Part shown: positions 1-64,000 of the stretch, piece by piece
Layout: each line of letters begins with the position of its first letter
Position numbering within the stretch: the first letter of the stretch is position 1
Virus record (IMG/VR): IMGVR_UViG_3300042147_000020
Coordinates: 1 to 64,000 of that record
DNA: 64,000 nt
Strand: one strand, 5' to 3'
Translations under genes and position numbers: made by a program
Notes under the pieces: model-generated
What the model saw: only the letters and a program-made list of their open reading frames with translations
Database searches by the model: none
What the model was told of the DNA's origin: nothing

Positions 1-569
1 TGTACAGCAACGAAGTCTTCCGGCGAACCAGTCAACTTGGCCCAGTGTTCCAGAACACGACGGTACTCGTAAGCGATGGTGGCGTTGGTGACCATTTTCC
101 AGATCAGGTTCGACATCGACGTTTCGAGGTAGTTCGTGAACCAGAAGAAATCCGGGTCGGTGTTGTAGATCACGTACAGCGGCACGTTCATGTTGACACG
201 TGAGCCTTCTGGCAGACCTAGGACTTGGATCGGCAGGTAGCCCAGATCGTGTAGACGTTCCATGCCATCGGTAGGAACTTTACCGACACCCATGTAGTTG
301 TCCATGCGACGCTTGTAACGACGGATCACAGCTTCTTTAGGCTGGGAGAAGAACGACTTGTCCCACAGCTCTTTCAGCTCTTGTAGGATGCCCTGTAGAC
401 CGAACCAAGCAACCTTGTGGTCCCAGAACTTGGACGCCGACACCGACTTCAGGAACAAACGATCAGCACGAGCTGTCAGGTTCCCGTAAGTGTAGTTGGT
501 GTGCAGAGGGAACATCTGACGGTGTGGGATTTTGTAACCGTCAGCAACGTGAGGGGCGAACAGGTTCAT
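1..569 (-). CDS. Nicotinamide phosphoribosyltransferase-family protein (likely Namat of NARP1); runs off the left edge of the window
   Basis: Not in the ORF track; translated by hand from ATG at 569: MNLFAPHVADGYKIPHRQMFP...WFGLQG...LHDLGYLPIQVLGLPEGSRV...FFWFTNYLET...WKMVTNATIAYEYR. These are NAMPT/NadV motifs (DxYKxxH, FGLQ, GYLPI, PEG, WxTNYLET). ATGA overlap with the stop of the upstream Prs-like gene. Confidence 0.9.
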   Translation of the reverse strand, partial: MNLFAPHVADGYKIPHRQMFPLHTNYTYGNLTARADRLFLKSVSASKFWDHKVAWFGLQGILQELKELWDKSFFSQPKEAVIRRYKRRMDNYMGVGKVPTDGMERLHDLGYLPIQVLGLPEGSRVNMNVPLYVIYNTDPDFFWFTNYLETSMSNLIWKMVTNATIAYEYRRVLEHWAKLTGSPEDFVAV

Positions 570-1495
570 GCAAAAATTCCTTGTACGGAGTGCCAGTAGA
601 TTGCTTGATCAGTAACGCCATCAGGACGTTGGCTGTATTGCGCTTCAGGGTGCCACGAGTTGGTGGTCTCGATGCGGCTGTAGTGACGCTTCAGCTCATC
701 GTAACCTTTGGTGAACAGGCCGTGCGTAACCCACAGTTCCAGAGTGTACGCAGGTTTCGCCGTCAGTGGATCACCGAGGCCGAGAATTGGGTCGAGCTTC
801 TCACGCAGAGCCTTCGCCAGTTCCACGAAGGTGTAACCGCCGTCACAGATGTCGTCGACTACCAACCAGTTCATGTCTGCACGCGGTTCGAAGTTGAAGT
901 CCACGCGAGTACCAGTGATCTTGCCGGTAGCAGTGTCACGGTCTTTAAAGCCACAGACCACGTGAGGACAGCCAACCATGCGAGCCAGCTCGAGGGTCTT
1001 CTTCATAGCGCCAGCATCGGGAGCTACGAGTACGGTGTTGGTCCACGCACCAGTGTTCGCTTCGTTACGACGAGTCATGGCCTTCGCCACCACTTGTGGG
1101 AGCGAGATGTGACGAACACGATCCAACAGCGCCAGACCGGTGTCACTGTGAACGTCCAGCACCGACACGGTAGCGTATTGCTGGGAGTTGATCAGGTCAC
1201 AGAACGGCTTGATGGTCAGCGACTCACCGGGACGCGGTACACGGTCTTGACGAGCGTACGGTAAGTACGGCATCCATAGGTGAATCTGGATGGCCGGGTT
1301 CAGACGACGGATGGCGTCAGTGACCATCAACAGGTCCATGATGTCCGTGCCGTTCTTCAGGTGTGCGGTCAGGTTGACAGCAGTCCATGTAGCGACGGTA
1401 GGGTCGACGTATGGGTGCACTTCACCACCCGGCAACACTTTGGAGTCAGCAGGAAACGAGACAGACGTGTTCCCACGGTTGCTAATCAGAATCAT
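566..1495 (-). CDS. Ribose-phosphate pyrophosphokinase-like protein (likely ADPR-PP synthetase Adps of NARP1)
   Basis: Motifs MPYLPYARQDR, LDVHS, VAPDAGA, KxRD, VVDDICDGGxTF, VTHGLF. Start moved to ATG 1495 (RBS AAGGAAG). Confidence 0.9.
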   Translation of the reverse strand: MILISNRGNTSVSFPADSKVLPGGEVHPYVDPTVATWTAVNLTAHLKNGTDIMDLLMVTDAIRRLNPAIQIHLWMPYLPYARQDRVPRPGESLTIKPFCDLINSQQYATVSVLDVHSDTGLALLDRVRHISLPQVVAKAMTRRNEANTGAWTNTVLVAPDAGAMKKTLELARMVGCPHVVCGFKDRDTATGKITGTRVDFNFEPRADMNWLVVDDICDGGYTFVELAKALREKLDPILGLGDPLTAKPAYTLELWVTHGLFTKGYDELKRHYSRIETTNSWHPEAQYSQRPDGVTDQAIYWHSVQGIFA

Positions 1496-1557
1496 TGGAA
1501 CTTCCTTTTCTTTTTTTACAAAACGGGTTACTCTCACATGATCTTGAGTGTATGTAG

Positions 1558-1583
1558 AAAAAAAAACAAGGGGCCGAAGCCCC
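1558..1583 (-). terminator. Rho-independent terminator
   Basis: GGGGC-CGAA-GCCCC hairpin followed by a T-tract on the minus strand. Confidence 0.7.
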
Positions 1584-1621
1584 GAGTTTTATTCTTCGTC
1601 TGGCGAACTACCCAGTTGCTT

Positions 1622-2668
1622 TTACTGCTCGCATATTTCTACATCCAACGAACGACGGTTAAGGATGGTGGCGAGTGGGGTGTAATCGGAATCGAAAGTT
1701 ACTTCAACCCCGATAGACTCGTTCTCAACCAGAGGTACCTGCACCAAGAGCGCTTGGTACACCTGTGGAACCTGAGTCCACTCAAGATCGCCACTCGATA
1801 AACCGAGCACACACTGCATCTCACGAGAGAACGAAACGCAGTAACCACACGGCTGCCACGCGATAGGCTTGAGGGTGATAACCCCGTCCACGAAGCGCAC
1901 ACCGTATTCATCTTCCACCATGAGGAATTCATGGAGACGCACTTCGATCGGATCACGGTACTCTTTGTCCGTCAGCACCACACCTCGGAACAGCCCCGGT
2001 TTGTACTCGCGATCTTTCAAGAACGTAGCGGTGGTGTAGTGGTGGTCCCAGAATTTATCGTACTGGAAGTTGAATGCCACCTGACCGATTTGTCCGTAGG
2101 CGGCGTCTTGCTTCAGTGAAGGCAGTTCCTCCAACGTACTGCTGATGCGAAAGTCACGGAATTGCATCGACGGCACACTGTACTCCAGACTCACCAAGCC
2201 TGTGTCATTGGCTTGACTGAGCGCTATCTGGCGCTTCAGACACAACAGCTTAACCATCCCACAGGTCACTGGTACCGTGATGTAAGCCATGTCATGGTAA
2301 CCCACGGAGTCATCGCCAGCTCGCCGTTTGTTCACGTAACGGACGTACTCCGTGAACGCATGGTTCTGTACCCAGAGGGGCTTCACACAACTGTGAGCGA
2401 TCGGTTCCAGCCTGATCAAGTCCCAGTAGTACGAACGTTGAGCATGAGGTTCGACCATACGTTTGATCTTGGCCATAGGGCCGTTTCCACCCAGGACAGC
2501 ACCGAGGAAACGAGTGCGTTGGTCACCGAAGAACATCGCGGCGTGAGAAGACAACATACCCACAGCCTGAGCTACTTGCGGGACAGCCATACACTGAGTA
2601 CTGGCTGACTGAATACCGCTAACCAGTTTGTTGACGCTTTCTTCAAGAGCAGGATCGAACGGATTCAT
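1622..2668 (-). CDS. Hypothetical protein
   Basis: Long ORF in the minus-strand operon; probable start MNPFD at 2668. Confidence 0.75.
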   Translation of the reverse strand: MNPFDPALEESVNKLVSGIQSASTQCMAVPQVAQAVGMLSSHAAMFFGDQRTRFLGAVLGGNGPMAKIKRMVEPHAQRSYYWDLIRLEPIAHSCVKPLWVQNHAFTEYVRYVNKRRAGDDSVGYHDMAYITVPVTCGMVKLLCLKRQIALSQANDTGLVSLEYSVPSMQFRDFRISSTLEELPSLKQDAAYGQIGQVAFNFQYDKFWDHHYTTATFLKDREYKPGLFRGVVLTDKEYRDPIEVRLHEFLMVEDEYGVRFVDGVITLKPIAWQPCGYCVSFSREMQCVLGLSSGDLEWTQVPQVYQALLVQVPLVENESIGVEVTFDSDYTPLATILNRRSLDVEICEQ

Positions 2669-2834
2669 GTAAGTACGCCCACCAATTACCAAAGGTTACG
2701 AAAGAGACCATGAAGGGGAGGCAGAGCCATCCCCAAATCGCTGGACCGAAGTGATCTACTGCTCTGATCAAACAGTAGAAGAAGCCAAGTCCACTGAGGA
2801 TCGCCAGCGTTGCGACGATCTGTAGCGCTAGCAT
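2643..2834 (-). CDS. Small membrane protein (2 TM)
   Basis: 63 aa with two hydrophobic segments; fills the gap between flanking genes. Confidence 0.6.
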   Translation of the reverse strand: MLALQIVATLAILSGLGFFYCLIRAVDHFGPAIWGWLCLPFMVSFVTFGNWWAYLHESVRSCS

Positions 2835-3553
2835 TCCACCACCGGTGAGTCACAGGTGTAGCAGTGTTCGCCGAGGTTCATGTTACCTTTCAAATCACCA
2901 GCAGCGCAGGAGGGTTCATCGAAAGGACTGAGCTTAGGGCCCTGATAATCCGCCGGATATACTGGACGCTCTTCACCACCCAGTACATCAGACATGAACT
3001 GAGTGGACTCAGCTACTGTGGACGTACCACGAGGACCGATGTCAGACATGATGTCTCGTTGTGGAGACTGCACCACAGTGATCAGGTCTTGTCGGTAACG
3101 CGTGTCGTAGTCAGGCTCACCCGGCAACACGTTCGCCATGTCAGGGTACATTACCTGAGCAACCTGCAAACCTTTACCAGCGCGTTGTTTCAGCTCAACG
3201 CAGTACTTGGTCACGGCTTCTTCCCCGTGGAGCAAACGAGTGTTACTGCGCATCACCTTGTCGGGTTCAGTCGATTTCACGATGTCAGTCCGCACTTCGT
3301 AAGACGCTACCTTCTCACGCAACCAAGCGTTAGCCTGGTTCTTGAGGATCGCACCCATGACGCTGTTGGGGATGGGTCCACAGATAAACAATTCTGGGAG
3401 TCCCTTGTGTGACAGGCCGACGGTGTACGAGTAGTTCACCGGGTTAGCACCAAACACGGGTGGTGGATTGACCGACAGGATAGCAAAGCCATTCGAGGCG
3501 ATCGAACGTTTGATGTGACGCTTGAGTTGTTTACGGTTGTCAGCAACTTTCAT
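2828..3553 (-). CDS. DUF4262-like protein
   Basis: Motifs YSYTVGLSHKGLPELFICG and QVMYPDxxxVLPGEPDY; GGAG RBS. Confidence 0.7.
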   Translation of the reverse strand: MKVADNRKQLKRHIKRSIASNGFAILSVNPPPVFGANPVNYSYTVGLSHKGLPELFICGPIPNSVMGAILKNQANAWLREKVASYEVRTDIVKSTEPDKVMRSNTRLLHGEEAVTKYCVELKQRAGKGLQVAQVMYPDMANVLPGEPDYDTRYRQDLITVVQSPQRDIMSDIGPRGTSTVAESTQFMSDVLGGEERPVYPADYQGPKLSPFDEPSCAAGDLKGNMNLGEHCYTCDSPVVEC

Positions 3554-3568
3554 TTTAAGCTCCTTAGC

Positions 3569-4030
3569 TTACAGGCGGTATTCGATTGGACCCGTGCCTT
3601 TTGGCAGAGGTTTGATGCGGGTACGGCGACGAGGCTTCTTCACGGCCTCAGGTACGTACATGAACAGGGCTGGCGCAGAGAAATCAGGTAGCCCTTTACG
3701 GACTTGAACCAGTATCGCCATCATCGGGACTTTGGGTGGATTAGACCAATCCATCTCGATGGTGTTTCCGTCACTCCAGCGGATGGTAGAGTCATGGTGC
3801 CGGGCGGCGAACTGAGTGATACCGATGTCTTTGATCTCGCGCTTGATGTCGGTAGCCTTGCCCTTGATCGTGACGTGGTAATAGTAGTTGTCCAGATCCG
3901 TCCCTGAGGCAATTTCAAAGTACGTCAGGTTTGGGTTGACCGGTGCAGTCAGGAGGAAACAACGAGTACCCCCGAATGCCGCAGAACGGTTAGTGGAGTA
4001 CTCTTTCAGTTGTCGAACGATCAAACTCAT
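3569..4030 (-). CDS. Hypothetical protein
   Basis: 153-aa ORF with ATGA overlap to the upstream gene. Confidence 0.75.
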   Translation of the reverse strand: MSLIVRQLKEYSTNRSAAFGGTRCFLLTAPVNPNLTYFEIASGTDLDNYYYHVTIKGKATDIKREIKDIGITQFAARHHDSTIRWSDGNTIEMDWSNPPKVPMMAILVQVRKGLPDFSAPALFMYVPEAVKKPRRRTRIKPLPKGTGPIEYRL

Positions 4031-4434
4031 ACAGCAACTTCCTTAGGTGCGTAGTGGTTGAGGATCACACGGCACTCTGCTTCGGTTGGTGGACGTGGGG
4101 GAGTGTTCTCGAACATCAACCAGATTGCTTCCGTACGACCACGGGATTTGTACCAACCCACCCACAGGCAAACGGGTTGGGAAACCATGTGTCCTTTTTC
4201 GTTCCTCGGAAGTACGTCGATGTCGAGCAGGCTGATCGTAGCGAAGTGTTGGTTCTCTTCGCACTGGTGATTGATACGACGGTTGTCCTCCATTTCAGCC
4301 AGATCACGGATCTCGTTGCAGGTAGCGCAGTTCCAGTTCTCACCGGAGAAAGGGCCCTTCAAGAAACCACACTTCGGGTCAGCCCCGTTCCACGTTTTAC
4401 CACGGGCTAGACAGGCTTGGCATTCAGTAGTCAT
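4027..4434 (-). CDS. Cys-rich hypothetical protein (possible Zn-binding)
   Basis: CxxC...C...CxxC pattern and WYKSRGRT motif; coupled to both neighbours. Confidence 0.7.
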   Translation of the reverse strand: MTTECQACLARGKTWNGADPKCGFLKGPFSGENWNCATCNEIRDLAEMEDNRRINHQCEENQHFATISLLDIDVLPRNEKGHMVSQPVCLWVGWYKSRGRTEAIWLMFENTPPRPPTEAECRVILNHYAPKEVAV

Positions 4435-5033
4435 TACGCAGCTCTCTTGAGTTCGTTCCCACGGTGGTCAAGGAATTTGGTTGCACGCTCCATACCCTCC
4501 TCCGTGTAGAGATTAATTCGATTCTTAACGCCACACTTGATGGCGAGTTGTAGTGCGGTGTTCGTACCACCTTTGACTTTCTCAGTCTTACCCACGGGTT
4601 TGCCCCAGTAGACAATCGAGCGAACAGGATCAGTAAGACACGCCCCCATGATCTGGAATACGTTTCGAGTGTGCATCGCAATGCCACCACGACCCATACC
4701 TTCCCAACTCCCGCGAGCTTCCAGCGCAATACTGTTAGCAGTTTCCCATGTTGCGAACTTGCTCGCATCGAAGAAGTAGTTCTTTGGATCATGGTAACGG
4801 TTACGTACGCCGTTCCAAGCCAAATAAATACGGGCACCCAACGTGTGGAAGTGAGGAGAGAGTAACGCCCCCTCGTAAAAGGCGGTGTCAGCTCCCTCAG
4901 CGTCGCCAGAGGAGAGTGCGAACCCTTGGGCATACAAAGCCACACTGATTCGCCGCATAAGCTCCAAGATCTCCTCAGGCGTTTCTCGACTACCTACCCC
5001 AGCGTACCAACCTTTGAATGGAATCGGCAACAT
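4434..5033 (-). CDS. SLOG-superfamily / DprA-like nucleotide-binding protein
   Basis: Motifs YAGVGSRETP, LSSGDAEGADTAF, HTRNVFQIMG, KGGTNTA. Confidence 0.8.
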   Translation of the reverse strand: MLPIPFKGWYAGVGSRETPEEILELMRRISVALYAQGFALSSGDAEGADTAFYEGALLSPHFHTLGARIYLAWNGVRNRYHDPKNYFFDASKFATWETANSIALEARGSWEGMGRGGIAMHTRNVFQIMGACLTDPVRSIVYWGKPVGKTEKVKGGTNTALQLAIKCGVKNRINLYTEEGMERATKFLDHRGNELKRAA

Positions 5034-5045
5034 AAGTCCGGTACC

Positions 5046-5378
5046 TCACCCATTGAAAGACAGGTACCACTCGTCGACCGACAGATCCGGCAAAGGACCT
5101 CGCACCTTAAAGGAAGTGACCTTCATTTGGTCGCCGTTCAAGTCGCGGGTGTAAACCATAGAACCAACCAGTTCAGTGGTACTACGATCCACACGACCAA
5201 AACCCACACCTACCCGAGTGTGATCAACCAAGTTGAAGTCTGGGTGGGTCTGGAGGTGGTTGACCAGTAACGCGAACGTATCAAAGCCAACACGTTCTAC
5301 GTTACTGGCTACTGGGACCTCTACCCCTTGCTGGTCTATATAGACGAGTTCAAAGGGGGCAAGTTGGCTAGGGAGCAT
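5046..5378 (-). CDS. Hypothetical protein
   Basis: 110-aa ORF with GAGG RBS. Confidence 0.6.
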   Translation of the reverse strand: MLPSQLAPFELVYIDQQGVEVPVASNVERVGFDTFALLVNHLQTHPDFNLVDHTRVGVGFGRVDRSTTELVGSMVYTRDLNGDQMKVTSFKVRGPLPDLSVDEWYLSFNG

Positions 5379-5770
5379 ATCGGTTCCTCGTCTCCGTCCA
5401 ACTCAAGTTGAACAAAGAGGTTGTTGTTGATGATTTGGAAATGGTTCATCGTGTAGACGTACCACTCTGCCTTCTTGAGAATTGGCGCTAGGTACGGATA
5501 CATAGCGTTATAGAGTAGCCAGATAAATTCGTAGAACTCTTGGGACTTCAAGTCCTCAAGGTAATTACAATCTTCTTCCTCATCTTCATTCTCGATCAAC
5601 ATATCCAAATACATGTGGAACAGGTGTCCAACAACCTCTCGTTCTTTGTATTCCTTGTCTTGAAGCATGAAACTGGCGACAAAGTCTACGCAGTAGTACA
5701 TGTGTTTCTCGACACGCCCAGACGCATTGCGATAAATGTGACCGAGTGGTATCAATAGGTTCTGTTCCAC
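5336..5770 (-). CDS. Acidic hypothetical protein
   Basis: 144 aa, GTG start with GGAGG RBS, acidic run ENEDEEED. Confidence 0.7.
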   Translation of the reverse strand: MEQNLLIPLGHIYRNASGRVEKHMYYCVDFVASFMLQDKEYKEREVVGHLFHMYLDMLIENEDEEEDCNYLEDLKSQEFYEFIWLLYNAMYPYLAPILKKAEWYVYTMNHFQIINNNLFVQLELDGDEEPICSLANLPPLNSSI

Positions 5771-5778
5771 GGTGCCTC

Positions 5779-6009
5779 CTAGAACGGATAGATCTTAAAC
5801 GTCCAGAGGGCGACCGCCAGCATCTGACCGAGGAAAAGAAAACACAGTCCTTGCCAGACCATCCATTTCTCGATACGACCTTCCCACGAGATCCGTAGCG
5901 CATGTGCCCAGTCCCGAGGACGCAGTCCCAACCAACGCACGCAGATATACAACAAAGCCAAAGCCCAGATGACCAGACCCAACACCAACCCAGCTATGAA
6001 TACATTCAT
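5779..6009 (-). CDS. Small membrane protein
   Basis: 76 aa, two TM segments, AGGAAG RBS. Confidence 0.7.
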   Translation of the reverse strand: MNVFIAGLVLGLVIWALALLYICVRWLGLRPRDWAHALRISWEGRIEKWMVWQGLCFLFLGQMLAVALWTFKIYPF

Positions 6010-6034
6010 AATCTTGCTTCCTTAAGCCAGAGGG

Positions 6035-6062
6035 TATAAAAGGCTCTCCCGAAGGAGAGCCT
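6035..6062 (-). terminator. Rho-independent terminator
   Basis: AGGCTCTCC-CGAA-GGAGAGCCT with TTTTATAC on the minus strand. Confidence 0.75.
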
Positions 6063-6067
6063 CAGTT

Positions 6068-6532
6068 TCAACCGTACACGCCTTGCACGGCCAACCACGT
6101 GGTCAGCACAGCACTAATCACAACGATCGCAAAGGAGATCTTCTGATCAGCCGCACGATGTACGTTGCCTTTTGTCCGGGTGAGTTTCCAGACGTTGTTC
6201 CACTTCTTGACATCCGTCCCCACTTCACTCATCGCCCACAATACGCGGTAGACCGTGAAGGTAAAGAAGAACATCCCAACACCCCAGAACACTGCCGCAC
6301 GAGCCACACCACCAGACCCGACACCCCAGTTAGCCAGACTGCCCACAACACTCAGCGTGATGACGAACGCCACCATGTACCAGAGTGGAGTGTCTTTGGA
6401 TACTACGACGAACACCATCGTTGGGATGTAGCTTTTGAAGTTGAACTTGTGGGTCATGAACATCGCTACGAACAACAACGCCACCGAGATCCCAATGCCC
6501 ACCACCAAACCTGTTAAGATTGCATTAAACAT
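6068..6532 (-). CDS. Multi-pass membrane protein
   Basis: 154 aa, 4-5 hydrophobic segments. Confidence 0.75.
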   Translation of the reverse strand: MFNAILTGLVVGIGISVALLFVAMFMTHKFNFKSYIPTMVFVVVSKDTPLWYMVAFVITLSVVGSLANWGVGSGGVARAAVFWGVGMFFFTFTVYRVLWAMSEVGTDVKKWNNVWKLTRTKGNVHRAADQKISFAIVVISAVLTTWLAVQGVYG

Positions 6533-6773
6533 TGTGTAGCTTCCCCAGTGCGTAAAGAATCAACACAATGAAAGCAGCGATCAGCGCTGCGTTGATCACC
6601 ATGTGCCAAAAGTCATCGCGAGTCTTGCTGTCGCGGAACGCTACGAAGAACGCAGCTTCGGGCCACTGCCAGATCTTCCAGCGACTATTAATGTAGCCAA
6701 TGTGGATGAACAGACACACCAACAGTAGCACCCAGATTGCCAGAAACGGTTTCAGATACATCCAGTACATCAC
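6525..6773 (-). CDS. Small membrane protein
   Basis: 82 aa, two TM segments. Confidence 0.7.
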   Translation of the reverse strand: MMYWMYLKPFLAIWVLLLVCLFIHIGYINSRWKIWQWPEAAFFVAFRDSKTRDDFWHMVINAALIAAFIVLILYALGKLHNV

Positions 6774-6785
6774 ATCACCCCTTTG

Positions 6786-7676
6786 TTAACGATTGCCAAT
6801 GTTGTCGCCCGGTTCTTCGTCTTCGTCTTCGAAGGCTACTTCGTCGTACTCTAAGTCGACTTCCTGTGTAGTGTTTTTGTCAAGCATTGCTGCAACGTGT
6901 AGATGTCGATACAGTCTCGGTAAGAACCGCGCATGACGGTAGATCACTTGACCATCAATGTAACGACGGAAGTTCCACGTGAAGAGATACATCGCTAGGC
7001 GACGGATAGACTTGAGTCCTGGTTCAGAGAAGTCAAACTGTTCCATCGTGTTCAGACGACTTACCTTACGCCAGAATTCTTCAAAGCTGTAGTGGTATTG
7101 AATCCACTCCATCTTGTCCTGCGGGTAAGCATCAACAGCGAGTTGCAGATACTCGTCGGTGTGTACCTTGAGCATGCCTTCGATCAGGTGTAAGTACTGG
7201 GTCTTCTCTTCAAAGAAGTAACGCATCCCAAACTCAGCACCCATCATCCCGTAGTTACCTTCGCCCGTGCGGGCTAACGGGTTGCTTTGTCTCTTACGTT
7301 CCTTCATCCACTGTTGGTCTTCCATCAACTTCTGATGTTGTCGCTGTTGGAAGACTTTCTCTTTATAGATCTTCTCATCTTTAAGCGACTTTAGGAAACC
7401 CTTGTAAGTCGGATACTCCATACGTTGAGCCACTAACAACTGTGCCATATCGAGCGGTACGCCAAGGTCCTGAAACAGATGCGTGATGACCCGTTGAGTG
7501 AACAGGATGGAGACGTACGACTTGTCGTCCAACTGTTCCAACCCCAACTCTACAGCGATGAAGTCCACTGCGTCAGGTAACACCGGGGCTAACTTCGCCC
7601 GTTGTGCTGGTGTCAGTGCTACACCACGGCGACCGTAACAGTAGATTCTTTTTGGCTTCTTAGTTGGCTCTGTCAT
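6786..7676 (-). CDS. Hypothetical protein with acidic C-terminal tail
   Basis: Start moved to MTEPTKK at 7676 (GAGG RBS); the longer ORF overlaps the upstream gene and its hairpin. Confidence 0.75.
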   Translation of the reverse strand: MTEPTKKPKRIYCYGRRGVALTPAQRAKLAPVLPDAVDFIAVELGLEQLDDKSYVSILFTQRVITHLFQDLGVPLDMAQLLVAQRMEYPTYKGFLKSLKDEKIYKEKVFQQRQHQKLMEDQQWMKERKRQSNPLARTGEGNYGMMGAEFGMRYFFEEKTQYLHLIEGMLKVHTDEYLQLAVDAYPQDKMEWIQYHYSFEEFWRKVSRLNTMEQFDFSEPGLKSIRRLAMYLFTWNFRRYIDGQVIYRHARFLPRLYRHLHVAAMLDKNTTQEVDLEYDEVAFEDEDEEPGDNIGNR

Positions 7677-7737
7677 CAGAGTACCTCTAGTTAGTAATGA
7701 TCGTGTGTAGGACGGGGCTCCGAGAAGCCCCTGTGTT

Positions 7738-7986
7738 TCAGTAACCCCGATAAGGTCGAGGTACTTCGTGTTGCGTTGGTTCTGGACCCCAATCTTCACG
7801 AGGAGGATCGGGAATACCTTTAGCCCGGCGTGCGTTACGGATACGATCAGAACGAGCAGCATGGTAACCGCTCAGATACGATTCCTTTACGGCACGCTTG
7901 ACCGTCTTACGGATTGGCAGACCACCCATCCCGTCCTTACAACCCAGTTCGAATGCTGCCGACTTACGCTGCGTTGTTTTAGACAT
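7738..7986 (-). CDS. Small basic protein, possible Rmf-fold
   Basis: AAFELGCKDGMGG...ESYLSGYHAARSDR resembles the pattern of ribosome modulation factor; starts 1 nt after the dcd stop. Confidence 0.55.
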   Translation of the reverse strand: MSKTTQRKSAAFELGCKDGMGGLPIRKTVKRAVKESYLSGYHAARSDRIRNARRAKGIPDPPREDWGPEPTQHEVPRPYRGY

Positions 7987-7987
7987 G

Positions 7988-8782
7988 TCAGATCCTCGGC
8001 ACTACGACACCGGTTTGACCTTGATACTTGCCATCACGATCTTTGTAGGAGGTTTCGCACTCTTCGTCGGACTCGAAGAACAACATCTGTGCAACACCTT
8101 CGTTCGCGTAGATCTTGGCCGGGAGGTTGGTGGTGTTGGAGAACTCCAACGTTACATGACCCTCCCACTCAGGTTCCAGCGGGGTGACGTTCACGATGAT
8201 GCCACAGCGAGCGTAAGTGGACTTACCCAAGCAGATGGTCAACACGTTACGTGGGATACGGAAGTACTCCACGGTACGGGCCAACACGAACGAGTTCGGT
8301 GGAATAATGCAGACCGGACCTTTGAAATCAACGAAGCATTTATCGTCGAAGTTCTTGGGGTCAATGACCGAGGAGTTGATGTTGGTGAAGATCTTGAACT
8401 CGTCAGCACACCGTACGTCGTAACCATACGACGAAGTGCCGTAGGAAATGAGTTTGTCGGCATTCGGGTTCTGAAGTTGGTGCATCGTAGCTTCAGCGTC
8501 ACACATCTCATCCAACATGCTGTTGAACTTGTCAGGAGCCATGCGGCGGACTTGACCGGCTTCGAACGGCTCGATCATTGGTTTGAAGTCACGGACCAAG
8601 GGGTGCTCCGGCTTCAGTCGCCCAGCCCAGAAACGGTTTTCCAGATCTTGCAACTGATCGACGGTGTGGGTGTTACCTTCCCACGCCAGACTGGCGATGT
8701 CGCTCGAACCAGAGCGGGCAGCGATGGAGTGGGTTGGTGGCATGGATTTACGACGAATCCAGCGATCGGGCTTGATGCTCAT
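7988..8782 (-). CDS. dcd: dCTP deaminase with two N-terminal insertions
   Basis: [59 protein letters not shown] closely match proteobacterial Dcd. Confidence 0.95.
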
Positions 8783-9084
8783 TGCGTTTCCTTGGAGAGA
8801 TGGATATTGCGATACGTGTAGTCGTCTACGACCAAGAAGTGATCTGGTATAATTTCAATCACCCAGTCACCGGGGTTAACCAACAACTTACCTTGGCGGG
8901 TAGCAATTACCCCCATGACAGACCACTGATACATGTGGGCGTCTTTGGAACAACCTGAGGTACCAATCAGCTTGTGTACCTCCATATAACAGGTACCTGT
9001 GACCAGAGGGTGATCCAGACACTCGTAACCGTTGGTAGCCTCAGCATTCCAACGTACTGCATTGTGGATCTTTATATGGGTCAT
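8779..9084 (-). CDS. Small phage protein of the 'TLEG...PGDWI' family (divergent)
   Basis: AVRWN...[19 protein letters not shown]; start moved to ATG 9084 (AGGGAG RBS); ATGA overlap with dcd. Confidence 0.6.
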
Positions 9085-9097
9085 TGGTTTACTCCCT

Positions 9098-9478
9098 CTA
9101 TTTAGGAACCGGTACAGCGTCACCCCACAAGGTGGCCCACTTCTCGTTCTCAGTCACAACAACGTAGAACAGTGGGAGGAAACGGGTGGCGTCATAGTTG
9201 AGACTGTTGGCCAACCAAGCCTTCGCACTATCCGGGGAATAGTAAGCCATCCCCAGATTCAGAGTCTCTGGGTCCCAACCGTGTTTCACGTAGATCTCTT
9301 TAGCACGGTCTTTCATCTGGAAAGCAGACTCGCTATCCGACAGAAACTTACCACGGACTTTGGAGTTGTCGTGGATCAGTACCAGTAGTTCTTCCAGAGT
9401 TCCTTTATAGATACTCAGGGTTTTAACCTTCTCAGGTACCGGCTTTTCTTTATCAAACATGGGAAGCATCGTATTCAC
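9098..9478 (-). CDS. Hypothetical protein
   Basis: 126-aa ORF in the operon. Confidence 0.7.
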   Translation of the reverse strand: MNTMLPMFDKEKPVPEKVKTLSIYKGTLEELLVLIHDNSKVRGKFLSDSESAFQMKDRAKEIYVKHGWDPETLNLGMAYYSPDSAKAWLANSLNYDATRFLPLFYVVVTENEKWATLWGDAVPVPK

Positions 9479-9530
9479 CTTCTAAGGTAGTGACGTTCAT
9501 ATATGGGTAAAGGCCGTAATTTTAAATGGG

Positions 9531-9557
9531 GGCATAAAAAAGAGGGCCGAAGCCCTC
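9531..9557 (-). terminator. Rho-independent terminator
   Basis: GAGGGC-CGAA-GCCCTC with TTTTTTATGCC on the minus strand. Confidence 0.75.
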
Positions 9558-9561
9558 CCCT

Positions 9562-9843
9562 TTAAACGTTGTGATACTCTGGGCTCAAAGCCACCCAAGC
9601 ACCATTGCTCCGTGCACAGGACAACTGTTGCTGAACCGCCAAACACTGGTAATGAGTACCAGCGAACAGTGTACCAGTCGCAGTATGCGGACGGACATGC
9701 CAGCGCTTCCAGAACCAACGTCCCGTACGTTCAACTACATACTGGAGGTGGTGCTGACTTGCGCGGTACCCAGGACTTTCTAGAACAGATACCCCAGTCT
9801 TCAGCTCACTACCAACGGCGAGATCGCAGTCGAGCTGACTCAC
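9562..9843 (-). CDS. Hypothetical protein
   Basis: 93 aa, GTGA overlap with the TAXI gene stop. Confidence 0.55.
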   Translation of the reverse strand: MSQLDCDLAVGSELKTGVSVLESPGYRASQHHLQYVVERTGRWFWKRWHVRPHTATGTLFAGTHYQCLAVQQQLSCARSNGAWVALSPEYHNV

Positions 9844-10724
9844 TGACGCACAGCCTTCACGTTAGCGGTGATGGCCTTGGTGATCGCACGCTTGACGTCA
9901 CGAGCTTCCTTGGTGTCCATGCTGGCGTGGTAGGCGTTGTTGTACACCACTTGGGCCGCCATGGCGTAGGTGTCAATCGAGAACATTTTGTTGTCGGTAG
10001 GAATGCCGGAGTCACCTTTGCTGGTCAGAGAGAAAGGAGTGTAAAGAGGGTTCTCGTTACGATCCTTGGCCTTACCGAAAGAGGACTCACCGATCTCACC
10101 GATCCACAGGCTGTCTTTGTAGTCGTCAGTGATGTCGCTACTGATCAGACCCGAACGTCCCACGTACAGAATGCCACCGACTTCCACCCGCACGCCGGAC
10201 TTCATGGTGAAGCCCTGCGAAGCTGCTTCTGCCGCTTCCAGCCAGCTATCGAACTCGACAGTTTTGATGTTGGCGTAATCAGGGTCGACTGCCGCGAAGT
10301 TCTTGACAGTTACTTCGGCACCAGAGCCGGAAACATAACCCACCGCACGGATCAGGTTTTCGTCCTTGATCATGTCGGCGAAGGACTTCACGCCAGTAGC
10401 ACCGTGGAGCCAGAAGATGACCTCGGTGTGGGCATTGGTCACGGTGATGTCACGTGGTAGACCCAAGCTGGACACCGCGTCAGCTTGCATGATCGCCATG
10501 ACGCAATCACCCTCTTTGAGCAGGTGGGCGTTCTCGACCGAACCACCGGTGTTCAGGACTTCGAGTTTGGCGCCGATCTTCTTGGCAATGTCCTTGCCGA
10601 TACCTGTACCCAACGACTCGTACGCGCCGGTAGGACCACCGGTGCAGAAGGTCAGGTCAGCAGGTGCCGCCACTGCTACAACGGATGCCAAGGCGAGAGC
10701 CAGGCCAATGAACAGCTTTTTCAT
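9840..10724 (-). CDS. TAXI-family TRAP transporter solute-binding protein (secreted)
   Basis: Signal peptide MKKLFIGLALALASVVAVA; motifs TGGPTGAY, NTGGSVENxxLL, AIMQAD, GSGA. Start moved to 10724 (GGAG RBS). Confidence 0.8.
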   Translation of the reverse strand: MKKLFIGLALALASVVAVAAPADLTFCTGGPTGAYESLGTGIGKDIAKKIGAKLEVLNTGGSVENAHLLKEGDCVMAIMQADAVSSLGLPRDITVTNAHTEVIFWLHGATGVKSFADMIKDENLIRAVGYVSGSGAEVTVKNFAAVDPDYANIKTVEFDSWLEAAEAASQGFTMKSGVRVEVGGILYVGRSGLISSDITDDYKDSLWIGEIGESSFGKAKDRNENPLYTPFSLTSKGDSGIPTDNKMFSIDTYAMAAQVVYNNAYHASMDTKEARDVKRAITKAITANVKAVRQ

Positions 10725-10753
10725 GTGTTTACTCCAACGGGTTTTGGTTTGCG

Positions 10754-11491
10754 TTATTGTGGGGTGGATACTTTCAACTCGCCATGCCACTGTCCGTTGT
10801 AGAACTGTAGCAAGATGAGCATCATGTGATCCAGTAAAAGGGTTGGCACATGTCCAGTCTTCCACTGAATGCCTTCGAACCACTCGAGTTTGAAAGCGTC
10901 TTCGTAGACCCGGAGTAGTACTGAGTTGACTCGAGTGCGGTCTAAATCACCCTCGAGCAACTTTAGGGTGTAGCCGCCACGGAGGGTCAAGTCCAAGGCG
11001 TGATGTTGGTGATCAATCGAGATGACTTTGTAGGGTTCTGACACCACATCGAAAGTCACCAACGTCTGGATGGTAAACTCTGGGGCTTCACGGCAACCAT
11101 TGAAACCAACACTACGTATACCGAAGCACAGGTCATTCTCAGGTTCCGCTAGCAATCTGTGAACACGATCGCCCATGGGTCCGGTAGGCTTGAAACGACC
11201 AACCAACCGATCGTCCTCTACACTCCCTGAAGCAATCACACCACAGACACGCTCCAAGTGCACTTGTGCAGCACGATGAACCACTTCACCGCAAGTCAGG
11301 TGATCGACAGTGGGTGTACCGAACTCCACATAAATCGGAGCACGAGTGAGCATTTCCTCAAACTTGTAGCCCACCTGCTTCGGATCGTACTTACGACCGC
11401 TGGGGGCGACTTTACTGGGGATCGCCAGAGTGACGTGGTAGTAACCGTCAGCATCGGGCTTGAGGTCTTTCACTGGGTTGTGTCCAATCAT
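10754..11491 (-). CDS. Prohead-protease-like (phiKZ gp175 / T4 gp21 type) paralog lacking the canonical catalytic residues
   Basis: GYYxVxL, SGRxY, YVEFGTP (cf. GExGHP), KPTGPMG, ENxxFGIRS (cf. FSxRS), LVTFDVVSEP. Start at 11491 by ATGA overlap. Confidence 0.6.
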   Translation of the reverse strand: MIGHNPVKDLKPDADGYYHVTLAIPSKVAPSGRKYDPKQVGYKFEEMLTRAPIYVEFGTPTVDHLTCGEVVHRAAQVHLERVCGVIASGSVEDDRLVGRFKPTGPMGDRVHRLLAEPENDLCFGIRSVGFNGCREAPEFTIQTLVTFDVVSEPYKVISIDHQHHALDLTLRGGYTLKLLEGDLDRTRVNSVLLRVYEDAFKLEWFEGIQWKTGHVPTLLLDHMMLILLQFYNGQWHGELKVSTPQ

Positions 11492-11655
11492 ACTGGAACT
11501 CCCCGAGCACGACATTCAGCCTTGTATTCCTCGATCATCGTAAAGAGGTTGTTCTTGTGGCGCAGACCTAAACGTACACAACGTTTGATCTTGGCCTCTT
11601 CTTTCTTAATCGCACGTTCCATCTTGGCGAGCACTTCATCTTGATCGTCTGGCAC
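11488..11655 (-). CDS. Small protein (55 aa), not in the ORF track
   Basis: GTG start with AGGA RBS: MPDDQDEVLAKMERAIKKEEAKIKRCVRLGLRHKNNLFTMIEEYKAECRARGVPV; stop overlaps the next ATG. Confidence 0.65.
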   Translation of the reverse strand: MPDDQDEVLAKMERAIKKEEAKIKRCVRLGLRHKNNLFTMIEEYKAECRARGVPV

Positions 11656-11695
11656 GGGAAATTCCTATTAAAGATCAACTACGTGATACCCTTAC

Positions 11696-11723
11696 ATAAT
11701 TTGTACTTGAGATATTTTTGAAT
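11696..11723 (-). promoter_or_regulatory. Variant phage promoter
   Basis: ATTCAAAAATATCTCAAGTACAAATTATG aligns with the TATATTAC promoters at 32.4, 51.1 and 53.5 kb (shared A-tract and TCTCAAGTA) but has a divergent core. Confidence 0.55.
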
Positions 11724-11732
11724 ACACATCGC

Positions 11733-11762
11733 GGCATAAAGCCTGGGAGTCACCTCCCAGGC
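11733..11762 (-). terminator. Rho-independent terminator
   Basis: GCCTGGGAG-TCAC-CTCCCAGGC with TTTATGCC on the minus strand. Confidence 0.75.
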
Positions 11763-11772
11763 CCTAAGCTTG

Positions 11773-13905
11773 TTATGCTGGAAGACTGAACTCAAATGAA
11801 TCAGTCTGACCAGTACCACTTTTGATACCTGCAAAGTAGAACATGCGAGTACCAAGGATACCAGAACCACCGAAGCCACGTGCTGCACCAGCGTTAGCCG
11901 CCAGAGCTTGCCATGTGTTCGAGAATGGATCGTAAACGTTCGACCCACTATACGGAGCACCGCCGTTAACCGACCCCCACAAGGAGATCACACGACCTTT
12001 GAAGGAGTGGAACGTTCGACGACACCCGTAAGCAGCAGGCATGTTAGCCTTCTCAGTCATTACGCCTGTCACAGTATCGTAGCAGAACGTTTTGTTGATG
12101 TAGACGCTGTTGTTACGACCACCGATCAGATAGATCTTAGTGCCAATAGCGGCGACGCCCAGATCGAGTCGAGGAGTTTGTCCAGTGATAGTCAACTCAG
12201 TCCAAGTGTTGTTGAGAGTATCGTATTTGTACTGGTTAAACTTAGTCGGTACTTCAGGAGAAACAGTACTGCTGGTCATCCCACCGAACATGTAGATGTT
12301 CGTACCCACTACACAACCGTCACCGAAGGTCATCGGTCCAGGGAGCGCTGCTTTAGTAGACCACGTACCTAGAGTAAAGTCGTAACACTCGACCAAGGTA
12401 GTAGCCGCACCGCCGTTAGCGGTTAGGCCGCCGCAGACGTACAACTTACTTCCCACTACGGCTGAAGTGTGTCCAGCTCGAGCAGTAGGTAAGGCAGGCA
12501 GATCGACCCACGCAGTACCGTCGAAGCGACGGAACCAAGCTTGTGGTGTACCACTGAAACCACCAATCCAGTACAACTTCCCATCGTAACTAACGACGTC
12601 GTGGTGGAAGCTATATCCAGGTGACGCTGTGGACTTCCAAGTCATCCCGGAGAAGTTGAACAACTCTTCCAGCACTGGCCGCCACCCGTAAGCTACGTTT
12701 GGCGTATCGTTAGGTTCATACCAGACACCAGCGAACCCAGGGTAACCGCGTAGGAGAGTACCTCCCTGCGTACTACCTTCCTTACAGATGATCATCTCAC
12801 CGGACGAGATACCGCCAAGCCAACCCATGTCAGCAGGAGTGTTATACGCCCACGCAGCGCCAGCGCCGGTGTAAGCATTAGTTACCCTCATGAAGTAGTT
12901 GTTGTACTCACCACCAGGCGAATTGGTTGGATCGTTTCCATCACCACCCGTCATCACCCGCACACGGTACGTCAGGCCACCAATTACAACAGTCTTGGTA
13001 CCCATGATCATACCCAAAGCGTTAAGCTGAGCCCATGACAAAGTCATGCGGATGATCTTCTTCGGCATGTAGAAAGTACTACCGTTGTCAACGAACTTCA
13101 ACCACGGAGTAGTGTCGTTAACCAGAGTACCATCAGTCAAACCAACTGCCGCCGCCAAGGCAGAACCGGTAATGAAGTTAGCAGCAAGTATTTCGCCAAT
13201 GAATGGAATTGGTGGCATGGTGGATTTCTTAACCAGCACTGGACGCCATCCGTACCAATTTTGGGGTGTATCGGGGGAGATGTACCAAATACCTTTAACC
13301 TGTGCTGCGGTTTCCTGTCCACCAGAGTCACTTCCTCGAGTGAAGTGACCGAAGGCAGCACCGTCAGAACAAATAGTCCCCACACCTAGTTCAGCCGAAC
13401 CGTCCATGGTTGCAACGCCCAACATTGGACCAGTGTAGTCGCCCCAGTGTTGGGCGTCTCCTGGGAAGGTTGCACGGTCTGTCATGGTGTAGATGTTGTA
13501 CATGTAGCGGTTCCACTCACCGCCAGCGTTAGACGGACCGGCTGACCCAGCCGGATTTATAGCTCCTGACAACAGCCGGACAACGAAGACTTCACCACCA
13601 ATAGTGACTTCTGCGCCGCCGAGCGACAGACCACGTGCATTGAGCTGTTCCCAACTTACGTTGTAGCGGATTGGCTTCTTGGCGATGTACAGTTCAAGGC
13701 CAGTGTCTTCGATGTAATGTAGCCAGCCCCCGTCTCTGTTCATTAGGGTCCCAGCAGTCAATCCTACCGCTGTGGCTAGGGAATCCCCGTAGATGAAGCT
13801 CACAGAAGAGACTACTCCTTTGAAGGGAGTCCCCGCTGGGAAAGCTAGATCGGAGTTGTCAATAGCCACCGCAACTTGAGTCTTAGACAATAGAGTCTCG
13901 ATCAC
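11773..13905 (-). CDS. Virion protein: two tandem 'WRPVL' domains plus a C-terminal Kelch beta-propeller
   Basis: Two ~200-aa repeats each ending YGWRPVL, then about six Kelch repeats (LYWIGG, LYVCGG, IYMFGG, IYLIGG ... YDxxxxxW). Confidence 0.8.
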   Translation of the reverse strand: MIETLLSKTQVAVAIDNSDLAFPAGTPFKGVVSSVSFIYGDSLATAVGLTAGTLMNRDGGWLHYIEDTGLELYIAKKPIRYNVSWEQLNARGLSLGGAEVTIGGEVFVVRLLSGAINPAGSAGPSNAGGEWNRYMYNIYTMTDRATFPGDAQHWGDYTGPMLGVATMDGSAELGVGTICSDGAAFGHFTRGSDSGGQETAAQVKGIWYISPDTPQNWYGWRPVLVKKSTMPPIPFIGEILAANFITGSALAAAVGLTDGTLVNDTTPWLKFVDNGSTFYMPKKIIRMTLSWAQLNALGMIMGTKTVVIGGLTYRVRVMTGGDGNDPTNSPGGEYNNYFMRVTNAYTGAGAAWAYNTPADMGWLGGISSGEMIICKEGSTQGGTLLRGYPGFAGVWYEPNDTPNVAYGWRPVLEELFNFSGMTWKSTASPGYSFHHDVVSYDGKLYWIGGFSGTPQAWFRRFDGTAWVDLPALPTARAGHTSAVVGSKLYVCGGLTANGGAATTLVECYDFTLGTWSTKAALPGPMTFGDGCVVGTNIYMFGGMTSSTVSPEVPTKFNQYKYDTLNNTWTELTITGQTPRLDLGVAAIGTKIYLIGGRNNSVYINKTFCYDTVTGVMTEKANMPAAYGCRRTFHSFKGRVISLWGSVNGGAPYSGSNVYDPFSNTWQALAANAGAARGFGGSGILGTRMFYFAGIKSGTGQTDSFEFSLPA

Positions 13906-13935
13906 GATTCATTCCCCCTAAGAGGAGTTAAGTTA

Positions 13936-14592
13936 TTACGGGGCTGTGAACAACGTAGCTTCGGCTGGAAGTGTCGGGAGTTCCGCTAGGGTCGTAGCAG
14001 CAGTGACGGCATCTTTGAAGTCCCAGATCTTTTGGTAGCCGACTGACACTGCGTAGAAAGCAGCATCCGTCATAGCAATCAGCTCAGCAGCCGTCAGTAT
14101 CACACAGATGTTCTCGTACACGCGGAACGAGAAATCCATCGCACCACCAGCCACCACAACTTCCTTAGCGATAATACGCAGGGAGGTCAAGTTGGAACGG
14201 TCGGCGTTACGGATCTGGACGTGGTACGTGCCCTCGTTGAAGGCGTAAGCGAAGCCGCGCTCGAATTGGGAAATCCGCAGATCTTCAGCCTCGCGCTGGA
14301 GTTCAGCTTTGCGGGTGGTCAACTGGTCGTTGAGTTCGGCTTGACTGTAAGTGCGTTCGATCCAGCTTTGGTACCACTTACCATCGAGTAATTGTGGCGG
14401 GCCCGCGACAACAACGTCATTCTCCGGGATCGGGGTGTCATAAACGGGTTGGTATCCGAGGGCGATCATTTCCTCTACCTCGGGTGTTGCTGTGAAGCTG
14501 GTAGTGGCTTTGAGTTTGTCGCGGATCTGGTCCAAAGTGATTGGATAGTTACCTGTGGCAACTTCGATGAAGCGAGTGTATAAGATTGACAT
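13936..14592 (-). CDS. Tail-fibre-assembly-like protein (DUF4376-like C-terminus)
   Basis: LGYxPV...GKWYQSW N-terminus; QIRNADRSNL...FRVYEN...KDAVTAATTLAEL C-terminus; lies in the fibre locus. Confidence 0.6.
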   Translation of the reverse strand: MSILYTRFIEVATGNYPITLDQIRDKLKATTSFTATPEVEEMIALGYQPVYDTPIPENDVVVAGPPQLLDGKWYQSWIERTYSQAELNDQLTTRKAELQREAEDLRISQFERGFAYAFNEGTYHVQIRNADRSNLTSLRIIAKEVVVAGGAMDFSFRVYENICVILTAAELIAMTDAAFYAVSVGYQKIWDFKDAVTAATTLAELPTLPAEATLFTAP

Positions 14593-14604
14593 GGTCAGAA
14601 TTCC

Positions 14605-15540
14605 TTACATTACAAGTTCGAGAACGGGACGCCAGTAAGTGTAGACCGCGTTATAGTTACCTATCACGTTAGTGGACACCTTGTCAGGGGCAGTAGTACC
14701 ATCACCGCCTCGCAGAATAATGGTACCACCAGCAGTTGTGGTCACATCTTTGGTATATACGTTCAGGTTGATACCGGCTAGAACCAGGTCGTCTAACGCA
14801 GGCACGCCAAAGTTTTGAATGCGACCTTGGAAATTCGGAGCCATGATGTAATCATACTCACCCCCAATTTGGTTTGCGGGCACAGCCGAAGCAGTCAGGG
14901 TACCTACCCGTGTCCCCGGTAAACGTACCACAAAATTGTCAGTACCTTTAGCCATGACGTAATTTTGAGGGATTGTACCGTAGGTACTTTTCGCCGCAGC
15001 ACTCCAAGTGCTGGGGTCGTCGGTTCCATAGACCAATCCCGCTTTGTACAGTTCGGCCCAAGATAGACCCGAACTATAGGCGAAACACACCCCTTGGTCT
15101 GGAACAAAGAGGATCTTACCGTTATAGACCATTTTGATCCAGCAGGTAATTCCTAGTCCAGCGGCGTTGTTGGTAATGAGCGGGTTGTTGATGTATGCAA
15201 CCAATTCACTGGAAGCGAATAGGTCCTCTGGACTCATGCGACCAAAAGTACCGCAACTCCAGTCACCACGTAGTAATTTCTGAGGCCCAGGGCCCGTGTA
15301 AGGCATGTAGGCCAAAGGCATGTTCGAAGACAACGTTTCTTCAGTACCCACTACTGCACTAACTCGGTAGTGGTAGACTTGGTTACGCACAGCGGTGGTG
15401 TCGGTGTAGGTGAAAATACCCGCAGCAACTTCCGCCAACACCGCAGGTAAAGCATCGTCGAGTATCACACTGTCGGCTCGGTAGACCCGGAACTTGTCAA
15501 CAGTGATGTTTCTGTCGATCCAGTTAAGTGTTAAAGACAT
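14605..15540 (-). CDS. Virion protein: FN3-like N-domain plus 'WRPVLEL' domain
   Basis: LxW...VYR...YTDTT...YHYRV, then TGPGPQxLLRGDWxCGxFG...YWRPVLEL. Confidence 0.8.
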   Translation of the reverse strand: MSLTLNWIDRNITVDKFRVYRADSVILDDALPAVLAEVAAGIFTYTDTTAVRNQVYHYRVSAVVGTEETLSSNMPLAYMPYTGPGPQKLLRGDWSCGTFGRMSPEDLFASSELVAYINNPLITNNAAGLGITCWIKMVYNGKILFVPDQGVCFAYSSGLSWAELYKAGLVYGTDDPSTWSAAAKSTYGTIPQNYVMAKGTDNFVVRLPGTRVGTLTASAVPANQIGGEYDYIMAPNFQGRIQNFGVPALDDLVLAGINLNVYTKDVTTTAGGTIILRGGDGTTAPDKVSTNVIGNYNAVYTYWRPVLELVM

Positions 15541-15550
15541 GGTTAGACCC

Positions 15551-16477
15551 TTATGTCAGAATAAGTTCGAGAACGGGGCGCCAGTTAGCATAACCGCTTG
15601 CATAATCTGCATCAGTGGGAACGTTGTAATCGAACCCTGTACTGTTGCTCACAGATATTGCGAGCTTACCCGAGGAAAAATGCTGGGTTGCAGAACCAAC
15701 GCCTCCTGGTGGAACCTCGTCGTTCCATTTATCTTGGGGTGATGTAGAATATAAGGTTAGTCCTTGTCGCCCCATCAAGCTCCCCCATTCGGATGCGTCT
15801 GTGGCGATAACACCTGGTGCATACACGTTGGTTGCCGCATCAGTGACCGACGGTGCCCGCACCAAAAAGTTATACGTGGCGTAAGGAACGACCACTTTTT
15901 GGTTAGTCAAAGTGATACCAGCAATGGTTGTTAGTACGAAGGGGGCTGAACCAGTGTCGTCCGTTCCGTATATTAATCCATTGTTATAAATGTCCCTCCA
16001 GCGGCAGGTCCCTGCGGCAAACACATTGTTAGGAATAAAAAGAACCTTACCCTTACGGATAAACTTATACCACCCAGTCACGGTGCCGTCGGCTGGAGTG
16101 GAGTTTCCGAGATTTGGGTTATTAAGGAGAGCCCTTAACTGAGAGATGCTGAGGAAGTTGGCTGTGGGAACCAACCCAAAATATCCGCAGTCCCAATTTC
16201 CTCGTAAGAGCGTCTGGGGACCTGGACCTGTGTCAGGGTAATGTCCCATGATCAGTACTGGACTTAGTAGTTCCTGTCCTGCCCGGACGTGACCCACCGC
16301 GTAGTAGTACGTAGTGTTGCGTACGGCAGTTGCGTCACTGTAAGACGTGGCTGATCCAGCAGCGGTTGCCAAAGCGGCAGGAAGGTTATTTACGTCGAGT
16401 GGTGTAGTAGACCGATAGATGTTAATGCTTTCTGCGAGCGCCGCGTTAGCAGCACCCCATGTCAAGGTAACAGACAT
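15551..16477 (-). CDS. Virion protein: FN3-like N-domain plus 'WRPVLEL' domain
   Basis: Paralog of 14605-15540 (TGPGPQTLLRGNWDCGYFG...NWRPVLEL). Confidence 0.8.
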   Translation of the reverse strand: MSVTLTWGAANAALAESINIYRSTTPLDVNNLPAALATAAGSATSYSDATAVRNTTYYYAVGHVRAGQELLSPVLIMGHYPDTGPGPQTLLRGNWDCGYFGLVPTANFLSISQLRALLNNPNLGNSTPADGTVTGWYKFIRKGKVLFIPNNVFAAGTCRWRDIYNNGLIYGTDDTGSAPFVLTTIAGITLTNQKVVVPYATYNFLVRAPSVTDAATNVYAPGVIATDASEWGSLMGRQGLTLYSTSPQDKWNDEVPPGGVGSATQHFSSGKLAISVSNSTGFDYNVPTDADYASGYANWRPVLELILT

Positions 16478-16487
16478 AACTCACTCC

Positions 16488-17450
16488 TTATACCGCAGCC
16501 GGTTCGATGAGTTCCAACACGGGCCACCAGCATGAGATAGATTGGGTTATGGTGATAGCCCCGATGTTTCTTCGAGTAAGGCCGTCGCGGGTACCAGTGA
16601 CGTTAGAACCACGAACCAACGACTGGGTTGCCGCACCCGAAGTAACCTTCTCTTGTGTCAGAATACCGTACGCCATAGACGCCGCGCTATATCCCATGGT
16701 CGTCAAGGTATTGTTTGCTTGGTTAGCCATGCGTTGGACGGTAGGTACCCATACTGAGATAGGGTACATGAGATCATCGTACTCACAAGTAAAGGTTTCA
16801 ACCGGCTCTGCTACGTTACCGGTTGGTGGAAAGACGCCGTAGTCATCGTTATAACCGCGCATTAAGCGAACGCGGTAGGTATCGGCGCCAATAGTTACCT
16901 GTGCGTTCTGGTTAACGTTGGCACCGGCGTTGTACGGACCATTGTCGTTGGAGCCGAATACCAGCCCAGCGTTGTACAGTGCCGTCCAACCAACCCCGGA
17001 AACAGGTAGTTGTTCGGGCACGTAGATCACTTTGCCGTTACGAGCGAACTTGTGCCATTTGGGAGACACGTTCTGCACCGTACCTGAAAGGAAGTTCACC
17101 GCTGTACGCAGTGCGTTGATGTTAATGAAGGACGCCGATGCGATACTACCGAAGTATCCGTAGTTGTAGTCACCGGCTTTCAAGGTGTTAGGACCAGCAC
17201 CACGACGAGGAACAGTTACGATCTGATAGTTTGGTGATACCGTCCGGTCTGTCGCCGAAATGGTCTCGAATACGTAGTAGTACGTGGTACCACGCAACAC
17301 CGTGGAGTCAGTGTAAGTAGTTTCACCTGCCGTTAGAGAAACCAACAAACCAGTCAGGTTAGCTCGGTCAATTGCCGAAGTACCACGGTAGATGTTTACC
17401 GTGATGGGAGTGGCCCCATTGGGGTTTGTCCAAGTCAATTTGTTATACAT
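16488..17450 (-). CDS. Virion protein: FN3-like N-domain plus 'WWPVLEL' domain
   Basis: Paralog (GAGPNTLKAGDYNYGYFG...WHKFARNGK...WWPVLEL). Confidence 0.8.
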   Translation of the reverse strand: MYNKLTWTNPNGATPITVNIYRGTSAIDRANLTGLLVSLTAGETTYTDSTVLRGTTYYYVFETISATDRTVSPNYQIVTVPRRGAGPNTLKAGDYNYGYFGSIASASFININALRTAVNFLSGTVQNVSPKWHKFARNGKVIYVPEQLPVSGVGWTALYNAGLVFGSNDNGPYNAGANVNQNAQVTIGADTYRVRLMRGYNDDYGVFPPTGNVAEPVETFTCEYDDLMYPISVWVPTVQRMANQANNTLTTMGYSAASMAYGILTQEKVTSGAATQSLVRGSNVTGTRDGLTRRNIGAITITQSISCWWPVLELIEPAAV

Positions 17451-17459
17451 GAAAATTCC

Positions 17460-18503
17460 TTACGCGACGTTCGCGCCACTAACAGTGAAAGGGTTCAAGT
17501 CTGCTAAGCTGTACACCAAGTTAGCTGGGTCACTTGCCAATTGAGTACCGATCGCGCTAATTGTAAAAGCGTTTAAGTCAGGTGCTGCACTTGATGTGAC
17601 GTTAACTGGGTTTAGCGCGCAACCTGGGAAGGTAGCTCCAGTGACCACAGGTTGTTTGGTGGGCCACAGAGTAATCACGTTGACTGGGTTAAACAAGGCT
17701 TCGTTAAACCCAGAACCTAGTTGGGCTTGGCGTGAGTCTAGAATCGAGGGTGCTTGAAGCCCCGTCGAAGTTCCGATGACTGTGTACGGATCTAGTAGCG
17801 TTTCATCTGGGATCAATTCCAGTACTGGATACCAATTTGAGTTCGGTGAAGCCTTACTGTAACTCCATTTTGGGGTAAGACCCGTTGCATCGCCCCTAGC
17901 CCAAAATAATGCTATATTAGACGAGCTGGTCTCCTGCACCGACATGTTTAAATTGCTACCCACGTAGCTCAGTGCGTTACTAACCCATTTATCGGATGGT
18001 GTGTTAGCACCCACTAGGACTCGCCCAAACAACTGGTCGAATTCATTGTTAGCCGCTACCACCGAGGCTGGATCAGAACCCATACCAGTCGGCAACCGTG
18101 GGAGTAGATACCAGTTACGAGTGCCGTCGAATTTCTGAATAGGGTTCCACTGATCGACCCCAGCACCTACTGGGTACAACCCATTACCCTTAACGCCGTA
18201 CACTAACCCAGAGTTATATAGGTCGTTCCACACAATGGCACTGAGGGCCATTTGTCTGGAAATGTAAATCACTTTGTTATTGCGGAAGAATTTAAACCAC
18301 TGGGCCCCTGTCCAAGAGTTGAGGGTGCCCGTAGGAATATTGAACTTTAAAACCAAGTCTTTTCCGTAGAACAGTTCAGTTCCAGACACCTCTCCGAAGT
18401 AACCCAGCGTGCTGTTACCGAACTGTAAAGTTTTGGTTCCAGGGCCTGAGTTGGGGTAAAGGTTCGAACCACTTGGAGATTTACCTAACATCATTTCTAA
18501 CAT
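17460..18503 (-). CDS. Virion protein: 'WYPVLEL' domain plus C-terminal NPVNV repeats
   Basis: Start moved to MLEMML at 18503 (GGAGG RBS); SGPGTKTLQFG...GYFGEV...WYPVLEL. Confidence 0.8.
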   Translation of the reverse strand: MLEMMLGKSPSGSNLYPNSGPGTKTLQFGNSTLGYFGEVSGTELFYGKDLVLKFNIPTGTLNSWTGAQWFKFFRNNKVIYISRQMALSAIVWNDLYNSGLVYGVKGNGLYPVGAGVDQWNPIQKFDGTRNWYLLPRLPTGMGSDPASVVAANNEFDQLFGRVLVGANTPSDKWVSNALSYVGSNLNMSVQETSSSNIALFWARGDATGLTPKWSYSKASPNSNWYPVLELIPDETLLDPYTVIGTSTGLQAPSILDSRQAQLGSGFNEALFNPVNVITLWPTKQPVVTGATFPGCALNPVNVTSSAAPDLNAFTISAIGTQLASDPANLVYSLADLNPFTVSGANVA

Positions 18504-18553
18504 TTTGTCACCTCCGATGGGGGGACACGTGCTACCAAAAGATAGACTGAGAC

Positions 18554-18594
18554 ACCACCACACAAGGGGTCAGTAACTCCCCTTGTGTGGTGGT
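18554..18594. repeat. Perfect 16-bp inverted repeat (hairpin without a U-tract in the operon direction)
   Basis: ACCACCACACAAGGGG-TCAGTAACT-CCCCTTGTGTGGTGGT. Confidence 0.8.
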
Positions 18595-18600
18595 TATGCG

Positions 18601-21600
18601 TTAAACAGAAGCACCGACGGTACCAATCCACTTCGTACCATCCCACAACAAAGTGACAATGGTGGTGGAAGCACCGAGTACAGGAGCAGCACCACCGTTC
18701 CACGTGATGGTTGGCCACGTGATCGTTGCAGCACCTTGGATGACCAACACCACGGACATGGTACGAGTTGCACCCGGCACCGTACCGGCTTTGAACGAGA
18801 TGGTAGTCGCAGTGGAGTTAGCCACCGACCACACGTTACCGATGGCCAAGTCGAGGACACCAGCCGCAGCAGCGTTCATCTTCAGGTCGTAGACGTCCAA
18901 GGACACCCAAGCACCGTTCTTACGCAGGTACTGTTTACCGTCAGAGGCAGCGTCCGCGAGGGAAGCCGGAACGATCACCCACGCTGCACCTTTACGCATG
19001 TAGCCGTTGGCATCGTTCGGAGCATCTTGCAGAACAGAGACCCACGCTGCACCTTTACGACCGTAAGCCAAGGCGTCGTTAGGTGCTTCAGGGAGACCGG
19101 CAGGAACAGTAACTTCCGCCCATGCTCCATTCTTACGAGCGTATTGTTTACCGTCGTTAGGAGCTTCTGCTACTGCGAAGACCACCTCAGTCCAAGCACC
19201 GTTCTTACGAACGTATTGCTTGCCATCACTCAGAGCTTCAGCCACAGGGACTGCTACCCAAGCGCCGTTCTTCCGGGTGTAGAAACCACCATCAGACGGA
19301 GCTTCGGAGATACCAGCCGCAGGGATCACGACTTCAAGCCAAGAACCGTTCTTACGGATGTACTGCTTACCGTCGAGCGGTGCTTCGATGACAGGGATCT
19401 CGAACCAGACACCATCTTCACGACCATACAGCTTGCCGTCTTGTGGTGCTTCCAGTACGTCGACCTTAACCCACGCACCGTCTTTACGAGCGTAGTACTG
19501 ACCATCCGACAGGGCTTCCAGTACAGTGATCTCAACCCACTGATCGTATTGACGAGCGTAGACCTTACCATCGTCAGACGGACTGTAGACGTTACCACCA
19601 CCCATGTAACCGAGTGACACCCACAGAACGTCCGTAGACTTTCTGAAGTACTGCATGGTACCGGTGTTCAGGTAGTAGTCGGCACGACGACCGTCCAGTG
19701 GACCCGGATCACGACCCAGGGAAATCCAAGCAGTGCCTGGTTCACCTTTGTCGCCAGTGAAACCGATCGGACCTTTCGGACCAACGACCGTATCACCCTT
19801 ATCACCTTTGTCGCCCTTAGGACCTTGGATAGACCCCAAGTCATCATAGGCTGCACCAGTCCAACCCCAGAAGTTCAGCCCGATCATGTAACCCTGACCG
19901 AGAGTACCAGTACCCGGCAGGTCAGCAGTGCTAGCGAGTTTCCCGAGGATTGTGATACCCGGACCCATTGGACCGTCTTCACCTTGTGGTCCTACGATGT
20001 TGCCGAGGAATACCCAAGCGGTACCATCGTAGGAGTAAACGTCGCCATCACCGACGATGTAGCCGTCGCCTTGAACCATTCCAGTAACGGCGTTCAGAGC
20101 AGCGAGATCGACGAGGTTACCCTTCGGTTTGAAGTTGTTACCTTGATCACCTTTAGGACCTTCCGGACCAATCAAGCGAGCCAAGAAGTCGTTGATGCTG
20201 GTGATAGACGGATCGACGATCTGTGCCATCTCCAGAGCAGACTTACCAGTAGGACCAGTCAGGTCGCCGAGGTTAATCCAACCTGCACCGTTGTACACCC
20301 ATAAGTGACCAGTGACCATGTAGGTCCAGCCGATCTGCGGGTCAGCAACACCGTTGAGTAGGGACGGGTTAGACAGGATGCCTTTAGCGACCATGGAGTT
20401 ACCAGTGTCACCTTTGTCGCCTTTCACCCCGTCTTCACCTTGAGGACCTTGAATGACACCGAGGTCAAGCCACTCGTCACCATCCCAACCCCAGAAGTGA
20501 CCTTGGATCAGGTAGCCATCACCCAACTCACCCGTAGCAGGCAAACCGGCAGTGGTATCGAACTTACCTTTCAGTGTCAGACCGGCACCGAGGTCGCCCT
20601 TATCACCTTTGTCACCTTTGATGCTGTCACCTTGGTCGCCCTTAGGGCCAACGTAAGTACCACAGTCAACCCACGCACCACTGATGGTGACGTAGAGGTT
20701 CTGACCAGCGATCCAAGCAGCGAAAGCAGGAGCAACGGTAGGGTCTGGCAAGTTCTCGAAGGCGGCTACTTTACCAGCGATAACCAAGTTCTGACCCGGA
20801 TCACCTTTAGGACCGGTAACCGAATCACCTTTGTCCCCTTTAGGACCGGCCACAGCAATCAACCAATCTTCGACTGTCCCGGTGTAACCCGCTTCTACAG
20901 CCAGTGCGTAGTTCGACTTACCTTTGATACTCTCCAGCCATTCAGCCAGAGTACCCACATAGCCGTCTTCTTCAACGGCCAGTTGGTAAGCAGAGAGACC
21001 TTGAACAACACCGAGGTCTTCCCATTCAGTACCCGACCACACCCACAAGTGACCTTGGATGTAGTAACCGTCACCACCGGCGTTACCGGAAGGAGGGAGG
21101 TCGCCCGGATCTTCAAACTTACCCAACACCGAGATGGCGTTGGCAGGATCGCCTTTAACACCTTGAGGACCGATGTCGCCCTCGTCACCCTTAGGACCAA
21201 CCAAGCTTTCCAAGTACTGGAGCAACGTACCACTGAAACCGGTAGAGATCGCCAGTTCGTAGTTGTTCTTACCCACCAAGGAAGCCAACCATTGGGCTTC
21301 AGTGCCACTATAACCACGGGAAGCAGCCAGCTCGTAAGCCGACTTACCAGTAGGGCCGACTTGACCAACCTTGGCCCAGCCCACTGTATCCCAAACATAC
21401 ATGGACTCGTCGATGATCCAAGAGTCGCCGGAGACGTTATCCCCGTTAGGCAACTCGGAGATGTCTGACAGAGAACCCATGATCCGTAGACCGATACCAT
21501 CATGACCTTTGAGGGACTCGATCCACTCCTCGAACGTACCTGGGAACCCGCCTTCGATTACCGCAACGTCATACGCTGAGTAACCCTGAATACCGCGGAC

Positions 21601-21864
21601 CACACCAACGTTACGCCATTCGCCTTCTACCAACGTGTGGAGATCGTAGCCGATGATCCAAGAATCACCAGGCTGAGAGTCACCCACGTTCGGAAGGTTG
21701 ACCACGTCCGCCAAGGTACCCAAGATGCGAATCGAGTCGCCGTCTCTGCCCGCAGAGACGATCTCTGACAATGGGGCTTTCTTGCTGAACCCATTTTGAA
21801 CTACTTCGATTAACTCAGCGCCCGTGATGGGGCCCGCTGGGTCCATTTCTGAGATTTTACCCAT
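18601..21864 (-). CDS. Collagen-like fibre protein with ten tandem foldon-like repeats
   Basis: Gly-X-Y blocks (GPKGDKGD), SAYELA...WLxSLxG repeats, LPxxGxxGDxYxI...VWxGxxW repeats, and EAPxDGKQYxRKNGAW x10. Confidence 0.9.
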   Translation of the reverse strand: MGKISEMDPAGPITGAELIEVVQNGFSKKAPLSEIVSAGRDGDSIRILGTLADVVNLPNVGDSQPGDSWIIGYDLHTLVEGEWRNVGVVRGIQGYSAYDVAVIEGGFPGTFEEWIESLKGHDGIGLRIMGSLSDISELPNGDNVSGDSWIIDESMYVWDTVGWAKVGQVGPTGKSAYELAASRGYSGTEAQWLASLVGKNNYELAISTGFSGTLLQYLESLVGPKGDEGDIGPQGVKGDPANAISVLGKFEDPGDLPPSGNAGGDGYYIQGHLWVWSGTEWEDLGVVQGLSAYQLAVEEDGYVGTLAEWLESIKGKSNYALAVEAGYTGTVEDWLIAVAGPKGDKGDSVTGPKGDPGQNLVIAGKVAAFENLPDPTVAPAFAAWIAGQNLYVTISGAWVDCGTYVGPKGDQGDSIKGDKGDKGDLGAGLTLKGKFDTTAGLPATGELGDGYLIQGHFWGWDGDEWLDLGVIQGPQGEDGVKGDKGDTGNSMVAKGILSNPSLLNGVADPQIGWTYMVTGHLWVYNGAGWINLGDLTGPTGKSALEMAQIVDPSITSINDFLARLIGPEGPKGDQGNNFKPKGNLVDLAALNAVTGMVQGDGYIVGDGDVYSYDGTAWVFLGNIVGPQGEDGPMGPGITILGKLASTADLPGTGTLGQGYMIGLNFWGWTGAAYDDLGSIQGPKGDKGDKGDTVVGPKGPIGFTGDKGEPGTAWISLGRDPGPLDGRRADYYLNTGTMQYFRKSTDVLWVSLGYMGGGNVYSPSDDGKVYARQYDQWVEITVLEALSDGQYYARKDGAWVKVDVLEAPQDGKLYGREDGVWFEIPVIEAPLDGKQYIRKNGSWLEVVIPAAGISEAPSDGGFYTRKNGAWVAVPVAEALSDGKQYVRKNGAWTEVVFAVAEAPNDGKQYARKNGAWAEVTVPAGLPEAPNDALAYGRKGAAWVSVLQDAPNDANGYMRKGAAWVIVPASLADAASDGKQYLRKNGAWVSLDVYDLKMNAAAAGVLDLAIGNVWSVANSTATTISFKAGTVPGATRTMSVVLVIQGAATITWPTITWNGGAAPVLGASTTIVTLLWDGTKWIGTVGASV

Positions 21865-21898
21865 TGCAAAATACCTTTGTTAAAAATGGGGTTCCTAA

Positions 21899-22450
21899 TT
21901 AAGCTGCGTCCTCAAGACGAATGGTACCGTCTTCCTGCAACCTCACACTACCGTCTTCTTCCAGACGCGCATTACCTTCGACTGGACTAACAAGAGTAAT
22001 CGGTAAAGAACCAGTATAAAGCAACGAGCTAGCTTTAGCTCTTAGCTGAATTGTTACTTCATTAGTACCCGGTGCCGGTGTCGGTAATTCGGTGACAGTA
22101 AACTCAACGTCACTTGCCACCAACTGTAATTGTTGAACCACATAGCTCAACGTTAGGGCCAAATCAGCCGCTGGAGGACAGGAGAACCCTGAACCCAGTA
22201 CGAGGAGTGCGTCGCGGTGATAGTGGACTTCTACTGACCCGGTGAGTACCTGACCGGCCTTGGCAGTTATGACAACTTTCGTGTTATACCACGCGTCAGT
22301 TGGTGAATCCCACGCGACTGGCGCCGAGTGAGTTACCTGAGAAGCTAGGAGGGGTTTATTTGGACTGGTTCCATTGATGGCCGCGAAAAAGTTCTCTTCG
22401 GCGGTTTTCACCGGATCAATCTGTAATCGGTTAGTCACTACGCCTGACAT
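21899..22450 (-). CDS. Virion structural protein (paralog family, 1 of 5)
   Basis: NTKVxIT...GSVEVHYHR...AKASSLLYTG; C-terminal RLxEDG repeats. Confidence 0.7.
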   Translation of the reverse strand: MSGVVTNRLQIDPVKTAEENFFAAINGTSPNKPLLASQVTHSAPVAWDSPTDAWYNTKVVITAKAGQVLTGSVEVHYHRDALLVLGSGFSCPPAADLALTLSYVVQQLQLVASDVEFTVTELPTPAPGTNEVTIQLRAKASSLLYTGSLPITLVSPVEGNARLEEDGSVRLQEDGTIRLEDAA

Positions 22451-22514
22451 GATAATCATCCTCTAGATAGAGCACGGTCTCTGGATTAACGACCCGCTAT
22501 TAATAGACACTCGA

Positions 22515-22545
22515 CATAAAGTCCGGGCCGTCCCCGGCTTTTATG
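22515..22545. terminator. Terminator-like hairpin
   Basis: CATAAAGTCCGGG...CCCGGCTTTTATG. Confidence 0.6.
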
Positions 22546-22560
22546 TTGTTACCGAACCAC

Positions 22561-23142
22561 TTAAGCTTCTGGATCGAAGCCGTCGAGGTCAGTAACCGGG
22601 GTAGCGATAGCCAAGCTCAGCGGTACGATAGTCAGGCCGACGAGTTCTGGGTTTACGATGATCTGACTGAGCTGAACCGAACTAGGTTCGATTATTAAAG
22701 TCAGACTACCCCGATACGCCAAAGAGCCAACAGAAGCTTTCAGCTCTACCACGTCGGCATCGACAAAATCGGTGGGGAGTGCTGTGGTTAGATCAATGTC
22801 CGTCAGCTCCAAAGCTGATCTGTAGTAGGCATTAAATCCGTCCAACAGGGTGGCGTGGGTAGGGGGAACTTCAACCACGATTCCTTGTGGGTCAGCCAGA
22901 GTTTCGAACTCCGCCAAATCAATCCGATCGTACGCGAGTTCTACTTCACCTACGAGACGACGGTTAGGTTTGGGTGTGATGATGATTTTGGTATTGGCAG
23001 GGTTTTCTGCCCCAGGTTGTTGTTCTGGTGTGAGGACTGACGGCGCGCTAAATTGGACGTCGTCAAGCGTCAAGTCCAACGAGTCTGTCTCGTTGATCAG
23101 AGCCAGGAGCTGCTCTGCGGATGTCATTCCAATGTGATACAT
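22561..23142 (-). CDS. Virion structural protein (paralog 2 of 5)
   Basis: LLALINE...NTKIIIT...YDR...SLAYRG; ends ATPVTDLDGFDPEA. Confidence 0.75.
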   Translation of the reverse strand: MYHIGMTSAEQLLALINETDSLDLTLDDVQFSAPSVLTPEQQPGAENPANTKIIITPKPNRRLVGEVELAYDRIDLAEFETLADPQGIVVEVPPTHATLLDGFNAYYRSALELTDIDLTTALPTDFVDADVVELKASVGSLAYRGSLTLIIEPSSVQLSQIIVNPELVGLTIVPLSLAIATPVTDLDGFDPEA

Positions 23143-23235
23143 GACGTGTACGCCTGCATGATTGAATGGAGTTTGCCGAAGTTCTCGACCCCGTCAAAAG
23201 ATAAGTCGCCCTAAACAGCAAACCCCCGGAGACCG

Positions 23236-23679
23236 TTACACCAAACGCAGGGCTACAGTAATTGAACCACCTACGTACAGCAAGTTACCGACGATAGGGG
23301 TTACAGTCACAGTGCCGTCAGTTGCGTCGACTGGGATAGTGAGCGCTGTGAACTCAACAGCCGATTCGATGATTCGCAGAGCAGCCGCTACTTTGGTTTT
23401 GACGTCAGCTTCAGTGTCAGTTGCCGTAACGTCTACAGCCGCAGGGGTAGGGATCTCTTGGGAGGCCAGCGTAGCACGGTCGTAGGTGTACGTCAGGCTA
23501 CCGGTGTAACCATGGCCAACAATACCCGTCAGCGTCACCTCAGTGTTGTCTGTGGTCTCGCCAGTAGGTTCCACAGCAGGACCAGCCGTCACACGACCTT
23601 CAGCCAGCAACGTACCGTTCTTCTCGTTTACCAACGCCAACACGTTTGTCAGAGGACTCACGCTCAAGTTGATTTTCAT
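23236..23679 (-). CDS. Virion structural protein (paralog 3 of 5)
   Basis: NVLALVNEKN...NTEVTLT...YTYDR...LLYVG. Confidence 0.75.
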   Translation of the reverse strand: MKINLSVSPLTNVLALVNEKNGTLLAEGRVTAGPAVEPTGETTDNTEVTLTGIVGHGYTGSLTYTYDRATLASQEIPTPAAVDVTATDTEADVKTKVAAALRIIESAVEFTALTIPVDATDGTVTVTPIVGNLLYVGGSITVALRLV

Positions 23680-23703
23680 ACATAATTCCTCTACTAGAAG
23701 ATG

Positions 23704-23736
23704 GCATAAAAGCCGGGAGTGACCCCGGCTTTTATG
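23704..23736. terminator. Terminator hairpin (possibly bidirectional)
   Basis: CATAAAAGCCGGG-AGTGAC-CCCGGCTTTTATG. Confidence 0.75.
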
Positions 23737-23749
23737 TTGTAACTAAACC

Positions 23750-24256
23750 TTAGGCTTCAGCTTCGAAGCCGTCCAGGTCAGTTACTGGGGTAGCGCTGGA
23801 CAGGCTGACATCAGCCAAGCTCAGCGGTACGACGCGAACGCCGGTGTACAGCAGGCTGGTAGCCTTGGCGGTCAGGGTGACCGAACCGTCGGTGTCCATA
23901 TCAACAGGAGCGCTGAAAGCGCTGTAGTCGAATTCGCCAGCGACCAGACCCAGAGCAGCCAGAACCTTAACAACGGACTCAGCCTGATCGTCGTCAACCA
24001 GGGTATCAACCTTGGCTGGGGCGGTGGACGCAACAGCGTCGGTAGCGATGCTACGACGGGTGTAAGCGTAGGTCTGAGTGCCGGTGTAGTCGGCGATTGC
24101 AGTCAGGGTAACTTCGGTGTTACGACCGCCAGTGCCAGCAACAACGCTTGGGTTACCAACGGTAACTTGTGCTTCGGTGATCACTTGACCAACGTTGACA
24201 CCGTTGATCAGGTCCAGAATGTTCTGGATGGCGCTTTTAGCAGCATTAACTTTCAT
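23750..24256 (-). CDS. Virion structural protein (paralog 4 of 5)
   Basis: NILDLING...NTEVTLT...YAYTR...SLLYTG; ends ATPVTDLDGFEAEA. Confidence 0.75.
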   Translation of the reverse strand: MKVNAAKSAIQNILDLINGVNVGQVITEAQVTVGNPSVVAGTGGRNTEVTLTAIADYTGTQTYAYTRRSIATDAVASTAPAKVDTLVDDDQAESVVKVLAALGLVAGEFDYSAFSAPVDMDTDGSVTLTAKATSLLYTGVRVVPLSLADVSLSSATPVTDLDGFEAEA

Positions 24257-24389
24257 GGCGTACTCCAGCTATCCATAAGTAGACACAATGTCTACTCATA
24301 GTATTGTTAAGTAAAAGAATACATAAGTCGGCAATTCACTTATGGTTATAGGTGCACCCTTCTCATTGGCCGTTTATAGGAGCCTCAAC

Positions 24390-24836
24390 GTGATTGTTGA
24401 TCATACCCTAACCCCGCTACAAAACATCATTGCCCTGATCAACGAAACCAACGATACGGCTTTCACCGCCGACGATTTCGTTCTTTCGGGTCTGGTGCAA
24501 ACCGACCTCACCGGTGACGTAACGGTGAAGAACTCCACCATTGTTGTGACATGTACTCTGAACAACGAGTTCTACGGCAACCAGACTTTGACTTTCCGTC
24601 GCCTCTACGTTCAAGAGATCGTCAAGTCCGACGACTACGTTATTCAGTCCGGTGACACTCTGGACTCGATCCGCCTGATGATCGCTGATCGTTACTTGAT
24701 GATCCCAGGTGAACTGGAGTGGGACAAGCCTGAGCTGGACGTACCAGTTGGTGAAACCTCTCCGTATGTACTGCGTGCCAAAGACGGTAGCCTGTGCTAC
24801 GTGGGTGAACTGACAATTACCTTCATCCAAAACTAA
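24390..24836 (+). CDS. Virion structural protein (paralog 5 of 5, inverted)
   Basis: NIIALINETN...NSTIVVT...TFRR...AKDGSLCYVG; start moved to GTG 24390 (AGGAG RBS). Confidence 0.75.
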   Translation: MIVDHTLTPLQNIIALINETNDTAFTADDFVLSGLVQTDLTGDVTVKNSTIVVTCTLNNEFYGNQTLTFRRLYVQEIVKSDDYVIQSGDTLDSIRLMIADRYLMIPGELEWDKPELDVPVGETSPYVLRAKDGSLCYVGELTITFIQN

Positions 24837-24838
24837 GC

Positions 24839-24876
24839 GCATAAAGAGGGAGGCCTTCGGGCCTCCCTCTATGCCG
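24839..24876. terminator. Bidirectional terminator between convergent genes
   Basis: GCATAAAGAGGGAGGCC-TTCG-GGCCTCCCTCTATGC. Confidence 0.8.
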
Positions 24877-24878
24877 TC

Positions 24879-25517
24879 TTACAGAAAACGCTCTTCCAAA
24901 CACGCGATGACTTTTGGTAAGTTCTCGATGATTGGGAGTTCACCATCCAGTATCAATGTCGAGTCAGGCATCGACTGGAACCGCTTCAGGAAGCCCTCAC
25001 GGACGTCGTGATGGTAATCAATACCTTTCTTCTCGATGCGGTCCTTGCGACGCTCTTCGTCGGTCTGGCGCTTGAATGACACCGTCGGACAGATGTCGAG
25101 GTAGATCACCAAGTCAGGCCGGAAGCCTTTCAAGGTCATCTCTTCGATTGTAAGGAAGTCTTGTTCAGAAACGTCACCCGCGTAGTACTGCATTGCGTAA
25201 GACGAATCGACAAAACGATCCATCAGTACAATGTGACCCAGTTCCAAATTCGGCAGGATCAGGTTATGTACGTTCTGATAACGCAATGCCATCAACGTAA
25301 ACAACTCGGCCATCGGGTGATACGTCTCTTCACGGACTTTTAACAGCGTGTGTCGCAACTCTACACCCACCTCAGTGCCGCCGGGCTCGTTGGAGTTGAT
25401 AATGAAGTTACTCACACGCTCTTGGAGCCATGCTTTAACAGCCCGCAACATCGACGACTTACCACTGAAGTCGATACCTTCGAAGGCAATAAAGAACGGT
25501 TTAACTTTGGTCGTCAT
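24879..25517 (-). CDS. tmk: Thymidylate kinase
   Basis: FIAFEGIDFSGKSS P-loop, EPGGT, DRFVDSSYAMQ, PDLVIYLD, DRIE. Confidence 0.93.
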   Translation of the reverse strand: MTTKVKPFFIAFEGIDFSGKSSMLRAVKAWLQERVSNFIINSNEPGGTEVGVELRHTLLKVREETYHPMAELFTLMALRYQNVHNLILPNLELGHIVLMDRFVDSSYAMQYYAGDVSEQDFLTIEEMTLKGFRPDLVIYLDICPTVSFKRQTDEERRKDRIEKKGIDYHHDVREGFLKRFQSMPDSTLILDGELPIIENLPKVIACLEERFL

Positions 25518-26859
25518 GGTCGGTTTCCAAAAACAGAGTGATGGATGAGTTGGAGGTATAACGCCTCGCAGCCATCCCTTCCCCTTTCAAGTGGATAAAG
25601 TCTTGTACTTGGGTAACAACACCAAAAAGAATCTTCGTGGTGTTATCGTTTTCATAGAGGTACTGAACCGGCATCCCAGGATAGATCAATGAACCCTTGG
25701 AATGTTCCCACACCGCTTGAACAACCTGTCCCTTACGAGACGAGATCTTTGACAGTGCGGACATCAAGTTTCCAGAGACTTGCTTGGCTGCTTGTACAAC
25801 GTGATTCAGTCCACTCCCGGCTTCCTCGAACAACACTTCCGTAATGTTCTTACCGCGAGACAAAGTCGTGATGTTGTCAACAGTCTTACCAAAGCTTTCG
25901 AAGATAGACTTGGCATCCGTAAAACGGAGACCGTTACCTTCATCCACTTGACGAGACGACGACGTGTCAATCGACCGAGTGCCACCAGTGGTGATGATGA
26001 TTAACTGGTTGGCTGTTTCACGGTAAGTCCGTTCGATACCCGGCATTCGGTTCTCAGGGATGTTGATCACCGTCAAACCTTTAGGCGAGTCCTCGAAGCG
26101 TTTGGTGTTAAACAAGGGCCATACATACCAAGAGCCTTTGTGTAGATAAAAACCGATCTCGCTGTTGTAGATGCCACCACACTTGTCTTGCAAGTAGTTG
26201 GGTAGCGCCATCAAAGGAGTACCGTGAGGCACGACGATGTGAGCACGCTTCTCAGTGTTGTCTGCTGGAACACAATCAATCACGTCAATCGCAATGCCCC
26301 GTTCAGTTGGCATCTCTTTGGCTTCTTTGGTCAGGATCGTTCGCAAGACGTCCATTGGGGTACAACCTTTAAACACCCCACCGGTTGCTACTGAACGTAA
26401 CCACTCTGCCGCCGCATCGACTAACTGGAACTGAACCTTCGTTACATCACCCAAGTCGCCCAGCTCTGCCGTATCCAACAGGGGAGAACTGGATTCCTTA
26501 GCGTGACCACGAGGGTCCATCAACACTGCCGTGTAGGTAATGGTTTCTACCGCACCGTCTGGGTTGACAGCGTCTTCCACTTCACCGATGTACTGGCGCT
26601 GGACGATGGCTTGGATTTTGGTTTTGAAAGGATAGACTTTCTTGGTCAACGTACCCATACCGAAGACCACCTCCATGACCACAACGTCTGACACGTTAGT
26701 CCCGAAGTCACGCACGATGTCAATCGACAGCAACTTCAAAGGATCAACCTCAGAGCCATCAGGCATCCTGAGTTTCACGCTGTAGTCATAGTGAACGAGG
26801 TTCGCACCTTGTTGGGTGATCTTGGTCACCTCGTTCATTATAGTACTGGTTTCTAACAT
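25501..26859 (-). CDS. Virion structural protein (possibly baseplate hub-like)
   Basis: 452-aa ORF in the structural cluster; specific role inferred from context and weak motifs only. Confidence 0.6.
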   Translation of the reverse strand: MLETSTIMNEVTKITQQGANLVHYDYSVKLRMPDGSEVDPLKLLSIDIVRDFGTNVSDVVVMEVVFGMGTLTKKVYPFKTKIQAIVQRQYIGEVEDAVNPDGAVETITYTAVLMDPRGHAKESSSPLLDTAELGDLGDVTKVQFQLVDAAAEWLRSVATGGVFKGCTPMDVLRTILTKEAKEMPTERGIAIDVIDCVPADNTEKRAHIVVPHGTPLMALPNYLQDKCGGIYNSEIGFYLHKGSWYVWPLFNTKRFEDSPKGLTVINIPENRMPGIERTYRETANQLIIITTGGTRSIDTSSSRQVDEGNGLRFTDAKSIFESFGKTVDNITTLSRGKNITEVLFEEAGSGLNHVVQAAKQVSGNLMSALSKISSRKGQVVQAVWEHSKGSLIYPGMPVQYLYENDNTTKILFGVVTQVQDFIHLKGEGMAARRYTSNSSITLFLETDHDDQS

Positions 26860-27434
26860 TAGACAGCCCCTCCACGACGGTTAACTTCACGAGCAATGAC
26901 CTGAGCCATTGGACTGTGTTCTGTAGGGACTTCACTCTGCACTTCTTCTGCCGTCTTGAGATTACGAGACACTGTAGCTCGGCGGTTGAGGCGATCCAGA
27001 CTACGGAACAAACGAGAGCCACTGACCTGAGTCGTCATGTGCTGACGCGCCATTGGGTAGATCTCTTTGGCAAACTGATCCAGCAGCCTCAAGTCTTCCA
27101 CGGGTACGTCGTCACGGCGGTTAGGGTCTTTGGTCACCTCGTCTGTCCAGTCGTTGATGTGCTCAACAATCCACTGGTAGATCTGTTTGGACTCCTCAGG
27201 ATGTACCAGAGACAGCGCAGCCCCGTCAGCCATGTGCTGGGCCATCTGAGCAACAGTCAGGTTGGCTTTCACAGTGGACTGAAAGGTCTGGGCGTCTACG
27301 TCCGCATCACCAGAGGTGTACAACCCAAACTTCTTAACGTACTCTTGGGAGTACAGGTACATCGCAGGAATCATGCACTCCACAAAGTAGTTGAAGATTT
27401 TGTAGGCGGCTGTGTGATGCGGCTGTTCCATCAT
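26859..27434 (-). CDS. Hypothetical protein in the structural operon
   Basis: 191 aa, coupled to both neighbours. Confidence 0.75.
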   Translation of the reverse strand: MMEQPHHTAAYKIFNYFVECMIPAMYLYSQEYVKKFGLYTSGDADVDAQTFQSTVKANLTVAQMAQHMADGAALSLVHPEESKQIYQWIVEHINDWTDEVTKDPNRRDDVPVEDLRLLDQFAKEIYPMARQHMTTQVSGSRLFRSLDRLNRRATVSRNLKTAEEVQSEVPTEHSPMAQVIAREVNRRGGAV

Positions 27435-27436
27435 GA

Positions 27437-28828
27437 TTAGTAATCTCGTAAGGCAGTTTTGATGAGGATGAACAGAATTGGAATGTAGTAGAACCGTTCC
27501 AAGTTGTTCCAGCGTTTAGCAGTCTGAACCAAGTTCAGCAACGTAGGCTTGTGCATCGACTCGCCATTCAGTGCACACAGGGTCAAGTGCTCCAGCTTGG
27601 ACTGTAGCAGGGGCTGGTTCTCGTAAAACGCCTGTGACAGCACGTAGAAGTCGCCCTTGTTCACCGGATGGATGTCTGGCAGTGCCTCGAGGCCCACAGG
27701 AGCCTCTGGAGGCGCGTAGTGGAAGCCGTTCAGCTCTTTGCTGACCAACACACGGCGTAGCTCTCTATTGCGCGCTATGCCCGGCAGGAGACGTCCTGGG
27801 ACAAGGGGGTCTTGAACCGAGTACTGGGTATCTACCACGGTGAGGGTAGAACGATCGAGTGGGTACACGACGTCCTGAATCCCACTGTAATAGATGCCGT
27901 CAAACATTGCGGCTTCTTTAAACAACGACGACGGTGAGAGACCGGCTGTTTGGAAGCACAGCTCACGGATGTCAGAGTTCAAGTGAGTCAGACACGTCCA
28001 CAGGTTGTTTTCCCGGTACCGGACGTTACCATCAACGTTCAGCGCACGGATACGCATGATCGTGTTGCTATCGCTGTTGTTCAGAATCGACAGCAGACCA
28101 ATCACCATGAAGGGATCGTAAGTCACGTTCACTTGGTTGGGAACGATCATCGTCTGGTATTCGACGTTGAAGAAGTCAGCGAGGTACTGGAACAGCAAGT
28201 TGGAGTAACCAGCGTTCAGTTGGGAGATCTGATCGAAGTCACTCGACGCCATGACCGGGTTCTGACCGTGGTGAATAAAGTCACGTACAAAGACGGACTC
28301 CTTCACTACTTTCTTAGCCAAGTCATTCTTATACTCGGACGTCAGGTAGTCACGCAGGGTGTAGTCGATCTGGTAACAGGTGTCTTTGAAGATCGCTTTC
28401 TTTTCAGTCCGCGTGATCGTAAACACACCCACACGACCATCGCCAATGTCAGCGAGGAACACGTCCCCGTTGTTTGGCTTGACCCCTGGGTAGAGCGTGG
28501 CTGAACCGGTCACGATGGCGTTGCGGTTGTTCTCGTCTTGTTGGTAGCCCAACTCGGTTTGAACTTTCAGCTCTAAGTGACGAATCAACTTGTACTGTTG
28601 ATAGACCGCTTGCTGGTTCAGTTGCAGGTCGGATGTTTCGTCATCTACGTCCAACACTTGGTTGTAATAGTCAACGGTCCAACTGGCGCCTTCAATGTGA
28701 GTCAACAAACTCGACATCGGAATGTAACGACTGTCCACTACGGCGTTGCGAACCTCAGCGGCAATGGCTACTGGTTCGACAGTGGTTTCCTTCGGTGGGG
28801 CCGAAGGTTTAGCATCCAAGATAGGCAT
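27437..28828 (-). CDS. Virion structural protein (possibly neck/head-closure-like)
   Basis: 463 aa; WTVDYY...ATLYPGVKPNNGDVFLADIGDG. Confidence 0.6.
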   Translation of the reverse strand: MPILDAKPSAPPKETTVEPVAIAAEVRNAVVDSRYIPMSSLLTHIEGASWTVDYYNQVLDVDDETSDLQLNQQAVYQQYKLIRHLELKVQTELGYQQDENNRNAIVTGSATLYPGVKPNNGDVFLADIGDGRVGVFTITRTEKKAIFKDTCYQIDYTLRDYLTSEYKNDLAKKVVKESVFVRDFIHHGQNPVMASSDFDQISQLNAGYSNLLFQYLADFFNVEYQTMIVPNQVNVTYDPFMVIGLLSILNNSDSNTIMRIRALNVDGNVRYRENNLWTCLTHLNSDIRELCFQTAGLSPSSLFKEAAMFDGIYYSGIQDVVYPLDRSTLTVVDTQYSVQDPLVPGRLLPGIARNRELRRVLVSKELNGFHYAPPEAPVGLEALPDIHPVNKGDFYVLSQAFYENQPLLQSKLEHLTLCALNGESMHKPTLLNLVQTAKRWNNLERFYYIPILFILIKTALRDY

Positions 28829-30337
28829 TTACTTGTCCCTTCTGGCAATGATGCCCGTGGCACCGACGGTGAACATACGGCGTGTTTGATCACGCTTACC
28901 TTTGTTAATCATGTCCCAGAACCAATCCTTGGGAATCAACACCCCACCAATGATTGGAATCTTGCTGGTGTCTACTCGAGGGTAGAGGGTCTTGATCAAC
29001 TCGATGGCAAACTCGGGGTCTTTACGGATGCGATCAAGGGCTTCTCGAGTCAAGATGCTCAAGTCCGTCACCAAGCACAGACGTAAGTGTTGCACGTCCC
29101 GCAAGGTCAGTTCGTACGAACTGCGAACATTCAAAGCCGCATCCATCAACACCGTTTCGTCAGGCATCGGTTTGTCCCAACGGTAAAGCTGGAAGTTGAA
29201 CACCGACTGAGTGTACTTGCTGATAAAGGGTGCTTCTTTAATCAGGAACCGCAACGCCGCAGCAGAGAACGCAAAGTCACCGAGGTTATTCAGGTTGACT
29301 AGGTCGTGAGGGTCGTTTTCATCCACACCCAGCAACAGTTCTAGGACAGGACTGGTGCGAGGTACTAGCCAGTTAGGCATCCAATCGTCGAACGAAGGAA
29401 TGCGGTTACGGGCTAGCGGTTGCAACCGTTCTTTATACAGTCGAGTGTAGTAGTCGTACAGGAACCGTTCATTAGAAGGACGGCGGGCACGTTTAACCAA
29501 CTCGTAGACTGGAACGTTAGGACGGAACTTCTCATCGACCATCTGGTTGTGAATGACCACAGGGTAGTGAGCCATCACAGCAACCACCTTGTCGTACATA
29601 AAGGTGTAGTCGAATCCAGTTTCCCACGGTGCACCTTCAGCAGCCTTCTGACCCTTCTCAGGTTGGGCTACGAAGTTAAAGCCTCCTACGATGCTTGCCT
29701 GACGTTCTGCGATTGCCAACAGGGGTTGGGTTCCCGCTTGCGTCCGAAGCGTTGTAGCGCGTCCTGAGATGTGTTCCTGTACCCATTGCTCCAGTGTCTC
29801 GCCGTAACCTGCCACCGTCTCACGCATTGTGAAGATTTGGTGGAGGATCAGGGCGATTGAATCTGGAATTGGGTAGTGGTAGTCAATCTCGTGTAGCAGT
29901 TCAGCACGCCCTTGTGAGGAACGTACACGGAACTCGTCACGCCACTTCTCTGCTTGGGTTCTATCCTGAGCACGGTAACGGAACGAGATGGTTACTTCAC
30001 AAGAAACGTAGACGGGCTTAACGAACACATCAAGGCGTTGATCGTAGAAGACGAACTGAACGTTGTCTTTCTTTACTGCTGAGGTCAGCGTACGGTCTTC
30101 GATGTATTGTTCGTCAGCTTCGATATTGATGCGACCATTGAACGGGAACTTGTTCTGGATGCCAGTATCGGTCAGTGTGGTTTGAGGTTGGAATTGAGAC
30201 TCAGCCATGCCGAAGAACTCAAAGCCAGTATCAGGAGGGAGCCTCATGATCTCAATCAACTGCTTCGCTACCTGAGTAATGGCTGGTCGCGTAATCGAGC
30301 TATACGTTTCTGGAAGTTCAACAACGATGTTAGGCAT
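28829..30337 (-). CDS. Virion structural protein
   Basis: Start moved to MPNIVV at 30337 (GGAG RBS); first gene of the structural operon. Confidence 0.65.
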   Translation of the reverse strand: MPNIVVELPETYSSITRPAITQVAKQLIEIMRLPPDTGFEFFGMAESQFQPQTTLTDTGIQNKFPFNGRINIEADEQYIEDRTLTSAVKKDNVQFVFYDQRLDVFVKPVYVSCEVTISFRYRAQDRTQAEKWRDEFRVRSSQGRAELLHEIDYHYPIPDSIALILHQIFTMRETVAGYGETLEQWVQEHISGRATTLRTQAGTQPLLAIAERQASIVGGFNFVAQPEKGQKAAEGAPWETGFDYTFMYDKVVAVMAHYPVVIHNQMVDEKFRPNVPVYELVKRARRPSNERFLYDYYTRLYKERLQPLARNRIPSFDDWMPNWLVPRTSPVLELLLGVDENDPHDLVNLNNLGDFAFSAAALRFLIKEAPFISKYTQSVFNFQLYRWDKPMPDETVLMDAALNVRSSYELTLRDVQHLRLCLVTDLSILTREALDRIRKDPEFAIELIKTLYPRVDTSKIPIIGGVLIPKDWFWDMINKGKRDQTRRMFTVGATGIIARRDK

Positions 30338-30406
30338 GTCAAAGCTCCAGTAAATGATCATAAGATAAACGGCATAAAGCCCGAGGCGTAAACCTCGGAC
30401 TCTAGC

Positions 30407-30526
30407 CTATTTCTTTTCGTCGAGTGCTTTAAACAGTTTCTTGATCGCGTTGCTGGTATTCTTGGTCCGATAAGCCGAGAGAGTTCTGTTCAGAGCTTCG
30501 GCTGCTTCTTTAGGGGACAGGTTCAT
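30407..30526 (-). CDS. 39-aa basic microprotein coupled to the Tad1-like gene (not in the ORF track)
   Basis: MNLSPKEAAEALNRTLSAYRTKNTSNAIKKLFKALDEKK; ATGA overlap with the upstream stop; ends just before a hairpin. Confidence 0.55.
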   Translation of the reverse strand: MNLSPKEAAEALNRTLSAYRTKNTSNAIKKLFKALDEKK

Positions 30527-30957
30527 GACAGACTGATCCGTCCAGCTTCCAAGTCTTCCATCGCCTGCTTTATCATTGTGGCCTTACGCAGACGATCGGT
30601 ACGGCTGTGTAGTGTATTGATAGCTTTGGTGATGTGTTCCAGAGCTTCACCGTTCTCAGCACACGCGAATGGACCAGACTGACAACCCACCAAGCGGTGT
30701 TCACAGATGGCCAGTAACGATTCCAGTGTGACACCGTTGAAGCCTTCTGCTGGATTACCTTGCTGGAAGAAGATCTCTACCTCTTCCAAAGAATCCACAT
30801 ACATGCGATCGCTGTAGCTGGGGTTCGTACGTAGATCGAAGTTAGTGATCTCGTAATGGTGACAATCCCCTCCAGGACCTGGTTGGTCCTTTGCGGTAAT
30901 GACAAGTGCTTTAGGATCAAGATCAGAGGAGGACACTACGTGTCTGCTTAATTGCAT
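30523..30957 (-). CDS. tad1: Tad1-like anti-Thoeris / anti-CBASS nucleotide sponge
   Basis: GPGGxxHxY, IxFQxG, NGVxxExLLxIxxxRLxxxQxGPFxxxENxxALxHIxxA match the Tad1 signature. Confidence 0.8.
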   Translation of the reverse strand: MQLSRHVVSSSDLDPKALVITAKDQPGPGGDCHHYEITNFDLRTNPSYSDRMYVDSLEEVEIFFQQGNPAEGFNGVTLESLLAICEHRLVGCQSGPFACAENGEALEHITKAINTLHSRTDRLRKATMIKQAMEDLEAGRISLS

Positions 30958-31073
30958 ATAAAAACCCTTAGACGGAATGGGAGAGCTTTAAAGACATTAG
31001 ATACACCCAAGTAGTAAGAAAAAACCAAAAAAAAAAAACACTACTGAACAAGCTAGTGTTTTTCTTGTGTTAC

Positions 31074-31571
31074 TTATTCAGCAACGAAGCCGCGATTAAC
31101 GGCTGGGTTGTCGCCGAGGATTTCATCGAGCACAGCGCCGAACTGAACGGCTGCCAGTTGAGAAGGGTTCAGAGGGTTGATCTGGTTCAGGTTCATGTCA
31201 GCAGTCAATGCCGAACCGCTCAGGACCAACACCCGATCGTGACCATTCGGAATGATACCGAAGTTCATTGGAGGGACGCCGCCAAAAGCGTAGTAGCCAC
31301 CCATCGACGTGTGCGGTTGACGTTGGTATTGCGGTTGAGCTTGTGGTTGTTGGAACTGCTCTTGCTGAGCTTTAACCATGGCCAGAGTGACCGGGTCGAT
31401 CAGCAAGGTGTACCCTTTACCTGCGTCCAGCAATGCGCCGAACTCAGGGTCGATCTCATTGACCGCCGACACTACACGTTCGAACGGAACCTGAATGGAA
31501 CGCTTGTCGAAGATCTGACCGTGTACGAGGTTGGCCATAGGAACGATAGTTACTTTCTTTGCGTCAGTCAT
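31074..31571 (-). CDS. Hypothetical protein with Gln-rich linker
   Basis: Start moved to MTDAKK at 31571. Confidence 0.7.
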   Translation of the reverse strand: MTDAKKVTIVPMANLVHGQIFDKRSIQVPFERVVSAVNEIDPEFGALLDAGKGYTLLIDPVTLAMVKAQQEQFQQPQAQPQYQRQPHTSMGGYYAFGGVPPMNFGIIPNGHDRVLVLSGSALTADMNLNQINPLNPSQLAAVQFGAVLDEILGDNPAVNRGFVAE

Positions 31572-31606
31572 TGCATACTCTCTTGAGTGTGGGTTGTTAC
31601 GAAGGG

Positions 31607-31915
31607 TTAGTTTTTGTAGCCAGGCGGAACACCCAGCTTGTGTTGACGAATCCAACGGTTCACGAAAGCCCGTTGAACCCAACCAAACACGTAGTTAACA
31701 GCAAACAGCGGAACCAGTGCCATAGCACCGAAGTAACCTGCGACTAACATAAACAGCGCAGTACCTATTGTAAACTTGTAGCGATTCGGACAGGTGGTTA
31801 AGAGCAGCTTCAGGGGACGTTGGTCGCCTTTACGCTCGAAGAGGTAGATGCCTCTGGAGACTGTGATGAAGCCCACGATGAACCAGAGGTAGATGAAACC
31901 TTCGAATAAAGACAT
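31607..31915 (-). CDS. Small membrane protein
   Basis: Start MSLFEG at 31915 (AAGGAG RBS); 2-3 TM segments. Confidence 0.7.
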   Translation of the reverse strand: MSLFEGFIYLWFIVGFITVSRGIYLFERKGDQRPLKLLLTTCPNRYKFTIGTALFMLVAGYFGAMALVPLFAVNYVFGWVQRAFVNRWIRQHKLGVPPGYKN

Positions 31916-31925
31916 GGTGTGCTCC

Positions 31926-32195
31926 TTAGCACTTGCCGTTATAGATAGCGTCCAGTTGTGGGTAGAACTTTTCAGCAACGTTGAACTCAACGCGGTTCAT
32001 CGCAGCAGGACCCATCTTTTGCAGACGTTTGGTCAGGGCTTCCAGACCACGTACCAGCTCAGCATTCAGTTCACGGGTAGCGAAGTACTCGTTGAATGGA
32101 ACGCCTTCAATGTGGATCACGTCATTCACGATGTCGTGTGCTACAGCAACTACAGTGTTCAGGGATTCAGTGCGGATCGAAGTATTGAAGTTCAT
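31926..32195 (-). CDS. Hypothetical early protein
   Basis: 89 aa, AAGGA RBS. Confidence 0.7.
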   Translation of the reverse strand: MNFNTSIRTESLNTVVAVAHDIVNDVIHIEGVPFNEYFATRELNAELVRGLEALTKRLQKMGPAAMNRVEFNVAEKFYPQLDAIYNGKC

Positions 32196-32238
32196 GGTGC
32201 GTTTCCTTCTAAGGATTTAAGATTAGGGTATTGCGGTC

Positions 32239-32400
32239 TTACTTCAACAGCGCCATTGCGTCGGCCAGTTTCTGGTCAGCGCTACGGTTGTCTTTCTCTT
32301 GAGCCTTTAATAGGTCTTCGGATTGCTTCAGAGTTTCACGACCTTTCGCCAAGTGTTGAGCGAGGTTAGGGTTGTGTACACCGTATTGAACATTGTTCAT
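32239..32400 (-). CDS. 53-aa helical early protein (not in the ORF track)
   Basis: MNNVQYGVHNPNLAQHLAKGRETLKQSEDLLKAQEKDNRSADQKLADAMALLK; GGAG RBS; first ORF after a TATATTAC promoter. Confidence 0.7.
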   Translation of the reverse strand: MNNVQYGVHNPNLAQHLAKGRETLKQSEDLLKAQEKDNRSADQKLADAMALLK

Positions 32401-32421
32401 TGCGATCACTCCAGAGTTAAG

Positions 32422-32468
32422 TCTAGTCTATTCACTGAAGTAATATATACTTGAGATTTTTTTGATTC
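32422..32468 (-). promoter_or_regulatory. phiKZ-type early (virion RNAP) promoter
   Basis: AAAAAAATCTCAAGTATATATTACTTCAGTGAATAGACTAGA; TATATTAC core; near-identical copy at 51.1 kb. Confidence 0.75.
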
Positions 32469-32479
32469 AGATTACACGG

Positions 32480-32514
32480 GGCATAAAAGCCCACCCCGAA
32501 GAGTGGGCTTTTAT
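32480..32514. terminator. Terminator hairpin
   Basis: ATAAAAGCCCAC...GTGGGCTTTTAT. Confidence 0.8.
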
Positions 32515-32543
32515 TAAGTCGACTGTTTAGTCAGACGGAAGAA

Positions 32544-33845
32544 TCACTTCTTGTCGTCTTTCTTTTTGTCGTCTTTCTTGTCAACGGCCTTGGCGCCGAG
32601 CGAACGCTCAACCAGGGTCAGAGCAGCACGAACGGCGCTGAAGCCAGCGTTGTTCACTTGCAACAGAGGACGGGTGAGGTCCTTGGTCGCACGACGCATG
32701 CCCATGTTGACTTTGGCCTGGGACCAAGCTTTACCCAGCTTGCCGGTTTCAGCAGCTTTCACGAAGGTCTCGGTTTGAGCCAGAGCCTTGTCGCGAGCGC
32801 CTTCCAGCTTGGTCAGGTAAGTACCTTTGGCCATCAGGGTGGTGACGATGCTGTCGCAGTAGTCCAGAGTCTTCTTCAGATCCTGGCCGCTTGGAGCGTC
32901 GATTTCGGTGCCTTCAGCAGCATTGTGCTTCTTGCGACCCAGGCTCAGGGTAGCCTTGGTGGCGTCGTCACCGGCAGCAGTTTGCGAACCGCTATCCATA
33001 GTGAAGTACCAGCCGCCCAGAGCTTCTTTCGAACGCTGGGTAACTTTGGTAGCCACGGTAGCGAACTCGGACTCGGCCTTTTCGACGGCGCTGTTGATAG
33101 CGCTTTCTTCCAGGGCGTTCTGGGTTTTCGGGTCAGCCAGCAGTGCACCCCAGTGGGCGTAGTACTTCTCGGCACCGTTGACAACTTCGGACCAGGAGTC
33201 TTCAACCATGGTGACCAACTGGGCGAAGCCGTTGTTGATCGACGCGATGTCGGACTTGCCCTGATAGTTCAGGACGTCAGGGCTTGGAACCTTGATTTTG
33301 CCTTCGCCGGTGTGGCCGTTTTTCAGGCGGGACTTCAGACCTTCAATGCGGCCTTTCAGTTTCTTGGCACCGCCGATCAGTTTGGCGAAGAAGTTCTTGA
33401 CCGCAGCGATGGCTTTCATCACGGCGTTCTTGATTGCTTGCCAGATTTTCTTGACGGTTTCCTTGATGCCTTCCATCGAGATGGTGGTGGCAGCAGCTTG
33501 GCCGCTCGCGCCGCCGAAGGATTCCAGCGAAGGAGTGATCGAGGAAACAGACAGACCCAGGCGACGGGTGTAGCCGTTGACGGCGTGTTGCATGAACAGA
33601 GCGGCTTGAGGGTTCAGGCCACCGTCTTCCATGCAGCTTTCCATCGAGGCGCAGATGCTTTCCAGGCCTTCGGAGATGTCGCCCAGTTCGGCAACGTCGT
33701 CGGAACCCTGCTCGGATTCGGCAAAGGCTTCAGCGGTTTCAGCGATTTCTTGCTCAACGGTGTCGTCTGGGGAAACAACCAGCTCGGTGTCGAACAGAGC
33801 GTCGTCTTCCATTGAGACGAACAGGGCTTTCAAAGAAGTAGACAT
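32544..33845 (-). CDS. Internal head protein (phiKZ gp93/gp162-like family)
   Basis: Acidic propeptide with many S/A/G-x-E protease sites (VSME, EGLE, ASME, PSLE, ISME) followed by IKETVKKIWQAIKNAV; strong codon bias; start 33845 (AGGAG-like RBS). Confidence 0.75.
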   Translation of the reverse strand: MSTSLKALFVSMEDDALFDTELVVSPDDTVEQEIAETAEAFAESEQGSDDVAELGDISEGLESICASMESCMEDGGLNPQAALFMQHAVNGYTRRLGLSVSSITPSLESFGGASGQAAATTISMEGIKETVKKIWQAIKNAVMKAIAAVKNFFAKLIGGAKKLKGRIEGLKSRLKNGHTGEGKIKVPSPDVLNYQGKSDIASINNGFAQLVTMVEDSWSEVVNGAEKYYAHWGALLADPKTQNALEESAINSAVEKAESEFATVATKVTQRSKEALGGWYFTMDSGSQTAAGDDATKATLSLGRKKHNAAEGTEIDAPSGQDLKKTLDYCDSIVTTLMAKGTYLTKLEGARDKALAQTETFVKAAETGKLGKAWSQAKVNMGMRRATKDLTRPLLQVNNAGFSAVRAALTLVERSLGAKAVDKKDDKKKDDKK

Positions 33846-33921
33846 CAGGAGAACTCCATAAACAATTGTTTGATGCAATGATTGCACATGTGCATAACAT
33901 ACACACAGTCAGGGGTAAAGC

Positions 33922-34491
33922 TTACACGAACTTACCGGCGAGCGCTCTGACGTCAATAGTGGCGTCAGCTTTGGACCGTTTGTCGCGCACTTCACCAAAC
34001 ATAATGTAAAGCGAAACTACGAGATCATTCAGACCACCAGGACGGGAAACCCAAGTCGACACTACGCTGCTGTCGGACGAACCAACTGCTTGCAGGAAGT
34101 CTTGAATGTCTTTGCTCGAGCCGCGATCACGATAATCGTTATTCGGAGAGTGGTTCTCCAGAAGCAGCGCTAACCAGTTCTGGACAGATACCCGGCGCCG
34201 ACCCGTTTGGATAAAGCGCAGTGTGTCGATCAGAAACTCATAGTTATATCCGTACAAAAACGGATTGTTCTTTTGAGTGTTGATAAACAACGGGAAATTG
34301 TTGAAGCAGTTCATTGCTACTTGCAGCACACGCTTCTGATAAGACCAACCGTTATGGTTGACCGTACGTTGCATCATCTGGTCGTAGAGAGCGGTGATGT
34401 CACCGCTACCTGTTACACGAATGATGTCGCTGCGTACTGATGGAGCAATGAATCCACGGGGATACAGATCACCGAAGACTCGATTAATCAT
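33922..34491 (-). CDS. Virion structural protein
   Basis: 189 aa in the head-protein operon. Confidence 0.65.
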   Translation of the reverse strand: MINRVFGDLYPRGFIAPSVRSDIIRVTGSGDITALYDQMMQRTVNHNGWSYQKRVLQVAMNCFNNFPLFINTQKNNPFLYGYNYEFLIDTLRFIQTGRRRVSVQNWLALLLENHSPNNDYRDRGSSKDIQDFLQAVGSSDSSVVSTWVSRPGGLNDLVVSLYIMFGEVRDKRSKADATIDVRALAGKFV

Positions 34492-35380
34492 TGTAGCCCT
34501 CCTCCATCTCCGCGATCTTCTTGTTCAGCTTCTGGACACGACCCTCAGTGTAAGCGATCTCCTGCTCCAGCTTAGCGTCACCAGAGCCACCGTCTTTCAA
34601 AGCCAACAGACGGTATTCCAAAGCACGCTTCTCTTCGATAGCGGCCTTGTAGCGGTTTACCTGCCACTCTGCAATGGACATGCGGATGTAGTAGATAGGG
34701 TTCAGACGCACCGGGATGATGCCGAAGTGGAACGGATCGGTCTTGGTAGACCCGATAGTCGCTTCAACAGCAGGGATGTCGTCCGGAGCCACAACCATGT
34801 CTGGTACGGACTGGAACGAGCTTTGCATCTTGCGGGTGTCGATAGCCAGGATCGCCAAGCACTTGGCGTAGTTATCGCGGTTGTCCCAGATCCAACGCTC
34901 TTCAGCTTTGGACATGGCTTTCGGCAGACGGAAAGGACTGTTGTCGCTGTCCTGTTCTTCGCTGAGAGTCCACAGCAACACCCGACGAGCGTAGCGGCTA
35001 GAGAAGCTAGCGACTTCGAGGTACTGGAGAATGTTGGCCCGCAGGAACGAGATAGACGAACTACCCACGTCTTTGGCAAAAGCTTTGTCGATCAGCTTGC
35101 CCAAGACTTCGAGTTTCTCTTCCATGGTGTTCAGCACTTGCCAACTTACAGTCAGGTAGTTGCCGGACGCTTTCTCGATCGTAGCGATCTTGAGGAAGTT
35201 CTTGTCGTAGTTCAGAGCTTGTTGGCTCTTCAGCTTACCAACGCGATAGAACTCGGAAGCCTCACGCAGAGGAGGCAACGTGATCTCTTTGATCTCGTTA
35301 CGCACCACTTGGAGTTCCTCAGTCAGACGACCCTTCTCGAAAGTCGGCAACATGAGGGAGATGAATTTTTGCAACTTCAT
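34484..35380 (-). CDS. Virion (inner head) structural protein
   Basis: 298 aa with a C-terminal coiled coil; position matches the phiKZ head-protein block. Confidence 0.65.
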   Translation of the reverse strand: MKLQKFISLMLPTFEKGRLTEELQVVRNEIKEITLPPLREASEFYRVGKLKSQQALNYDKNFLKIATIEKASGNYLTVSWQVLNTMEEKLEVLGKLIDKAFAKDVGSSSISFLRANILQYLEVASFSSRYARRVLLWTLSEEQDSDNSPFRLPKAMSKAEERWIWDNRDNYAKCLAILAIDTRKMQSSFQSVPDMVVAPDDIPAVEATIGSTKTDPFHFGIIPVRLNPIYYIRMSIAEWQVNRYKAAIEEKRALEYRLLALKDGGSGDAKLEQEIAYTEGRVQKLNKKIAEMEEGYND

Positions 35381-35395
35381 AGCGCACCCCTGGGG

Positions 35396-36574
35396 TTAGA
35401 TTGACGGGCTGTTGCCCAGTTGGTAGGCCTTGAGGATCTCGGCGACGTCTGGACCTTTGCCTTTGTTAGACACGGCCAGTTCTTTCACGCTGAGTTCGGT
35501 AGGGATGGCCAGGCTGCGGTGATAGAACGTGACGACTTCCCAATCAGGATCGACCACGGCCAGGATCATGCAGTAGGTTTCTTTGAAGATCTTCTCACGG
35601 GTGCGGAAGTCCTTCAGACGGCCACCGACGGTACGTTCCAGTTCTTTCGCGCTGGAGGCGGCCATGACGATGATGTTCGACGCGGTAGCAACCGATGGCT
35701 GACCCGAGAAGATGGCAGAGATGCTGTTGCCTTTACGACGTTCACGGATCTCGGCGTACAGACCGGTTGGGTCTTTGGCCAGAGTCTTCTTGTGGGAGTC
35801 GATCAGATCTTGGCACAGCAACAGGTCACGAACGAATTCGAGTTGCCCAGCACGCCATGCGTGGAAGCGTTCTTTGACAGAGATGTTCTTACTGCCAACG
35901 CTTAAGATATGAACCAGCTCCTTAGAGCCAATGCCGCTACAGATGAGGCGGACATTGATTGGGAAGGTTGCACGGCTGCCCTCGGACTCGATTTGTACTT
36001 CGAGCATTTTACCGACGGAGAGGTTAGTCAACTCACCCAACATCTTGACGGTATCACGACCCGGTGACATGCCAATGCCTGCGCCGAACGGAGCTTCCTT
36101 GTTCTCGGCATCACCGCCAGTTGCAGCACGGGCATAATCGAGAGCACTAGCACTTTCCAGGCTAGCGTTGAGGGCACCAAGACCATCAGGGCGACCAGGC
36201 ACCGGCAGACGGAAACGATAAGCTTCTACCGACTCCATACTTACGACTGTGGCCACACCGTTGCTGACGCCGTTAACGACGTTATCAGCTACATTTCGTT
36301 TTGGGTTGAGCTTGTCCAACAGCTTAACCACGTCCACACGACCAACGTTCACCGAGAGGGCGACCGCTTGCAGGTAGTAACCACTGAACAGCGAAGTCAG
36401 AGATTGCATCAGGTCACCGGCATACGGCAGACTGGTAATCTTCTCGTCCATCAGAACAATGGGTTCGACACGAGTCGGTTGGGTGTACTCGATCAACGAG
36501 CCGGACTTAGCAGCCCGAATCGTATCCGTCAGTTTGCTGGCCATATTAAGGCCAGTCACAATGTCATTCATCAT
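35396..36574 (-). CDS. Virion (inner head) structural protein
   Basis: 392 aa with internal VSME/ASLE cleavage-type motifs; strong codon bias. Confidence 0.65.
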   Translation of the reverse strand: MMNDIVTGLNMASKLTDTIRAAKSGSLIEYTQPTRVEPIVLMDEKITSLPYAGDLMQSLTSLFSGYYLQAVALSVNVGRVDVVKLLDKLNPKRNVADNVVNGVSNGVATVVSMESVEAYRFRLPVPGRPDGLGALNASLESASALDYARAATGGDAENKEAPFGAGIGMSPGRDTVKMLGELTNLSVGKMLEVQIESEGSRATFPINVRLICSGIGSKELVHILSVGSKNISVKERFHAWRAGQLEFVRDLLLCQDLIDSHKKTLAKDPTGLYAEIRERRKGNSISAIFSGQPSVATASNIIVMAASSAKELERTVGGRLKDFRTREKIFKETYCMILAVVDPDWEVVTFYHRSLAIPTELSVKELAVSNKGKGPDVAEILKAYQLGNSPSI

Positions 36575-36600
36575 TTCTGATAATCCCTCGAAGGTGACTT

Positions 36601-37722
36601 ATGGCTAAAACTATCAAAGACGTGTTAAGCGTCATTCAAAAATCAGGTGGGTTCGGAGCACTGGACCAAGCTGCCATCAACAACATGAAGGGCATCAACC
36701 ACCGAGGTTACGGAAGTCCGTTACCGGGCAACAAAGATAACTACGGTCTGACGTTCTTTACACGCCCTAACCTGAACTTGTCATACGATAATATCGCAAG
36801 TCGCCGTATTCTCACGCCTTTGCTCGACGGTGATGGCTTAGCGTCCAACACTTATCAGCGAGCAATTCGCATGACACTTGATCCGTATCTCGGAGACCCG
36901 GCGATGTACAAAACCGGTGACCCCAATCGGGCACTCAAGATGTTGACGACAGAGCTGATTGATCAGAAGAATGCGTTCATCCCTCTGTTGACAAACAACC
37001 TACTTTCGATCAGTGGTTGGCCAGACTTGCAGGTTGAAACATTCACCTCCACTCCAGGCAACTACCAAGAATCATGGGCAATGGTTGACAGTGGCTCACG
37101 CTTCTTCGAGTCGTACGAAATCCAAGCCAACTTCAGAAACATTGAAGGTGATCCGATCTCGGCGTTGTTCTCTACTTGGTTACACTATATGTCAGGGGTT
37201 TATGAGGGATCTATGGTTCCTTACCCGATCAATCTGGCTGAGCGACGCATTGATTACCAGACCCGGATCTACCGGCTCGTACTCGATACATCCCGTCGTT
37301 ACGTTCAAAAGATTGCGGCCTGTGGTGCAGCCTTCCCAGTGAACTCTCCGTTGGGCAACTCGTTCAACTATTCGATCGAAGGGCTCCCTTACAACCAAGA
37401 CAATGATCAGATCTCTATCCGCTTTAAAGCGTTGGGTGCTGACTACTTGGACCCGATCACCATTCAAGAGTTCAACGCTGTGGTGCAGATCTTCAACCCA
37501 CAGATGAAAGGGGATGACTCTGACCGTAGCAAGACGTATCGCAAAGCTTCGTACGAAGAACTCAAAGCCTACAACTACCAAGGCTATCCACGCATCGACC
37601 CTGAGTCACATGAACTCCAGTGGTGGATTGACAAGAACCAAGGCGACAAGACGGCTGTCGGCGTGAAGAATGCTATCTCAGGTATCGACTACTCCCAAAT
37701 GACCGCCCTACTGAAAGGCTAA
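36601..37722 (+). CDS. Virion structural protein (possibly tail-tube-fold / baseplate)
   Basis: 373 aa; FFTRPNLNL...IDYQTRIYRLVLD...GAAFP. Confidence 0.6.
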   Translation: MAKTIKDVLSVIQKSGGFGALDQAAINNMKGINHRGYGSPLPGNKDNYGLTFFTRPNLNLSYDNIASRRILTPLLDGDGLASNTYQRAIRMTLDPYLGDPAMYKTGDPNRALKMLTTELIDQKNAFIPLLTNNLLSISGWPDLQVETFTSTPGNYQESWAMVDSGSRFFESYEIQANFRNIEGDPISALFSTWLHYMSGVYEGSMVPYPINLAERRIDYQTRIYRLVLDTSRRYVQKIAACGAAFPVNSPLGNSFNYSIEGLPYNQDNDQISIRFKALGADYLDPITIQEFNAVVQIFNPQMKGDDSDRSKTYRKASYEELKAYNYQGYPRIDPESHELQWWIDKNQGDKTAVGVKNAISGIDYSQMTALLKG

Positions 37723-40644
37723 ATGATGGCTACTACCTCAGTCACAGACTTGATGGCGCAGATTGACGCCGTCCGCTTCAACCCTTCGGCTATCCATCAG
37801 CTCTCGCTGAAGTTGCTGGAGGAAGTCCGTAATGGAGAACGAGTGGTAGTTGATCCGACTAACCCGTTCATGTTCCTCCTCGAAACCAGTGCTGTAAACG
37901 TGGCGGCTGCGATGGCTGCTAACGAAGCTAACACCCGGAAACAATACGGTGTGATGGCGCTGACTGAAGACGAGATCTACCACCACATGTCCGACAAGGA
38001 CTATTTGGATCGGTTCGCTAAACCGTCCCGTACTACTATTACGATTCTGGTGAGTCGTGAAGAGATTATGGCCCGTGCTGTAGCGACTGGTCAGGGTGGG
38101 ATGCGTAAGTTGGTGATTCCTCGACACAGTGAGTTTACTGTCGCAGGTTATCAGTTCACGATGCAATACCCGATTGAAATGCGGGTCATGGCAAACGGTG
38201 GCTTGCAGATCATCCATGACGTATCACGTCAGTCTCCTTTAATGAGCCTGCCGTCTAACGTGGTGGATTACTCGTTGGCGAACATTGATGGTACGATCTA
38301 CCTGATGATCAAGGCTCCGGTCTTGCAGATGAAGATCGACGTCAAGTATCCGAAGATGACTTCTGCTTCGGTATTCGATACCCGTTACGACTTCAACAAT
38401 AAGTATCACTTTGCTCGCGTTTATCAAGCGAGTGCAACCGGTGAATGGGTGGAGATGAAGACCACTCACTCAGACCAAGTCTTCGACCCCCTCACACCCA
38501 CTGCGGTACTGCGGGTGTACGACGGTAAGTTGCGGGTCAGTATCCCATTGATCTATCAGTCAGCAGGCTTGATTGACTCTGAGCTGCGTGTGGAGATCTA
38601 TTCCACCGTTGGTCCACTGAACCTGATCCTGAACAACTACGAACCCGGTGCGTACACCGCTCGTTGGGTCGATCTGGATGCTGATGACAGTGGTATGTAC
38701 TCTGCCCCTCTGGCTCAGTTGAACGCGATCTCTGTGTTCTCTGACTCGGTCGTAGCCGGTGGTGAAGAAGCCTTGTCGTTTGATGCCTTGCGTGAACGTG
38801 TTCTGATGAACAGCTTGGGGGCTCAACAGCTTCCAATCACCAACGCTCAAGCGACTTCGAAGTTGGCGAACTTGGGTTACAACCTGACTGTCAACTTGGA
38901 TACCGTGACCAACCGTCAGTTCTTGGCGACACGTATCCTGCCTCCGCCGACTGATGGTTCTGTGATCTCTGGCGTGGCTTCCACGATTGCTACGTATCAG
39001 GCCTCGTTCGACGACCTCAAGCAGCACCCTGACATCCGCAACAACGGGCAACGACTGACGATCACCCCTAAGGTACTCTTCGAGGGTAACAACGGTCTGT
39101 ATCACGTTGTACCGAAGCCTACGGTCGATGGACTACTGGCTCTGCGGGGTAGCGATGCCTTTATCTCCACGATTGAGGAATCGAAGTATCTGGCGTCACC
39201 ATTCTACTACGTGTGGGACATCAATGACGACCTGTTTGATTGCCGGATGTATCACCTCGACTCACCTGAGATCGAGTCCAAAGTGTTTGTTCAAGAGAAC
39301 GATACGACTGGACTCGTGGTAGCCACGGCGATGCAAGGCTTGGAGAAAACTGATGACGGCTACCGTCTGGTGATCAAGACCAAGTCGAGTGAAGAATGGA
39401 AAGCTTTGCGGGACGATCAAGTCTTCGTACAGCTCGCCTTCCAAGCTCAAGGGGAGAGCACTCGGGCGTATCTGAACGGTACACTGCTCGGTCGTGACGT
39501 GGACACTCAGGAACGGATCTACGAGTTCTTGATCAACACTAACTACGACGTGAGTGCGTCCGATGGTTTGATGATCACCAACTTCAACATCTTCGGTATC
39601 AATCAGAACTGCCCAATTGATCTGACGGCTACCTTCGACCTGATGTACTGCGTGACTGACTACTACTACCTCGACATGCGCAGTTCGGACATCGACAACA
39701 TTGTCGGTACGGCACTGCTCCCTGACGGTTTCGTGGGGATGATTCACGAGCAATTGAACATTCAATTGGGTCACACCCTGTCGACCTTCTGGATGAACAA
39801 CCGGTCAGTGGTCGGTACGGCTGAGTATCTGGTTCACCCGGTGGACGTCTACGCTACCTACGAGCAGAACGTTTACGAGCGTGATCCAATCACCAACACT
39901 ATTAAGGTGGAGATGGTTGAGGGGGCTGCGGTCTTTAACATCCTCCATAACGCTGGTGATTTCATTCTGGACGTGAATGGGGAGAAGACCTTCAAACACC
40001 GTAAAGATGAAGTGGTGTTGGACAACAACGGCAGTCCGGTGATTGCAAACCCTCGTGGAATGCTACGTCAGACGGATCTGTTCTTGATGGACGGCCTGTA
40101 CTACTTCGCTACTGACCCAGTGGCTCGTGCTTACGCCGCTTCTGTTCCGGACACGATCGTGGATTGGTTGGAGGAAGACATTGCTCCGATCGCTAAAGGA
40201 CTGTTGGAACAGTCTGAGTTGTTCTTCCACCCTCAGGTCACTTCCGGTAACACGAATGCCCTAGTGTTGGAAGGCTTCGAGGTCGAGATCGAAACCGAAC
40301 AAGCCCTGACTGTGAAGTACTACATGACGGACGCTGGCTACAAGAACGCCGAGCTACGCACCAGCTTGACGACCACTGCTATTGAAGTCATCAACAATGC
40401 CTTTGCCAACTCTTCTGTGGTGGTTAAAGACATTGCCAGTAAGATTCAGTTGGCTGCGGGTGATGACGTTATCACCGTGTCCGTACAGGGTCTGGGTGGC
40501 GGTGTTCCTGGCTACGACATTGTTACCCTCACGAATCAATCTGCACGACTGGGTGTCAAGAAGAAACTCTTGAACTTGGCCGATGGTTCGTACACCGTGG
40601 AAGACGATGTTGAAGTGTTGTTCCTGAAGCACCGCGAAAGCTGA
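37723..40644 (+). CDS. Large virion structural protein (possibly baseplate wedge-like)
   Basis: 973-aa ORF directly following the previous gene. Confidence 0.6.
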   Translation: MMATTSVTDLMAQIDAVRFNPSAIHQLSLKLLEEVRNGERVVVDPTNPFMFLLETSAVNVAAAMAANEANTRKQYGVMALTEDEIYHHMSDKDYLDRFAKPSRTTITILVSREEIMARAVATGQGGMRKLVIPRHSEFTVAGYQFTMQYPIEMRVMANGGLQIIHDVSRQSPLMSLPSNVVDYSLANIDGTIYLMIKAPVLQMKIDVKYPKMTSASVFDTRYDFNNKYHFARVYQASATGEWVEMKTTHSDQVFDPLTPTAVLRVYDGKLRVSIPLIYQSAGLIDSELRVEIYSTVGPLNLILNNYEPGAYTARWVDLDADDSGMYSAPLAQLNAISVFSDSVVAGGEEALSFDALRERVLMNSLGAQQLPITNAQATSKLANLGYNLTVNLDTVTNRQFLATRILPPPTDGSVISGVASTIATYQASFDDLKQHPDIRNNGQRLTITPKVLFEGNNGLYHVVPKPTVDGLLALRGSDAFISTIEESKYLASPFYYVWDINDDLFDCRMYHLDSPEIESKVFVQENDTTGLVVATAMQGLEKTDDGYRLVIKTKSSEEWKALRDDQVFVQLAFQAQGESTRAYLNGTLLGRDVDTQERIYEFLINTNYDVSASDGLMITNFNIFGINQNCPIDLTATFDLMYCVTDYYYLDMRSSDIDNIVGTALLPDGFVGMIHEQLNIQLGHTLSTFWMNNRSVVGTAEYLVHPVDVYATYEQNVYERDPITNTIKVEMVEGAAVFNILHNAGDFILDVNGEKTFKHRKDEVVLDNNGSPVIANPRGMLRQTDLFLMDGLYYFATDPVARAYAASVPDTIVDWLEEDIAPIAKGLLEQSELFFHPQVTSGNTNALVLEGFEVEIETEQALTVKYYMTDAGYKNAELRTSLTTTAIEVINNAFANSSVVVKDIASKIQLAAGDDVITVSVQGLGGGVPGYDIVTLTNQSARLGVKKKLLNLADGSYTVEDDVEVLFLKHRES

Positions 40645-40645
40645 C

Positions 40646-40685
40646 GGCATAGAGAGGCTCCCGCAAAGGAGCCTCTCTTTATGCC
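40646..40685. terminator. Bidirectional terminator
   Basis: GGCATAGAGAGGCTCC-CGCAAA-GGAGCCTCTCTTTATGCC between convergent genes. Confidence 0.8.
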
Positions 40686-40686
40686 C

Positions 40687-41919
40687 TTACTTCTTGTTCA
40701 GCTCACGCAGCTTGTTCTTAACGTCAGAGTCGCTAGAACTTACAATCGCTGCAACCATCGCCGAATTGGTAGTGCCTGCTGCACGGTTAGCCAATTCAAC
40801 AATCTTGTTACGCTGAGCAATGATGCGACCCGTCAGTCCGTAGAACATCCGAACCACATCCATCATCCGACGCATGGAAGTGATGCACTGGCGCAAGGCC
40901 TTGTCCACATCCACACCGACGTTCTTGTTGAAGGTCATCCCGTCCAAGCGTTTGATTTCCTTCTCGAGGGTTTCCAGATGCTTCTCTGGTTTAACCTTAC
41001 CGAGTGGACAGCTTTCCACCTTGAAGCCTGCGATGTCTTTCACGGTTTTGTCACCGTTGAAACCCGCATGTGCCGCTTGACCCATCTGACTGACGATATG
41101 ATCGTTGATCTCACGCATGTCAGCTTGGTAGTTCACCGGTGACGAGGTTACTCGAAGGATCGGAATGAACAGGCTACGGATCGCAGGATCGTCATCGTGG
41201 ATTTCGATACTGTTGAGGGTCGTCATGACACGAGCAGCAGCCATGTGGTCGCCACCGTTGTCCTTACGACCTTCTTTCTCGATCAGACCAGCCATCAAGT
41301 GCATCTTTTTGATGATGTCCGCGAAGGTTTTATCAGCACCACCGATCGTGCGTGTGATCGCACCACCGTCCATGACGTCACGCAGAATTGGATTCCACAT
41401 GCCAGCCATTTCGGTGTAGATCGGTTCAACCCGCTCAGACTTGCGACGCTCGAAGTCAGACTTCATTTCCGAAGTCATCAAACGAGAGATCTGCTCGTTC
41501 TTCTTCACCGTCTCAGACAGTGTAGCGCCAGCCTTGATCGCGGAGTCAGTTGCTTTGTCCCCACCTTTAAAGATAGAGATCAACCAAGCGATGATCTTGG
41601 CGAACAGGGCCGTACACGCCACCACCGCAGCAGCAATCAGAGCAACAGCGCCGAGTTTAATCGACTCCATGGCAATCTGATAGTTGGTGTGCGTTGGGTT
41701 CTTGGTGAACGAGTTGAGCTTCACGTCAGCAGGCAGCAAGTGCATGGCTGGGCGAATCATCTTCTGCGAAACACCTTGAGCGGTTGTCATGTCGTTGATA
41801 ACCATCTCGATGTCGAGAGCTACCGATTCCAACGAGGCAATCTTCTCTTCTTCATCGAGCGTGTCTGGGGCCTCGGGGAACCCCTTAGAAGTATCTCCGA
41901 AAGTCATGGCGAACTCCAT
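40687..41919 (-). CDS. Internal head protein with a hydrophobic segment after the propeptide
   Basis: ASLE and IAME sites, then AVALIAAAVVACTALFAKIIAWLISIF. Confidence 0.65.
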   Translation of the reverse strand: MEFAMTFGDTSKGFPEAPDTLDEEEKIASLESVALDIEMVINDMTTAQGVSQKMIRPAMHLLPADVKLNSFTKNPTHTNYQIAMESIKLGAVALIAAAVVACTALFAKIIAWLISIFKGGDKATDSAIKAGATLSETVKKNEQISRLMTSEMKSDFERRKSERVEPIYTEMAGMWNPILRDVMDGGAITRTIGGADKTFADIIKKMHLMAGLIEKEGRKDNGGDHMAAARVMTTLNSIEIHDDDPAIRSLFIPILRVTSSPVNYQADMREINDHIVSQMGQAAHAGFNGDKTVKDIAGFKVESCPLGKVKPEKHLETLEKEIKRLDGMTFNKNVGVDVDKALRQCITSMRRMMDVVRMFYGLTGRIIAQRNKIVELANRAAGTTNSAMVAAIVSSSDSDVKNKLRELNKK

Positions 41920-42365
41920 TAGAACACGCTGTTAGCTTTGAACGCTTCCACGAGGTCCTGGTTTTCGTACACGACACGATACTGCTGACCGAGCTGGCAA
42001 GACGCCGGGTCGGTGATCTCACCACACAGGACGAGGTTCTTCAGCAGGCTGGAGACCGCAGGGTGGGTCGATTCGTGAACCAGACGGTAACGGGCGATCC
42101 ACAGTTTGAAGATCAGCTCTTCAACCACGTCCATCTCGATCACGTGTTCTTCGTTGACGCAGTTCAGTGCTTTGCCGATGTTGGCACGCAGGGTGTTACG
42201 GTACCAGCTTTCTGGGGAGTCCAGACGGCTAGTAGGCAACGGCAACTGAGTAGCCAGAGCGTCAGCTACCATCAGGCTGGTAACTTTGCTACGGTCAGCA
42301 AACTGCACCTTACCCCAGTCCAGTTGGTTCTGGATGACGGTAGCGATGGGTTTAATGTCAAGCAT
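41919..42365 (-). CDS. Hypothetical / virion protein
   Basis: 148 aa, coupled to the downstream gene. Confidence 0.7.
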   Translation of the reverse strand: MLDIKPIATVIQNQLDWGKVQFADRSKVTSLMVADALATQLPLPTSRLDSPESWYRNTLRANIGKALNCVNEEHVIEMDVVEELIFKLWIARYRLVHESTHPAVSSLLKNLVLCGEITDPASCQLGQQYRVVYENQDLVEAFKANSVF

Positions 42366-42377
42366 GGGTGGCCCCTA

Positions 42378-43643
42378 TTAAAATTTGAGGTTGGTGAGTT
42401 TTTCAGCGGTCACGAACAGTTGGTTGTTCACCATCTTCTCGAGTTCAACTTGGAACTGGAGTTGCTGGTACTGACGACGACCACCTGGCAGGACGGAGGT
42501 GTAGAACATCTCCATCAGAGTGCGCTTGTCGTCAATGTTCTTGAGCAAGGCGTCAATCGCTTCGATGTCGTCCACCCAGGCCTTACGTTGCGGGGCTGGG
42601 ACTGTCTGATCTTTGAGACCAGCAACCAACTCACGCTTCATACGGGACAGACGAGCACCCGGTTCATCGTAGAGCTTCATGGCTGGGTTGATCAGCAACA
42701 CGAGGAAGATCAGGCCGAAGGTTGGCAGGATCAGTGCGAAGAACAACAGAACACGAATGAGCGTTGCGAACAGGTGAACCGCTGTCGATTGATACGAAGG
42801 GCCACCACCGTAGTGACGATGGATGCGATCCAGACCAGTGGCGAGGTGACGACCAGCACCTTGACGAATGGCGTATTGATCCGCCAGTGCTTCAGTAGCA
42901 GTGATGTCGTACACAGCCGAACCAGTCGAGGACTTGGCTTGCAGGATAGCCTTACGCAACACAACAGTCTGGAATACTTCCTTACTGTTGCAACGAACCA
43001 AGGCCTCTGGGTCTTCGAGGTCGATCTCCAACGCTTTGCACGTTTCGTCCACGATCTGCGTACGTTTGATCAGGTCGTCAGACTTGAAGAACGCTTGGGT
43101 GGCTGCGTGTAAAATTACGTTGGTCGTTAAGGTATGACCGAGGAACTCGTAATAGGTGAACAGGTGACCAATCTCGTGGAGGAAGATCGCAGCACGTTCT
43201 TCGTCGGACATCAGCTTGGTATCAACCAGCCCTCTGTGGACGTAGACTTGATGCTCGATTTCCGAGAACACACCACCGACCTTACCGTGCTGGAGATCAA
43301 CCCAACCCTTAATAATGTCGCTACGTTTGGTCTTGATGAATTTCTTCACATCGGTATTGTCGATGTGGGGCTTCCACCAGTCGTAGATCAACGGATTGTT
43401 CTTATCCACCATCGGCGGAATGACGTAAGCGTTGATGTCGCTAGACTTGTCGAGGTTGAACTTGATCTTCAAACCGGTGTGTTGTTTGACGATTGCTTCA
43501 AACCCAACCCCGGCGACAGCCTTCGGATCAATGCTGGTGAGTCCTCGCAAACGTGCGAAAGCCAACACCAGATCCTTGAAGAACATCTCGTTTTGTACTT
43601 GAATGGCCTCTAGGCCAATGGATAGTCGTTTACTGGATAACAT
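42378..43643 (-). CDS. Zincin-like (HExxH) membrane-associated protein, probably virion-borne
   Basis: AAIFLHEIGH, EALADQYA, LATGL (M48-like pattern); C-terminal hydrophobic hairpin; N-terminal GLE site. Confidence 0.7.
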   Translation of the reverse strand: MLSSKRLSIGLEAIQVQNEMFFKDLVLAFARLRGLTSIDPKAVAGVGFEAIVKQHTGLKIKFNLDKSSDINAYVIPPMVDKNNPLIYDWWKPHIDNTDVKKFIKTKRSDIIKGWVDLQHGKVGGVFSEIEHQVYVHRGLVDTKLMSDEERAAIFLHEIGHLFTYYEFLGHTLTTNVILHAATQAFFKSDDLIKRTQIVDETCKALEIDLEDPEALVRCNSKEVFQTVVLRKAILQAKSSTGSAVYDITATEALADQYAIRQGAGRHLATGLDRIHRHYGGGPSYQSTAVHLFATLIRVLLFFALILPTFGLIFLVLLINPAMKLYDEPGARLSRMKRELVAGLKDQTVPAPQRKAWVDDIEAIDALLKNIDDKRTLMEMFYTSVLPGGRRQYQQLQFQVELEKMVNNQLFVTAEKLTNLKF

Positions 43644-43728
43644 GTCAGCTCCATGGGCGGCGGTTGGGCTGTTAAAAAAGATGACTCATAATGATAGTAT
43701 GGGCTAAACCGGACTAAAGGAAATCACG

Positions 43729-45423
43729 GTGACAGAGCAGAATTACAGCGAAGAAGACATTGTTGGCGTTGAGTGCAAACATGCGGTCTATTGCGTCCCT
43801 CGTGACCGTGATGACCGGGACGATGCCATCTTCGTTAAAGAGGTTGTACACCTCAAAGACGGGCGTCAAATCCCTCGCACCAAACTCGAGGAAAACTACA
43901 AGCGTACGTTTTATCTAGAGCGTAACCAGAACTATCAGGAGAAGAAGACTCAGCAGAAGCTCAGTCGTTTGCAACAGTTCTCCTGTACCCAACGTAACCT
44001 GATGCCTTCTATTGGTCGGGCTCTGGGTCGTGGGAAGCTCAACGGCGGTTTGCGGACGGTGGCTCGTAACCCCTATCTGTACGGTGCGGACATCACCACC
44101 CCAACGTTGCTCAAACAAGACTATCGTGAAAAGTTCCCCAACGGTATCAGTCCTAACAAGGTAGCGGTGTTCGACATCGAGACTGACGTTGTGAACGGTA
44201 CAGGTGACTTGCCGATCTGTATGTCCTTGACGTTTAAGGATCGGGTGTTCCTCGCTGCTACTAAAGAGTGGGTCGGTTCCAATCCACGTTACGTCGAAGA
44301 AGTTCAAGCGGCGGCCAAGAAGTACATTGGCGATCATATCGAAGCCCGTAACATCACGATCGAGATCCAAGTCTGTGAAACGGCTGGTCAGATGATCGTT
44401 GAGACCTTCAAGCGTGCTCACCTGTGGATGCCTGACTTCGTTACCATCTGGAACATCGACTTCGATATTCCAAAGTGCTTGAAGGTCTTGGAGCGTGAAG
44501 GTATTGATCCGGCTCAGGTGTTCTCTGATCCGTCGGTTCCTGAGAAGTACAAGTTCTTCAAGTACAAGCAAGGTTCGGCAACCAAGACCACAGCCACTGG
44601 TCGTATCGACTCGATTCACCCGGCTGAGCGTTGGCACACTGCGGAATGTCCTGCGAGCTTCTTCCTGATCGACTCCATGTGCGTCTACAAGCGCATTCGG
44701 ATGGCGAAACAGAACGAGTCCTCGTACAGCCTTGATGCGGTCATGAAGAAGAACCTGAAGTCCCTAGGGAAGCTCAAGTTCGCTGAGGCAGACGCTTACA
44801 CCGGTTTGCAATGGCACATCTTCATGCAGGAGAACTTCAAGATCGAGTATTCGGTCTACTGTATCTTCGACTGTATCGGTGTTGAGTTGCTGGACGAGAA
44901 GATCAAAGACTTGCAGTTGGTTATTACCACGCAGTCCAAAGCTTCTGAGTACACCATCTACAACTCCCAACCACGCCGTCTGGTAGACGACTACTATTTC
45001 TTCTGTCGTGATCGTGGCTTCATTGTAGCGTCTTGCTCGGATGAGATGGTTCATGAGTTGGACCAGTACGTTACGGACATGAAGGGCTGGATCGTTACCC
45101 TACCGTCTCACCAGTGTGTGGATAATGGGTTGGACATTATTGAAGAGATGCCTAACGTCAGGACGTACATTCGTTCTCACGTAGCCGACTTGGACATTGT
45201 GTCGACGTATCCAAACGTACAGGTGATCCTGAACATCTCGCGTGAGACCACTCGGCGCGAGCTGTACAAGATTGCGGGTTGCCCTGAGCGTATTCAGCGG
45301 ATGGCCGGTATCAACATGACTGGTGGCCACGTGAACGCTGTGGAAATCGTCTGTGCTGTGATGAAGGCTCCTAACTTCGATACGTTGTTGGAAGACTTCA
45401 TGGAAGAGCAAAAAGCGGCATAA
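43729..45423 (+). CDS. Split family-B DNA polymerase subunit (exonuclease plus motif A; phiKZ gp82-like)
   Basis: ExoI FDIETD, ExoII WNIDFDIP, YSLD, ExoIII YCIFD, PolB motif A DLDIVSTYP; motifs B and C absent. Confidence 0.85.
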   Translation: MTEQNYSEEDIVGVECKHAVYCVPRDRDDRDDAIFVKEVVHLKDGRQIPRTKLEENYKRTFYLERNQNYQEKKTQQKLSRLQQFSCTQRNLMPSIGRALGRGKLNGGLRTVARNPYLYGADITTPTLLKQDYREKFPNGISPNKVAVFDIETDVVNGTGDLPICMSLTFKDRVFLAATKEWVGSNPRYVEEVQAAAKKYIGDHIEARNITIEIQVCETAGQMIVETFKRAHLWMPDFVTIWNIDFDIPKCLKVLEREGIDPAQVFSDPSVPEKYKFFKYKQGSATKTTATGRIDSIHPAERWHTAECPASFFLIDSMCVYKRIRMAKQNESSYSLDAVMKKNLKSLGKLKFAEADAYTGLQWHIFMQENFKIEYSVYCIFDCIGVELLDEKIKDLQLVITTQSKASEYTIYNSQPRRLVDDYYFFCRDRGFIVASCSDEMVHELDQYVTDMKGWIVTLPSHQCVDNGLDIIEEMPNVRTYIRSHVADLDIVSTYPNVQVILNISRETTRRELYKIAGCPERIQRMAGINMTGGHVNAVEIVCAVMKAPNFDTLLEDFMEEQKAA

Positions 45424-45427
45424 AAGG

Positions 45428-45468
45428 CAAAAAAAAAAAGAAGGGGGCGTGAGCCTCCTTCTTTATGC
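45428..45468. terminator. Bidirectional terminator
   Basis: A-tract, AAGAAGGGGGC-GTGA-GCCTCCTTCTT, TATGC. Confidence 0.8.
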
Positions 45469-45472
45469 GGTC

Positions 45473-46282
45473 TTAACGCAGGATTGGAAACGGGATCATT
45501 GGACGTTCCATGAGTGCGTCGTAGATGTGCTCGATCTCGTCGAAGGCATCAGAACCATAAGGAATTTCCTGGAGACCACGTAGGAACCCACGGGTGAATA
45601 CAATGTAGTTGTCTTTGCCGAACTGCACCATGATGTAGTGGTCACCTTGGTAGTTGAACACGCGATAACCGAATGGTGGTTCTTCTGGACCCAGTTGAAC
45701 GACGAACTTCAAGAACCGAGGGACGTCACCTTTAGGAGCCATCTCTGGTAACAAGTCCACTTCGTCTGGGGCACCGTAGACCTGTAGGTCGAAGTTAGGT
45801 TGACCGAACCCCTCATCCCAAGTCACCTTCAGTTCCAACTGGATCTCGGTGTTCGGAACTAGGTACTGCCAGATTGCGCAGGTAGGACCGTGACTAACCA
45901 TCTCCAACATGAAGTTCTCGTAGTCGGCGAACTTGCTGATGTCGTGGTCGGGGTATTCGCGGGACTTGCTGGTAGCGAACTTCTTCAGGCCATCCTTACT
46001 CAACCGCCGAGGCATGAACACCACTTCACCGGAAGGGAGGTCATCAGCAAGGCTGGCGATTACGTGGACAGCGTAGTCAGCCGTGGTGATGTAGAACCAA
46101 CGCATACAGTCATGTACAGACTCGAGCGTGGTGCACTTCCATTCCGCTGCCGGATCAGCAGCTTTACTGGACCACAGATTGACGCAGAAGCGGTCTTCGA
46201 AAGCTTTGGCTTGTTCTGGGGTTACGTTGTCCACTACACCTTGGTGGAAGATTTCTGTGAAGTAAGTGGCTGCGTTGTGCAT
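45473..46282 (-). CDS. Hypothetical protein
   Basis: 269 aa, AGGAG RBS. Confidence 0.75.
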   Translation of the reverse strand: MHNAATYFTEIFHQGVVDNVTPEQAKAFEDRFCVNLWSSKAADPAAEWKCTTLESVHDCMRWFYITTADYAVHVIASLADDLPSGEVVFMPRRLSKDGLKKFATSKSREYPDHDISKFADYENFMLEMVSHGPTCAIWQYLVPNTEIQLELKVTWDEGFGQPNFDLQVYGAPDEVDLLPEMAPKGDVPRFLKFVVQLGPEEPPFGYRVFNYQGDHYIMVQFGKDNYIVFTRGFLRGLQEIPYGSDAFDEIEHIYDALMERPMIPFPILR

Positions 46283-46344
46283 GTAGTTCTCCTAAGAACG
46301 AAAGGTTAAGGCATAGCAGGGTGAGTTACCTCACCCTTCTTTAT

Positions 46345-46524
46345 GTTGTCACTCGTATACCCACCGTCCCTCGCAGTTGGGGATGGAGATATGTGGAGCG
46401 TGTGGTGGATAATACACTCGATACCGATAACACCCGTCGAGTGGGGACCGAAGTCGCTCTAAGGGTGGTAGCGGTCGACTACTGGAGACTAGGGCTACTG
46501 TTATTAATAACAGCCCGAGTTGTC
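46345..46524. ncRNA. Candidate structured RNA in an intergenic gap
   Basis: About 180 nt without a credible ORF; ends ACTCG/CGAGT can pair; four internal stems. Confidence 0.4.
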
Positions 46525-47454
46525 TCATTTCGGCCCACGGGCGTCTTTCAGTTGTAGCAGTACCGGCTGTTCAACACTCTCCGAATCGTAGCCTTCTTCT
46601 GTCGGGAGGATATTGAACTGGTCGGCGATCAGTACTTGTAACACACGTCCTACGCGACCGCGTGTATTGGCTACCAGCTCTAAGGTCTTGGCCACCACAA
46701 CGTCGGTGACTTGAAAGCGTAAAGGTTGTCCTGCTTTAGTGGACATCCACCCTTCGTAGTAACCGGGTTCAATGCGAGGGAACTCACTAATGTAGCTGTC
46801 AGCCACTTTAGACACCATCCCCGAGAGTATATCGACGGGGAGAGCAGCAATGGCAATGACTTCCAGTCCAGCTTGAGCAGTCAACCCCACGGTGTAGACG
46901 AAGTTGACACCTGAGTCGTGGTCTTCAACCTGTTGTAACGCATACCCGTTCTCTGCGATCAACTCGTCTTCCTTAGCATGGAAGTAAGCCCGCATGATAG
47001 TAGTCTGTAGCTGAGTAACAGCCAGCGGGGAATCACACTTCTCACGCATGAAGCAGAAGTAGTCATCACGACTGAACTGTGCCACCATGAATGGGGAAGT
47101 GCGCCAACCGCTCGCCAACTGCTCCAGCAGGTGTTGTGTCATCACCGTGGGACACTTATGAATGATGTCGAACGTGTCACCGAAGTCCTTAGCCGTGGGA
47201 ATCAGGTCCCATGTCAGGAACCGACTAACGTTTTCAGGAATCAGTTCTGGTTCGATGTAGTCACCCAGTCCTTTATCTATCATCCAAGTACAGAAGTTCT
47301 CAGGAGAGTGCTGGACTTCAGCAACCTCCTTCGCAAACTCTTCGAACTCGGCGTAAGGACTGAAGACGCGATTGGGCATAAAACCAATATTCCAGATCGT
47401 CACAGGACGACCCTCGATGGTAAAGATCAACACGGGTGGATGGGTATTCGACAT
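46525..47454 (-). CDS. Protein with C-terminal DUF4262-like domain
   Basis: FVYTVGLT...LEVI...QVLIADQFNILPTEEGYD; paralogous motifs to 2828-3553. Confidence 0.65.
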   Translation of the reverse strand: MSNTHPPVLIFTIEGRPVTIWNIGFMPNRVFSPYAEFEEFAKEVAEVQHSPENFCTWMIDKGLGDYIEPELIPENVSRFLTWDLIPTAKDFGDTFDIIHKCPTVMTQHLLEQLASGWRTSPFMVAQFSRDDYFCFMREKCDSPLAVTQLQTTIMRAYFHAKEDELIAENGYALQQVEDHDSGVNFVYTVGLTAQAGLEVIAIAALPVDILSGMVSKVADSYISEFPRIEPGYYEGWMSTKAGQPLRFQVTDVVVAKTLELVANTRGRVGRVLQVLIADQFNILPTEEGYDSESVEQPVLLQLKDARGPK

Positions 47455-48215
47455 TACTTGTCCTCCTGAGGACTGTCAACAAATTCGATGTCTACGTGTT
47501 GCAGCATCCGACAGATGTCTTGAAGCGTGTCTAGCAAAGGTGCTCGGACATACTGAAGCTCTGGGTAGAACTTAGCAGTCGTACCACCCGGACGTAGCGA
47601 ACCCACACACTTGATCGCTTCCCATGTAGCCACAGGTCGGTTACCGTGCATGTAAGTAGCTATCCCACAACCAAACCACATCGAGAGACCTTCAAAGGTT
47701 GGGGCCACTTCCTTTAGTTCGTGCATCCACACTCGGATACAACCATCTGCATCAATGTTCGGTGGACGCATATCCCACTCGATAGCAGCAACGTTCAACT
47801 CAATATAGAACAAACCCTTGAGCTTACGTTCGTGCAACCAGAACTTCTTGTAACGCTCACGCATCTCTACGCCAGCCCAACGCTGTAGCTTGCAGATCGA
47901 AGCGAGGTCTTTACAGATGTCGCGGTCACGTTCAATCTCTGCTTCAGTTGGATTCGGTGCAGCAGGGACGTAGAGCCTCCAGCCTTGCTCCTCCAGTTCG
48001 ACCAAACGACGCAACCCAGCATCCAGAGTTTTCGGTAACGAGGCTTGGAACAACTCACGACCGTTGAACCACACTACACATGGATACTCACGCGGAGTTT
48101 CTTTTGGTGGGAGGGTAGTGTAAAAGTGTTCGTTGATGACACGTTTCCAGACGTGACTGTTGCGAACTACGTAACCACCCCACGGGAGTTTCTGGTACTT
48201 CAGATGCTTGCTCAT
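47454..48215 (-). CDS. Hypothetical protein (N-terminal PxxYPCVV domain)
   Basis: 253 aa, GAGGAG RBS. Confidence 0.7.
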   Translation of the reverse strand: MSKHLKYQKLPWGGYVVRNSHVWKRVINEHFYTTLPPKETPREYPCVVWFNGRELFQASLPKTLDAGLRRLVELEEQGWRLYVPAAPNPTEAEIERDRDICKDLASICKLQRWAGVEMRERYKKFWLHERKLKGLFYIELNVAAIEWDMRPPNIDADGCIRVWMHELKEVAPTFEGLSMWFGCGIATYMHGNRPVATWEAIKCVGSLRPGGTTAKFYPELQYVRAPLLDTLQDICRMLQHVDIEFVDSPQEDK

Positions 48216-48244
48216 CTCTGTTCTCCTCAGAACACTTTCTATTA

Positions 48245-48547
48245 TTAGTCGCCTTGGACTTCACGGAACTGAGCCAAGAGTTTATCTTTGTAGTCATCCA
48301 GCGACAGCCACGAACAACTGACACCAGCACCCCAGCTACGGCTGAACAGGTACACCACGCAAGGGTAAGCCTTGGGGTAGTTCGTCGGGTACTCAAGGTC
48401 AACATCATCGCTGGCACAGAAACGCTTAACAGCATCTCGGTAAGCAGCTTGGGTACGACACAGGTGACCACCGTCACTCAGGCGTTTGTAATTCGAGCGT
48501 GGTTCTTCTTGTTCCGTAAACTTGTTCAATTGCAGTAATTTCATCAC
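48245..48547 (-). CDS. Hypothetical protein (PxxYPCVV domain)
   Basis: 100 aa. Confidence 0.7.
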   Translation of the reverse strand: MMKLLQLNKFTEQEEPRSNYKRLSDGGHLCRTQAAYRDAVKRFCASDDVDLEYPTNYPKAYPCVVYLFSRSWGAGVSCSWLSLDDYKDKLLAQFREVQGD

Positions 48548-48592
48548 AACCCCTTAAAAAAAGAAAAGGGACCCGAAGGCCCCTACTTACTA

Positions 48593-48994
48593 TTAGCTAG
48601 GAAACTGTAGCAGGTAATCAGCCATCTTCTTACGCGTGCGGCGAATCCACCGAGCACAAGGAACCTGAGTACCCGTCCGCTTCCCTTGGATCACCCGCTC
48701 AGCCAACGTACTGAACACCAATGGTAAGGGGTAGTAAACCCACTGGTCATCAATAGTCCGGCGAACTAACGTGAATTGAAACTCCCGAGACGTCTCCTTA
48801 TGGTGAACGCCCCGGTATGCTGCCACCAACTCATGGTCACGCAGGCGGTCGTAGATGATGACATTCGTTCCAGAGTCCTCGTGTTCACGAGTTTTCTTCC
48901 TGAACAGAGTGCCTTCAATTACGTGTTCGTATTTCTGCCCGCGAACCTCCACACAGATGCGTGGGGTTTGGATGTGTGTGTTGATGGCATTCAT
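48593..48994 (-). CDS. Hypothetical protein
   Basis: Start moved to MNAIN at 48994 (TAATG overlap). Confidence 0.65.
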   Translation of the reverse strand: MNAINTHIQTPRICVEVRGQKYEHVIEGTLFRKKTREHEDSGTNVIIYDRLRDHELVAAYRGVHHKETSREFQFTLVRRTIDDQWVYYPLPLVFSTLAERVIQGKRTGTQVPCARWIRRTRKKMADYLLQFPS

Positions 48995-49293
48995 TATTGC
49001 TTTTCCCACGGACGTGGAATACCGTGGACTTTGATCCACTGTACAACTTCCGGGGAGATCTCTTTGAGCTTCGCCTCACTATAAGAAGGAGGGAAGACTA
49101 CGGTAACGCCATCGGGGGCTGTGTTGTCGTCCCAGATTTCGTTAGTGTTCCAGTTCTTGCACACATCAAACTTGCAGCTCACAGTCTGCATGTCTTTCAA
49201 CCAGCTCGGCTCGAAGCTTGGCGGTTGAGTAGTAGCGTTCGCTTGAGCGGTTGCGCAAGTGACCAGCATCAGTGCAGCGAAAAGAGTTTTCAT
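48994..49293 (-). CDS. Small secreted protein
   Basis: Signal peptide MKTLFAALMLVTCATAQA; Cys pair CKFDVC. Confidence 0.7.
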   Translation of the reverse strand: MKTLFAALMLVTCATAQANATTQPPSFEPSWLKDMQTVSCKFDVCKNWNTNEIWDDNTAPDGVTVVFPPSYSEAKLKEISPEVVQWIKVHGIPRPWEKQ

Positions 49294-49345
49294 GGCTTGT
49301 CTTCCTTAAGACCAATTTTTTGGTAGTGCTTGTTATGGAGGTTTG

Positions 49346-49621
49346 TTATACGTCGACTACGACGAGTTCTTGATTGTCGAAAACCATTGGCAGACTATTG
49401 CTAGCCTTACGGGCTTCGAATTCTTCAACAGGGATTACCATGTCGAGGTTGCTGTACGTCACGTAGCGGAACCCGCCTTCCACTTCGATGATCTCAGGCT
49501 CAACCGGAGAGCCTGTCACCCCACGATGGAGGTTGTCGCGAATCCAGTTCAGAATGACCTGAGCTTCGTCTACACTGGGGAACACTTTGACGCTGGTTGT
49601 TTTGCAGAGTACTCGCTTCAC
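49346..49621 (-). CDS. Hypothetical protein
   Basis: 91 aa, GTGA overlap, AGGAG RBS. Confidence 0.65.
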   Translation of the reverse strand: MKRVLCKTTSVKVFPSVDEAQVILNWIRDNLHRGVTGSPVEPEIIEVEGGFRYVTYSNLDMVIPVEEFEARKASNSLPMVFDNQELVVVDV

Positions 49622-49890
49622 AGATCCACTCCTTTTTCTTTTTCGGATTGGGATTTACGAATTGCTACGTAGACCAACCACATGACTACGATAGCGAATG
49701 CCAAGAACCACAACTTGGCGAAAATCATTACTGCCAACAAAATGGTGAGGCTGAGATTGCTGTAATGGCGAATCCCGTACGTCACCAGATTGATGAACCA
49801 ACCTGTGCGACCGTCAAACGTACCTTTCTTATGCTGCATCCACATGATGCCAGTGAACGCCAACAAGATCAGAGCAATTAGAATCGACAT
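49618..49890 (-). CDS. Small membrane protein
   Basis: 90 aa, about 3 TM segments, GAGG RBS. Confidence 0.7.
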   Translation of the reverse strand: MSILIALILLAFTGIMWMQHKKGTFDGRTGWFINLVTYGIRHYSNLSLTILLAVMIFAKLWFLAFAIVVMWLVYVAIRKSQSEKEKGVDL

Positions 49891-49913
49891 CAGGCACCCT
49901 CCTCAGGGTAAAG

Positions 49914-50267
49914 TTATTTCTTCCAGAGTGCGTACTCTGGATTCAGTCCTATAACGTCGTCAGTGACGTTGTAGCAGAACTCTAGCGAACAATAGTCAGA
50001 CTGCTCTGCCATTGGGATGTGTGCTCTCAGACGTTCTCTGGCGAGCTTACGGATACCGCTGGCAGTCGTCGTCAGGTAACAGTCGTCACCTTTAGGGTCA
50101 CACCAGATCCGGTAGACCTTCTTACTAACCTGAACCTCAGAAGGTCCAAGTCGACCCAGTGGACCGTCCACTGACAATGTTGGAGATTGTCCGGGCATCG
50201 GGCTGGCTTGTGTCGCGCTCCCCAACAGAGCTAGAGTAATCGCGCAGCACACCTGTATCAGTTTCAT
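49914..50267 (-). CDS. Small secreted Cys-pair protein
   Basis: Signal-like MKLIQVCCAITLALLGSATQA; CDPKGDDC and CSLEFC. Confidence 0.6.
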   Translation of the reverse strand: MKLIQVCCAITLALLGSATQASPMPGQSPTLSVDGPLGRLGPSEVQVSKKVYRIWCDPKGDDCYLTTTASGIRKLARERLRAHIPMAEQSDYCSLEFCYNVTDDVIGLNPEYALWKK

Positions 50268-50436
50268 TTGTTGGTACCATATCACTGGGATTGAAGATTA
50301 CTGTTAAGACCAAAGCTACAGCAAAGGCAACACACAACCAACGGAGAAACCTGTTCTCCCAAGCCAACCGTTTCTGGTCGACTTTGTTGTTCAGGTTGTC
50401 GATCGCTTGCTTACTACGATTGTTCACTTCAGTCAT
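50137..50436 (-). CDS. Small single-pass membrane protein
   Basis: 99 aa, one TM; the 3' half overlaps the next gene by about 130 nt. Confidence 0.55.
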   Translation of the reverse strand: MTEVNNRSKQAIDNLNNKVDQKRLAWENRFLRWLCVAFAVALVLTVIFNPSDMVPTNETDTGVLRDYSSSVGERDTSQPDARTISNIVSGRSTGSTWTF

Positions 50437-50437
50437 G

Positions 50438-50638
50438 TTATTTCCCCACCCATACTTTCATGGTGGTTTGCTTCAGGACACCCTCACGGGTCATTACGGT
50501 TTGTTCCACGTTGCACCAGCCGTCTTTGCAGTCAGCAGGTTTGCCGGTCTCAGCAGGCAGCAGGTAGAATGCATAAGCCGAGGAGCAGATCGAAGCCAAG
50601 GCGATTACAGCGAGGATTGCTTTTACGAATTTGTTCAT
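50438..50638 (-). CDS. Small secreted or anchored protein
   Basis: Signal peptide MNKFVKAILAVIALASICSSAYA; CKDGWC. Confidence 0.65.
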   Translation of the reverse strand: MNKFVKAILAVIALASICSSAYAFYLLPAETGKPADCKDGWCNVEQTVMTREGVLKQTTMKVWVGK

Positions 50639-50716
50639 GAGTCATTTTCCTACTAAGGATAAGAGATTGGTGTAATGTTGTACGAGTGGGTCACAGGACC
50701 CACTCGCTGGGGAAGC

Positions 50717-51058
50717 TTAAGCGAATTGCAGGGGTTGTTTAGCCACGACTGCGTTGTTGCGTTCCAACGACTCGGTGTTAGCCGGAGCGGTAGGGGTGTT
50801 GTAGCGAGACAGTTCAGCTTCGTCGAAGTTGATAGCCACTTCTTCAATAGCTTCAAAGCCAACCAACACTTCAGCAGTGGTGGTAACAAAGGTAGCGATG
50901 TAGATGCGGTGGAAGTCACCATTCAGATCTTTAACAGCTACAACTTCACGACCTTCGTGTTGACCTACAGTAACAGTCTTGGCGATGAAGAAGCTTTGAT
51001 CGTCTTTAACTTTCACCAGGCCTTTGCAGGAATTCAGGACTACGATTACTTTGTTCAT
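50717..51058 (-). CDS. Hypothetical early protein
   Basis: 113 aa, GGAG RBS, first gene after the early promoter. Confidence 0.75.
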   Translation of the reverse strand: MNKVIVVLNSCKGLVKVKDDQSFFIAKTVTVGQHEGREVVAVKDLNGDFHRIYIATFVTTTAEVLVGFEAIEEVAINFDEAELSRYNTPTAPANTESLERNNAVVAKQPLQFA

Positions 51059-51099
51059 GTTGTGTTCTCCATAGAACGAAAGATTAATGACCAGATTAT

Positions 51100-51143
51100 T
51101 CTAGTCTATTCACCAGAGTAATATAGATCTGAGATTTTTTTAA
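51100..51143 (-). promoter_or_regulatory. phiKZ-type early promoter
   Basis: AAAAAAATCTCAGATCTATATTACTCTGGTGAATAGACTAGA. Confidence 0.75.
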
Positions 51144-51161
51144 TTGGAATGTTTACACTAT

Positions 51162-51308
51162 GTTGTGAATACAGGCAATGTCAACATTGTCCGCAAGGGG
51201 GTGATCCAGCCTTAGTGTGTTCTCCGAATCCTTGGATCGCTGGGAAGCAGTTCTAAAAGGGATTCACGGCTGCCTGTGTTCGGACCGTCCTTCGGGGCGG
51301 TCCTTTAT
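51162..51308 (+). ncRNA. Candidate structured ncRNA with its own terminator
   Basis: TATG at 51159; closing stem GAATACAGGCA/TGCCTGTGTTC; inner stem GTGATCCA/TGGATCGC; terminator GGACCGTCC-TTCG-GGGCGGTCC-TTT; G-U pairs favour the + strand. Confidence 0.55.
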
Positions 51309-51353
51309 GCCCAAAAAAAAGAGGGGGCGCAAGCTCCCTCTTTTTGTTACTAC

Positions 51354-51713
51354 TTACGAGTGGCCACCATGTTTCTTCAAAGCCGCCGTCACCAAGGCGT
51401 TCTGACGAGTGGTGTCTTCGGTCATGAGCTTAAGTAGGGACGGACTGGCTTTAACCAACGGGCTCATCTCCATCTCAAACCGACCGCCCTTACGGATATG
51501 TAACACCCCGAGCTGATAGCCGAATTCACTACTGGTGAACTCAATGAAGTCCCCTTCGTTACAGTAGGTGATGGCTAACTGCAACATCCGTGGCATCGCA
51601 GTATCGAAGTAACTGTAATGTCGCGCCATGATGACTTCTTTGGATTTACCACGCATCATGATAGCAACAACCCGACGCGGGGCAGGATCTTTCTTTTGTT
51701 TCAAGCTGGCCAT
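51354..51713 (-). CDS. Hypothetical protein
   Basis: 119 aa, AAGGA RBS, followed by a terminator. Confidence 0.75.
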   Translation of the reverse strand: MASLKQKKDPAPRRVVAIMMRGKSKEVIMARHYSYFDTAMPRMLQLAITYCNEGDFIEFTSSEFGYQLGVLHIRKGGRFEMEMSPLVKASPSLLKLMTEDTTRQNALVTAALKKHGGHS

Positions 51714-51775
51714 TCTACTTTCCTTCTAAGGACTTAAGTTTAGTGGGGTTCCTGAGGGAACCCCCTTTATGTCGC

Positions 51776-52855
51776 TTACTTCACGGTCGGGAAGACCTGA
51801 CGATAGCGCTTGATGAAGTGTTCGATCAGACCACCTTTGATCTCGGCGCGCTTCTTCGAACCCACGCCATCACAGATGATCATGTACTCGTCGATGGCCG
51901 CTGTCAGGATGTCGAGGTACTTGGACATCGAATCAATCGGTGCTGGGTCCAGATGCTTCTTGTAACCGGCTTCGAGCAGGCTCAGTGAGGCATCGTCTAC
52001 TTGACCGACTGGTTTGTTCACCAGAGTTTCCAGAACCTTCAGGAAGAACACCGCCTGATCTACTTCAGGCTTGTCTTCTTTAGGACTGACCTTCGGTAAG
52101 TGGTACGGCATCGGGAGAATCGTGTTGATTTCCCAACCGTGTGGTCTGAACTGGCGAGTGAAACGCAGCAACTCACTGTAGTCTTCCACTTTACCCACGG
52201 AACCGAGGCTAACTGCTACGCCCTTCTTGCGAGTCACCCAGTGAATGCAGTTATCGCTACCCGACCAGATCAACACATTACCGAACTCCAACTGAGTAGG
52301 TGTGTCACGCCCACGGTCGCGGTGTTCAGGACCACGCCAGTTCAGACCCAGCAACATGCGTGGGTGATGAATGCCGGAGTTGACGTCGATGAAGCTAGTG
52401 ATGCCATCAAAGGCATCTCGCAGTTTGTCGTAACCGTAGTAGCACGGATAGACCGGACGGGTTGGAATAAACTCGAGCATGCGGACGTTACCGCCACGTG
52501 CAGCACCCATCAAGTAGGAGAACAGGACCGCAGGGTCTTCGCTACCGTAATCGTGGTCGGTGCTCGAACCAGACTCCCGTACGGTACGCATGCGCAAGTA
52601 GTTGCGAGCGATGTCGGATTCCTTCACCGTACGCAACAACTGAGGGTCACGGCTTTCAGGGTCCATCATCGTGTCATCGCCGATTTCCAGCGGGTAGTCG
52701 AAGTTCTTGCAGAAAGCCAGTTGCACAGGCTCATCGTCAAACGTGAACAGCGCCAACCCTGTGACTTCGAATACCGCACGATGCCCTGCGGGATCAAAGA
52801 TCACACGGTTCTTTTCGGTGAACAGTTTGTCTACAGCGGATTGAAGAATCGACAT
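51776..52855 (-). CDS. Hypothetical protein
   Basis: 359-aa ORF with phage-like codon bias. Confidence 0.75.
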   Translation of the reverse strand: MSILQSAVDKLFTEKNRVIFDPAGHRAVFEVTGLALFTFDDEPVQLAFCKNFDYPLEIGDDTMMDPESRDPQLLRTVKESDIARNYLRMRTVRESGSSTDHDYGSEDPAVLFSYLMGAARGGNVRMLEFIPTRPVYPCYYGYDKLRDAFDGITSFIDVNSGIHHPRMLLGLNWRGPEHRDRGRDTPTQLEFGNVLIWSGSDNCIHWVTRKKGVAVSLGSVGKVEDYSELLRFTRQFRPHGWEINTILPMPYHLPKVSPKEDKPEVDQAVFFLKVLETLVNKPVGQVDDASLSLLEAGYKKHLDPAPIDSMSKYLDILTAAIDEYMIICDGVGSKKRAEIKGGLIEHFIKRYRQVFPTVK

Positions 52856-52902
52856 TTCTTACGCCTTCTAAGGGTTACTAGATAATTGAGGTGTGTCAGG
52901 TT

Positions 52903-53289
52903 TTACAAATCGTTACTTCTGGGTCGTTTAGCTTGTCGTTGGAAAAACGGTAAATCAAAGAAGCTGTCAACGCCTTCTGGGCATTCGGCATCGTAGTGAC
53001 GGTAATCTAGCGTTAACCAGAGATGTCCACCAAGCTCTAGGTTATCTACGTCTTCTTCAGTCATTCCAGTGGGAGGAGACATCCGCCACTTCTTTAGTAA
53101 AGTCCAGTCAAACCTACCGTCAGAAGTTTGAAAGTTCTCCGCGCCGATAGTAAACGATCCAGGGAAGGCTTTAGTAAGCTCTTCTGAAAAGTTCTCGCAC
53201 TGCCCAGAGTTGATCTGACTGAAGTCAGTAAACTGGTTCTCCGCTAAGTATTTCAACCGGAGTTCTTTTATTACATCGGCTAAGATCAT
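52903..53289 (-). CDS. Small protein with a putative Cys-His-Asp (papain/transglutaminase-like) triad
   Basis: INSGQCENF...GHLWL...HYDAECPEGV. Confidence 0.55.
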   Translation of the reverse strand: MILADVIKELRLKYLAENQFTDFSQINSGQCENFSEELTKAFPGSFTIGAENFQTSDGRFDWTLLKKWRMSPPTGMTEEDVDNLELGGHLWLTLDYRHYDAECPEGVDSFFDLPFFQRQAKRPRSNDL

Positions 53290-53498
53290 ACGTAGAACAC
53301 TCTGCTGTGGTTGTTGCTGGAAGCGTAACGAGCTACCGAGCGTGCACTCAACCCAGTGGCCTTAGCCGCTTGCGTAAGGTTGTTGTACACTTGCCCATTA
53401 ACACTGACCTTCTTGCGAATCGTGGCTTCACGGAGGAATGACGCTTGCCTTAAGTTCTCTCGTTGTTCACTGGTGAACACGTACCCTTCAACACACAT
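53286..53498 (-). CDS. Small DNA-binding protein resembling a NUMOD/HTH homing-endonuclease tail
   Basis: SEQRENLRQA...KKVSVNGQVYNNLTQAAKATGLS; no nuclease domain; GGAG RBS. Confidence 0.55.
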   Translation of the reverse strand: MCVEGYVFTSEQRENLRQASFLREATIRKKVSVNGQVYNNLTQAAKATGLSARSVARYASSNNHSRVFYV

Positions 53499-53510
53499 TG
53501 GTTTTCTCCA

Positions 53511-53552
53511 TCTAATTCACCTAAGTAATATAGGTTTGTAATATGTTTGAAT
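53511..53552 (-). promoter_or_regulatory. phiKZ-type early promoter
   Basis: ATTCAAACATATTACAAACCTATATTACTTAGGTGAA. Confidence 0.7.
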
Positions 53553-53581
53553 GCGGCATAGAAGGGCCGAAGCCCTTTCTA

Positions 53582-54028
53582 TTAATAGAGGATGATGCTC
53601 ACAGGTAATTCGGTTTCAGTCAAGTACTTCTCCACCAATGGCTTGAAGTTCTTGAAGTAATCGAGTTGACCCTGACCACACCCCAGTGCCGGGATACCCA
53701 GTTCAGTAATTCCCAACTCTTTGTAGCGTGCCACTAAGTCCTCGAAGCCTGCAATCAGGTACTCTTCTTTACTAGGATTGACGAAGTGTTCTTTCGTCGG
53801 AAACAGTAGGACTTGTTGACAGGAATCTGGAATGGGGTAAACCACAAGCTTACCCACATCCAACTGACCAGTTTTCAGAGCAACCTGATAGAACGCAAGA
53901 AGGCCAGGAGTCCTGAACTTGAAAGCTGCGGCCAACCCGTTCCCGAGTGTGCCCCAGGTATTGACTGGACAGGCTACCGTTTGCAGCCCGCAACTAAAGA
54001 GGGAACCTTCACCTTCAAATGCTATCAT
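53582..54028 (-). CDS. Macrodomain protein (DarG/TARG1-like ADP-ribose glycohydrolase)
   Basis: PVNTxGxLGxGLAxAFK, FPTK (Lys equivalent to the DarG catalytic residue), IPALGCGxGxL. Confidence 0.85.
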   Translation of the reverse strand: MIAFEGEGSLFSCGLQTVACPVNTWGTLGNGLAAAFKFRTPGLLAFYQVALKTGQLDVGKLVVYPIPDSCQQVLLFPTKEHFVNPSKEEYLIAGFEDLVARYKELGITELGIPALGCGQGQLDYFKNFKPLVEKYLTETELPVSIILY

Positions 54029-54450
54029 CTCTTGTTACCCTGTTTGTTTTGTTCAAGCTGTTTGATCTGCCGTTCCGTAGGGATCAGCGACCGTGCAGCG
54101 TCTTCTGAGCAAATGCGCAAGACCAGACGATGGATCTCACGAGGGAGGTCTAGGAACTCCGTCAATGTGAAACCCCAATTCTTGTGCACCTCATTAACAT
54201 TGAACTGGTAAATAGCGCGATACAGAGAACCGTATTCGTGGTAGTCCTCTTTCACGTGCTTACCCACCAAAGCCAACGGACGTCCTTGCTCAGCAGAGTG
54301 GTCAAAGATCCCGTAGTCTTCGTCGTACGCCTCACGCAAAACCAGTTGGGCTGTCATGGCATCCAAGTTGCTGGCGCTTTCAAGCAGCCCTTCTAGCCGT
54401 CCTTTCTGACCTATCCGAGACAAACCGAAGCCGGGGAGTGCTGTGTGCAT
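54025..54450 (-). CDS. Putative frameshift-extension (GT-like) part of a tail assembly chaperone
   Basis: HKNWGFTLTEFLDLP motif; its frame is open back to the T9 run of the upstream gene; no well-spaced RBS. Confidence 0.6.
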   Translation of the reverse strand: MHTALPGFGLSRIGQKGRLEGLLESASNLDAMTAQLVLREAYDEDYGIFDHSAEQGRPLALVGKHVKEDYHEYGSLYRAIYQFNVNEVHKNWGFTLTEFLDLPREIHRLVLRICSEDAARSLIPTERQIKQLEQNKQGNKR

Positions 54451-54473
54451 GTCCCCGTTTCGTGGGTCGATCT

Positions 54474-56012
54474 CTAGAGGTAAGTTCTTGTAAGGACTTT
54501 GTTGGTGCGTTGGTAGAGAAGGGAAAAAAAAACTCTCGCAACGTCCAGAGGGATGAGGTGAGGGTGTCGTTTCTCTGACTCAGGAGCCTGCGGCCACTGA
54601 CAGGCTGGGCAGTTGTGCTTCGGCAGCGCGATCAGGGAAACAGTCGCGTTGTCGATGAACTTGCCGATTTCTTCGATGAAGCGGTTACGAATCTCTTCGT
54701 CACCGGAGAACAGAGCCGCCAGACTTTCGATGGTGTCTCGATCGTCAGAGATCTCGGTGTCCGGTACCAGCACTTCACCCACCCAGTGGCCATACTGACG
54801 CATGGTGGTCAGACGACCTTGGTTGGTGATGTACTCGTCGCGTTCCTGACCTTTCAACGGAACCTGGAATGCGTTCTCCATCATCTGGACGATCGAGTCG
54901 ATCCAGCTAAAGCCGGAGTTCTCGTAGTCCTGCAACACTGGGGTACGCAGGTTCATCGAAACGGTAGGAGTCAGCTCGACCAGCTTCACGCCACCACGGG
55001 TGTGTTCCTGCTCGTAACGCTTGATGTCTTCCGGCGTCATCCGTTGTTTGCGCTGAGTCATGCGCTTACGTTGCCACTCGGTCAGCGAACGGTTGTCGGT
55101 GAACACCAGCTTACCGAGGTCCAGCAGCTCTTTGATCAGATGCTGGCACGAACCTTCGGTGTTGGCGCAGGCTTGTACGTACGGGTAGCCACCCGGATAG
55201 ATCGCCAAAGCCAGGCCCCACAAGATCGACGGAATGTCCGTAACCTTGATGATCGACTTGAGGTAGTCGACGTTCAGTTCTTGGGCGTTGGTGTCGAACA
55301 CGTACTGGAACGCGAAGTTCAACAGGTAGCTGGTCTGGTAGACCGACGTGTTGGAGAAGATCATGCCGTTGGTCAAACGACCCAGCGTGGTCTTGTCGTT
55401 GGCGATACGACGTTCCAGTTCGAGGATAGCCGACTCAGGTGGAGTTTTAAAGCTCAACCAGATACCGGTGTGCCACAGTGGAACTTGTACCAGAGAACCC
55501 AAGCCAGTAGCCGCAGCCACACGCAGGACAGCACGTTCACCAGTCAGGACAGCACCGCCGTCACCGAACTTAGGACGGGACGCACCGATCTTCTCGCCTT
55601 CGTAGTCCACGAACTGTTGCCAGTCCGAGTCAGCACGTTCCAACGACGCCATCAGCGGGTTACCGCGCAGCAGAGTCGCTTGAGCCAGTTTCAGCTCTTG
55701 GGCCCAGACACGCATCTTGGTATCGCCGGAAGCATTGATGTTCGGGTAAGCGTCGATCAACTCGTTCAAGTCGAAAGCGTCACCACCGAGCAACGACAAG
55801 TGTTCGTTGTCCGCTTCGAAGTCGTACTTGGCAACGTCTTTCTCCGGCACTGGTTTAGAGTGCGGGAACGTTTGCGTGACGTTCGCATTGGTGCGCTTGG
55901 TTTCGAAGCCAGTGGGAGGAGCTGGCTCTTCAGGCTTTTGCGCAGGCTTCGGTTCAGGAACAGGAAAACACTGCTCTGCTGTACCTTCTTTGTTATGGTC
56001 TTCAGTGGACAT
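54474..56012 (-). CDS. Putative tail/baseplate assembly chaperone (Zn-binding)
   Basis: 512 aa; CxxxxxxC and CPAC; slippery GTT TTT TTT TCC 16 codons before the stop. Confidence 0.6.
   Translation of the reverse strand: MSTEDHNKEGTAEQCFPVPEPKPAQKPEEPAPPTGFETKRTNANVTQTFPHSKPVPEKDVAKYDFEADNEHLSLLGGDAFDLNELIDAYPNINASGDTKMRVWAQELKLAQATLLRGNPLMASLERADSDWQQFVDYEGEKIGASRPKFGDGGAVLTGERAVLRVAAATGLGSLVQVPLWHTGIWLSFKTPPESAILELERRIANDKTTLGRLTNGMIFSNTSVYQTSYLLNFAFQYVFDTNAQELNVDYLKSIIKVTDIPSILWGLALAIYPGGYPYVQACANTEGSCQHLIKELLDLGKLVFTDNRSLTEWQRKRMTQRKQRMTPEDIKRYEQEHTRGGVKLVELTPTVSMNLRTPVLQDYENSGFSWIDSIVQMMENAFQVPLKGQERDEYITNQGRLTTMRQYGHWVGEVLVPDTEISDDRDTIESLAALFSGDEEIRNRFIEEIGKFIDNATVSLIALPKHNCPACQWPQAPESEKRHPHLIPLDVARVFFSLLYQRTNKVLTRTYL
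54521..54533 (-). other. Putative -1 programmed ribosomal frameshift site (U UUU UUU)
   Basis: Nine T on the coding strand, correctly phased; the -1 frame reads 25 sense codons into ATG 54450. Confidence 0.6.
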
Positions 56013-56021
56013 CTACAACTC

Positions 56022-56504
56022 CTAGATGCTGGCGGCTGGGGCATCAGGCAGTGGCTGGATCTGACCCAGTGCTGGCTGTGCGACTTGTGAGAAAAACGCG
56101 GTGACTTGGAACGCCGACGGAATCACGACCAATTGATATGACGTGATCCAATTGCTGTACTCTTCACCGATGGCCATCAGATTGGCCAGTACGTCCGGAT
56201 CGAGCGTCGGGTCGCCTTTGCGATCTTTCGCGATCTGTTCGTGCTTGACGTGAATGGCAGCAAGCTTGTCGCTGTACTCTTTGACGTCTTTGGCCAGCAC
56301 GCGTGCGCTGTCGAGCAGACCTTGTTTGTCGACCACTGCACGATCAACCAGTTCTTGGTTCTTGATCAACAGCAGAGCGTGAGACGGGCTGGTGCGCAGT
56401 GCATTGCACTCGAGCAACAGAGTGTCCATACTGTCCCACATCTCCATGGAGCGTTGGGATTGAACCATCTGTGCAACGTTATTGAAGGTGCGACGCTTTG
56501 ACAT
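56022..56504 (-). CDS. Hypothetical protein
   Basis: 160 aa, AAGGA RBS. Confidence 0.75.
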   Translation of the reverse strand: MSKRRTFNNVAQMVQSQRSMEMWDSMDTLLLECNALRTSPSHALLLIKNQELVDRAVVDKQGLLDSARVLAKDVKEYSDKLAAIHVKHEQIAKDRKGDPTLDPDVLANLMAIGEEYSNWITSYQLVVIPSAFQVTAFFSQVAQPALGQIQPLPDAPAASI

Positions 56505-56611
56505 GATTGGATTCCTTAAAGCCGAAATAGGTTGCGTGCCGGGAAATTAGTAATGAAAAGGGCACTTTTCCTATAATGAGAAAGTTGTGTATTTATTAAC
56601 AGGGCGGTACT

Positions 56612-57466
56612 ATGACTATTGATGACCTGGAGAATTACCTCCAACAGCGGGTCTCCCCCGAAGCAACAGAGTTAATGGTTGATACCGCTCGAGTGTTGTG
56701 CGAGTCGGGTTTAACCAGTCACCTCGATGACTTGGAAGACATGGTTGCCTCCGAAGACCAAATCGGTCGGGACATCACCGTCTTGCAGATGCGTCAGTAC
56801 CTCACCTCCACTTTGGAAGCGTGTGTGAATCAGTTCGGCATTGAATTGCTGGAAGATGGTGAGATCAACTTGCGACACCTGACCGGGTTGCAACGTGGCA
56901 TCAACATGATCACCAACTACGAAGACGTAGAAGCCATTGAAGCACTGTGTCTGGCTGAGACTGATCCAGAAGAGCGCCTCATTGATATTCTGGAGATACT
57001 GACCGAATATACATGGGCTGATTACAGTTTGCTGATTGACACCGTGAGTACTTCACTGTTCGATCGTATTCTGGAACAGTTGGTTAAGCCTGACCAGTTG
57101 GAAAAATCCAACAACATCGGTAACGCGGTTCTGATCCGTGTCAAGTCTTTGATCAACCACGTAGAAAGCCCGTGGCTGCTCGATGAGATCCAAGACGGGT
57201 GTGAGTTAGGGTTGCCGGTAGAAGCGATGGTAGAGCGCTTCAAGACCCGTTACGATCGAGTTCTGACGGTCTCCAATGAACTGCACCGCAAGCCTACACT
57301 GTTGGCTGAGCAATTCCTTCTATATATACTCGCTTCGAGTTGCCCTGACGACAAACTGTTGGCTACAGCCCAAGATCAATTGGAAGCTGTGGTGATGCAC
57401 GTTCCTACATTGTCGGCTGCCTCTCGTCACATCCAAGAACTGTTGAGTCAGGTGACGTCCTCATGA
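56612..57466 (+). CDS. Acidic hypothetical protein
   Basis: 284 aa; ATGA overlap with the RNAP subunit gene. Confidence 0.75.
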   Translation: MTIDDLENYLQQRVSPEATELMVDTARVLCESGLTSHLDDLEDMVASEDQIGRDITVLQMRQYLTSTLEACVNQFGIELLEDGEINLRHLTGLQRGINMITNYEDVEAIEALCLAETDPEERLIDILEILTEYTWADYSLLIDTVSTSLFDRILEQLVKPDQLEKSNNIGNAVLIRVKSLINHVESPWLLDEIQDGCELGLPVEAMVERFKTRYDRVLTVSNELHRKPTLLAEQFLLYILASSCPDDKLLATAQDQLEAVVMHVPTLSAASRHIQELLSQVTSS

Positions 57467-58776
57467 AAACTGCTGACTACTACTTGATGGCACTGAACGG
57501 CGGCGCTTATAAAAAGAAGCGTTGGGTTCTGTCCATCTTCAGCGTACTGATCGACTCCAAGCCTCAAGGTTGGCCGTTTGAGATCGTGCGTACGGATAAG
57601 AACGTGTTCTTCCGTGACCCTACGGACTTGAACATCTTGATCTCCCTCGATGACGCTGACGTGAACAAGCCGGTCTTGAGTTTCAAAGACAAGATCGCTG
57701 TGACGCCTGAACAGGTTCTGAACCTCGACAAACCGATCACCACGACCGCAGGCAACCTGCTCTTCAACTACTACGCATTGATCTATGCGTTGGGTAAGAA
57801 GATTCCATACATGGAAGGGCGTATCTCGGCGACTCAAGTAGAGAAGATCATTGAACCCCGGTTGACGTCTAACCCGGTGGAGAATGGGGCGAACTATGAC
57901 CCTAATGATCTGAACCCGATCTACGTGAGTGAGTACAAGAAATTCAACAAGGCTATGTTTGGCCTGATGGGTTTCACTCAGCTCTGTGTGCCGTCCGCTA
58001 CGCCACGTACGATGTCAACCGACCCACGTATCCCAGCGATCCGTGAAAAGCTCTTAGAGAAGTACGCAGGCCGTCTGAATGACCCTGCTATTATCTCCCT
58101 GATCGACCAAGAACTCATTAAGGTTGATAAAGAGTGGATGGCCAACGATCCGGATGGTGGTGCTGGTTTCTATGTGAACGAAACCAAGTCTTACGACGTT
58201 GTGCGTAAGAAAGTGTTCCTGATGCACGGTGCTGAATCGGGCTTCATGGAAGGCACTGAGGTCGACTTCATCAAGAACTCCTTGAACGAAGGTTGGGACA
58301 TCGAGAAACTCCCTAGCATGGTTAACTCCTTGCGGGAAGGTTCGTACAACCGTGGTCGAGACACTGCACTCGGTGGTGAAGCTGTGAAGTTCTTGGGTCG
58401 AGTGTTCCAGAACACTGTGATCGCTGAGAAGGACTGTGGGTCTACTCTCGGGTGGATGAAGGACTTTACTGAGGCCAACTATCAGAAGTTCGTTGGTTTC
58501 TACCGCATCACCCCTCAGGGCCCTGTAGTGATGGATGAGGCTTACACCAAGTCTCAGATCGGTAAACAAGTTCACGTTCGTTCACCAATGTTGTGTAGGA
58601 CTCCGAAAACGGCATTCTGTGAATGCTGTATGGGTGCCAAGAACGCATTGAATCCAACCTCGTTGGGTCTGATGGCGGCTGACGTAGGATCGCAGATCAT
58701 GGGCATTTTCATGGGTGCGATGCACGGTAAGTCTCTGAAGACTGAACGGTACGATTTCAAGAAGTCTATCTTCTAA
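57463..58776 (+). CDS. Virion RNA polymerase beta-prime subunit fragment (phiKZ gp80-like)
   Basis: Bridge-helix-like SLREGSYNRGRDTALGG; DCGS; RSPMLC...FCECCMG Zn site; trigger-loop-like MGAMHG. Confidence 0.85.
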   Translation: MKTADYYLMALNGGAYKKKRWVLSIFSVLIDSKPQGWPFEIVRTDKNVFFRDPTDLNILISLDDADVNKPVLSFKDKIAVTPEQVLNLDKPITTTAGNLLFNYYALIYALGKKIPYMEGRISATQVEKIIEPRLTSNPVENGANYDPNDLNPIYVSEYKKFNKAMFGLMGFTQLCVPSATPRTMSTDPRIPAIREKLLEKYAGRLNDPAIISLIDQELIKVDKEWMANDPDGGAGFYVNETKSYDVVRKKVFLMHGAESGFMEGTEVDFIKNSLNEGWDIEKLPSMVNSLREGSYNRGRDTALGGEAVKFLGRVFQNTVIAEKDCGSTLGWMKDFTEANYQKFVGFYRITPQGPVVMDEAYTKSQIGKQVHVRSPMLCRTPKTAFCECCMGAKNALNPTSLGLMAADVGSQIMGIFMGAMHGKSLKTERYDFKKSIF

Positions 58777-58797
58777 CCATTGTAAGGAACGCTCCAC

Positions 58798-59721
58798 ATG
58801 GCTAAGCAACAACGTACTCAAGCTGCACCAGCCGCAGCTCCAGCTCCAGTGCAAGAGCAGCCGAAAGAAGAACTGGCTCTTGACCAAGCCAACCTTGAAG
58901 AAGGCAAAACCGATGAGAATGAGTCGGGGAATGAATCTGCTGGCGCTGATGCTCCAGCACGCGACGGCGCAGGGGACGAAGCCTCGGAAACGGGCGAAGC
59001 GGACACTGGAACTGGATCGGACTCCGAGTCATCCAACGAAGACCTGGGGGAAGGCGAGGGCCAAGATCCCGATGGTACCGATGCCGATGCAAAACAACTG
59101 GCAGCAGCACTGGCGGCGGCAGTTGCCGCGCCACAACCGACGCTACAGGTAAACGATGCTCCTGAAGTCGTTGAACCGGTTGCTCCAGAAGGCTCCGACA
59201 TTCCGGACACCGCCCCTGTAGCCGCTCCTACCGAACGTGCTCCTTCGGTGTCCGTTCTCAAACCAGTTCCAGTACGGGTGGATGTGAAATTGCAACAAGC
59301 TGAAATCAAGTTCCAACTGATCGTTGACCGCCTGACCGCGTTCTCCACCGCCATGGCGCCTAACGCTGCCATCAACGAAACCGACGGCAAGGCCCAGCAA
59401 CTGGCCCTGTGGAAAGTGATCGAGCAAGTACTGAAGCTGGAAGGTCCAGAGTTCATCAAGGGCTTTGCAATGCTCTTGGACTTCATTGCTGAGCACCGCA
59501 CTACCCACTTCAGCGAGAAGTACGCCTACCGCTTCTTCGGCCCTCTGGCTCTGAGTGCCGGTGACAAGCGTAACTTCAACCGCCTGCTCAACCTGTTCAT
59601 CGCCACTGCTGACCGTGCTACTCGTCGCATGGGCCTGGAACAAGTTGGTCTGCAAGCTAGCCTGGCCGGTATTCGTGACAGCGGCATTCAGCAGCGTGTT
59701 ACCGAGTTCTACCAGATCTAA
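58798..59721 (+). CDS. Protein with long acidic, Ala/Pro-rich disordered N-terminus (probably virion)
   Basis: 307 aa; low-complexity first half, helical C-domain; strong codon bias. Confidence 0.7.
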   Translation: MAKQQRTQAAPAAAPAPVQEQPKEELALDQANLEEGKTDENESGNESAGADAPARDGAGDEASETGEADTGTGSDSESSNEDLGEGEGQDPDGTDADAKQLAAALAAAVAAPQPTLQVNDAPEVVEPVAPEGSDIPDTAPVAAPTERAPSVSVLKPVPVRVDVKLQQAEIKFQLIVDRLTAFSTAMAPNAAINETDGKAQQLALWKVIEQVLKLEGPEFIKGFAMLLDFIAEHRTTHFSEKYAYRFFGPLALSAGDKRNFNRLLNLFIATADRATRRMGLEQVGLQASLAGIRDSGIQQRVTEFYQI

Positions 59722-59723
59722 AC

Positions 59724-59773
59724 GGCATAACAGCAAAAAAAAAAGCAGGGGTGTGAGCCCCTGCTTTTATGCC
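59724..59773. terminator. Bidirectional terminator
   Basis: AAAAGCAGGGG-TGTGAG-CCCCTGCTTTT flanked by GGCATAA and TTATGCC. Confidence 0.8.
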
Positions 59774-59778
59774 GTGTA

Positions 59779-60393
59779 TCAATGGAAGGTAAAATCCATG
59801 GCAGGTCGACCAGTGACTTTACCCACCCGATTGGACAGAGCGGTTACTTCCTCCATGTCTAGCTTCAACCGTCGGCACAGCTCAGGAGCCATGACTTTGG
59901 AGAAGCTAGGTGGATAGTGGAGTTCTAACTGACCGATGAACACAGCCAAGTAGAAAGGCTTGAAGTCATACGGACGAGTAGGCTCAGCATCACGGTCGAC
60001 GAGGAACATCTTGCGATAGAACCCTACGTCGATCTGGTAGAACGTCTCAGCCATCAAGAACGTTCCAATCAACGAACCGAACAGATGGAAAACTTGGTAA
60101 ACGAACTCGTCACCATACGTGTGGTAGGCGAGGCTAACCCCTCTCAGGATTTGTTCACGCACCGCTTGGTCAGAGATCTGATCCACTGTGGTACTGTAAA
60201 CGTTGTGCTTGCCATCGGTGAGTACCCAACGTGGGGACAACATGGCTTTGGTGTAGCGACTAGCACAGGTTAACGTCAGGACTTCACGGTAATCAATAAG
60301 AGCACTCTTACGATTAGCGATGACGTCCAGAGGAGCATTGAAGATCTGTTGTATAGCACGGCGTGGGAGACTTTCGAAGTATTGCGTTGGCAT
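59779..60393 (-). CDS. Hypothetical protein
   Basis: 204 aa, AAGG RBS. Confidence 0.7.
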   Translation of the reverse strand: MPTQYFESLPRRAIQQIFNAPLDVIANRKSALIDYREVLTLTCASRYTKAMLSPRWVLTDGKHNVYSTTVDQISDQAVREQILRGVSLAYHTYGDEFVYQVFHLFGSLIGTFLMAETFYQIDVGFYRKMFLVDRDAEPTRPYDFKPFYLAVFIGQLELHYPPSFSKVMAPELCRRLKLDMEEVTALSNRVGKVTGRPAMDFTFH

Positions 60394-60447
60394 ACTGGAC
60401 CTTACTGAAGGCTGGCATAAAAAGTGGGGCCTTTCGACCCCACGAGA

Positions 60448-62019
60448 TTAGATTACATAATCAGTTGTCAGGTACTTGTGACCTACGACCCTACCTGCAA
60501 AGTTCTCGACCTTGCGTTCGTGATACTCGATATGCTTGTCGATGTCGATACACACGAAGTAGTAGAAGGTTGGCTTAGCATCAGGCCAAATCTTAATGAT
60601 CGTATCACGTAGACGACCCATCGCTTGCAAGTTACCTTGTTTGGAACCCAAGGCATCTGTCATCAACACGTGGAGCAACTTAGGAATGTCCTGAGCTGTC
60701 CCGAGGGATTTCAGTGTTGACACGATGAGATCAGCTTCGAGCATTTCGTCGAAGTCGTCTTCTGCCGTATACCGCATCACAGTGATGTCACTGTTCCGTG
60801 GTTTCAGGTAGTTCGTGACAATGGTACACATCTCAACCGTAGCACAATAGATCAACAGCTTCTGGTCATCCACGCGTATCTTGCGAAAGTTGTGGGTTAC
60901 AAAATCGGAGATCATCTCAAGGTAAGCCTTGAGGCACTGCTTGTTCTTCATCAACGATTGCTCGAAGATGACATGACTATACGACTTACGCGCCTTGTTC
61001 ATCCACTTAAGGACGTTCTGGTGACGCAAGCGGTACTGCAACGCTTCTACTGCGGTAAAGATCACACGCTCGCCGTTGTCAATCCGTTCGTCTCTCGGGA
61101 ACATGATTGCTGTACGGTTAATCAAGAACTCGTCATCGCCTTCCAATGTACCGGAGAGTGAGATGGTCTTGTGTACGTGTGAGTACAAGTCTTGTCGATA
61201 GTTGAGATGGATGTCTTGGTGGACTTCGTCAATCAACCGAATCCCAATTCCACACGTTTGGTAGAAGTTGGGAGGAGTGCAACCGTACCCGAGTTCCAAC
61301 AAGCCGTCTTTAAACTTCTCGTAGTCTTTCAGGTAGTTGAAGTACGTCATGTTCGAACAGATGATGATCTTGGCAGTCAGTTCACCCGCAAGGGCTAGCT
61401 GTGTCACGAGGGCCAGTTGTGCTGACCCCCGAACAACCATGATGTCACCCTTCTTGCACTTGAACGCTGCCTCAATGTCGCCAATCCATTTTTCAATGTA
61501 CATGGCCTTGATGCAGATGAAGACCCGACGCTTAAGCGCTGCTATACCACTCAGTGCCATGAACGTCTTACCGCGACCGGGGTCAACGGTGAGGATCTTC
61601 GTCTTACCCGGAGCAATCAGGTAAGCGATCTTTTCAACTTGGTCATCTCGCGGTGTTCGCTTGTCGATTACCTCGAACTCAACTTCAACTCCGAGGTTGT
61701 CAGGCAAGTACTCGAACACGATGGCGCTCTCATGAACGCCCCACATCTTTAAACACCGAAGCAACGCGTCCATTTCATTCCGATGGAAGTGAAAGTCTGA
61801 ACGGTCATTCGTAACGCCCACAAAGACCCGCAGCATGGCTTTTCTGAAACGACCATCAGGTCCCTTCTCGAACCCGTACTGAGCCAGTGACTTACAGAAG
61901 TCAAGCAACGCAGCTTTAACCCGAGGGGTGAACTGCGTTGCCCTTACGTGGTGACTGGCTACTCTAAGAGTCAGCTCTGGTGCTCTAGCGGTAGGTGACG
62001 GCTGGACTACACTAGACAC
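60448..62019 (-). CDS. SF2 DExH helicase (UvsW-like; phiKZ gp75-like)
   Basis: PGRGKT, IDEVH, SLSGT, QAMGRLR; GTG start with AGGAGG RBS. Confidence 0.9.
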   Translation of the reverse strand: MSSVVQPSPTARAPELTLRVASHHVRATQFTPRVKAALLDFCKSLAQYGFEKGPDGRFRKAMLRVFVGVTNDRSDFHFHRNEMDALLRCLKMWGVHESAIVFEYLPDNLGVEVEFEVIDKRTPRDDQVEKIAYLIAPGKTKILTVDPGRGKTFMALSGIAALKRRVFICIKAMYIEKWIGDIEAAFKCKKGDIMVVRGSAQLALVTQLALAGELTAKIIICSNMTYFNYLKDYEKFKDGLLELGYGCTPPNFYQTCGIGIRLIDEVHQDIHLNYRQDLYSHVHKTISLSGTLEGDDEFLINRTAIMFPRDERIDNGERVIFTAVEALQYRLRHQNVLKWMNKARKSYSHVIFEQSLMKNKQCLKAYLEMISDFVTHNFRKIRVDDQKLLIYCATVEMCTIVTNYLKPRNSDITVMRYTAEDDFDEMLEADLIVSTLKSLGTAQDIPKLLHVLMTDALGSKQGNLQAMGRLRDTIIKIWPDAKPTFYYFVCIDIDKHIEYHERKVENFAGRVVGHKYLTTDYVI

Positions 62020-62040
62020 AGACCTACCTCCTTGTTCCCC

Positions 62041-64000
62041 TTACTGTTTGGTAAGATCCCCCATCATCAGGGCATCTAGCGGATGGTCAGGACGCTTCTT
62101 CAAGATGAAGGTCTTAATGTCCTGCAACGTGGCTCCTTGACGCTCGTACGCCATACTGGCCGACAAGCTACGGAAGTCCATGTTGTCCTCGTAGTAACCC
62201 ACTTCCCCGTTCACTCGATCCAGCGGCAGCCGGTGATCGCGACCTTCCACACTCTCAACCATGGTCGAAAGGATGATGCCTTCCAAGTGAGCAATGTTCA
62301 CGCTCAGCTTAGAGCTGATCAGATCGTAGAAAGCAAACAACGCTTCCTCAGTGTTCGAGTAGGTGTTCGACGATTTAACCTTCGAACGTTTGCCACGTAC
62401 TTTCCCAGACTTTGTAGGGGCCGCTTTGATGAAACGCTCAATGTCACCCATGTACTCCACCATGTTGGTGTGCTTCATTGGCAACTTGAACATCGTATCA
62501 GAGTAATCCCACTGCGACAGATCAATGATGTAGTCGCCGCGAGAGTTGAGTTCCCAACCTACACGTTTAATGTAGATCAGGGCATCTTCGGTCAAGAAGC
62601 TCAACCGGCTACCCATGGACACCGACAGGTTGACTTTATCCAAGTTCCCGTCATCAGCGACAATCTCCAGCGTGATGTCAATGATCTCGGAGAGTTTCTC
62701 CAGAGGCAGGTTACGAATCGTGCGAACCCGATTGATGTCAGGCAAGCGCGGTGCGTATTCTGCTGAGATCACCATCTTCACGGAGGAACGCTCAGCCAAG
62801 TCAGCGCTGAGTTTGATTTCTGCCCCAGTATTCCCCTGTCTGAGATACACAGCATCGTGCTCACAGATATAGAAGTCATCTACTACCGAACTACCGTCCA
62901 AGTGTTTGGTCGACAGAACGTTCTGGGATACCAGCTCACATAGAGTGGTGGCACATACGTGACCCAATACAGTGTGTGGCGGAATCGAGAAGGAGATCTC
63001 ACCCAAGCAAACCGAGCAGACGCCGTAGCGATCTGGGTGACGACACTTCAGTACGGAACGCACTTCAATCTCTTCGCCAATCAGTTCACGTGACGACTTC
63101 AGGATTGGCTTCAAGCCTTCTGCCGTCTTGTAGTACTTACCTTCCAACGCTTGGAAGTTACCAGCCGTGACTTTCCACAGGATGGTGTCTTGAGTACCAC
63201 AGTCTTCGTAGTGCACATGCTGCAACGTCGCACAACCCAACTGCATCTTCCGGTTGAAGTACTCGGAGTCAGCCACTGGATCTTTAGCAGCCCAGAGAGC
63301 CTTGGAGGCCGAACGGGATTCTACCAGTGCGTCGTACAGGCTCACCAAGCCCTGGGTGTAGTTACGCATGACCGGATCGTGGAAGATCCGTGAGTCAATG
63401 TCAGTCAGGAAGCCCCGCAAGGAAACTACCTGCAACACCTGACCCAAGCTAACCAGTTTGGACTTTACCGCCTTACCGATAGGATTCCCTTGGAGTTCAT
63501 TGGGATCTTTCAGCACAGCAGACACACCACGATAGGTATCGTCGATGGAGTTCTGCGTAGGCTTAGCCGCAGCGTTCAACGCAGCGATCTTCGGGTGGCG
63601 GATTACGTCAACGAAGTCCGTGATGCAGATACTGGCCACTTCCTCTTCCAGTCCAGTCACGGTGTCGTTGTAGATGTCTTGCTCCACGTCGTAGATCCAA
63701 CCGGACCACTCAGTGTTGTCAAACGCCGTACGCGTGGTGTTGCAATAATCCATCGCTAGGCTACGACCAAACGCCAGCAGGTTGTTGAAGGTATCCTTCG
63801 TCAGGCGCTCATCACCCATGTGCGATTTCTTCAGACACGGAATCTGAGGATACGCACGGTTGAAGATGGCGCAGTACCAAGTAAAGATAGTGGCTTCACG
63901 CTCCACCACCATTTCACCATCGTCGAACACCATGATGAACTTCGCCTCTGGGGATTCCAAGTCCCAGATTTGTTTCTTCGTCAACTGGTAAATGTCACGG
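62041..64000 (-). CDS. Non-virion RNA polymerase beta-prime C-terminal subunit (phiKZ gp74-like); start lies beyond the window edge
   Basis: ESRSASKAL...SEYFNRKMQL, DCGT, RSVLKC...CSVCLG, VLSTKH; the frame stays open to base 64000 (...RDIYQLTKKQIW). Confidence 0.88.
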   Translation of the reverse strand, partial: RDIYQLTKKQIWDLESPEAKFIMVFDDGEMVVEREATIFTWYCAIFNRAYPQIPCLKKSHMGDERLTKDTFNNLLAFGRSLAMDYCNTTRTAFDNTEWSGWIYDVEQDIYNDTVTGLEEEVASICITDFVDVIRHPKIAALNAAAKPTQNSIDDTYRGVSAVLKDPNELQGNPIGKAVKSKLVSLGQVLQVVSLRGFLTDIDSRIFHDPVMRNYTQGLVSLYDALVESRSASKALWAAKDPVADSEYFNRKMQLGCATLQHVHYEDCGTQDTILWKVTAGNFQALEGKYYKTAEGLKPILKSSRELIGEEIEVRSVLKCRHPDRYGVCSVCLGEISFSIPPHTVLGHVCATTLCELVSQNVLSTKHLDGSSVVDDFYICEHDAVYLRQGNTGAEIKLSADLAERSSVKMVISAEYAPRLPDINRVRTIRNLPLEKLSEIIDITLEIVADDGNLDKVNLSVSMGSRLSFLTEDALIYIKRVGWELNSRGDYIIDLSQWDYSDTMFKLPMKHTNMVEYMGDIERFIKAAPTKSGKVRGKRSKVKSSNTYSNTEEALFAFYDLISSKLSVNIAHLEGIILSTMVESVEGRDHRLPLDRVNGEVGYYEDNMDFRSLSASMAYERQGATLQDIKTFILKKRPDHPLDALMMGDLTKQ

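What the first reader, a model, noticed from the sequence alone, without database searches (positions are those of the whole stretch)
1..1495. NARP1-type NAD+ reconstitution operon
Seen: a Prs-like gene translationally coupled (ATGA) to a NAMPT-like gene. Established: this pairing is the phage NARP1 pathway (Adps makes ADPR-PP; Namat joins nicotinamide), which rebuilds NAD+ after depletion by Thoeris, DSR or SIR2-type defences. Inference: a counter-defence function rather than ordinary salvage. This matters for a nucleus-forming phage because the shell does not protect against metabolite depletion.
Basis: partly seen in the sequence, partly recalled or inferred. Interest (0 to 1): 0.6.

Follow-up and report, generated by a model that had tools for sequence, protein, structure and literature searches.

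The report
NARP1 NAD+-rebuilding operon in a chimallivirus
The finding is real: an uncultivated, probably nucleus-forming jumbo phage from rhizosphere soil carries the known two-gene phage pathway (Adps plus Namat) that rebuilds NAD+ after bacterial defences destroy it. This makes it an ordinary new member of a known counter-defence family.

Summary
On the minus strand, a Prs-like gene (window 566-1495, 309 aa) overlaps by ATGA (566-569) the start of a NAMPT-like gene. Only 189 codons of that second gene lie in the window (3-569). The other 412 codons sit at the far end of the same 238,799-bp record, whose ends share 7 nt in frame. Four relatives carry the gene intact (601 aa in the two nearest, 652 aa in the other two).

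The Prs-like protein falls in the Adps clade, together with the biochemically proven ICP1 Adps (bootstrap 100). That clade is separate from cellular Prs, and the window protein has its signature loop DDICDGGYTF. The NAMPT-like protein carries the published Namat motif (GSYTYQYNTRD). Its best match among solved structures is SPbetaL1 Namat, and it clusters with Adps-linked Namats rather than KVP40-type Nampt.

The genome has no NMNAT, so NARP2 or plain salvage is unlikely. It encodes chimallin and PhuZ homologues, so the "nucleus-forming" label is supported by homology.

The kind is known, and a putative NARP1 has already been called in a cultured chimallivirus (phage Ahti). The modestly new points are two inserts that lengthen Namat in this jumbo-phage clade, and the patchy presence of NARP1 among chimalliviruses. 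Enzyme activity and protection were not tested.

The parts
566..1495 (-). adps: ADP-ribose diphosphokinase-like gene (Prs fold), 309 aa, protein P0001
   Evidence: ORF and translation. phrog_619 at 243 bits, the same family as the proven ICP1 Adps. It lies in the Adps clade with UFBoot 100 and SH-aLRT 100. R82, H116, D160, K184, D214, D215, D218 and F223 correspond to ICP1 R87, H121, D161, K185, D212, D213, D216 and F221.
1..569 (-). 5' part of namat: codons 1-189 (protein P0002). The gene continues at the other end of the record, G000:C1:237556-238797(-), protein P0004, giving 601 aa in all.
   Evidence: The N-terminal part keeps D10 and Y12 (SPbetaL1 D13, Y15) and R37 (R40). The C-terminal part holds GSYTYQYNTRD and the catalytic core.
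566..569 (-). ATGA overlap of the adps stop and the namat start (translational coupling)
   Evidence: Sequence. The junction is conserved in L017 and L018, and L019 and L020 keep the same geometry.
1496..1569 (-). Leader of the two-gene unit: an SD-like AAAGGAAG just upstream of the ATG, and an invariant 15-mer GTGAGAGTAACCCGT at 1523-1537
   Evidence: Alignment of five relatives. The 15-mer occurs only once in the genome. There is no Rfam match and no covariation.
1570..1583 (-). Terminator-like hairpin GGGGCTTCGGCCCC followed by a T run. It ends the upstream gene (1622-2692) and marks the upstream boundary of the operon.
   Evidence: A matching hairpin lies 14 nt after the namat stop, at G000:C1:237525-237542(-).

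Best explanation
This is a two-gene NARP1 operon of an uncultivated chimallivirus, bracketed by terminator-like hairpins and translationally coupled.

The first enzyme, Adps, has a Prs fold. It is expected to transfer the beta-gamma diphosphate of ATP onto the 1'' hydroxyl of ADP-ribose, giving ADPR-PP. The second enzyme, Namat, has a Nampt fold plus an adenine-binding selectivity clamp. It is expected to join ADPR-PP to nicotinamide and regenerate NAD+ directly.

The substrates are the two products left by NADase defences: Sir2, TIR and SEFIR effectors such as Thoeris I, DSR1/2, SIR2-HerA and the anti-jumbo-phage Avs5. The operon would therefore restore NAD+ in the cytoplasm, where the phage's protein shell gives no protection.

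Shown here: gene structure, family and clade membership, diagnostic motifs, conservation and purifying selection. Inferred: the chemistry and the counter-defence effect.
For: Gene structure and ATGA coupling.

Adps:
- It is in the same PHROG family as the proven ICP1 Adps.
- The 28-row clade holding all Namat-linked Prs-like proteins, ICP1 Adps and the window protein is separated from 27 cellular Prs by a branch of 2.48 with UFBoot 100 and SH-aLRT 100.
- The catalytic Lys and the acceptor-site Arg, His and Asp residues are kept.
- The window's PP loop is DDICDGGYTF, which fits the clade pattern (DDICDGG in most of the 28 rows). Phe at ICP1 position 221 is present in 28 of 28 clade members but in only 1 of 27 Prs.

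Namat:
- The motif GSYTYQYNTRD fits the published GSX.X.X.TRD signature (PMC12774641).
- The motif is present in 112 of 120 of its nearest relatives and in 0 of 120 KVP40-NadV relatives.
- SPbetaL1 Namat (9w5x/9w5w) is the best solved match, at 246 bits against about 96 for human or bacterial Nampt.
- Residues equivalent to F189, R192, D215, A242, H245, R306, D308, G360, D361, Y396, T398, R399, D400, D13, Y15 and R40 are kept.
- A 40-row Namat clade is supported at SH-aLRT 100 on a branch of 1.74.
- A model of the 92%-identical full-length relative (pLDDT 93.5) is closest to Namat, TM 0.94-0.95 normalised to the target.

Context:
- The genome has no NMNAT.
- dN/dS is 0.08-0.13.
- Chimallin and PhuZ homologues are present.
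- The pathway's chemistry and its anti-defence role are established for Bas63, SPbetaL1, FADO and ICP1 homologues (10.1101/2024.02.11.579819; PMC13586617).
Against: No activity or phenotype data exist for this phage.

Two aromatic residues that stack on the ADPR adenine in ICP1 Adps are not conserved here: F18 is L21 and F92 is P87. However, position 92 varies across the clade (C, F, P, M), and the window's subclade has Leu at position 18.

The PP-loop residues A218, A219 and S220 of ICP1 are G, Y and T here.

The Namat has two inserts (about 35 and 75 aa) and a selectivity-clamp loop 8-9 residues longer than in the solved enzyme. Their effect on specificity is unknown.

Namat enzymes keep residual PRPP-dependent Nampt activity (PMC12774641), so some ordinary salvage cannot be excluded.

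Identity to the characterised enzymes is modest: about 29-36% to ICP1 Adps, depending on the alignment, and about 36% to SPbetaL1 Namat in the structural alignment of the full-length relative P0005.
Confidence: 0.85

Rival explanations
1. Ordinary NAD+ salvage as an auxiliary metabolic function (NARP2-like or Prs + NadV). The first enzyme makes PRPP, the second makes NMN from nicotinamide and PRPP, and a host or phage NMNAT finishes NAD+.
For: Both proteins match the Prs and NAMPT/NAPRT families in Pfam, NCBIfam and PHROGs. phrog_448 does not separate Namat from KVP40 NadV. Namat keeps about half of Nampt's NMN-forming activity in vitro (PMC12774641).
Against: The Prs-like protein scores below the cut-off of every NCBIfam Prs model and lies in the Adps clade, far from cellular Prs. 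The SPbetaL1 Adps gave no PRPP-synthase product in vitro (10.1101/2024.02.11.579819). The NAMPT-like protein has the ADPR-PP clamp motif, which is absent from all 120 KVP40-type relatives. No NMNAT (PF01467) was found in the closed genome, although the control genomes did match.
Confidence: 0.08
2. An extended NARP1-AP pathway. The window's Macro-domain protein (53582-54028, minus strand) acts as an Adpp-like ADPR-1''-phosphate phosphatase and feeds Adps, so the phage would also resist aRES-type defences.
For: A 148-aa Macro protein is present. It matches phrog_335 'phosphatase', and its best solved matches are of the Appr-1''-p-processing type. Macro phosphatases extend NARP1 in 15% of NARP1 phages (10.64898/2026.01.28.702374).
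Against: The gene lies 52 kb from the operon, not inside it. Homologues occur in phiKZ, 201phi2-1, RAY and SPN3US, all of which lack both Adps and Namat. The gene therefore looks like a general chimallivirus gene with another role. It was not compared with a proven Adpp.
Confidence: 0.1
3. A PRPP supply for nucleotide synthesis by a jumbo phage, with the NAMPT-like gene functionally unrelated or decaying.
For: Jumbo phages carry many nucleotide-metabolism genes, and thymidylate synthase lies near the pair in Phabio.
Against: The two genes are translationally coupled. They co-occur in 18 of 19 viral loci and in all Namat-linked bacterial loci. Both are under strong purifying selection. A PHROG family appears to hold the two as one fused protein.
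Confidence: 0.02

Closest known systems
NARP1 of phages Bas63, SPbetaL1, FADO and ICP1 (Adps + Namat; Osterman et al. 2024; PMC13586617; PMC12774641)
   Same: Gene order is adps then namat, as one operon. The Adps clade and catalytic residues match. The Namat selectivity-clamp motif and catalytic core match. There is no NMNAT partner.
   Different: Identity to ICP1 Adps is 29% in the MAFFT alignment and 32-36% in local tblastn matches; identity to SPbetaL1 Namat is about 36% in the structural alignment of the full-length relative P0005. The Namat is 601 aa against about 490, with a helical-hairpin insert after the catalytic His and a roughly 75-aa alpha/beta insert after the RPDSGD strand. The clamp loop is 8-9 residues longer. 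Adps has Leu and Pro where ICP1 has the adenine-stacking F18 and F92, plus a 15-aa insert and a longer C-terminal tail. The host virus is a chimallin-encoding jumbo phage.
Adps/Namat pairs of cultured Pseudomonas jumbo phages (Phabio, PA1C, Psa21, BRkr, HPP-Temi; annotated as Prs and NAPRT) and phage Ahti, where a putative NARP1 was called
   Same: The long-form Namat (575-610 aa) falls in the same starred clade. The Adps proteins are about 39-40% identical. The virus type is also a jumbo phage.
   Different: In Phabio, three small ORFs separate the two genes, whereas here they overlap by ATGA. The window's lineage (L017-L020) forms its own subclade at 50-55% Namat identity.
NARP2 (KVP40 NadV Nampt + NatV Nmnat)
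   Same: Nampt fold, and phage-encoded NAD+ restoration.
   Different: The KVP40-type enzymes lack the clamp motif (0 of 120), form separate branches in the tree, and need an Nmnat, which this genome lacks.
Cellular ribose-phosphate diphosphokinase (Prs/PRPS)
   Same: Same fold and same catalytic Lys, Arg, His and Asp residues.
   Different: It is a separate clade. The PP loop is DD[IM]xD[ST][AG]GT[LI] instead of DDICDGGxTF. The C-terminal tail is longer (64-68 against 27-53 residues after the THG motif). No Namat neighbour is present.

Membership tests
Adps (NARP1 enzyme 1) | Belongs to the Adps subclade of the Prs family, separate from cellular Prs | tested here: met
   ML tree of 55 proteins. 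The 28 Adps-like rows, including the proven ICP1 Adps and the window protein, form one clade with UFBoot 100, SH-aLRT 100 and a branch of 2.48.
Adps (NARP1 enzyme 1) | A Namat gene within 10 genes (the criterion of Osterman et al.) | tested here: met
   The gene is directly adjacent and overlaps by ATGA. This arrangement is conserved in L017-L020.
Adps (NARP1 enzyme 1) | Catalytic Lys185 and acceptor-site Arg87, His121, Asp161, Asp212, Asp213 and Asp216 (ICP1 numbering) | tested here: met
   K184, R82, H116, D160, D214, D215 and D218. These residues are invariant or nearly so in the clade, but they are shared with Prs, so they show an active enzyme rather than specificity.
Adps (NARP1 enzyme 1) | Remodelled PP loop / ATP-donor site conserved among Adps homologues | tested here: met
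   The window has DDICDGGYTF, which fits the clade pattern (DDICDGG in most of the 28 rows). The residue equivalent to F221 is Phe in 28 of 28 Adps and 1 of 27 Prs. ICP1's own A218, A219 and S220 are not matched (G, Y, T here).
Adps (NARP1 enzyme 1) | Aromatic residues contacting the ADPR adenine (ICP1 F18 and F92) | tested here: not met
   The window has L21 and P87. Position 92 varies in the clade (C 9, F 6, P 5, M 5). Position 18 is Phe in 22 of 28 and Leu in the window's subclade. This is therefore not a family-wide feature, but it leaves acceptor binding untested here.
Adps (NARP1 enzyme 1) | Loss of the PRPS C-terminal alpha11-alpha12 regulatory/filament module | tested here: inconclusive
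   The tail after the THG motif is 53 residues, against 64-68 in Prs and 27-53 across the Adps clade. No structure of this protein was modelled.
Adps (NARP1 enzyme 1) | Makes ADPR-PP from ADPR and ATP, and not PRPP from ribose-5-phosphate | not testable with these tools
   This needs purified protein and LC-MS.
Namat (NARP1 enzyme 2) | [quoted passage not shown] | tested here: met
   GSYTYQYNTRD in P0004, aligned to GSFTYQYNTRD of SPbetaL1 Namat. The motif is present in 112 of 120 nearest relatives and 0 of 120 KVP40-type Nampts.
Namat (NARP1 enzyme 2) | Selectivity-clamp loop supplying an Arg, Lys or Tyr that stacks on adenine (SPbetaL1 R40) | tested here: met
   R37 aligns with R40. The loop is 8-9 residues longer than in SPbetaL1, so the geometry is not verified.
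Namat (NARP1 enzyme 2) | Nampt-like catalytic core (SPbetaL1 D13, Y15, F189, R192, D215, A242, H245, R306, D308, G360, D361) | tested here: met
   All are conserved. S190 is Ala, A362 is Ser and F392 is Tyr.
Namat (NARP1 enzyme 2) | Falls in the Adps-associated Namat clade, not the Nampt/NadV clade | tested here: met
   Quick ML tree of 64 proteins. A 40-row clade is supported at SH-aLRT 100 on a branch of 1.74, and it holds ICP1 Namat and all Adps-adjacent rows. KVP40 NadV and bacterial Nampts lie outside it. Only the C-terminal 413 aa of the window protein were used.
Namat (NARP1 enzyme 2) | Prefers ADPR-PP over PRPP and yields NAD+ directly | not testable with these tools
   This needs an enzyme assay.
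NARP2 (Nampt + Nmnat) | A phage-encoded NMN adenylyltransferase partner | tested here: not met
   PF01467 has no match in the 238.8-kb record, while it matches all 14 control genomes.
NARP1-AP (NARP1 with Adpp phosphatase) | A Macro-domain phosphatase gene inside the NARP1 operon | tested here: not met
   The only Macro gene is at 53582-54028, 52 kb away. Its homologues occur in chimalliviruses that lack NARP1.
Chimalliviridae (nucleus-forming phages) | Chimallin shell protein, PhuZ tubulin and phiKZ-type split RNA polymerases | tested here: met
   tblastn with phiKZ proteins gave: gp54 E 6e-32 at C1:78311-79846, PhuZ E 4e-32 at 98681-99640, gp55 E 1e-83, gp74 E 8e-104, and DNA polymerase E 2e-164. 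This is homology only; no nucleus was observed.

The most novel reading that the evidence does not exclude
The two inserts that lengthen Namat to 575-690 aa in the jumbo-phage clade are a helical hairpin after the catalytic His and a roughly 75-aa alpha/beta subdomain after the RPDSGD strand. They may not be neutral. They could form an added regulatory, oligomerisation or localisation module that adapts NARP1 to the compartmentalised infection cycle of chimalliviruses. One example would be early cytoplasmic action against the vesicle-associated Sir2 NADase Avs5. In that case this lineage would be a functionally distinct NARP1 variant.
Probability: 0.12. Interest if true: 0.5.

Novelty: new member of a known kind. 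Interest (0 to 1): 0.3.

Why it matters
A protein shell protects chimallivirus DNA from nucleases but not from loss of a cytoplasmic cofactor. A Sir2 NADase (Avs5) has recently been shown to stop such phages by hydrolysing NAD+ to ADPR and nicotinamide (PMC12931631). A NARP1 operon is the obvious answer to that weakness.

Among the chimalliviruses checked, its presence is patchy. It is present in this lineage and in Phabio, PA1C and Psa21. It is absent from phiKZ, 201phi2-1, RAY and SPN3US. It could therefore help predict which jumbo phages escape NAD+-depleting defences, which is relevant to choosing Pseudomonas phages.

The finding itself adds one more uncultivated carrier and a correct annotation (Adps/Namat rather than Prs/NAPRT). 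It does not reveal a new mechanism.

Tried and rejected
- Megablast of window 1-3000 against the phage collection found no match.
- 'Relatives' cannot be drawn for a virus record.
- The ICP1 Adps structures are not in the held PDB copy, so only canonical PRPS chains matched P0001. I aligned against the ICP1 sequence instead.
- My guess at the Bas63 accession hit another BASEL phage. Bas63 and SPbetaL1 Adps were therefore not in the trees.
- phrog_448 does not separate Namat from Nampt, so I did not use it as evidence.
- Idea: the conserved leader is a riboswitch or a general promoter. There is no Rfam match, no covariation, and the 15-mer is unique in the genome. Rejected; the element stays unexplained.
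- The sigma-70 scan gave nothing above chance.
- A RyR-domain (RyDEP) partner is absent.
- The ESM Atlas feature search of the Namat insert gave no usable hit.
- Read laying showed that the likely source run's contig also ends at window base 1. An independent rhizosphere run has a 503-nt contig running 410 nt past base 1, but the tool does not show those letters, so this gave no direct proof of closure.
- The joined 601-aa Namat of this genome was not built or sent to any tool. The two halves were searched separately by reference. The natural full-length relative P0005 (92% identical over the C-terminal part) stood in for the fold.
- Complex prediction was not used. A stable Adps-Namat complex was already tested and not found for SPbetaL1 (PMC12774641).

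Full report
**Observation.** The stretch holds two minus-strand genes.
- The first runs from the ATG at 1495 to the TGA at 568-566 (309 aa, P0001).
- The second starts at ATG 569-567, so the two share ATGA at 566-569. Each start is preceded by an AAGGAA Shine-Dalgarno-like motif.
- P0001 matches the two Prs domains in Pfam and phrog_619 at 243 bits. It stays below the curated cut-off of every NCBIfam Prs model, for example TIGR01251 at 93 bits against 113.
- The second protein's 189 residues inside the window (P0002) match phrog_448 and the NAMPT N-terminal domain.

**The second gene is cut by the contig end.** The window is bases 1-64000 of a 238,799-bp IMG/VR record called 'linear, 86% complete'.
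- The missing part of the gene (profile positions 192-496) lies at the other end of the record, C1:237556-238797(-) (P0004, 413 aa).
- The last 7 nt of the record equal the first 7 (TGTACAG). Overlapping them keeps the frame and makes one Val codon common to both halves.
- In four related IMG/VR contigs the gene is intact in mid-contig. These are L017 (94% protein identity), L018, L019 and L020. In each, the two halves map contiguously with exactly one shared codon. The intact protein is 601 aa in L017 and L018 and 652 aa in L019 and L020.
- The record therefore closes on itself, and the window's gene is whole.
- I did not build or submit the joined protein. The halves were searched by reference, and the natural relative P0005 stood in for the full length.

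**Is the first gene Adps or Prs?** The structure paper on ICP1 Adps (PMC13586617) names the residues that matter.
- In an alignment with ICP1 Adps, Phabio and E. coli Prs, the window protein keeps R87, H121, D161, K185, D212, D213, I214, C215, D216, G217 and F221.
- It differs at F18 (Leu), F92 (Pro), A218/A219/S220 (Gly/Tyr/Thr) and F223 (Glu).
- I collected 19 viral loci and 80 bacterial loci. The proteins split in two groups. Those at 29% identity or more to the window protein almost always have a Namat-like neighbour: 18 of 19 viral loci and 6 of 7 bacterial loci. Those at about 25% identity never do.
- A careful ML tree puts all 28 of the first group, with ICP1 Adps and the window protein, in one clade. 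UFBoot and SH-aLRT are both 100 and the branch is 2.48.
- Within the clade the PP loop is mostly DDICDGG-x-TF, against DD[IM]xD[ST][AG]GT[LI] in Prs. The Phe at ICP1 position 221 is present in 28 of 28 clade members but in 1 of 27 Prs. ICP1's F92 and F223 are not clade-wide.
- The window protein fits the clade consensus better than ICP1 does.

**Is the second gene Namat or Nampt?** The Namat structure paper (PMC12774641) defines a selectivity clamp. It consists of a helix motif, GS-X-phi-X-phi-X-phi-TRD, with aromatics that stack on the adenine of ADPR-PP, plus a variable loop that supplies an Arg, Lys or Tyr.
- P0004 has GSYTYQYNTRD.
- The best solved-structure matches are SPbetaL1 Namat, 9w5x/9w5w, at E 4e-72. 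H. ducreyi NadV scores 2e-54, and human or Xanthomonas Nampt about 1e-26.
- The catalytic-core residues are kept, and R37 aligns with the clamp-loop R40.
- The motif occurs in 112 of the 120 best relatives of P0004 and in none of the 120 best relatives of KVP40 NadV, the PRPP-preferring NARP2 enzyme.
- In a quick ML tree, all Adps-linked proteins, ICP1 Namat and the window protein form a 40-row clade. SH-aLRT is 100 and the branch is 1.74. The KVP40-type and bacterial Nampts lie outside it.
- A model of P0005 (pLDDT 93.5) is closest to Namat, TM 0.94-0.95 on the target.

**Alternatives.**
- The genome has no NMNAT, which argues against NARP2 or plain salvage.
- It has no RyR-domain protein.
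- Its one Macro-domain gene (53582-54028) is 52 kb away. It has homologues in chimalliviruses that lack NARP1, so it is not an operon-linked Adpp.
- Both genes are under strong purifying selection, with dN/dS of 0.08-0.13 against L017 and L018.

**Operon anatomy.**
- A GGGGCTTCGGCCCC hairpin plus T run at 1583-1570(-) follows the upstream gene.
- A GGAGGGCTTCGGCCCTCC hairpin lies 14 nt after the namat stop.
- The leader between them is conserved among relatives and includes an invariant 15-mer that is unique in the genome.
- That element has no Rfam match and no covariation, so its role is unknown.

**The virus.**
- phiKZ chimallin, PhuZ, two RNA-polymerase beta-like subunits, DNA polymerase, gp68 and gp69 all have homologues elsewhere in the record. 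It is therefore a chimallivirus by gene content.
- Near-identical DNA occurs in rhizosphere metagenomes from two studies. One of these may be the window's own source, so it is not independent.
- NARP1 is patchy in the family. Adps and Namat are absent from phiKZ, 201phi2-1, RAY and SPN3US. Xanthomonas phage RTH11, whose family was not checked, has only a Nampt-like gene and no Adps. The pair is present in Phabio, PA1C, Psa21, BRkr and others.
- A 2026 paper already lists a putative NARP1 in the nucleus-forming phage Ahti (PMC13573597).
- Avs5, a Sir2 NADase that yields ADPR and nicotinamide, was shown to block chimallivirus nucleus formation (PMC12931631). That gives the pathway an obvious target.

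**What is somewhat new.**
- The window's Namat belongs to a long-form clade (575-690 aa) typical of jumbo-phage contigs.
- Relative to SPbetaL1 Namat it has an insert of about 35 aa after the catalytic His, modelled as a confident helical hairpin.
- It also has an insert of about 75 aa after the RPDSGD strand, modelled as a small alpha/beta unit with pLDDT 62-95.
- Their function is unknown.

**Verdict.** Both the observation and the interpretation are supported. This is a new, uncultivated member of a known counter-defence pathway. The chemistry and the protection are inferred from homology to tested enzymes and were not shown here.

Noticed in passing
window 1-7 and G000:C1:238793-238799: The record's two ends share TGTACAG and split one gene in frame. 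Relatives have that gene intact. The 'linear, 86% complete' record is therefore most likely a closed circle or a circularly permuted genome of about 238,792 bp.
   Followed up: yes
G000:C1:237556-238797(-) (P0004 residues 69-103 and 172-246); P0005 residues about 257-291 and 360-434: The long-form Namat has two inserts relative to the solved SPbetaL1 enzyme: a helical hairpin and a roughly 75-aa alpha/beta unit. They are shared by a clade of jumbo-phage Namats (575-690 aa, including Phabio, Psa21, BRkr, D6 and RP31). No look-alike was found for the second insert.
   Followed up: partly
window 53582-54028 (-): A 148-aa Macro-domain protein matches phrog_335 'phosphatase', and its best solved matches are of the Appr-1''-p-processing type. 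It is conserved in many chimalliviruses, including ones without NARP1. It could act on ADP-ribose derivatives.
   Followed up: partly
window 1523-1537 (-): The 15-mer GTGAGAGTAACCCGT lies in the adps leader. It is invariant in five relatives down to 68% protein identity, although the flanks diverge. It is unique in the genome and has no RNA family or covariation support. Its role is unexplained.
   Followed up: partly
window 1570-1583, 9542-9557; G000:C1:75679, 78152, 84925, 92537, 142853, 237525: Eight GC-stem/UUCG-loop hairpins followed by T runs were found, all on the minus strand. They look like this phage's intrinsic terminators.
   Followed up: no
PHROG family phrog_12872 (547 positions): Adps-like proteins match profile positions 5-222 and Namat-like proteins match about 255-539. 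The family therefore seems to contain natural Adps-Namat fusions.
   Followed up: no
L037-L040, L042, L045 (Verrucomicrobiota, Flavobacterium, Pedobacter and Acinetobacter contigs): These bacterial genomes carry Adps-clade genes next to Namat-like genes. This agrees with the report of bacterial NARP1. The Pedobacter Namat (L040) lacks the clamp motif and branches first in the clade.
   Followed up: partly
window 1622-5033 (-): The genes upstream of the operon are a 356-aa protein with no family match, a DUF4262 protein (2828-3553), two small unknown proteins, and a DprA-like protein (4434-5033, phrog_768). Erwinia phage RAY also has a DprA-like gene, there placed next to its Macro gene.
   Followed up: no
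Xanthomonas phage RTH11 (OQ790161.1: 71035-71898): This jumbo phage has a Nampt-like gene but no Adps, so it may be of NARP2 type. It also holds the closest named homologue of the window's Macro protein (43% identity).
   Followed up: no

What the first reader, a model, noticed from the sequence alone, without database searches (positions are those of the whole stretch)
10754..11491. Apparent catalytically dead prohead-protease paralog in an accessory operon
Seen: motifs in order GYYHVTL, SGRKY, YVEFGTP, KPTGPMG, ENDLCFGIRS, LVTFDVVSEP, plus an extra ~90-aa C-terminal region. Established (from recall): T4 gp21 / phiKZ gp175-type head proteases use a His in GExxHP and a Ser in (F/V)SxR. Here the His position is Thr and the first Ser is Gly. 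Inference: a pseudo-protease located away from the head genes. It could act as a decoy for defence systems that sense phage proteases, or as a regulator of head maturation.
Basis: partly seen in the sequence, partly recalled or inferred. Interest (0 to 1): 0.65.

Follow-up and report, generated by a model that had tools for sequence, protein, structure and literature searches.

The report
Dead prohead-protease paralog, swappable cassette
A giant rhizosphere phage carries a second copy of its capsid-maturation protease that has lost its catalytic residues; such dead copies are common in giant phages and were first noted in 2017, but this one sits in a slot whose content is swapped between closely related phages, which points to a role facing the host rather than in capsid maturation.

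Summary
Window 10754..11491 (minus strand) encodes a 245-aa protein carrying all six quoted motifs. It matches Pfam Peptidase_S80 above cut-off, and its first ~155 residues fold like the T4 gp21 prohead protease. The canonical protease lies 113 kb away in the same 239-kb genome. Against 22 canonical S80 proteases, the catalytic His is Thr, the nucleophile Ser is Gly and the Asp is kept. No alternative Ser/Cys/His is conserved, so it is a pseudoprotease.

It is not a new kind. Ali et al. 2017 described such paralogs (SPN3US gp117, 201phi2-1 gp206). Here 13 of 21 surveyed jumbo-phage records carry an extra copy, and 43 of 45 dead representatives fall on one side of a single branch.

New points:
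- dN/dS is about 0.2, so the protein is maintained.
- It lacks the canonical autocleaved tail that is inferred to target the protease to the prohead.
- The ~90-aa C-terminal region is one of two interchangeable modules.
- The gene is a cassette: an independent metagenome contig keeps both flanks at ~94% identity but replaces exactly this gene.

Function is untested. The best guess is a non-catalytic, host-facing binding protein.

The parts
10754..11491 (-). Pseudoprotease gene (245 aa plus TAA stop): S80-fold core followed by C-terminal module X
   Evidence: The IMG gene call P0003 is the same 245-aa product.
11033..11491 (-). Protease-like core (residues 1-153 of the 245-aa protein), gp21/S80 fold, catalytically degenerate
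   Evidence: Pfam S80 match in the genome search at C1:11033-11491. AlphaFold2 pLDDT is about 90 over residues 8-160. The top Foldseek hit is T4 gp21, 5JBL, E 1e-4, probability 1.00.
11315..11317 (-). Codon ACA = Thr at the position of the catalytic His (T59 in the 245-aa protein, T67 in the 253-aa ORF)
   Evidence: Aligned to H75 of the own canonical protease and to His in 22/22 canonical S80 proteases. Codon read.
11120..11122 (-). Codon GGT = Gly at the position of the nucleophile Ser (G124 / G132)
   Evidence: Aligned to S152 of the canonical protease and to Ser in 22/22 canonical proteases. It is Gly in 6/6 close relatives and in 84% of the dead clade.
11048..11050 (-). Codon GAT = retained Asp (D148 / D156), invariant in both dead and canonical proteins
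10757..11032 (-). C-terminal module X (~90 aa), beta-rich, fold unknown. It is shared only with the closest relatives and with a core-less X+Y protein.
   Evidence: Alignment. dN/dS is 0.17. AlphaFold2 pLDDT is below 50. No family or atlas match.
10721..10753 (-). In-frame remnant after the TAA stop (reads RKPKPVGVNT*). It matches the conserved end of module Y and of the orthologs' tails. It contains the GGAG ribosome-binding site and the ATGA overlap with the next gene.
   Evidence: Sequence read, compared with the tails.
11488..11655 (-). Upstream 55-aa ORF, translationally coupled (ATGA) to the pseudoprotease. It is conserved at 82-89% in three related phages.
   Evidence: No family match.
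9840..10724 (-). Downstream gene: 294-aa NMT1_3/TAXI-like protein with an N-terminal signal-peptide-like segment (phrog_6856). It is the conserved right-hand border of the variable slot.
   Evidence: It is 95/80/91% identical in relatives while the slot content changes.

Best explanation
The gene encodes a pseudoprotease: a paralog of the phage's own S80 (phiKZ gp175-type) prohead protease. It keeps the gp21-like fold and scaffold residues (E-x-G-x-P, F-x-x-R, T-x-D). It has lost the catalytic His and Ser, and also two further residues that are nearly invariant in real proteases. It belongs to an old lineage of dead S80 paralogs that is common in phiKZ-like jumbo phages, and it is not a recent duplicate of the neighbouring genome's protease.

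Shown here: it cannot act as a Ser/His protease; it is kept by purifying selection; it lacks the canonical autocleaved C-terminal tail, which is inferred from SPN3US work to direct the real protease into proheads; and its gene is a hot-swapped cassette between conserved neighbours.

Inferred: it works as a non-catalytic binding protein in the cytoplasm, in a host-facing accessory role, most likely counter-defence or host takeover. The old substrate cleft and/or the exchangeable end modules (X, Y, Lar zinc ribbon) would hold a variable partner. It is probably not a component or regulator of head maturation.
For: Identity:
- Pfam S80 47.2 bits.
- Fold match to T4 gp21 5JBL, probability 1.00.
- The own canonical protease scores 255 bits at C1:123804-124568.

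Dead as a protease:
- His is T/R and Ser is G in 6/6 relatives, against H and S in 22/22 canonical proteases.
- The dead clade also lost the canonical H102 and N148.
- The only invariant residues in 35 dead-clade cores are P, G, R and D. No Ser, Cys or His is conserved.

Old lineage:
- 45 of 156 representatives are dead, and 43 of them lie on one side of a branch with the catalytic columns removed. The label needs 3 changes against 39.4 when shuffled.
- 13 of 21 jumbo-phage records have an extra copy.

Functional: dN/dS is 0.19 for the core and 0.17 for module X.

Not head-directed:
- It lacks the xLES autocleavage block and the terminal Trp.
- 201phi2-1 gp206 and gp210 carry no virion mass-spectrometry note, unlike their neighbours.

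Cassette behaviour:
- The X3 contig keeps the flanks at 94.4% and 94.7% nucleotide identity but replaces 10747-11487 with 845 other letters. X2 contigs break at the same borders.
- Neighbours are 80-95% identical in relatives, while the core is 74%, 40% or absent.
- Architectures found in the slot: core+X; a second core copy in tandem with core+X; Lar+core; core+Y; X+Y.
- The former His column is the 7th most variable of 138 columns.

Neighbourhood: a NARP1-like NAD-reconstitution gene pair lies 9 kb away on the same strand.
Against: - No partner, binding activity, expression time or phenotype is known for any member of this class.
- The retained scaffold residues may be purely structural, for example an Arg-Asp pair, rather than a peptide-binding groove.
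- High divergence and cassette exchange also fit a weakly constrained gene beside recombination-prone tail-fibre genes.
- One relative (L037) has lost the protease-like core entirely and keeps only X+Y, so the core may be dispensable.
- dS is near saturation (1.0-1.8), so the dN/dS value is rough.
- Absence of a mass-spectrometry note in an annotation is weak evidence for absence from virions.
Confidence: 0.5

Rival explanations
1. Shield against protease-sensing immunity, a specific form of the reader's defence idea. The dead paralog binds Glu-containing bait loops, such as the CD-NTase activation loop of CBASS, or competes with the active protease for them. It does not cleave them, so the host does not sense the prohead protease before capsids are finished.
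For: CBASS CD-NTases are activated when phage prohead proteases cut a surface loop, and T4 gp21, of the same fold superfamily, is sufficient to do so (PMC12991175; Richmond-Buccola 2024, cited). The dead clade keeps the cleft-flanking motifs but not the catalytic residues. The gene shows cassette-like diversification and hypervariability at the former His site. A NARP1-like counter-defence pair lies nearby.
Against: There is no direct evidence. It is unknown whether this phage's host has such CBASS operons. A stoichiometric shield would have to outnumber or out-bind many bait molecules. Jumbo phages of this group may already hide much of their biology from cytoplasmic sensors. The core is deleted in one relative.
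Confidence: 0.13
2. Regulator of the real head protease. The dead paralog pairs with the canonical S80 protease or with its propeptide in the cytoplasm and holds it inactive until prohead assembly, or it tunes which S/A/G-x-E sites are cut.
For: Dead paralogs regulating active ones are a common theme; cFLIP/caspase-8 and the trypanosome AdoMetDC prozyme appeared in the literature search. The two proteins share a fold. Both classes keep the DxDGYY motif.
Against: The complex prediction of core plus canonical protease domain gave no verdict, which is not evidence either way. The canonical protease is well conserved among relatives, while the paralog is swapped, duplicated or deleted, which is not expected of an obligate partner. 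About 8 of 21 genomes lack any paralog. The paralog has no canonical C-terminal targeting tail.
Confidence: 0.12
3. Structural or assembly factor of the virion. It would be tied to the adjacent tail-fibre module, for example as a fibre adaptor or chaperone, or packaged in the head, with module X as an attachment domain.
For: The gene lies directly downstream of a run of tail-fibre and virion-protein paralogs on the same strand, with no terminator-like site between them. The same position next to tail spikes or fibres is seen in L004 and L037. It co-varies in divergence with the fibre genes. The protease fold is reported to be related to tail-tube folds (Fokine and Rossmann 2016; recalled, not checked here).
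Against: In Xoo-sp14, SPN3US and 201phi2-1 the dead copies are not next to fibre genes. 201phi2-1 gp206 and gp210 lack the virion mass-spectrometry note that their neighbours carry.
Confidence: 0.1
4. A decaying duplicate with no function of its own, carried along in a recombination-prone region.
For: The catalytic residues are lost, the tail is cut short by an early TAA, the core is deleted in L037, and copy number varies.
Against: dN/dS is about 0.2 in both domains. Reading frames are intact in all relatives. The clade is old and widespread, with fixed scaffold residues. The gene is translationally coupled within an operon.
Confidence: 0.1

Closest known systems
SPN3US gp117 and its homologs (Erwinia phages Stratton gp135 and Kwan gp144; 201phi2-1 gp206 and gp210; PhiPA3 gp143): 'diverged homolog to the prohead protease', Ali et al. 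2017, PMC5694885
   Same: A second, strongly diverged S80-like gene in a jumbo phage that also has a canonical protease. The aligned catalytic His is absent, the Asp is kept, and the canonical C-terminal region is missing. Some phages have two copies. Function is unknown. Homology was detected here: BLASTP E 6e-5, hhalign probability 91%, and the dead-clade profile hits gp117 at E 1.8e-8.
   Different: The window's protein is closer to canonical S80. It passes the Pfam cut-off, whereas gp117 scores 15 bits. It clearly has Gly at the Ser position, whereas the paper aligned a Ser for gp117. It carries an extra ~90-aa module X. There is no shared synteny with gp117-gp119. The cassette behaviour had not been described.
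Canonical S80 prohead proteases (phiKZ gp175, SPN3US gp245, this genome's P0002)
   Same: The same Pfam family and fold, and shared motifs: DxDGYY, E-x-G-x-P, KPxGP, F-x-x-R and T-(W/F)-D.
   Different: No His and no Ser, and loss of the canonical H102 and N148. Two insertions are missing. There is no xLES autocleavage block and no terminal Trp. The gene lies 113 kb from the head-gene position.
T4 gp21 (MEROPS S77; PDB 5JBL)
   Same: Best structural match: Foldseek E 1e-4, probability 1.00, TM 0.6 normalised on the target.
   Different: gp21 uses H85 and S140; the dead mutant H85A/S140A is used in PMC12991175. Sequence identity is only 11-16%.
Pseudoproteases in general (iRhoms, cFLIP and others)
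   Same: A protease fold retained without its catalytic residues and maintained by selection.
   Different: Unrelated folds and cellular contexts. The resemblance is in concept only (and general knowledge).

Membership tests
Peptidase S80 (Pfam PF20034; phiKZ gp175-type prohead protease) | Sequence match to the family model above the curated cut-off | tested here: met
   47.2 bits against a cut-off of 23.4, E 2e-12, residues 9-161. 46.7 bits in the genome search.
Peptidase S80 (Pfam PF20034; phiKZ gp175-type prohead protease) | gp21/assemblin-type protease fold | tested here: met
   AlphaFold2 pLDDT about 90 for residues 8-160. Top PDB hit is T4 gp21 5JBL with probability 1.00, and herpesvirus proteases appear lower in the list.
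Peptidase S80 (Pfam PF20034; phiKZ gp175-type prohead protease) | Catalytic His (E-x-x-H-P) | tested here: not met
   Thr here, and T/R/Q/N/A/Y/K in close relatives. His in 22/22 and 111/111 canonical sequences.
Peptidase S80 (Pfam PF20034; phiKZ gp175-type prohead protease) | Nucleophile Ser (F-S-x-R) | tested here: not met
   Gly here and in 84% of the dead clade. Ser is invariant in canonical sequences. The next Ser (IRS) is not conserved in either class.
Peptidase S80 (Pfam PF20034; phiKZ gp175-type prohead protease) | Third triad residue Asp (T-W/F-D) | tested here: met
   Invariant in all 28 aligned sequences and in 35 dead-clade cores.
Peptidase S80 (Pfam PF20034; phiKZ gp175-type prohead protease) | C-terminal propeptide with autocleavage site, removed on activation and inferred to target the prohead | tested here: not met
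   The xLES block and the terminal Trp of the canonical sequences are absent, and an unrelated module X takes their place. The role of this region is taken from PMC5694885.
Peptidase S80 (Pfam PF20034; phiKZ gp175-type prohead protease) | Cleaves head proteins after S/A/G-x-E | not testable with these tools
   Needs a biochemical assay. The loss of both His and Ser predicts no activity.
gp117-type dead paralogs of the jumbo-phage prohead protease (Ali et al. 2017) | Extra S80-like gene in a genome that also has a canonical protease | tested here: met
   Two S80 matches in the 238,799-bp genome, at 255 and 46.7 bits.
gp117-type dead paralogs of the jumbo-phage prohead protease (Ali et al. 2017) | Catalytic His not aligned or lost, Asp kept, canonical C-terminal region absent | tested here: met
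.
gp117-type dead paralogs of the jumbo-phage prohead protease (Ali et al. 2017) | Common descent with gp117 (one dead lineage) | tested here: inconclusive
   43 of 45 dead representatives lie on one side of a branch, and the dead-clade profile finds gp117 at E 1.8e-8. gp117 itself was not in the tree, long branches may attract each other, and the AU test did not finish.
Phage counter-defence proteins against protease-sensing CBASS | Blocks CD-NTase activation by a phage prohead protease | not testable with these tools
   No such protein family has been described. The idea rests on PMC12991175 plus context.

The most novel reading that the evidence does not exclude
The dead S80 paralogs of jumbo phages are a widespread, fast-diversifying family of counter-defence proteins. 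They use the old substrate cleft to hold, without cutting, the bait loops of host immune sensors that detect prohead-protease activity (CBASS CD-NTase activation loops or similar). Exchangeable end modules (X, Y, Lar zinc ribbon) would adapt them to different hosts.
Probability: 0.12. Interest if true: 0.85.

Novelty: new member of a known kind. Interest (0 to 1): 0.45.

Why it matters
Dead copies of the capsid-maturation protease have been known in giant phages since 2017, but nobody knows what they do. This locus adds three usable facts. The dead copies form an old lineage present in most surveyed jumbo phages. They are kept by selection. This one behaves like a swappable cassette between conserved genes in near-identical phages, as host-range and counter-defence genes do. 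In 2024-2026 bacterial CBASS immunity was shown to be switched on by prohead-protease activity, which gives a concrete experiment: does the dead copy blunt that trigger? There is also a practical point. Automatic annotation already labels such genes 'head maturation protease' (201phi2-1 gp206 and gp210), which is misleading.

Tried and rejected
- **Complex prediction.** The paralog core with the canonical protease domain scored 0.00, which is no verdict. It is not used as evidence either way.
- **Fold of module X.** AlphaFold2 gave pLDDT below 50 for residues 161-253, with only 3 sequences covering that part. The second fold job was not spent because only one more X-bearing sequence (P0013) was found.
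- **Protein atlas search on residues 162-253.** Scores were about 0.8, which is noise level.
- **Pfam and PHROG scans.** Nothing for the C-terminal part, for modules X and Y, or for the 55-aa ORF.
- **Megablast against phage records.** The 5-kb locus found no match.
- **SPN3US gp118 and gp119 as counterparts of module X or the NMT1_3 gene.** No similarity, so there is no shared synteny with gp117.
- **AU test of a single dead clade.** Not finished after 576 s.
- **A first tree run.** It mislabelled every row because of a column-mapping error of mine. It was redone.
- **Sigma-70 promoter and terminator scan of 7800-14000.** Fewer hits than in shuffled sequence, and nothing at the operon borders. 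These phages use their own RNA polymerases, so the scan says little.
- **Expression.** No RNA run holds the locus, so expression is untested.
- **An alternative nucleophile (the Ser of IRS, Thr 67, nearby His residues).** Rejected, because none of them is conserved in the family.
- **NMT1_3 or the 55-aa protein as co-evolving partners.** Unlikely, because both stay 80-95% identical while the slot content is exchanged.
- **Length limits of the word search.** It sees only proteins of 0.55-1.75 times the query length. The C-terminal modules were therefore covered by the exhaustive profile search and by a word search with the X+Y protein P0013, not by a word search on module X alone.

Full report
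**What is there.** The window is the first 64 kb of a 238,799-bp IMG/VR virus record. On the minus strand, 10754..11515 is an open frame of 253 aa. The real start is the ATG at 11491. It overlaps the stop of an upstream 55-aa ORF as ATGA, GGGGAG lies 7 nt upstream, and the IMG gene call and all relatives begin MIGHNP. All six quoted motifs are present in order, followed by about 90 more residues.

**Family and fold.** Pfam Peptidase_S80 matches residues 9-161 at 47.2 bits against a cut-off of 23.4, E 2e-12. Two PHROG 'head maturation protease' families match at E 3e-15 and 1.5e-14. The genome holds two S80 matches. A canonical one lies at C1:123804-124568, scoring 255 bits, with a 254-aa product (P0002). 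The other is this gene at 46.7 bits. The two are 25% identical, E 5e-12. An AlphaFold2 model built on a 28-sequence alignment is confident for residues 8-160 (pLDDT about 90) and poor for 161-253. Its best PDB match is the T4 capsid assembly protease gp21 (5JBL; E 1e-4, probability 1.00, TM 0.6 on the target), with herpesvirus proteases further down. By its canonical protease the phage belongs to the phiKZ-like jumbo phages. The nearest named relatives are Xanthomonas phages RTH11, Xoo-sp14 and LucasX at about 48% identity. The DNA is found in rhizosphere metagenomes.

**Is it dead?** The catalytic residues are taken from the literature. For SPN3US gp245 they are H77, S153 and D178 (PMC5694885). 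For T4 gp21 they are H85 and S140, since H85A/S140A is the dead mutant used in PMC12991175. I aligned six members of the paralog family with 22 canonical S80 proteases, including SPN3US gp245 and P0002.

| Position | 22 canonical proteases | 6 paralog-family members |
|---|---|---|
| Catalytic His | His in 22/22 | Thr in 5, Arg in 1 |
| Nucleophile Ser | Ser in 22/22 | Gly in 6/6 |
| Asp | Asp in 22/22 | Asp in 6/6 |

In the 245-aa protein these positions are T59, G124 and D148 (T67, G132 and D156 in the 253-aa ORF), and their codons were checked. It is S, G or A in genuine proteases, so it is not a nucleophile. Across 35 dead-clade cores the only invariant residues are a Pro, a Gly, an Arg and the Asp. 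No Ser, Cys or His is conserved. The dead class has also lost two further positions that are nearly invariant in real proteases, H102 and N148 of P0002. The catalytic machinery as a whole has decayed while the scaffold motifs remain.

**Prior art and spread.** Ali et al. [quoted passage not shown] It has no aligned catalytic His, keeps the Asp and lacks the protease's 3' region. They listed homologs in Erwinia phages, some with two copies, and in 201phi2-1 (gp206) and PhiPA3 (gp143). The window's family is homologous to gp117: BLASTP E 6e-5, hhalign probability 91%, and the dead-clade profile hits gp117 at E 1.8e-8. There is no shared synteny.

An exhaustive profile search of 1.84 billion representatives gave 689 hits. 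I classified the sequences in hand at the catalytic columns: the 150 best hits plus those collected earlier. About 110 are H/S/D. About 45 are 'dead', with Gly or Ala at the Ser position, almost any residue at the His position, and the Asp kept. Most dead ones are 130-190 aa, that is, core only. In a maximum-likelihood tree built without the two catalytic columns, the canonical/dead label needs 3 changes, against 39.4 when shuffled (0 of 500 shuffles as low). Of the 45 dead rows, 43 lie on one side of a branch. The window's protein is far from its own canonical protease in this tree. Long-branch attraction cannot be excluded, and the AU test did not finish. Of 21 jumbo-phage records searched, 13 carry at least one extra S80-like copy. 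phiKZ itself shows only the canonical one at E 0.01 or below.

**The gene is maintained.** Against its ortholog in a 238-kb relative (L006, 70% identity), dN/dS is 0.19 for the core and 0.17 for the C-terminal part. dS is 1.0-1.8, near saturation, so the values are rough.

**The C-terminal extension is modular.** The window's residues from about 160 to 245 (module X) are shared only with the two closest relatives and with P0013. Other family members carry an unrelated module Y instead (P0006, P0008, P0011, P0157-P0161). Y also exists as a stand-alone 91-aa protein, P0096. P0013 is X+Y with no protease core. One member has an N-terminal Lar-type zinc ribbon (P0007). The closest orthologs end with the last residues of module Y. 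In the window the same residues lie in frame just after the TAA stop (10721-10753) and contain the ribosome-binding site and ATGA overlap of the next gene. This suggests an ancestral core+X+Y followed by deletions, which is an inference. None of the modules matches a known family.

**The locus is a variable slot.** In three related phage contigs the gene order is the same: tail fibres or spikes, the 55-aa ORF, the slot, the NMT1_3-like gene, small ORFs, then dCTP deaminase. The slot content differs.

| Phage or contig | Content of the slot |
|---|---|
| Window | core+X |
| G001 (L006/L035) | a second dead core (His to Gln, Ser to Arg) in tandem with core+X |
| L004 | a 119-aa ORF, then Lar+core |
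| L037 | X+Y without a core |

Neighbouring genes are far better conserved than the slot content.

| Gene | L006 | L004 | L037 |
|---|---|---|---|
| NMT1_3-like | 95% | 80% | 91% |
| 55-aa ORF | 82% | 84% | 89% |
| dCTP deaminase | 81% | 83% | 80% |
| Pseudoprotease core | 74% | 40% | absent |

That divergence is similar to the tail-fibre genes, at 45-75%. Public contigs laid on 9500-13000 give the sharpest picture. In an independent rhizosphere run (X3), one 3,886-nt contig matches 9561-10746 at 94.4% and 11488-12419 at 94.7%, but replaces 10747-11487, exactly the gene, with 845 other letters. That contig length equals the longest contig of P0008, a core+Y protein. In run X2 the contigs break at 10745 and 11522, and the loose end at 10745 encodes the end of module Y. 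Run X1 is identical to the window and may be its source, so it is not independent. Within the dead clade the former His column is the 7th most variable of 138 columns (3.6 bits), although it sits between invariant Gly and Pro.

**Head involvement.** Canonical S80 proteases share a C-terminal xLES block, which is the autocleavage region in SPN3US gp245 and is inferred there to direct the enzyme into proheads (PMC5694885). They also share a terminal Trp. The paralogs have neither. RefSeq nevertheless labels them 'head maturation protease'. This is weak evidence that the class is not a virion component.

**Mechanism.**
- Shown: the protein has the fold of a prohead protease, cannot use the Ser/His mechanism, is under purifying selection, lacks the canonical C-terminal tail, and occupies a slot that is exchanged between closely related phages.
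- Inferred: it acts by binding, in a role that faces a variable partner, most likely a host factor. I put this at about 0.5.
Type I CBASS is triggered by prohead proteases (Richmond-Buccola 2024, cited), and CD-NTases are activated when the protease cuts a surface loop. T4 gp21 is sufficient, and the H85A/S140A mutant is inert (PMC12991175). Because activity is what is sensed, a dead paralog cannot be a decoy that is itself sensed. It could be a non-cutting binder of the bait loop or a competitor. I rate this specific version at about 0.12-0.13.
- The regulator-of-maturation idea gets about 0.12. The complex job gave no verdict, and an obligate partner would not be expected to be swapped, duplicated or deleted.
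- A virion or fibre-assembly role and a functionless remnant get about 0.1 each.

**Verdict.** The observation and the 'pseudoprotease' reading are confirmed. The class is already known and common, so this is a new member of a known kind. Its function remains open. The cassette behaviour and the modular ends are the new and useful facts, and they make a defence-related experiment worth doing.

Noticed in passing
window 9840..10724 (-): A phage-encoded 294-aa NMT1_3/TAXI-like (periplasmic solute-binding type) protein with a signal-peptide-like N-terminus (MKKLFIGLALALASVVAVA). It belongs to phrog_6856 of unknown function. It is 80-95% identical in three related phages and translationally coupled to the slot gene in relatives. 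What a jumbo phage does with a secreted binding protein is unexplained.
   Followed up: partly
window 3..569 (-) and 566..1537 (-): A PRPP-synthetase-like gene sits next to a NAPRTase-family gene that is cut by the contig end. The latter is 85% identical to the L004 gene that carries PF04095. The pair looks like the NARP1 NAD+-reconstitution counter-defence pathway (Adps plus Namat; bioRxiv 10.1101/2024.02.11.579819), but ordinary NAD salvage is not excluded.
   Followed up: partly
window 11773..18563 (-): A run of five paralogous virion or fibre genes (phrog_1062/3589), interrupted by a 218-aa DUF4376 gene. The last paralog (11773..13905, 710 aa) ends in a Kelch beta-propeller. Upstream lies a 1087-aa tail-fibre gene (18601..21864). 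These genes are 45-75% identical in relatives, that is, they are host-range-type variable genes.
   Followed up: partly
window 10721..10753 (-): After the TAA stop of the pseudoprotease the frame continues as RKPKPVGVNT*, matching the conserved tail of the orthologs and the end of module Y. In relatives the stop overlaps the next gene's ATG (ATGA). Here an earlier stop cuts off 10 residues.
   Followed up: yes
L035 1465..1956 (-) in G001 (IMGVR_UViG_3300044852_000015): The closest relative has a second dead S80 copy in tandem (164 aa; His to Gln, Ser to Arg). It resembles the Lar-fused P0007 type more than its neighbour. Both copies begin with SSSMIG(H/D)N, so gain or loss by recombination between the copies is likely.
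   Followed up: partly
L037 6001..6564 (+) (JGI 3300044878 contig, 18 kb): In this relative the slot holds a 187-aa protein made of modules X+Y with no protease-like core. It starts MIGH and then jumps to module X, which looks like an in-frame deletion of the core.
   Followed up: partly
L004 10001..10807 (+) (JGI 3300046542 contig, 92 kb): The slot gene is fused to an N-terminal Lar-type zinc ribbon (PF14354, restriction alleviation family). An alginate-lyase-domain gene and Peptidase_S74 tail spikes lie upstream.
   Followed up: no
L050 (NC_010821.1, 201phi2-1) gp206 138213..138650 and gp210 140090..140467: RefSeq labels both dead-class paralogs 'head maturation protease', although the real protease lies at about 192.6 kb. 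This is probably an annotation artefact of family-based naming.
   Followed up: partly
L049 (MT939492.1, Xoo-sp14) gene 75, 55487..55942: The dead S80 copy of Xanthomonas phage Xoo-sp14 lies two genes after a dCTP deaminase, so a loose association with dCTP deaminase recurs outside the window's clade. An SspB-like 'ClpXP specificity-enhancing factor' gene is nearby.
   Followed up: no
P0056 (251 aa): An S80 protein with a high family score (131 bits) keeps the His but has Gly at the Ser position and a 76-aa N-terminal extension. It groups with canonical proteases in the tree, so it may be a separate, recent inactivation.
   Followed up: no
window 7988..8782 (-) and 2828..3553 (-): A dCTP deaminase (PF22769) and a DUF4262 protein lie in the same leftward transcription block. 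The order is conserved in L004 and L037.
   Followed up: no

What the first reader, a model, noticed from the sequence alone, without database searches (positions are those of the whole stretch)
11773..18503. Array of six diverged W(R/W/Y)PVL-terminated domains resembling C-type-lectin-fold receptor-binding modules
Seen: six copies in five genes share a scaffold ((Y)FGxV...W.KF...GK...W..LY..G...VRL..G...E(W/Y)...W(R/W/Y)PVL), while the ~60 aa before the terminal motif differ greatly. Partners vary: FN3-like N-domains (3 genes), a Kelch propeller, and NPVNV repeats. The region looks more AT-rich than the core by eye. Inference: the terminal RPVL strand preceded by a variable segment recalls the CLec-fold targets of diversity-generating retroelements. 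No reverse transcriptase or template repeat is visible here, so diversity may come from paralog expansion.
Basis: partly seen in the sequence, partly recalled or inferred. Interest (0 to 1): 0.6.

Follow-up and report, generated by a model that had tools for sequence, protein, structure and literature searches.

The report
Lectin-fold virion protein array, jumbo phage
Five neighbouring genes of a 239-kb soil jumbo phage carry six diverged copies of a domain that folds like a C-type lectin. They belong to a known but unexplained family of virion proteins of phiKZ-like phages, and they vary by gene duplication and recombination, not by a reverse-transcriptase system.

Summary
Five minus-strand genes (11773-18503) carry six copies of a 200-230 aa domain that ends in W-x-PVL. 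Three copies follow an FN3 domain, two precede a Kelch propeller, and one precedes a short-repeat tail. The region is not AT-rich.

The genes belong to the Chimalliviridae family that SPN3US work calls "paralog family B". SPN3US gp145-153 carry the same domain, and published proteomics finds them in tailless heads, uncleaved. The neighbours are DUF7941 filament-module genes and a collagen-like fibre gene.

A diversity-generating retroelement is very unlikely. No reverse transcriptase was found in this genome or in nine relatives, and there is no template repeat. Each copy has an ortholog in a related phage. The FN3 anchors are conserved and the lectin-fold halves diverge up to tenfold faster. 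A ~98%-identical strain shows locally divergent tracts rich in synonymous changes.

Most likely these are exposed virion adhesins. Their ligand and their exact place on the virion are unknown.

The parts
11773..13905 (-). P0001, 710 aa. Two tandem CLec-fold domains (aa 27-229 = nt 13219-13827; aa 235-417 = nt 12655-13203) followed by a Kelch beta-propeller (about aa 428-694 = nt 11824-12624).
   Evidence: ORF. HMM domain bounds. Kelch Pfam hits at E 3e-24. The two copies are sister branches in the tree. phiKZ gp83 has one such domain plus Kelch.
13936..14592 (-). 218-aa DUF4376 protein lying inside the array. In relatives it sits between the fibre gene and the array.
   Evidence: Pfam PF14301 E 7e-10 and PHROG 4998 E 9e-51. 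Synteny in L003, Noxifer and PhiEaH1. A 13%-divergent block at 14022-14329 in strain X2.
14605..15540 (-). P0002, 311 aa. FN3 domain (nt 15289-15540) followed by a CLec-fold domain (nt 14608-15288).
   Evidence: Its ortholog in the 228-kb relative lies at a tree distance of 0.43.
15551..16477 (-). P0003, 308 aa. FN3 domain (nt 16235-16477) followed by a CLec-fold domain (nt 15554-16234). This is the modelled copy and the fastest-evolving one.
   Evidence: AF2 whole protein: pLDDT 90.4, pTM 0.89. AF2 domain alone: pLDDT 92.6. Fold searches. Ortholog distance 1.37. dN is 0.09 in FN3 against 0.51-0.69 in the CLec part.
16488..17450 (-). P0004, 320 aa. FN3 domain (nt 17202-17450) followed by a CLec-fold domain (nt 16491-17201). 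In strain X2 the stretch 16531-17167 is not matched at 80% or more, except for short pieces.
   Evidence: read laying shows joints at 16530/16707 and 16911/17010 and low depth there.
17460..18503 (-). P0005. The ORF runs to a GTG at 18563; the probable start is the ATG at 18503. It has no FN3. CLec-fold domain at nt 17802-18446; C-terminal tail (nt 17463-17801) with about five DLN(P/A)F-like repeats.
   Evidence: The same architecture is the first array gene in Noxifer, PhiEaH1 and the 228-kb relative. The X2 SNP cluster lies at aa 183-271.
18601..21864 (-). Context: 1087-aa collagen-like fibre protein with many foldon-like repeats, directly upstream of the array.
   Evidence: Pfam Fibritin_C E 1e-23 and PHROG 3904. 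Homologs are Noxifer gp138 and phiKZ gp145/gp146, which the phiKZ record notes as 'structural head protein'.
21899..24836 (.). Context: five small paralogs carrying the DUF7941 N-terminal module: 21899-22459, 22561-23142, 23239-23742 and 23750-24256 on the minus strand, and 24342-24836 on the plus strand.
   Evidence: Pfam PF25613 at E 2e-8 to 7e-27. In SPN3US gp145 and gp148 this module is fused N-terminally to the CLec-fold domain by Pfam; gp151 shows the same by my HMM.

Best explanation
The five genes are the lectin-fold branch of a virion-protein family specific to phiKZ-like nucleus-forming jumbo phages (Chimalliviridae). SPN3US workers call this family 'paralog family B', and it is genetically tied to DUF7941 filament-module genes and to a collagen-like fibre gene.

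Each protein joins two kinds of part. One is a conserved attachment part: an FN3 domain, a Kelch propeller, or a repeat tail. The other is a 200-230 aa C-type-lectin-fold domain. The core of that domain is fixed: the GYFG strand, the W-KF hairpin, the W..LY..G helix, the VRL hairpin, a Glu, and the closing W-x-PVLEL strand. Its second half varies strongly, above all the hairpins just before the last strand.

I infer that these are exposed ligand-binding modules, probably glycan-binding, carried on the virion outside the contractile tail proper. They would be associated with the head or neck, or with the filaments. They would give reversible, multi-specific attachment to host or environmental surfaces.

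The repertoire is built by old gene duplication, lineage-specific expansion, fast divergence of the binding half and local recombination. It is not built by a diversity-generating retroelement.

Shown here or in the literature: the fold, the family membership, the absence of RT and TR, the conservation pattern, and the head association of homologs. Inferred: exposure on the outside, binding, and the nature of the ligand.

For: Family. PHROG 1062 and 3589 hit all five proteins. My HMM finds the domain in SPN3US gp145-153 at E 1e-18 to 1e-46 and in phiKZ gp83.

Virion location of homologs. SPN3US gp145-153 have head/WT PSM ratios of 1.06-1.67 in tail-tube-amber heads. True tail proteins are below 0.07. 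The proteins are not cleaved by the prohead protease (PMC10052503 Tables S2 and S6).

Context. Five DUF7941 genes lie next door. DUF7941 proteins form filaments and are proposed to act in host recognition (Goslar preprint). The order fibre, DUF4376, array is syntenic in Noxifer, PhiEaH1 and a 228-kb relative.

Anchor against variable part. Ortholog identity is 0.7-0.83 in FN3 and 0.15-0.35 before the terminal strand. dN is 0.06-0.09 in FN3 and up to 0.69 in the CLec part.

Not a DGR. There is no PF00078 hit in this genome or in nine relatives, several of them complete. There is no TR-like repeat. Of the 40 listed X2 strain differences (112 in all), 28 are synonymous and 27 lie at third codon positions.

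Analogues. Lcl is a collagen-like stalk with a CLec-like head that binds glycosaminoglycans. Tentaclins are CLec plus Ig/FN3 proteins compared with T4 Hoc.
Against: No binding or exposure has been tested for any member.

The Ca2+/sugar motifs and the disulfides of canonical C-type lectins are absent.

No member has been placed in the phiKZ capsid or whole-virion cryo-EM maps, so an internal position is not excluded.

The SPN3US head assignment conflicts with the Goslar proposal that DUF7941 filaments start at the peripheral baseplate.

No virion proteomics exists for this uncultured phage.
Confidence: 0.6

Rival explanations
1. The proteins are internal head proteins. They are packaged with the DNA and ejected into the host, and their variable face binds host or defence factors in an arms race.
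For: The SPN3US homologs co-purify with tailless heads. Abundant family-B members were tentatively labelled 'head ejection?'. No member is resolved on the outside of the phiKZ capsid.
Against: They have no prohead-protease cleavage site or propeptide, unlike the processed ejection proteins gp47, gp53 and gp54 (the uncleaved vRNAP subunits are also head proteins). FN3, Kelch and CLec are typical extracellular adhesion folds. The partner DUF7941 proteins form external filaments. The array is syntenic with a fibre gene.
Confidence: 0.17
2. The proteins are classical tail or baseplate receptor-binding proteins, or tips of baseplate-anchored DUF7941 filaments.
For: They sit next to a gene annotated as tail fibre. 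The Goslar authors fit phiKZ gp126-gp127 (DUF7941) into peripheral-baseplate density and propose a baseplate 'fibre cloud'. The C-terminal half is variable, as in receptor-binding proteins.
Against: SPN3US gp145-153 and the DUF7941 paralogs keep full abundance in particles that lack tails. Known tail and baseplate proteins drop below 7% there. phiKZ gp83, gp145 and gp146 are noted as head proteins.
Confidence: 0.2
3. The genes are targets of a diversity-generating retroelement. The segment before the last strand would be a variable repeat rewritten from a template by a reverse transcriptase.
For: The fold is CLec and the variable segment lies directly before the last strand, as in Mtd and TvpA. 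In a ~98%-identical strain, the P0004 block just before CWWPVLEL is not matched at 80% or more.
Against: No RT is present in this genome or in nine relatives that carry the family, several of them complete. No template-like repeat lies anywhere in the 238.8 kb. Variation is spread over several blocks and includes indels. The strain SNP cluster in P0005 is mostly synonymous and at third codon positions.
Confidence: 0.02

Closest known systems
SPN3US 'paralog family B' virion proteins gp145-153 (Thomas/Weintraub group; PMC5694885, PMC10052503), and phiKZ gp83
   Same: They are sequence homologs at E 1e-18 to 1e-46. Their architectures match: FN3+CLec, DUF7941-N+CLec, and CLec+Kelch. They sit in the same tandem-array locus beside DUF7941 genes.
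   Different: This phage has 6 domain copies in 5 genes; SPN3US has 9 genes. Here the Kelch protein carries two tandem copies, and none of the five array proteins shows a DUF7941 module. The published work gives no fold or function for the family.
Tentaclins / DUF6273 C-lec domains of gut phages (PMC10743442)
   Same: A CLec-fold domain is joined to Ig/FN3 domains in a phage virion protein, with hypervariable hairpins on the lectin domain. DUF6273 is the nearest named Atlas family by shape (TM 0.58-0.60) and by features (0.83).
   Different: Tentaclins have the CLec domain at the N-terminus and an Ig anchor at the C-terminus, and DGRs diversify them. Here the order is reversed and no DGR exists. 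No hmmscan hit to DUF6273 appears at E<=1. The Atlas scores are leads only.
Legionella Lcl C-terminal domain (DUF1566/PF07603, PDB 8q4e; PMC11162425)
   Different: Sequence identity is 13% and there is no profile hit. The phage domain is about 100 aa larger, with extra hairpins and a helix. Trimerisation was not tested here.
DGR variable proteins Mtd (1yu0) and TvpA (2y3c)
   Same: They share the CLec fold, with the variable residues just before the C-terminal strand.
DUF7941 filament proteins of chimalliviruses (Goslar gp22/gp23; preprint 10.64898/2026.04.21.720040)
   Same: They lie in the same locus and the same SPN3US paralog family. In SPN3US gp145, gp148 and gp151 the DUF7941 N-module is fused to the CLec-fold domain. 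The preprint proposes a host-recognition role.
   Different: The CLec-fold domain is a separate domain: hhalign against DUF7941 gives a probability of 0.14%. The five proteins here have no DUF7941 hit.

Membership tests
C-type lectin-like (CLec) fold superfamily | An alpha/beta fold whose N- and C-terminal strands pair, with two helices and a long-loop region; it should align to known members. | tested here: met
C-type lectin-like (CLec) fold superfamily | Sequence-profile membership in a CLec family (Lectin_C, FGE-sulfatase, DUF1566, DUF6273, Intimin_C). | tested here: not met
   hmmscan of all 64 aligned domains against Pfam at E<=1 gives no such family. A profile search against PDB sequences gives nothing. 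Foldseek gives no hit at E<=1e-3.
Canonical Ca2+-dependent C-type lectins | Conserved EPN/QPD and WND motifs and conserved disulfides. | tested here: not met
   No conserved Cys. EPN or WND occurs singly in three of the six copies, at positions that do not align.
Diversity-generating retroelement targets | A reverse transcriptase encoded in the element or genome. | tested here: not met
   PF00078 is absent from the 238.8-kb genome (86% complete) and from nine relatives, including three 100%-complete records and four isolate genomes. The control genomes gave hits.
Diversity-generating retroelement targets | A template repeat about 80-90% identical to the variable repeat at the 3' end of the gene. 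| tested here: not met
   blastn with word size 7 of 11773-18563 against the whole genome: the longest non-self match is a 65-nt gene-start similarity.
Diversity-generating retroelement targets | Variation confined to first and second codon positions of template-adenine sites. | tested here: inconclusive
   With no template repeat, the adenine rule cannot be applied. Of the 40 listed X2 strain differences, 28 are synonymous and 27 lie at third codon positions, which argues against it. The unmatched P0004 block could not be read.
SPN3US paralog family B / Chimalliviridae virion proteins | Sequence homology to gp145-153 and location in the tandem locus with DUF7941 genes. | tested here: met
   HMM hits at E 1e-18 to 1e-46. 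PHROG 1062 and 3589. DUF7941 neighbours.
SPN3US paralog family B / Chimalliviridae virion proteins | Presence in purified virions and heads. | not testable with these tools
   The phage is uncultured, from a metagenome. The evidence exists only for homologs in SPN3US and phiKZ.
DUF7941 (PF25613) | A match to the Pfam model. | tested here: not met
   None of the five proteins hits PF25613 at E<=0.1. hhalign of the CLec-fold profile against SPN3US DUF7941 proteins gives a probability of 0.14%. Only the neighbouring genes are members.
Phage tail fibre / baseplate receptor-binding proteins | Physical location on the tail. | not testable with these tools
   It cannot be tested for this phage. In SPN3US the homologs stay in tailless heads (ratios 1.06-1.67), which speaks against it.

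The most novel reading that the evidence does not exclude
Chimalliviruses carry, on or near the head, a repertoire of C-type-lectin-fold adhesins anchored by FN3, Kelch or DUF7941 modules. This would be a Hoc-like or tentaclin-like 'lectin array'. It would reach DGR-like diversity of the binding hairpins purely by paralog expansion and cassette-like recombination between related phages, and it would set where the phage sticks before the tail engages. It would also give a function to the largest unexplained paralog family of these phages (about 20 genes in SPN3US).
Probability: 0.3. Interest if true: 0.65.

Novelty: new member of a known kind. Interest (0 to 1): 0.48.

Why it matters
Paralog family B is the largest gene family in SPN3US-like jumbo phages. 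It makes up 21 of the 55 proteins assigned to the SPN3US head, yet it has no assigned fold or function. A broad survey of jumbo phages reported no FGS-type C-type-lectin-fold domains in them (PMC7824862).

A CLec-fold assignment gives a concrete hypothesis that can be tested: surface adhesins. It links the family to the newly described DUF7941 filaments. It also exposes a conflict between the head assignment from SPN3US proteomics and the baseplate model in the Goslar preprint.

The case further shows the CLec scaffold used for strong variation without a retroelement.

Tried and rejected
- Megablast of the region against 50,697 phage records gave no match.
- Foldseek against PDB found only FN3 for the whole protein and nothing at E<=1e-3 for the domain.
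- Pfam scans of the five proteins and of all 64 domain sequences found no family for the domain. A profile search against PDB sequences gave only a chance hit at E 0.24.
- hhalign of the domain profile against SPN3US DUF7941 proteins showed no relation.
- dN/dS against the 228-kb relative failed because dS is saturated (at least 1.3, or undefined). Only dN is reported.
- I tried to read the divergent P0004 block of strain X2. A word search with P0004:215-320 found nothing. An exact 26-nt anchor in JGI metagenome contigs found nothing. IMG/VR holds no relative closer than 82%. The sequence of that block therefore stays unknown.
- The substitution spectrum of X2 shows no adenine bias. I do not use this against a DGR, because comparing two variable repeats is not informative about template adenines. 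I used codon position and synonymy instead.
- Complex prediction of the P0005 tail (aa 276-367) with the DUF7941 N-module of 23750-24256 gave no verdict (score 0.01). This is evidence neither for nor against docking.
Full report
**What the window is.** The window is the first 64 kb of a 238,799-bp IMG/VR virus record, estimated 86% complete. Two rhizosphere metagenome runs hold its sequence. Protein matches place it among the phiKZ-like jumbo phages (Chimalliviridae). The nearest described relatives are Pseudomonas phage Noxifer, Salmonella phages SA002 and SPN3US, and Erwinia phages PhiEaH1 and Asesino, all below 40% protein identity. There is no nucleotide-level match.

**Checking the observation.** Five tightly packed minus-strand ORFs cover 11773-18563. 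Cutting out and aligning the six proposed copies gives an alignment with invariant L, W, W, G, G, R, E and a terminal W-x-P-V-L.
- Most pairs are significantly similar by BLASTP (E 1e-9 to 1e-28). Two pairs are linked only through the other copies.
- PHROG profiles 1062 and 3589 were built without these sequences. They match all five proteins at E 1e-36 to 1e-113.
- HMMs of the domain find exactly these six copies in the whole genome.
- The composition remark fails. The region's GC is 51.07% against 51.26% genome-wide, the 44th percentile.

**The fold.** I built an alignment of 61 homologs from the word search. AlphaFold2 then gave a confident two-domain model of P0003 (pLDDT 90.4, pTM 0.89).

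Fold searches with the whole model returned only FN3. I therefore modelled residues 82-308 alone, with 64 domain sequences (pLDDT 92.6).

Foldseek against PDB found nothing at E<=1e-3. The exhaustive VIA-align search returned a list made almost entirely of C-type-lectin-fold proteins:
- PvdO, 5.5
- CEL-I, 5.4
- Treponema TvpA, 5.2
- CarF, DNGR-1, mannose-receptor CRD-4 and Bdellovibrio Bd2740
- Mtd, 4.8
- EgtB and invasin InvE

At sequence level nothing links the domain to a CLec family. There is no Pfam hit for any of the 64 sequences at E<=1 and no PDB profile hit. The canonical Ca2+/sugar motifs and disulfides are absent. The claim is therefore 'CLec fold', not 'member of a known CLec family'.

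The ESM Atlas shape search gives viral clusters at TM 0.77-0.83, then Bacillota and phage DUF6273 proteins at TM 0.58-0.60. The feature search also names DUF6273, at 0.83, which is a lead only. DUF6273 is the C-lec domain of 'tentaclins', DGR-targeted phage proteins built of C-lec plus Ig/FN3 domains and compared with T4 Hoc (PMC10743442).

**Which family it is.** My domain HMM finds the same domain in nine consecutive SPN3US genes, gp145-153.
- Six are FN3+CLec.
- Three (gp145, gp148, gp151) carry another N-terminal module. Pfam names it the N-part of DUF7941 (PF25613) for gp145 and gp148; gp151 matches it by my HMM.
- In phiKZ only gp83 has the domain, followed by Kelch, like P0001.

SPN3US gp83, gp138-154, gp161 and gp237 were defined as 'paralog family B', of unknown function (PMC5694885).

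In this window the five genes just beyond the fibre gene (21899-24836) are DUF7941 N-module paralogs. A full-length DUF7941 gene lies at 186 kb. The CLec-fold domain and DUF7941 are unrelated by hhalign (probability 0.14%).

The gene order of fibre gene, DUF4376 gene, one CLec+tail gene and then FN3+CLec genes recurs in three relatives. These are Noxifer, PhiEaH1 and a complete 228.6-kb metagenomic phage, which has eight copies and a stand-alone Kelch gene.

**Where homologs sit in the virion.** Replicate proteomics compared SPN3US wild type with heads purified from a tail-tube amber mutant (PMC10052503 Table S2).
- gp145-153 have normalised head/WT ratios of 1.06-1.67.
- The major capsid protein has 1.39.
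- Sheath, tube, tape measure and baseplate proteins are below 0.07.

Table S6 lists gp145-153 as not cleaved by the prohead protease.

The phiKZ record notes gp83 as a 'structural head protein'. It says the same of gp145 and gp146, the homologs of the fibre gene next to the array. Neither the phiKZ capsid structure nor the 2026 whole-virion atlas mentions gp83, and Foldseek finds no solved chain with this domain.

[quoted passage not shown] It proposes a host-recognition 'fibre cloud' anchored at the peripheral baseplate. That proposal conflicts with the SPN3US head data, and I could not resolve the conflict. 'Head' in the SPN3US work includes the capsid surface, the interior and the neck, and filaments that co-sediment cannot be excluded.

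**How the diversity arises.** The DGR idea was tested and is very unlikely.
- PF00078 is absent from this genome and from nine other genomes that carry the family. Three of those are 100%-complete IMG/VR records and four are isolate genomes. The control genomes gave hits.
- No template-like repeat exists in the genome.

A maximum-likelihood tree of 31 domain copies from five phages shows that each copy here has its own ortholog in the 228-kb relative, with 99-100% bootstrap support. The paralogs therefore predate those phages.
- The two P0001 copies are sisters, which points to an internal tandem duplication.
- SPN3US has two expansions of its own.
- Ortholog-pair distances run from 0.22 (P0004) to 1.37 (P0003) substitutions per site.

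Among 23 orthologs of P0003, identity is 0.7-0.83 in FN3 and falls to 0.15-0.17 in the 30 residues before the W-x-PVL strand. Against the 228-kb relative, dN is 0.06-0.09 in all three FN3 domains and 0.04-0.69 in the CLec halves. dS is saturated, so positive selection cannot be claimed.

A second rhizosphere study (run X2) holds a strain about 98% identical over 12570-18563.
- Of its 40 listed differences (112 in all), 28 are synonymous and 27 lie at third codon positions.
- In P0005, 16 differences fall within 267 nt (aa 183-271, the second half of the CLec domain plus the linker). Only one falls in the 546 nt upstream.
- Most of the P0004 CLec domain (16531-17167) is not matched at 80% or more. 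One contig resumes exactly at the codons for CWWPVLEL.
- A block of the DUF4376 gene is 13% divergent.

These are low-depth contigs, so the details are provisional. The pattern fits locally imported divergent tracts, that is recombination, rather than targeted mutagenesis.

**Interpretation.** The most economical reading has three elements: a conserved anchor, a CLec-fold head with hypervariable distal hairpins, and display on the virion. The adhesin role rests on the following:
- the folds themselves, since FN3, Kelch and CLec are typical extracellular binding modules (my own background knowledge, not tested here);
- the Lcl analogue, a collagen-like stalk with a CLec-like glycan-binding head;
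- the tentaclin/Hoc analogue;
- the link with the DUF7941 filaments;
- the lack of protease processing.

It remains an inference. Rivals are an internal or ejected head protein, a baseplate-borne receptor binder, and, now very unlikely, a DGR target.

One further idea could not be tested. The P0005 tail repeats (DLNPF, DLNAF) resemble the TDLDGF tails of the neighbouring DUF7941 proteins and the NGELDGF tails of SPN3US gp145, gp148, gp151 and gp160. They might dock onto DUF7941 modules. The complex prediction gave no verdict.

**Novelty.** The genes are new members of a known virion-protein family. I did not find the CLec-fold assignment for that family in the papers I searched. A broad jumbo-phage survey reported no FGS-type CLec domains. 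Three-term searches found no paper linking C-type lectins to these proteins.

Noticed in passing
window 10754-11515 (-): A diverged second copy of the Peptidase_S80 prohead protease (PF20034, E 2e-12). The strong copy lies at genome 123930-124553 (E 4e-77). This matches the 'cryptic protease paralog' described for SPN3US.
   Followed up: partly
window 21899-24836: Five small paralogs with the DUF7941 N-module, four on the minus strand and one on the plus strand. Two end in TDLDGF and one in EDGxxRL repeats. A full-length DUF7941 gene lies at genome 186 kb. The tails resemble the NGELDGF tails of SPN3US gp145/148/151/160 and the DLN(P/A)F repeats of P0005.
   Followed up: partly
window 18601-21864 (-): A 1087-aa collagen-like protein with many foldon-like (Fibritin_C) repeats. 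Homologs are annotated as tail fibre, but the phiKZ record notes gp145/gp146 as 'structural head protein'. A phiKZ transposon screen found no insertions in them.
   Followed up: partly
window 9840-10883 (-): A protein with a signal-peptide-like N-terminus and an NMT1_3 (TAXI/solute-binding-like) segment (E 9e-8). This is an odd thing for a phage to encode, and it sits next to the protease paralog.
   Followed up: no
window 14022-14329 (DUF4376 gene, 13936-14592): In the ~98%-identical strain of run X2 this block is 13% divergent (41 of 308 nt) while its flanks are 1-3% divergent. It is a second local hot spot, outside the lectin-fold domains.
   Followed up: no
window 15536-15597 and 14588-14649: A 65-nt similarity (77%) between the starts of two neighbouring array genes, covering the ribosome-binding region and the first codons. 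It is the only notable repeat of the region found in the genome.
   Followed up: no
SPN3US (L002) and the Goslar preprint: The literature is in conflict. SPN3US proteomics puts all DUF7941/family-B proteins in tailless heads. The Goslar preprint anchors DUF7941 filaments at the peripheral baseplate, citing a fit of phiKZ gp126-gp127.
   Followed up: partly
window 15551-16477: The public protein collection holds this gene only as a 207-aa product (P0007), shorter than the 308-aa ORF. All orthologs support the 308-aa length.
   Followed up: no
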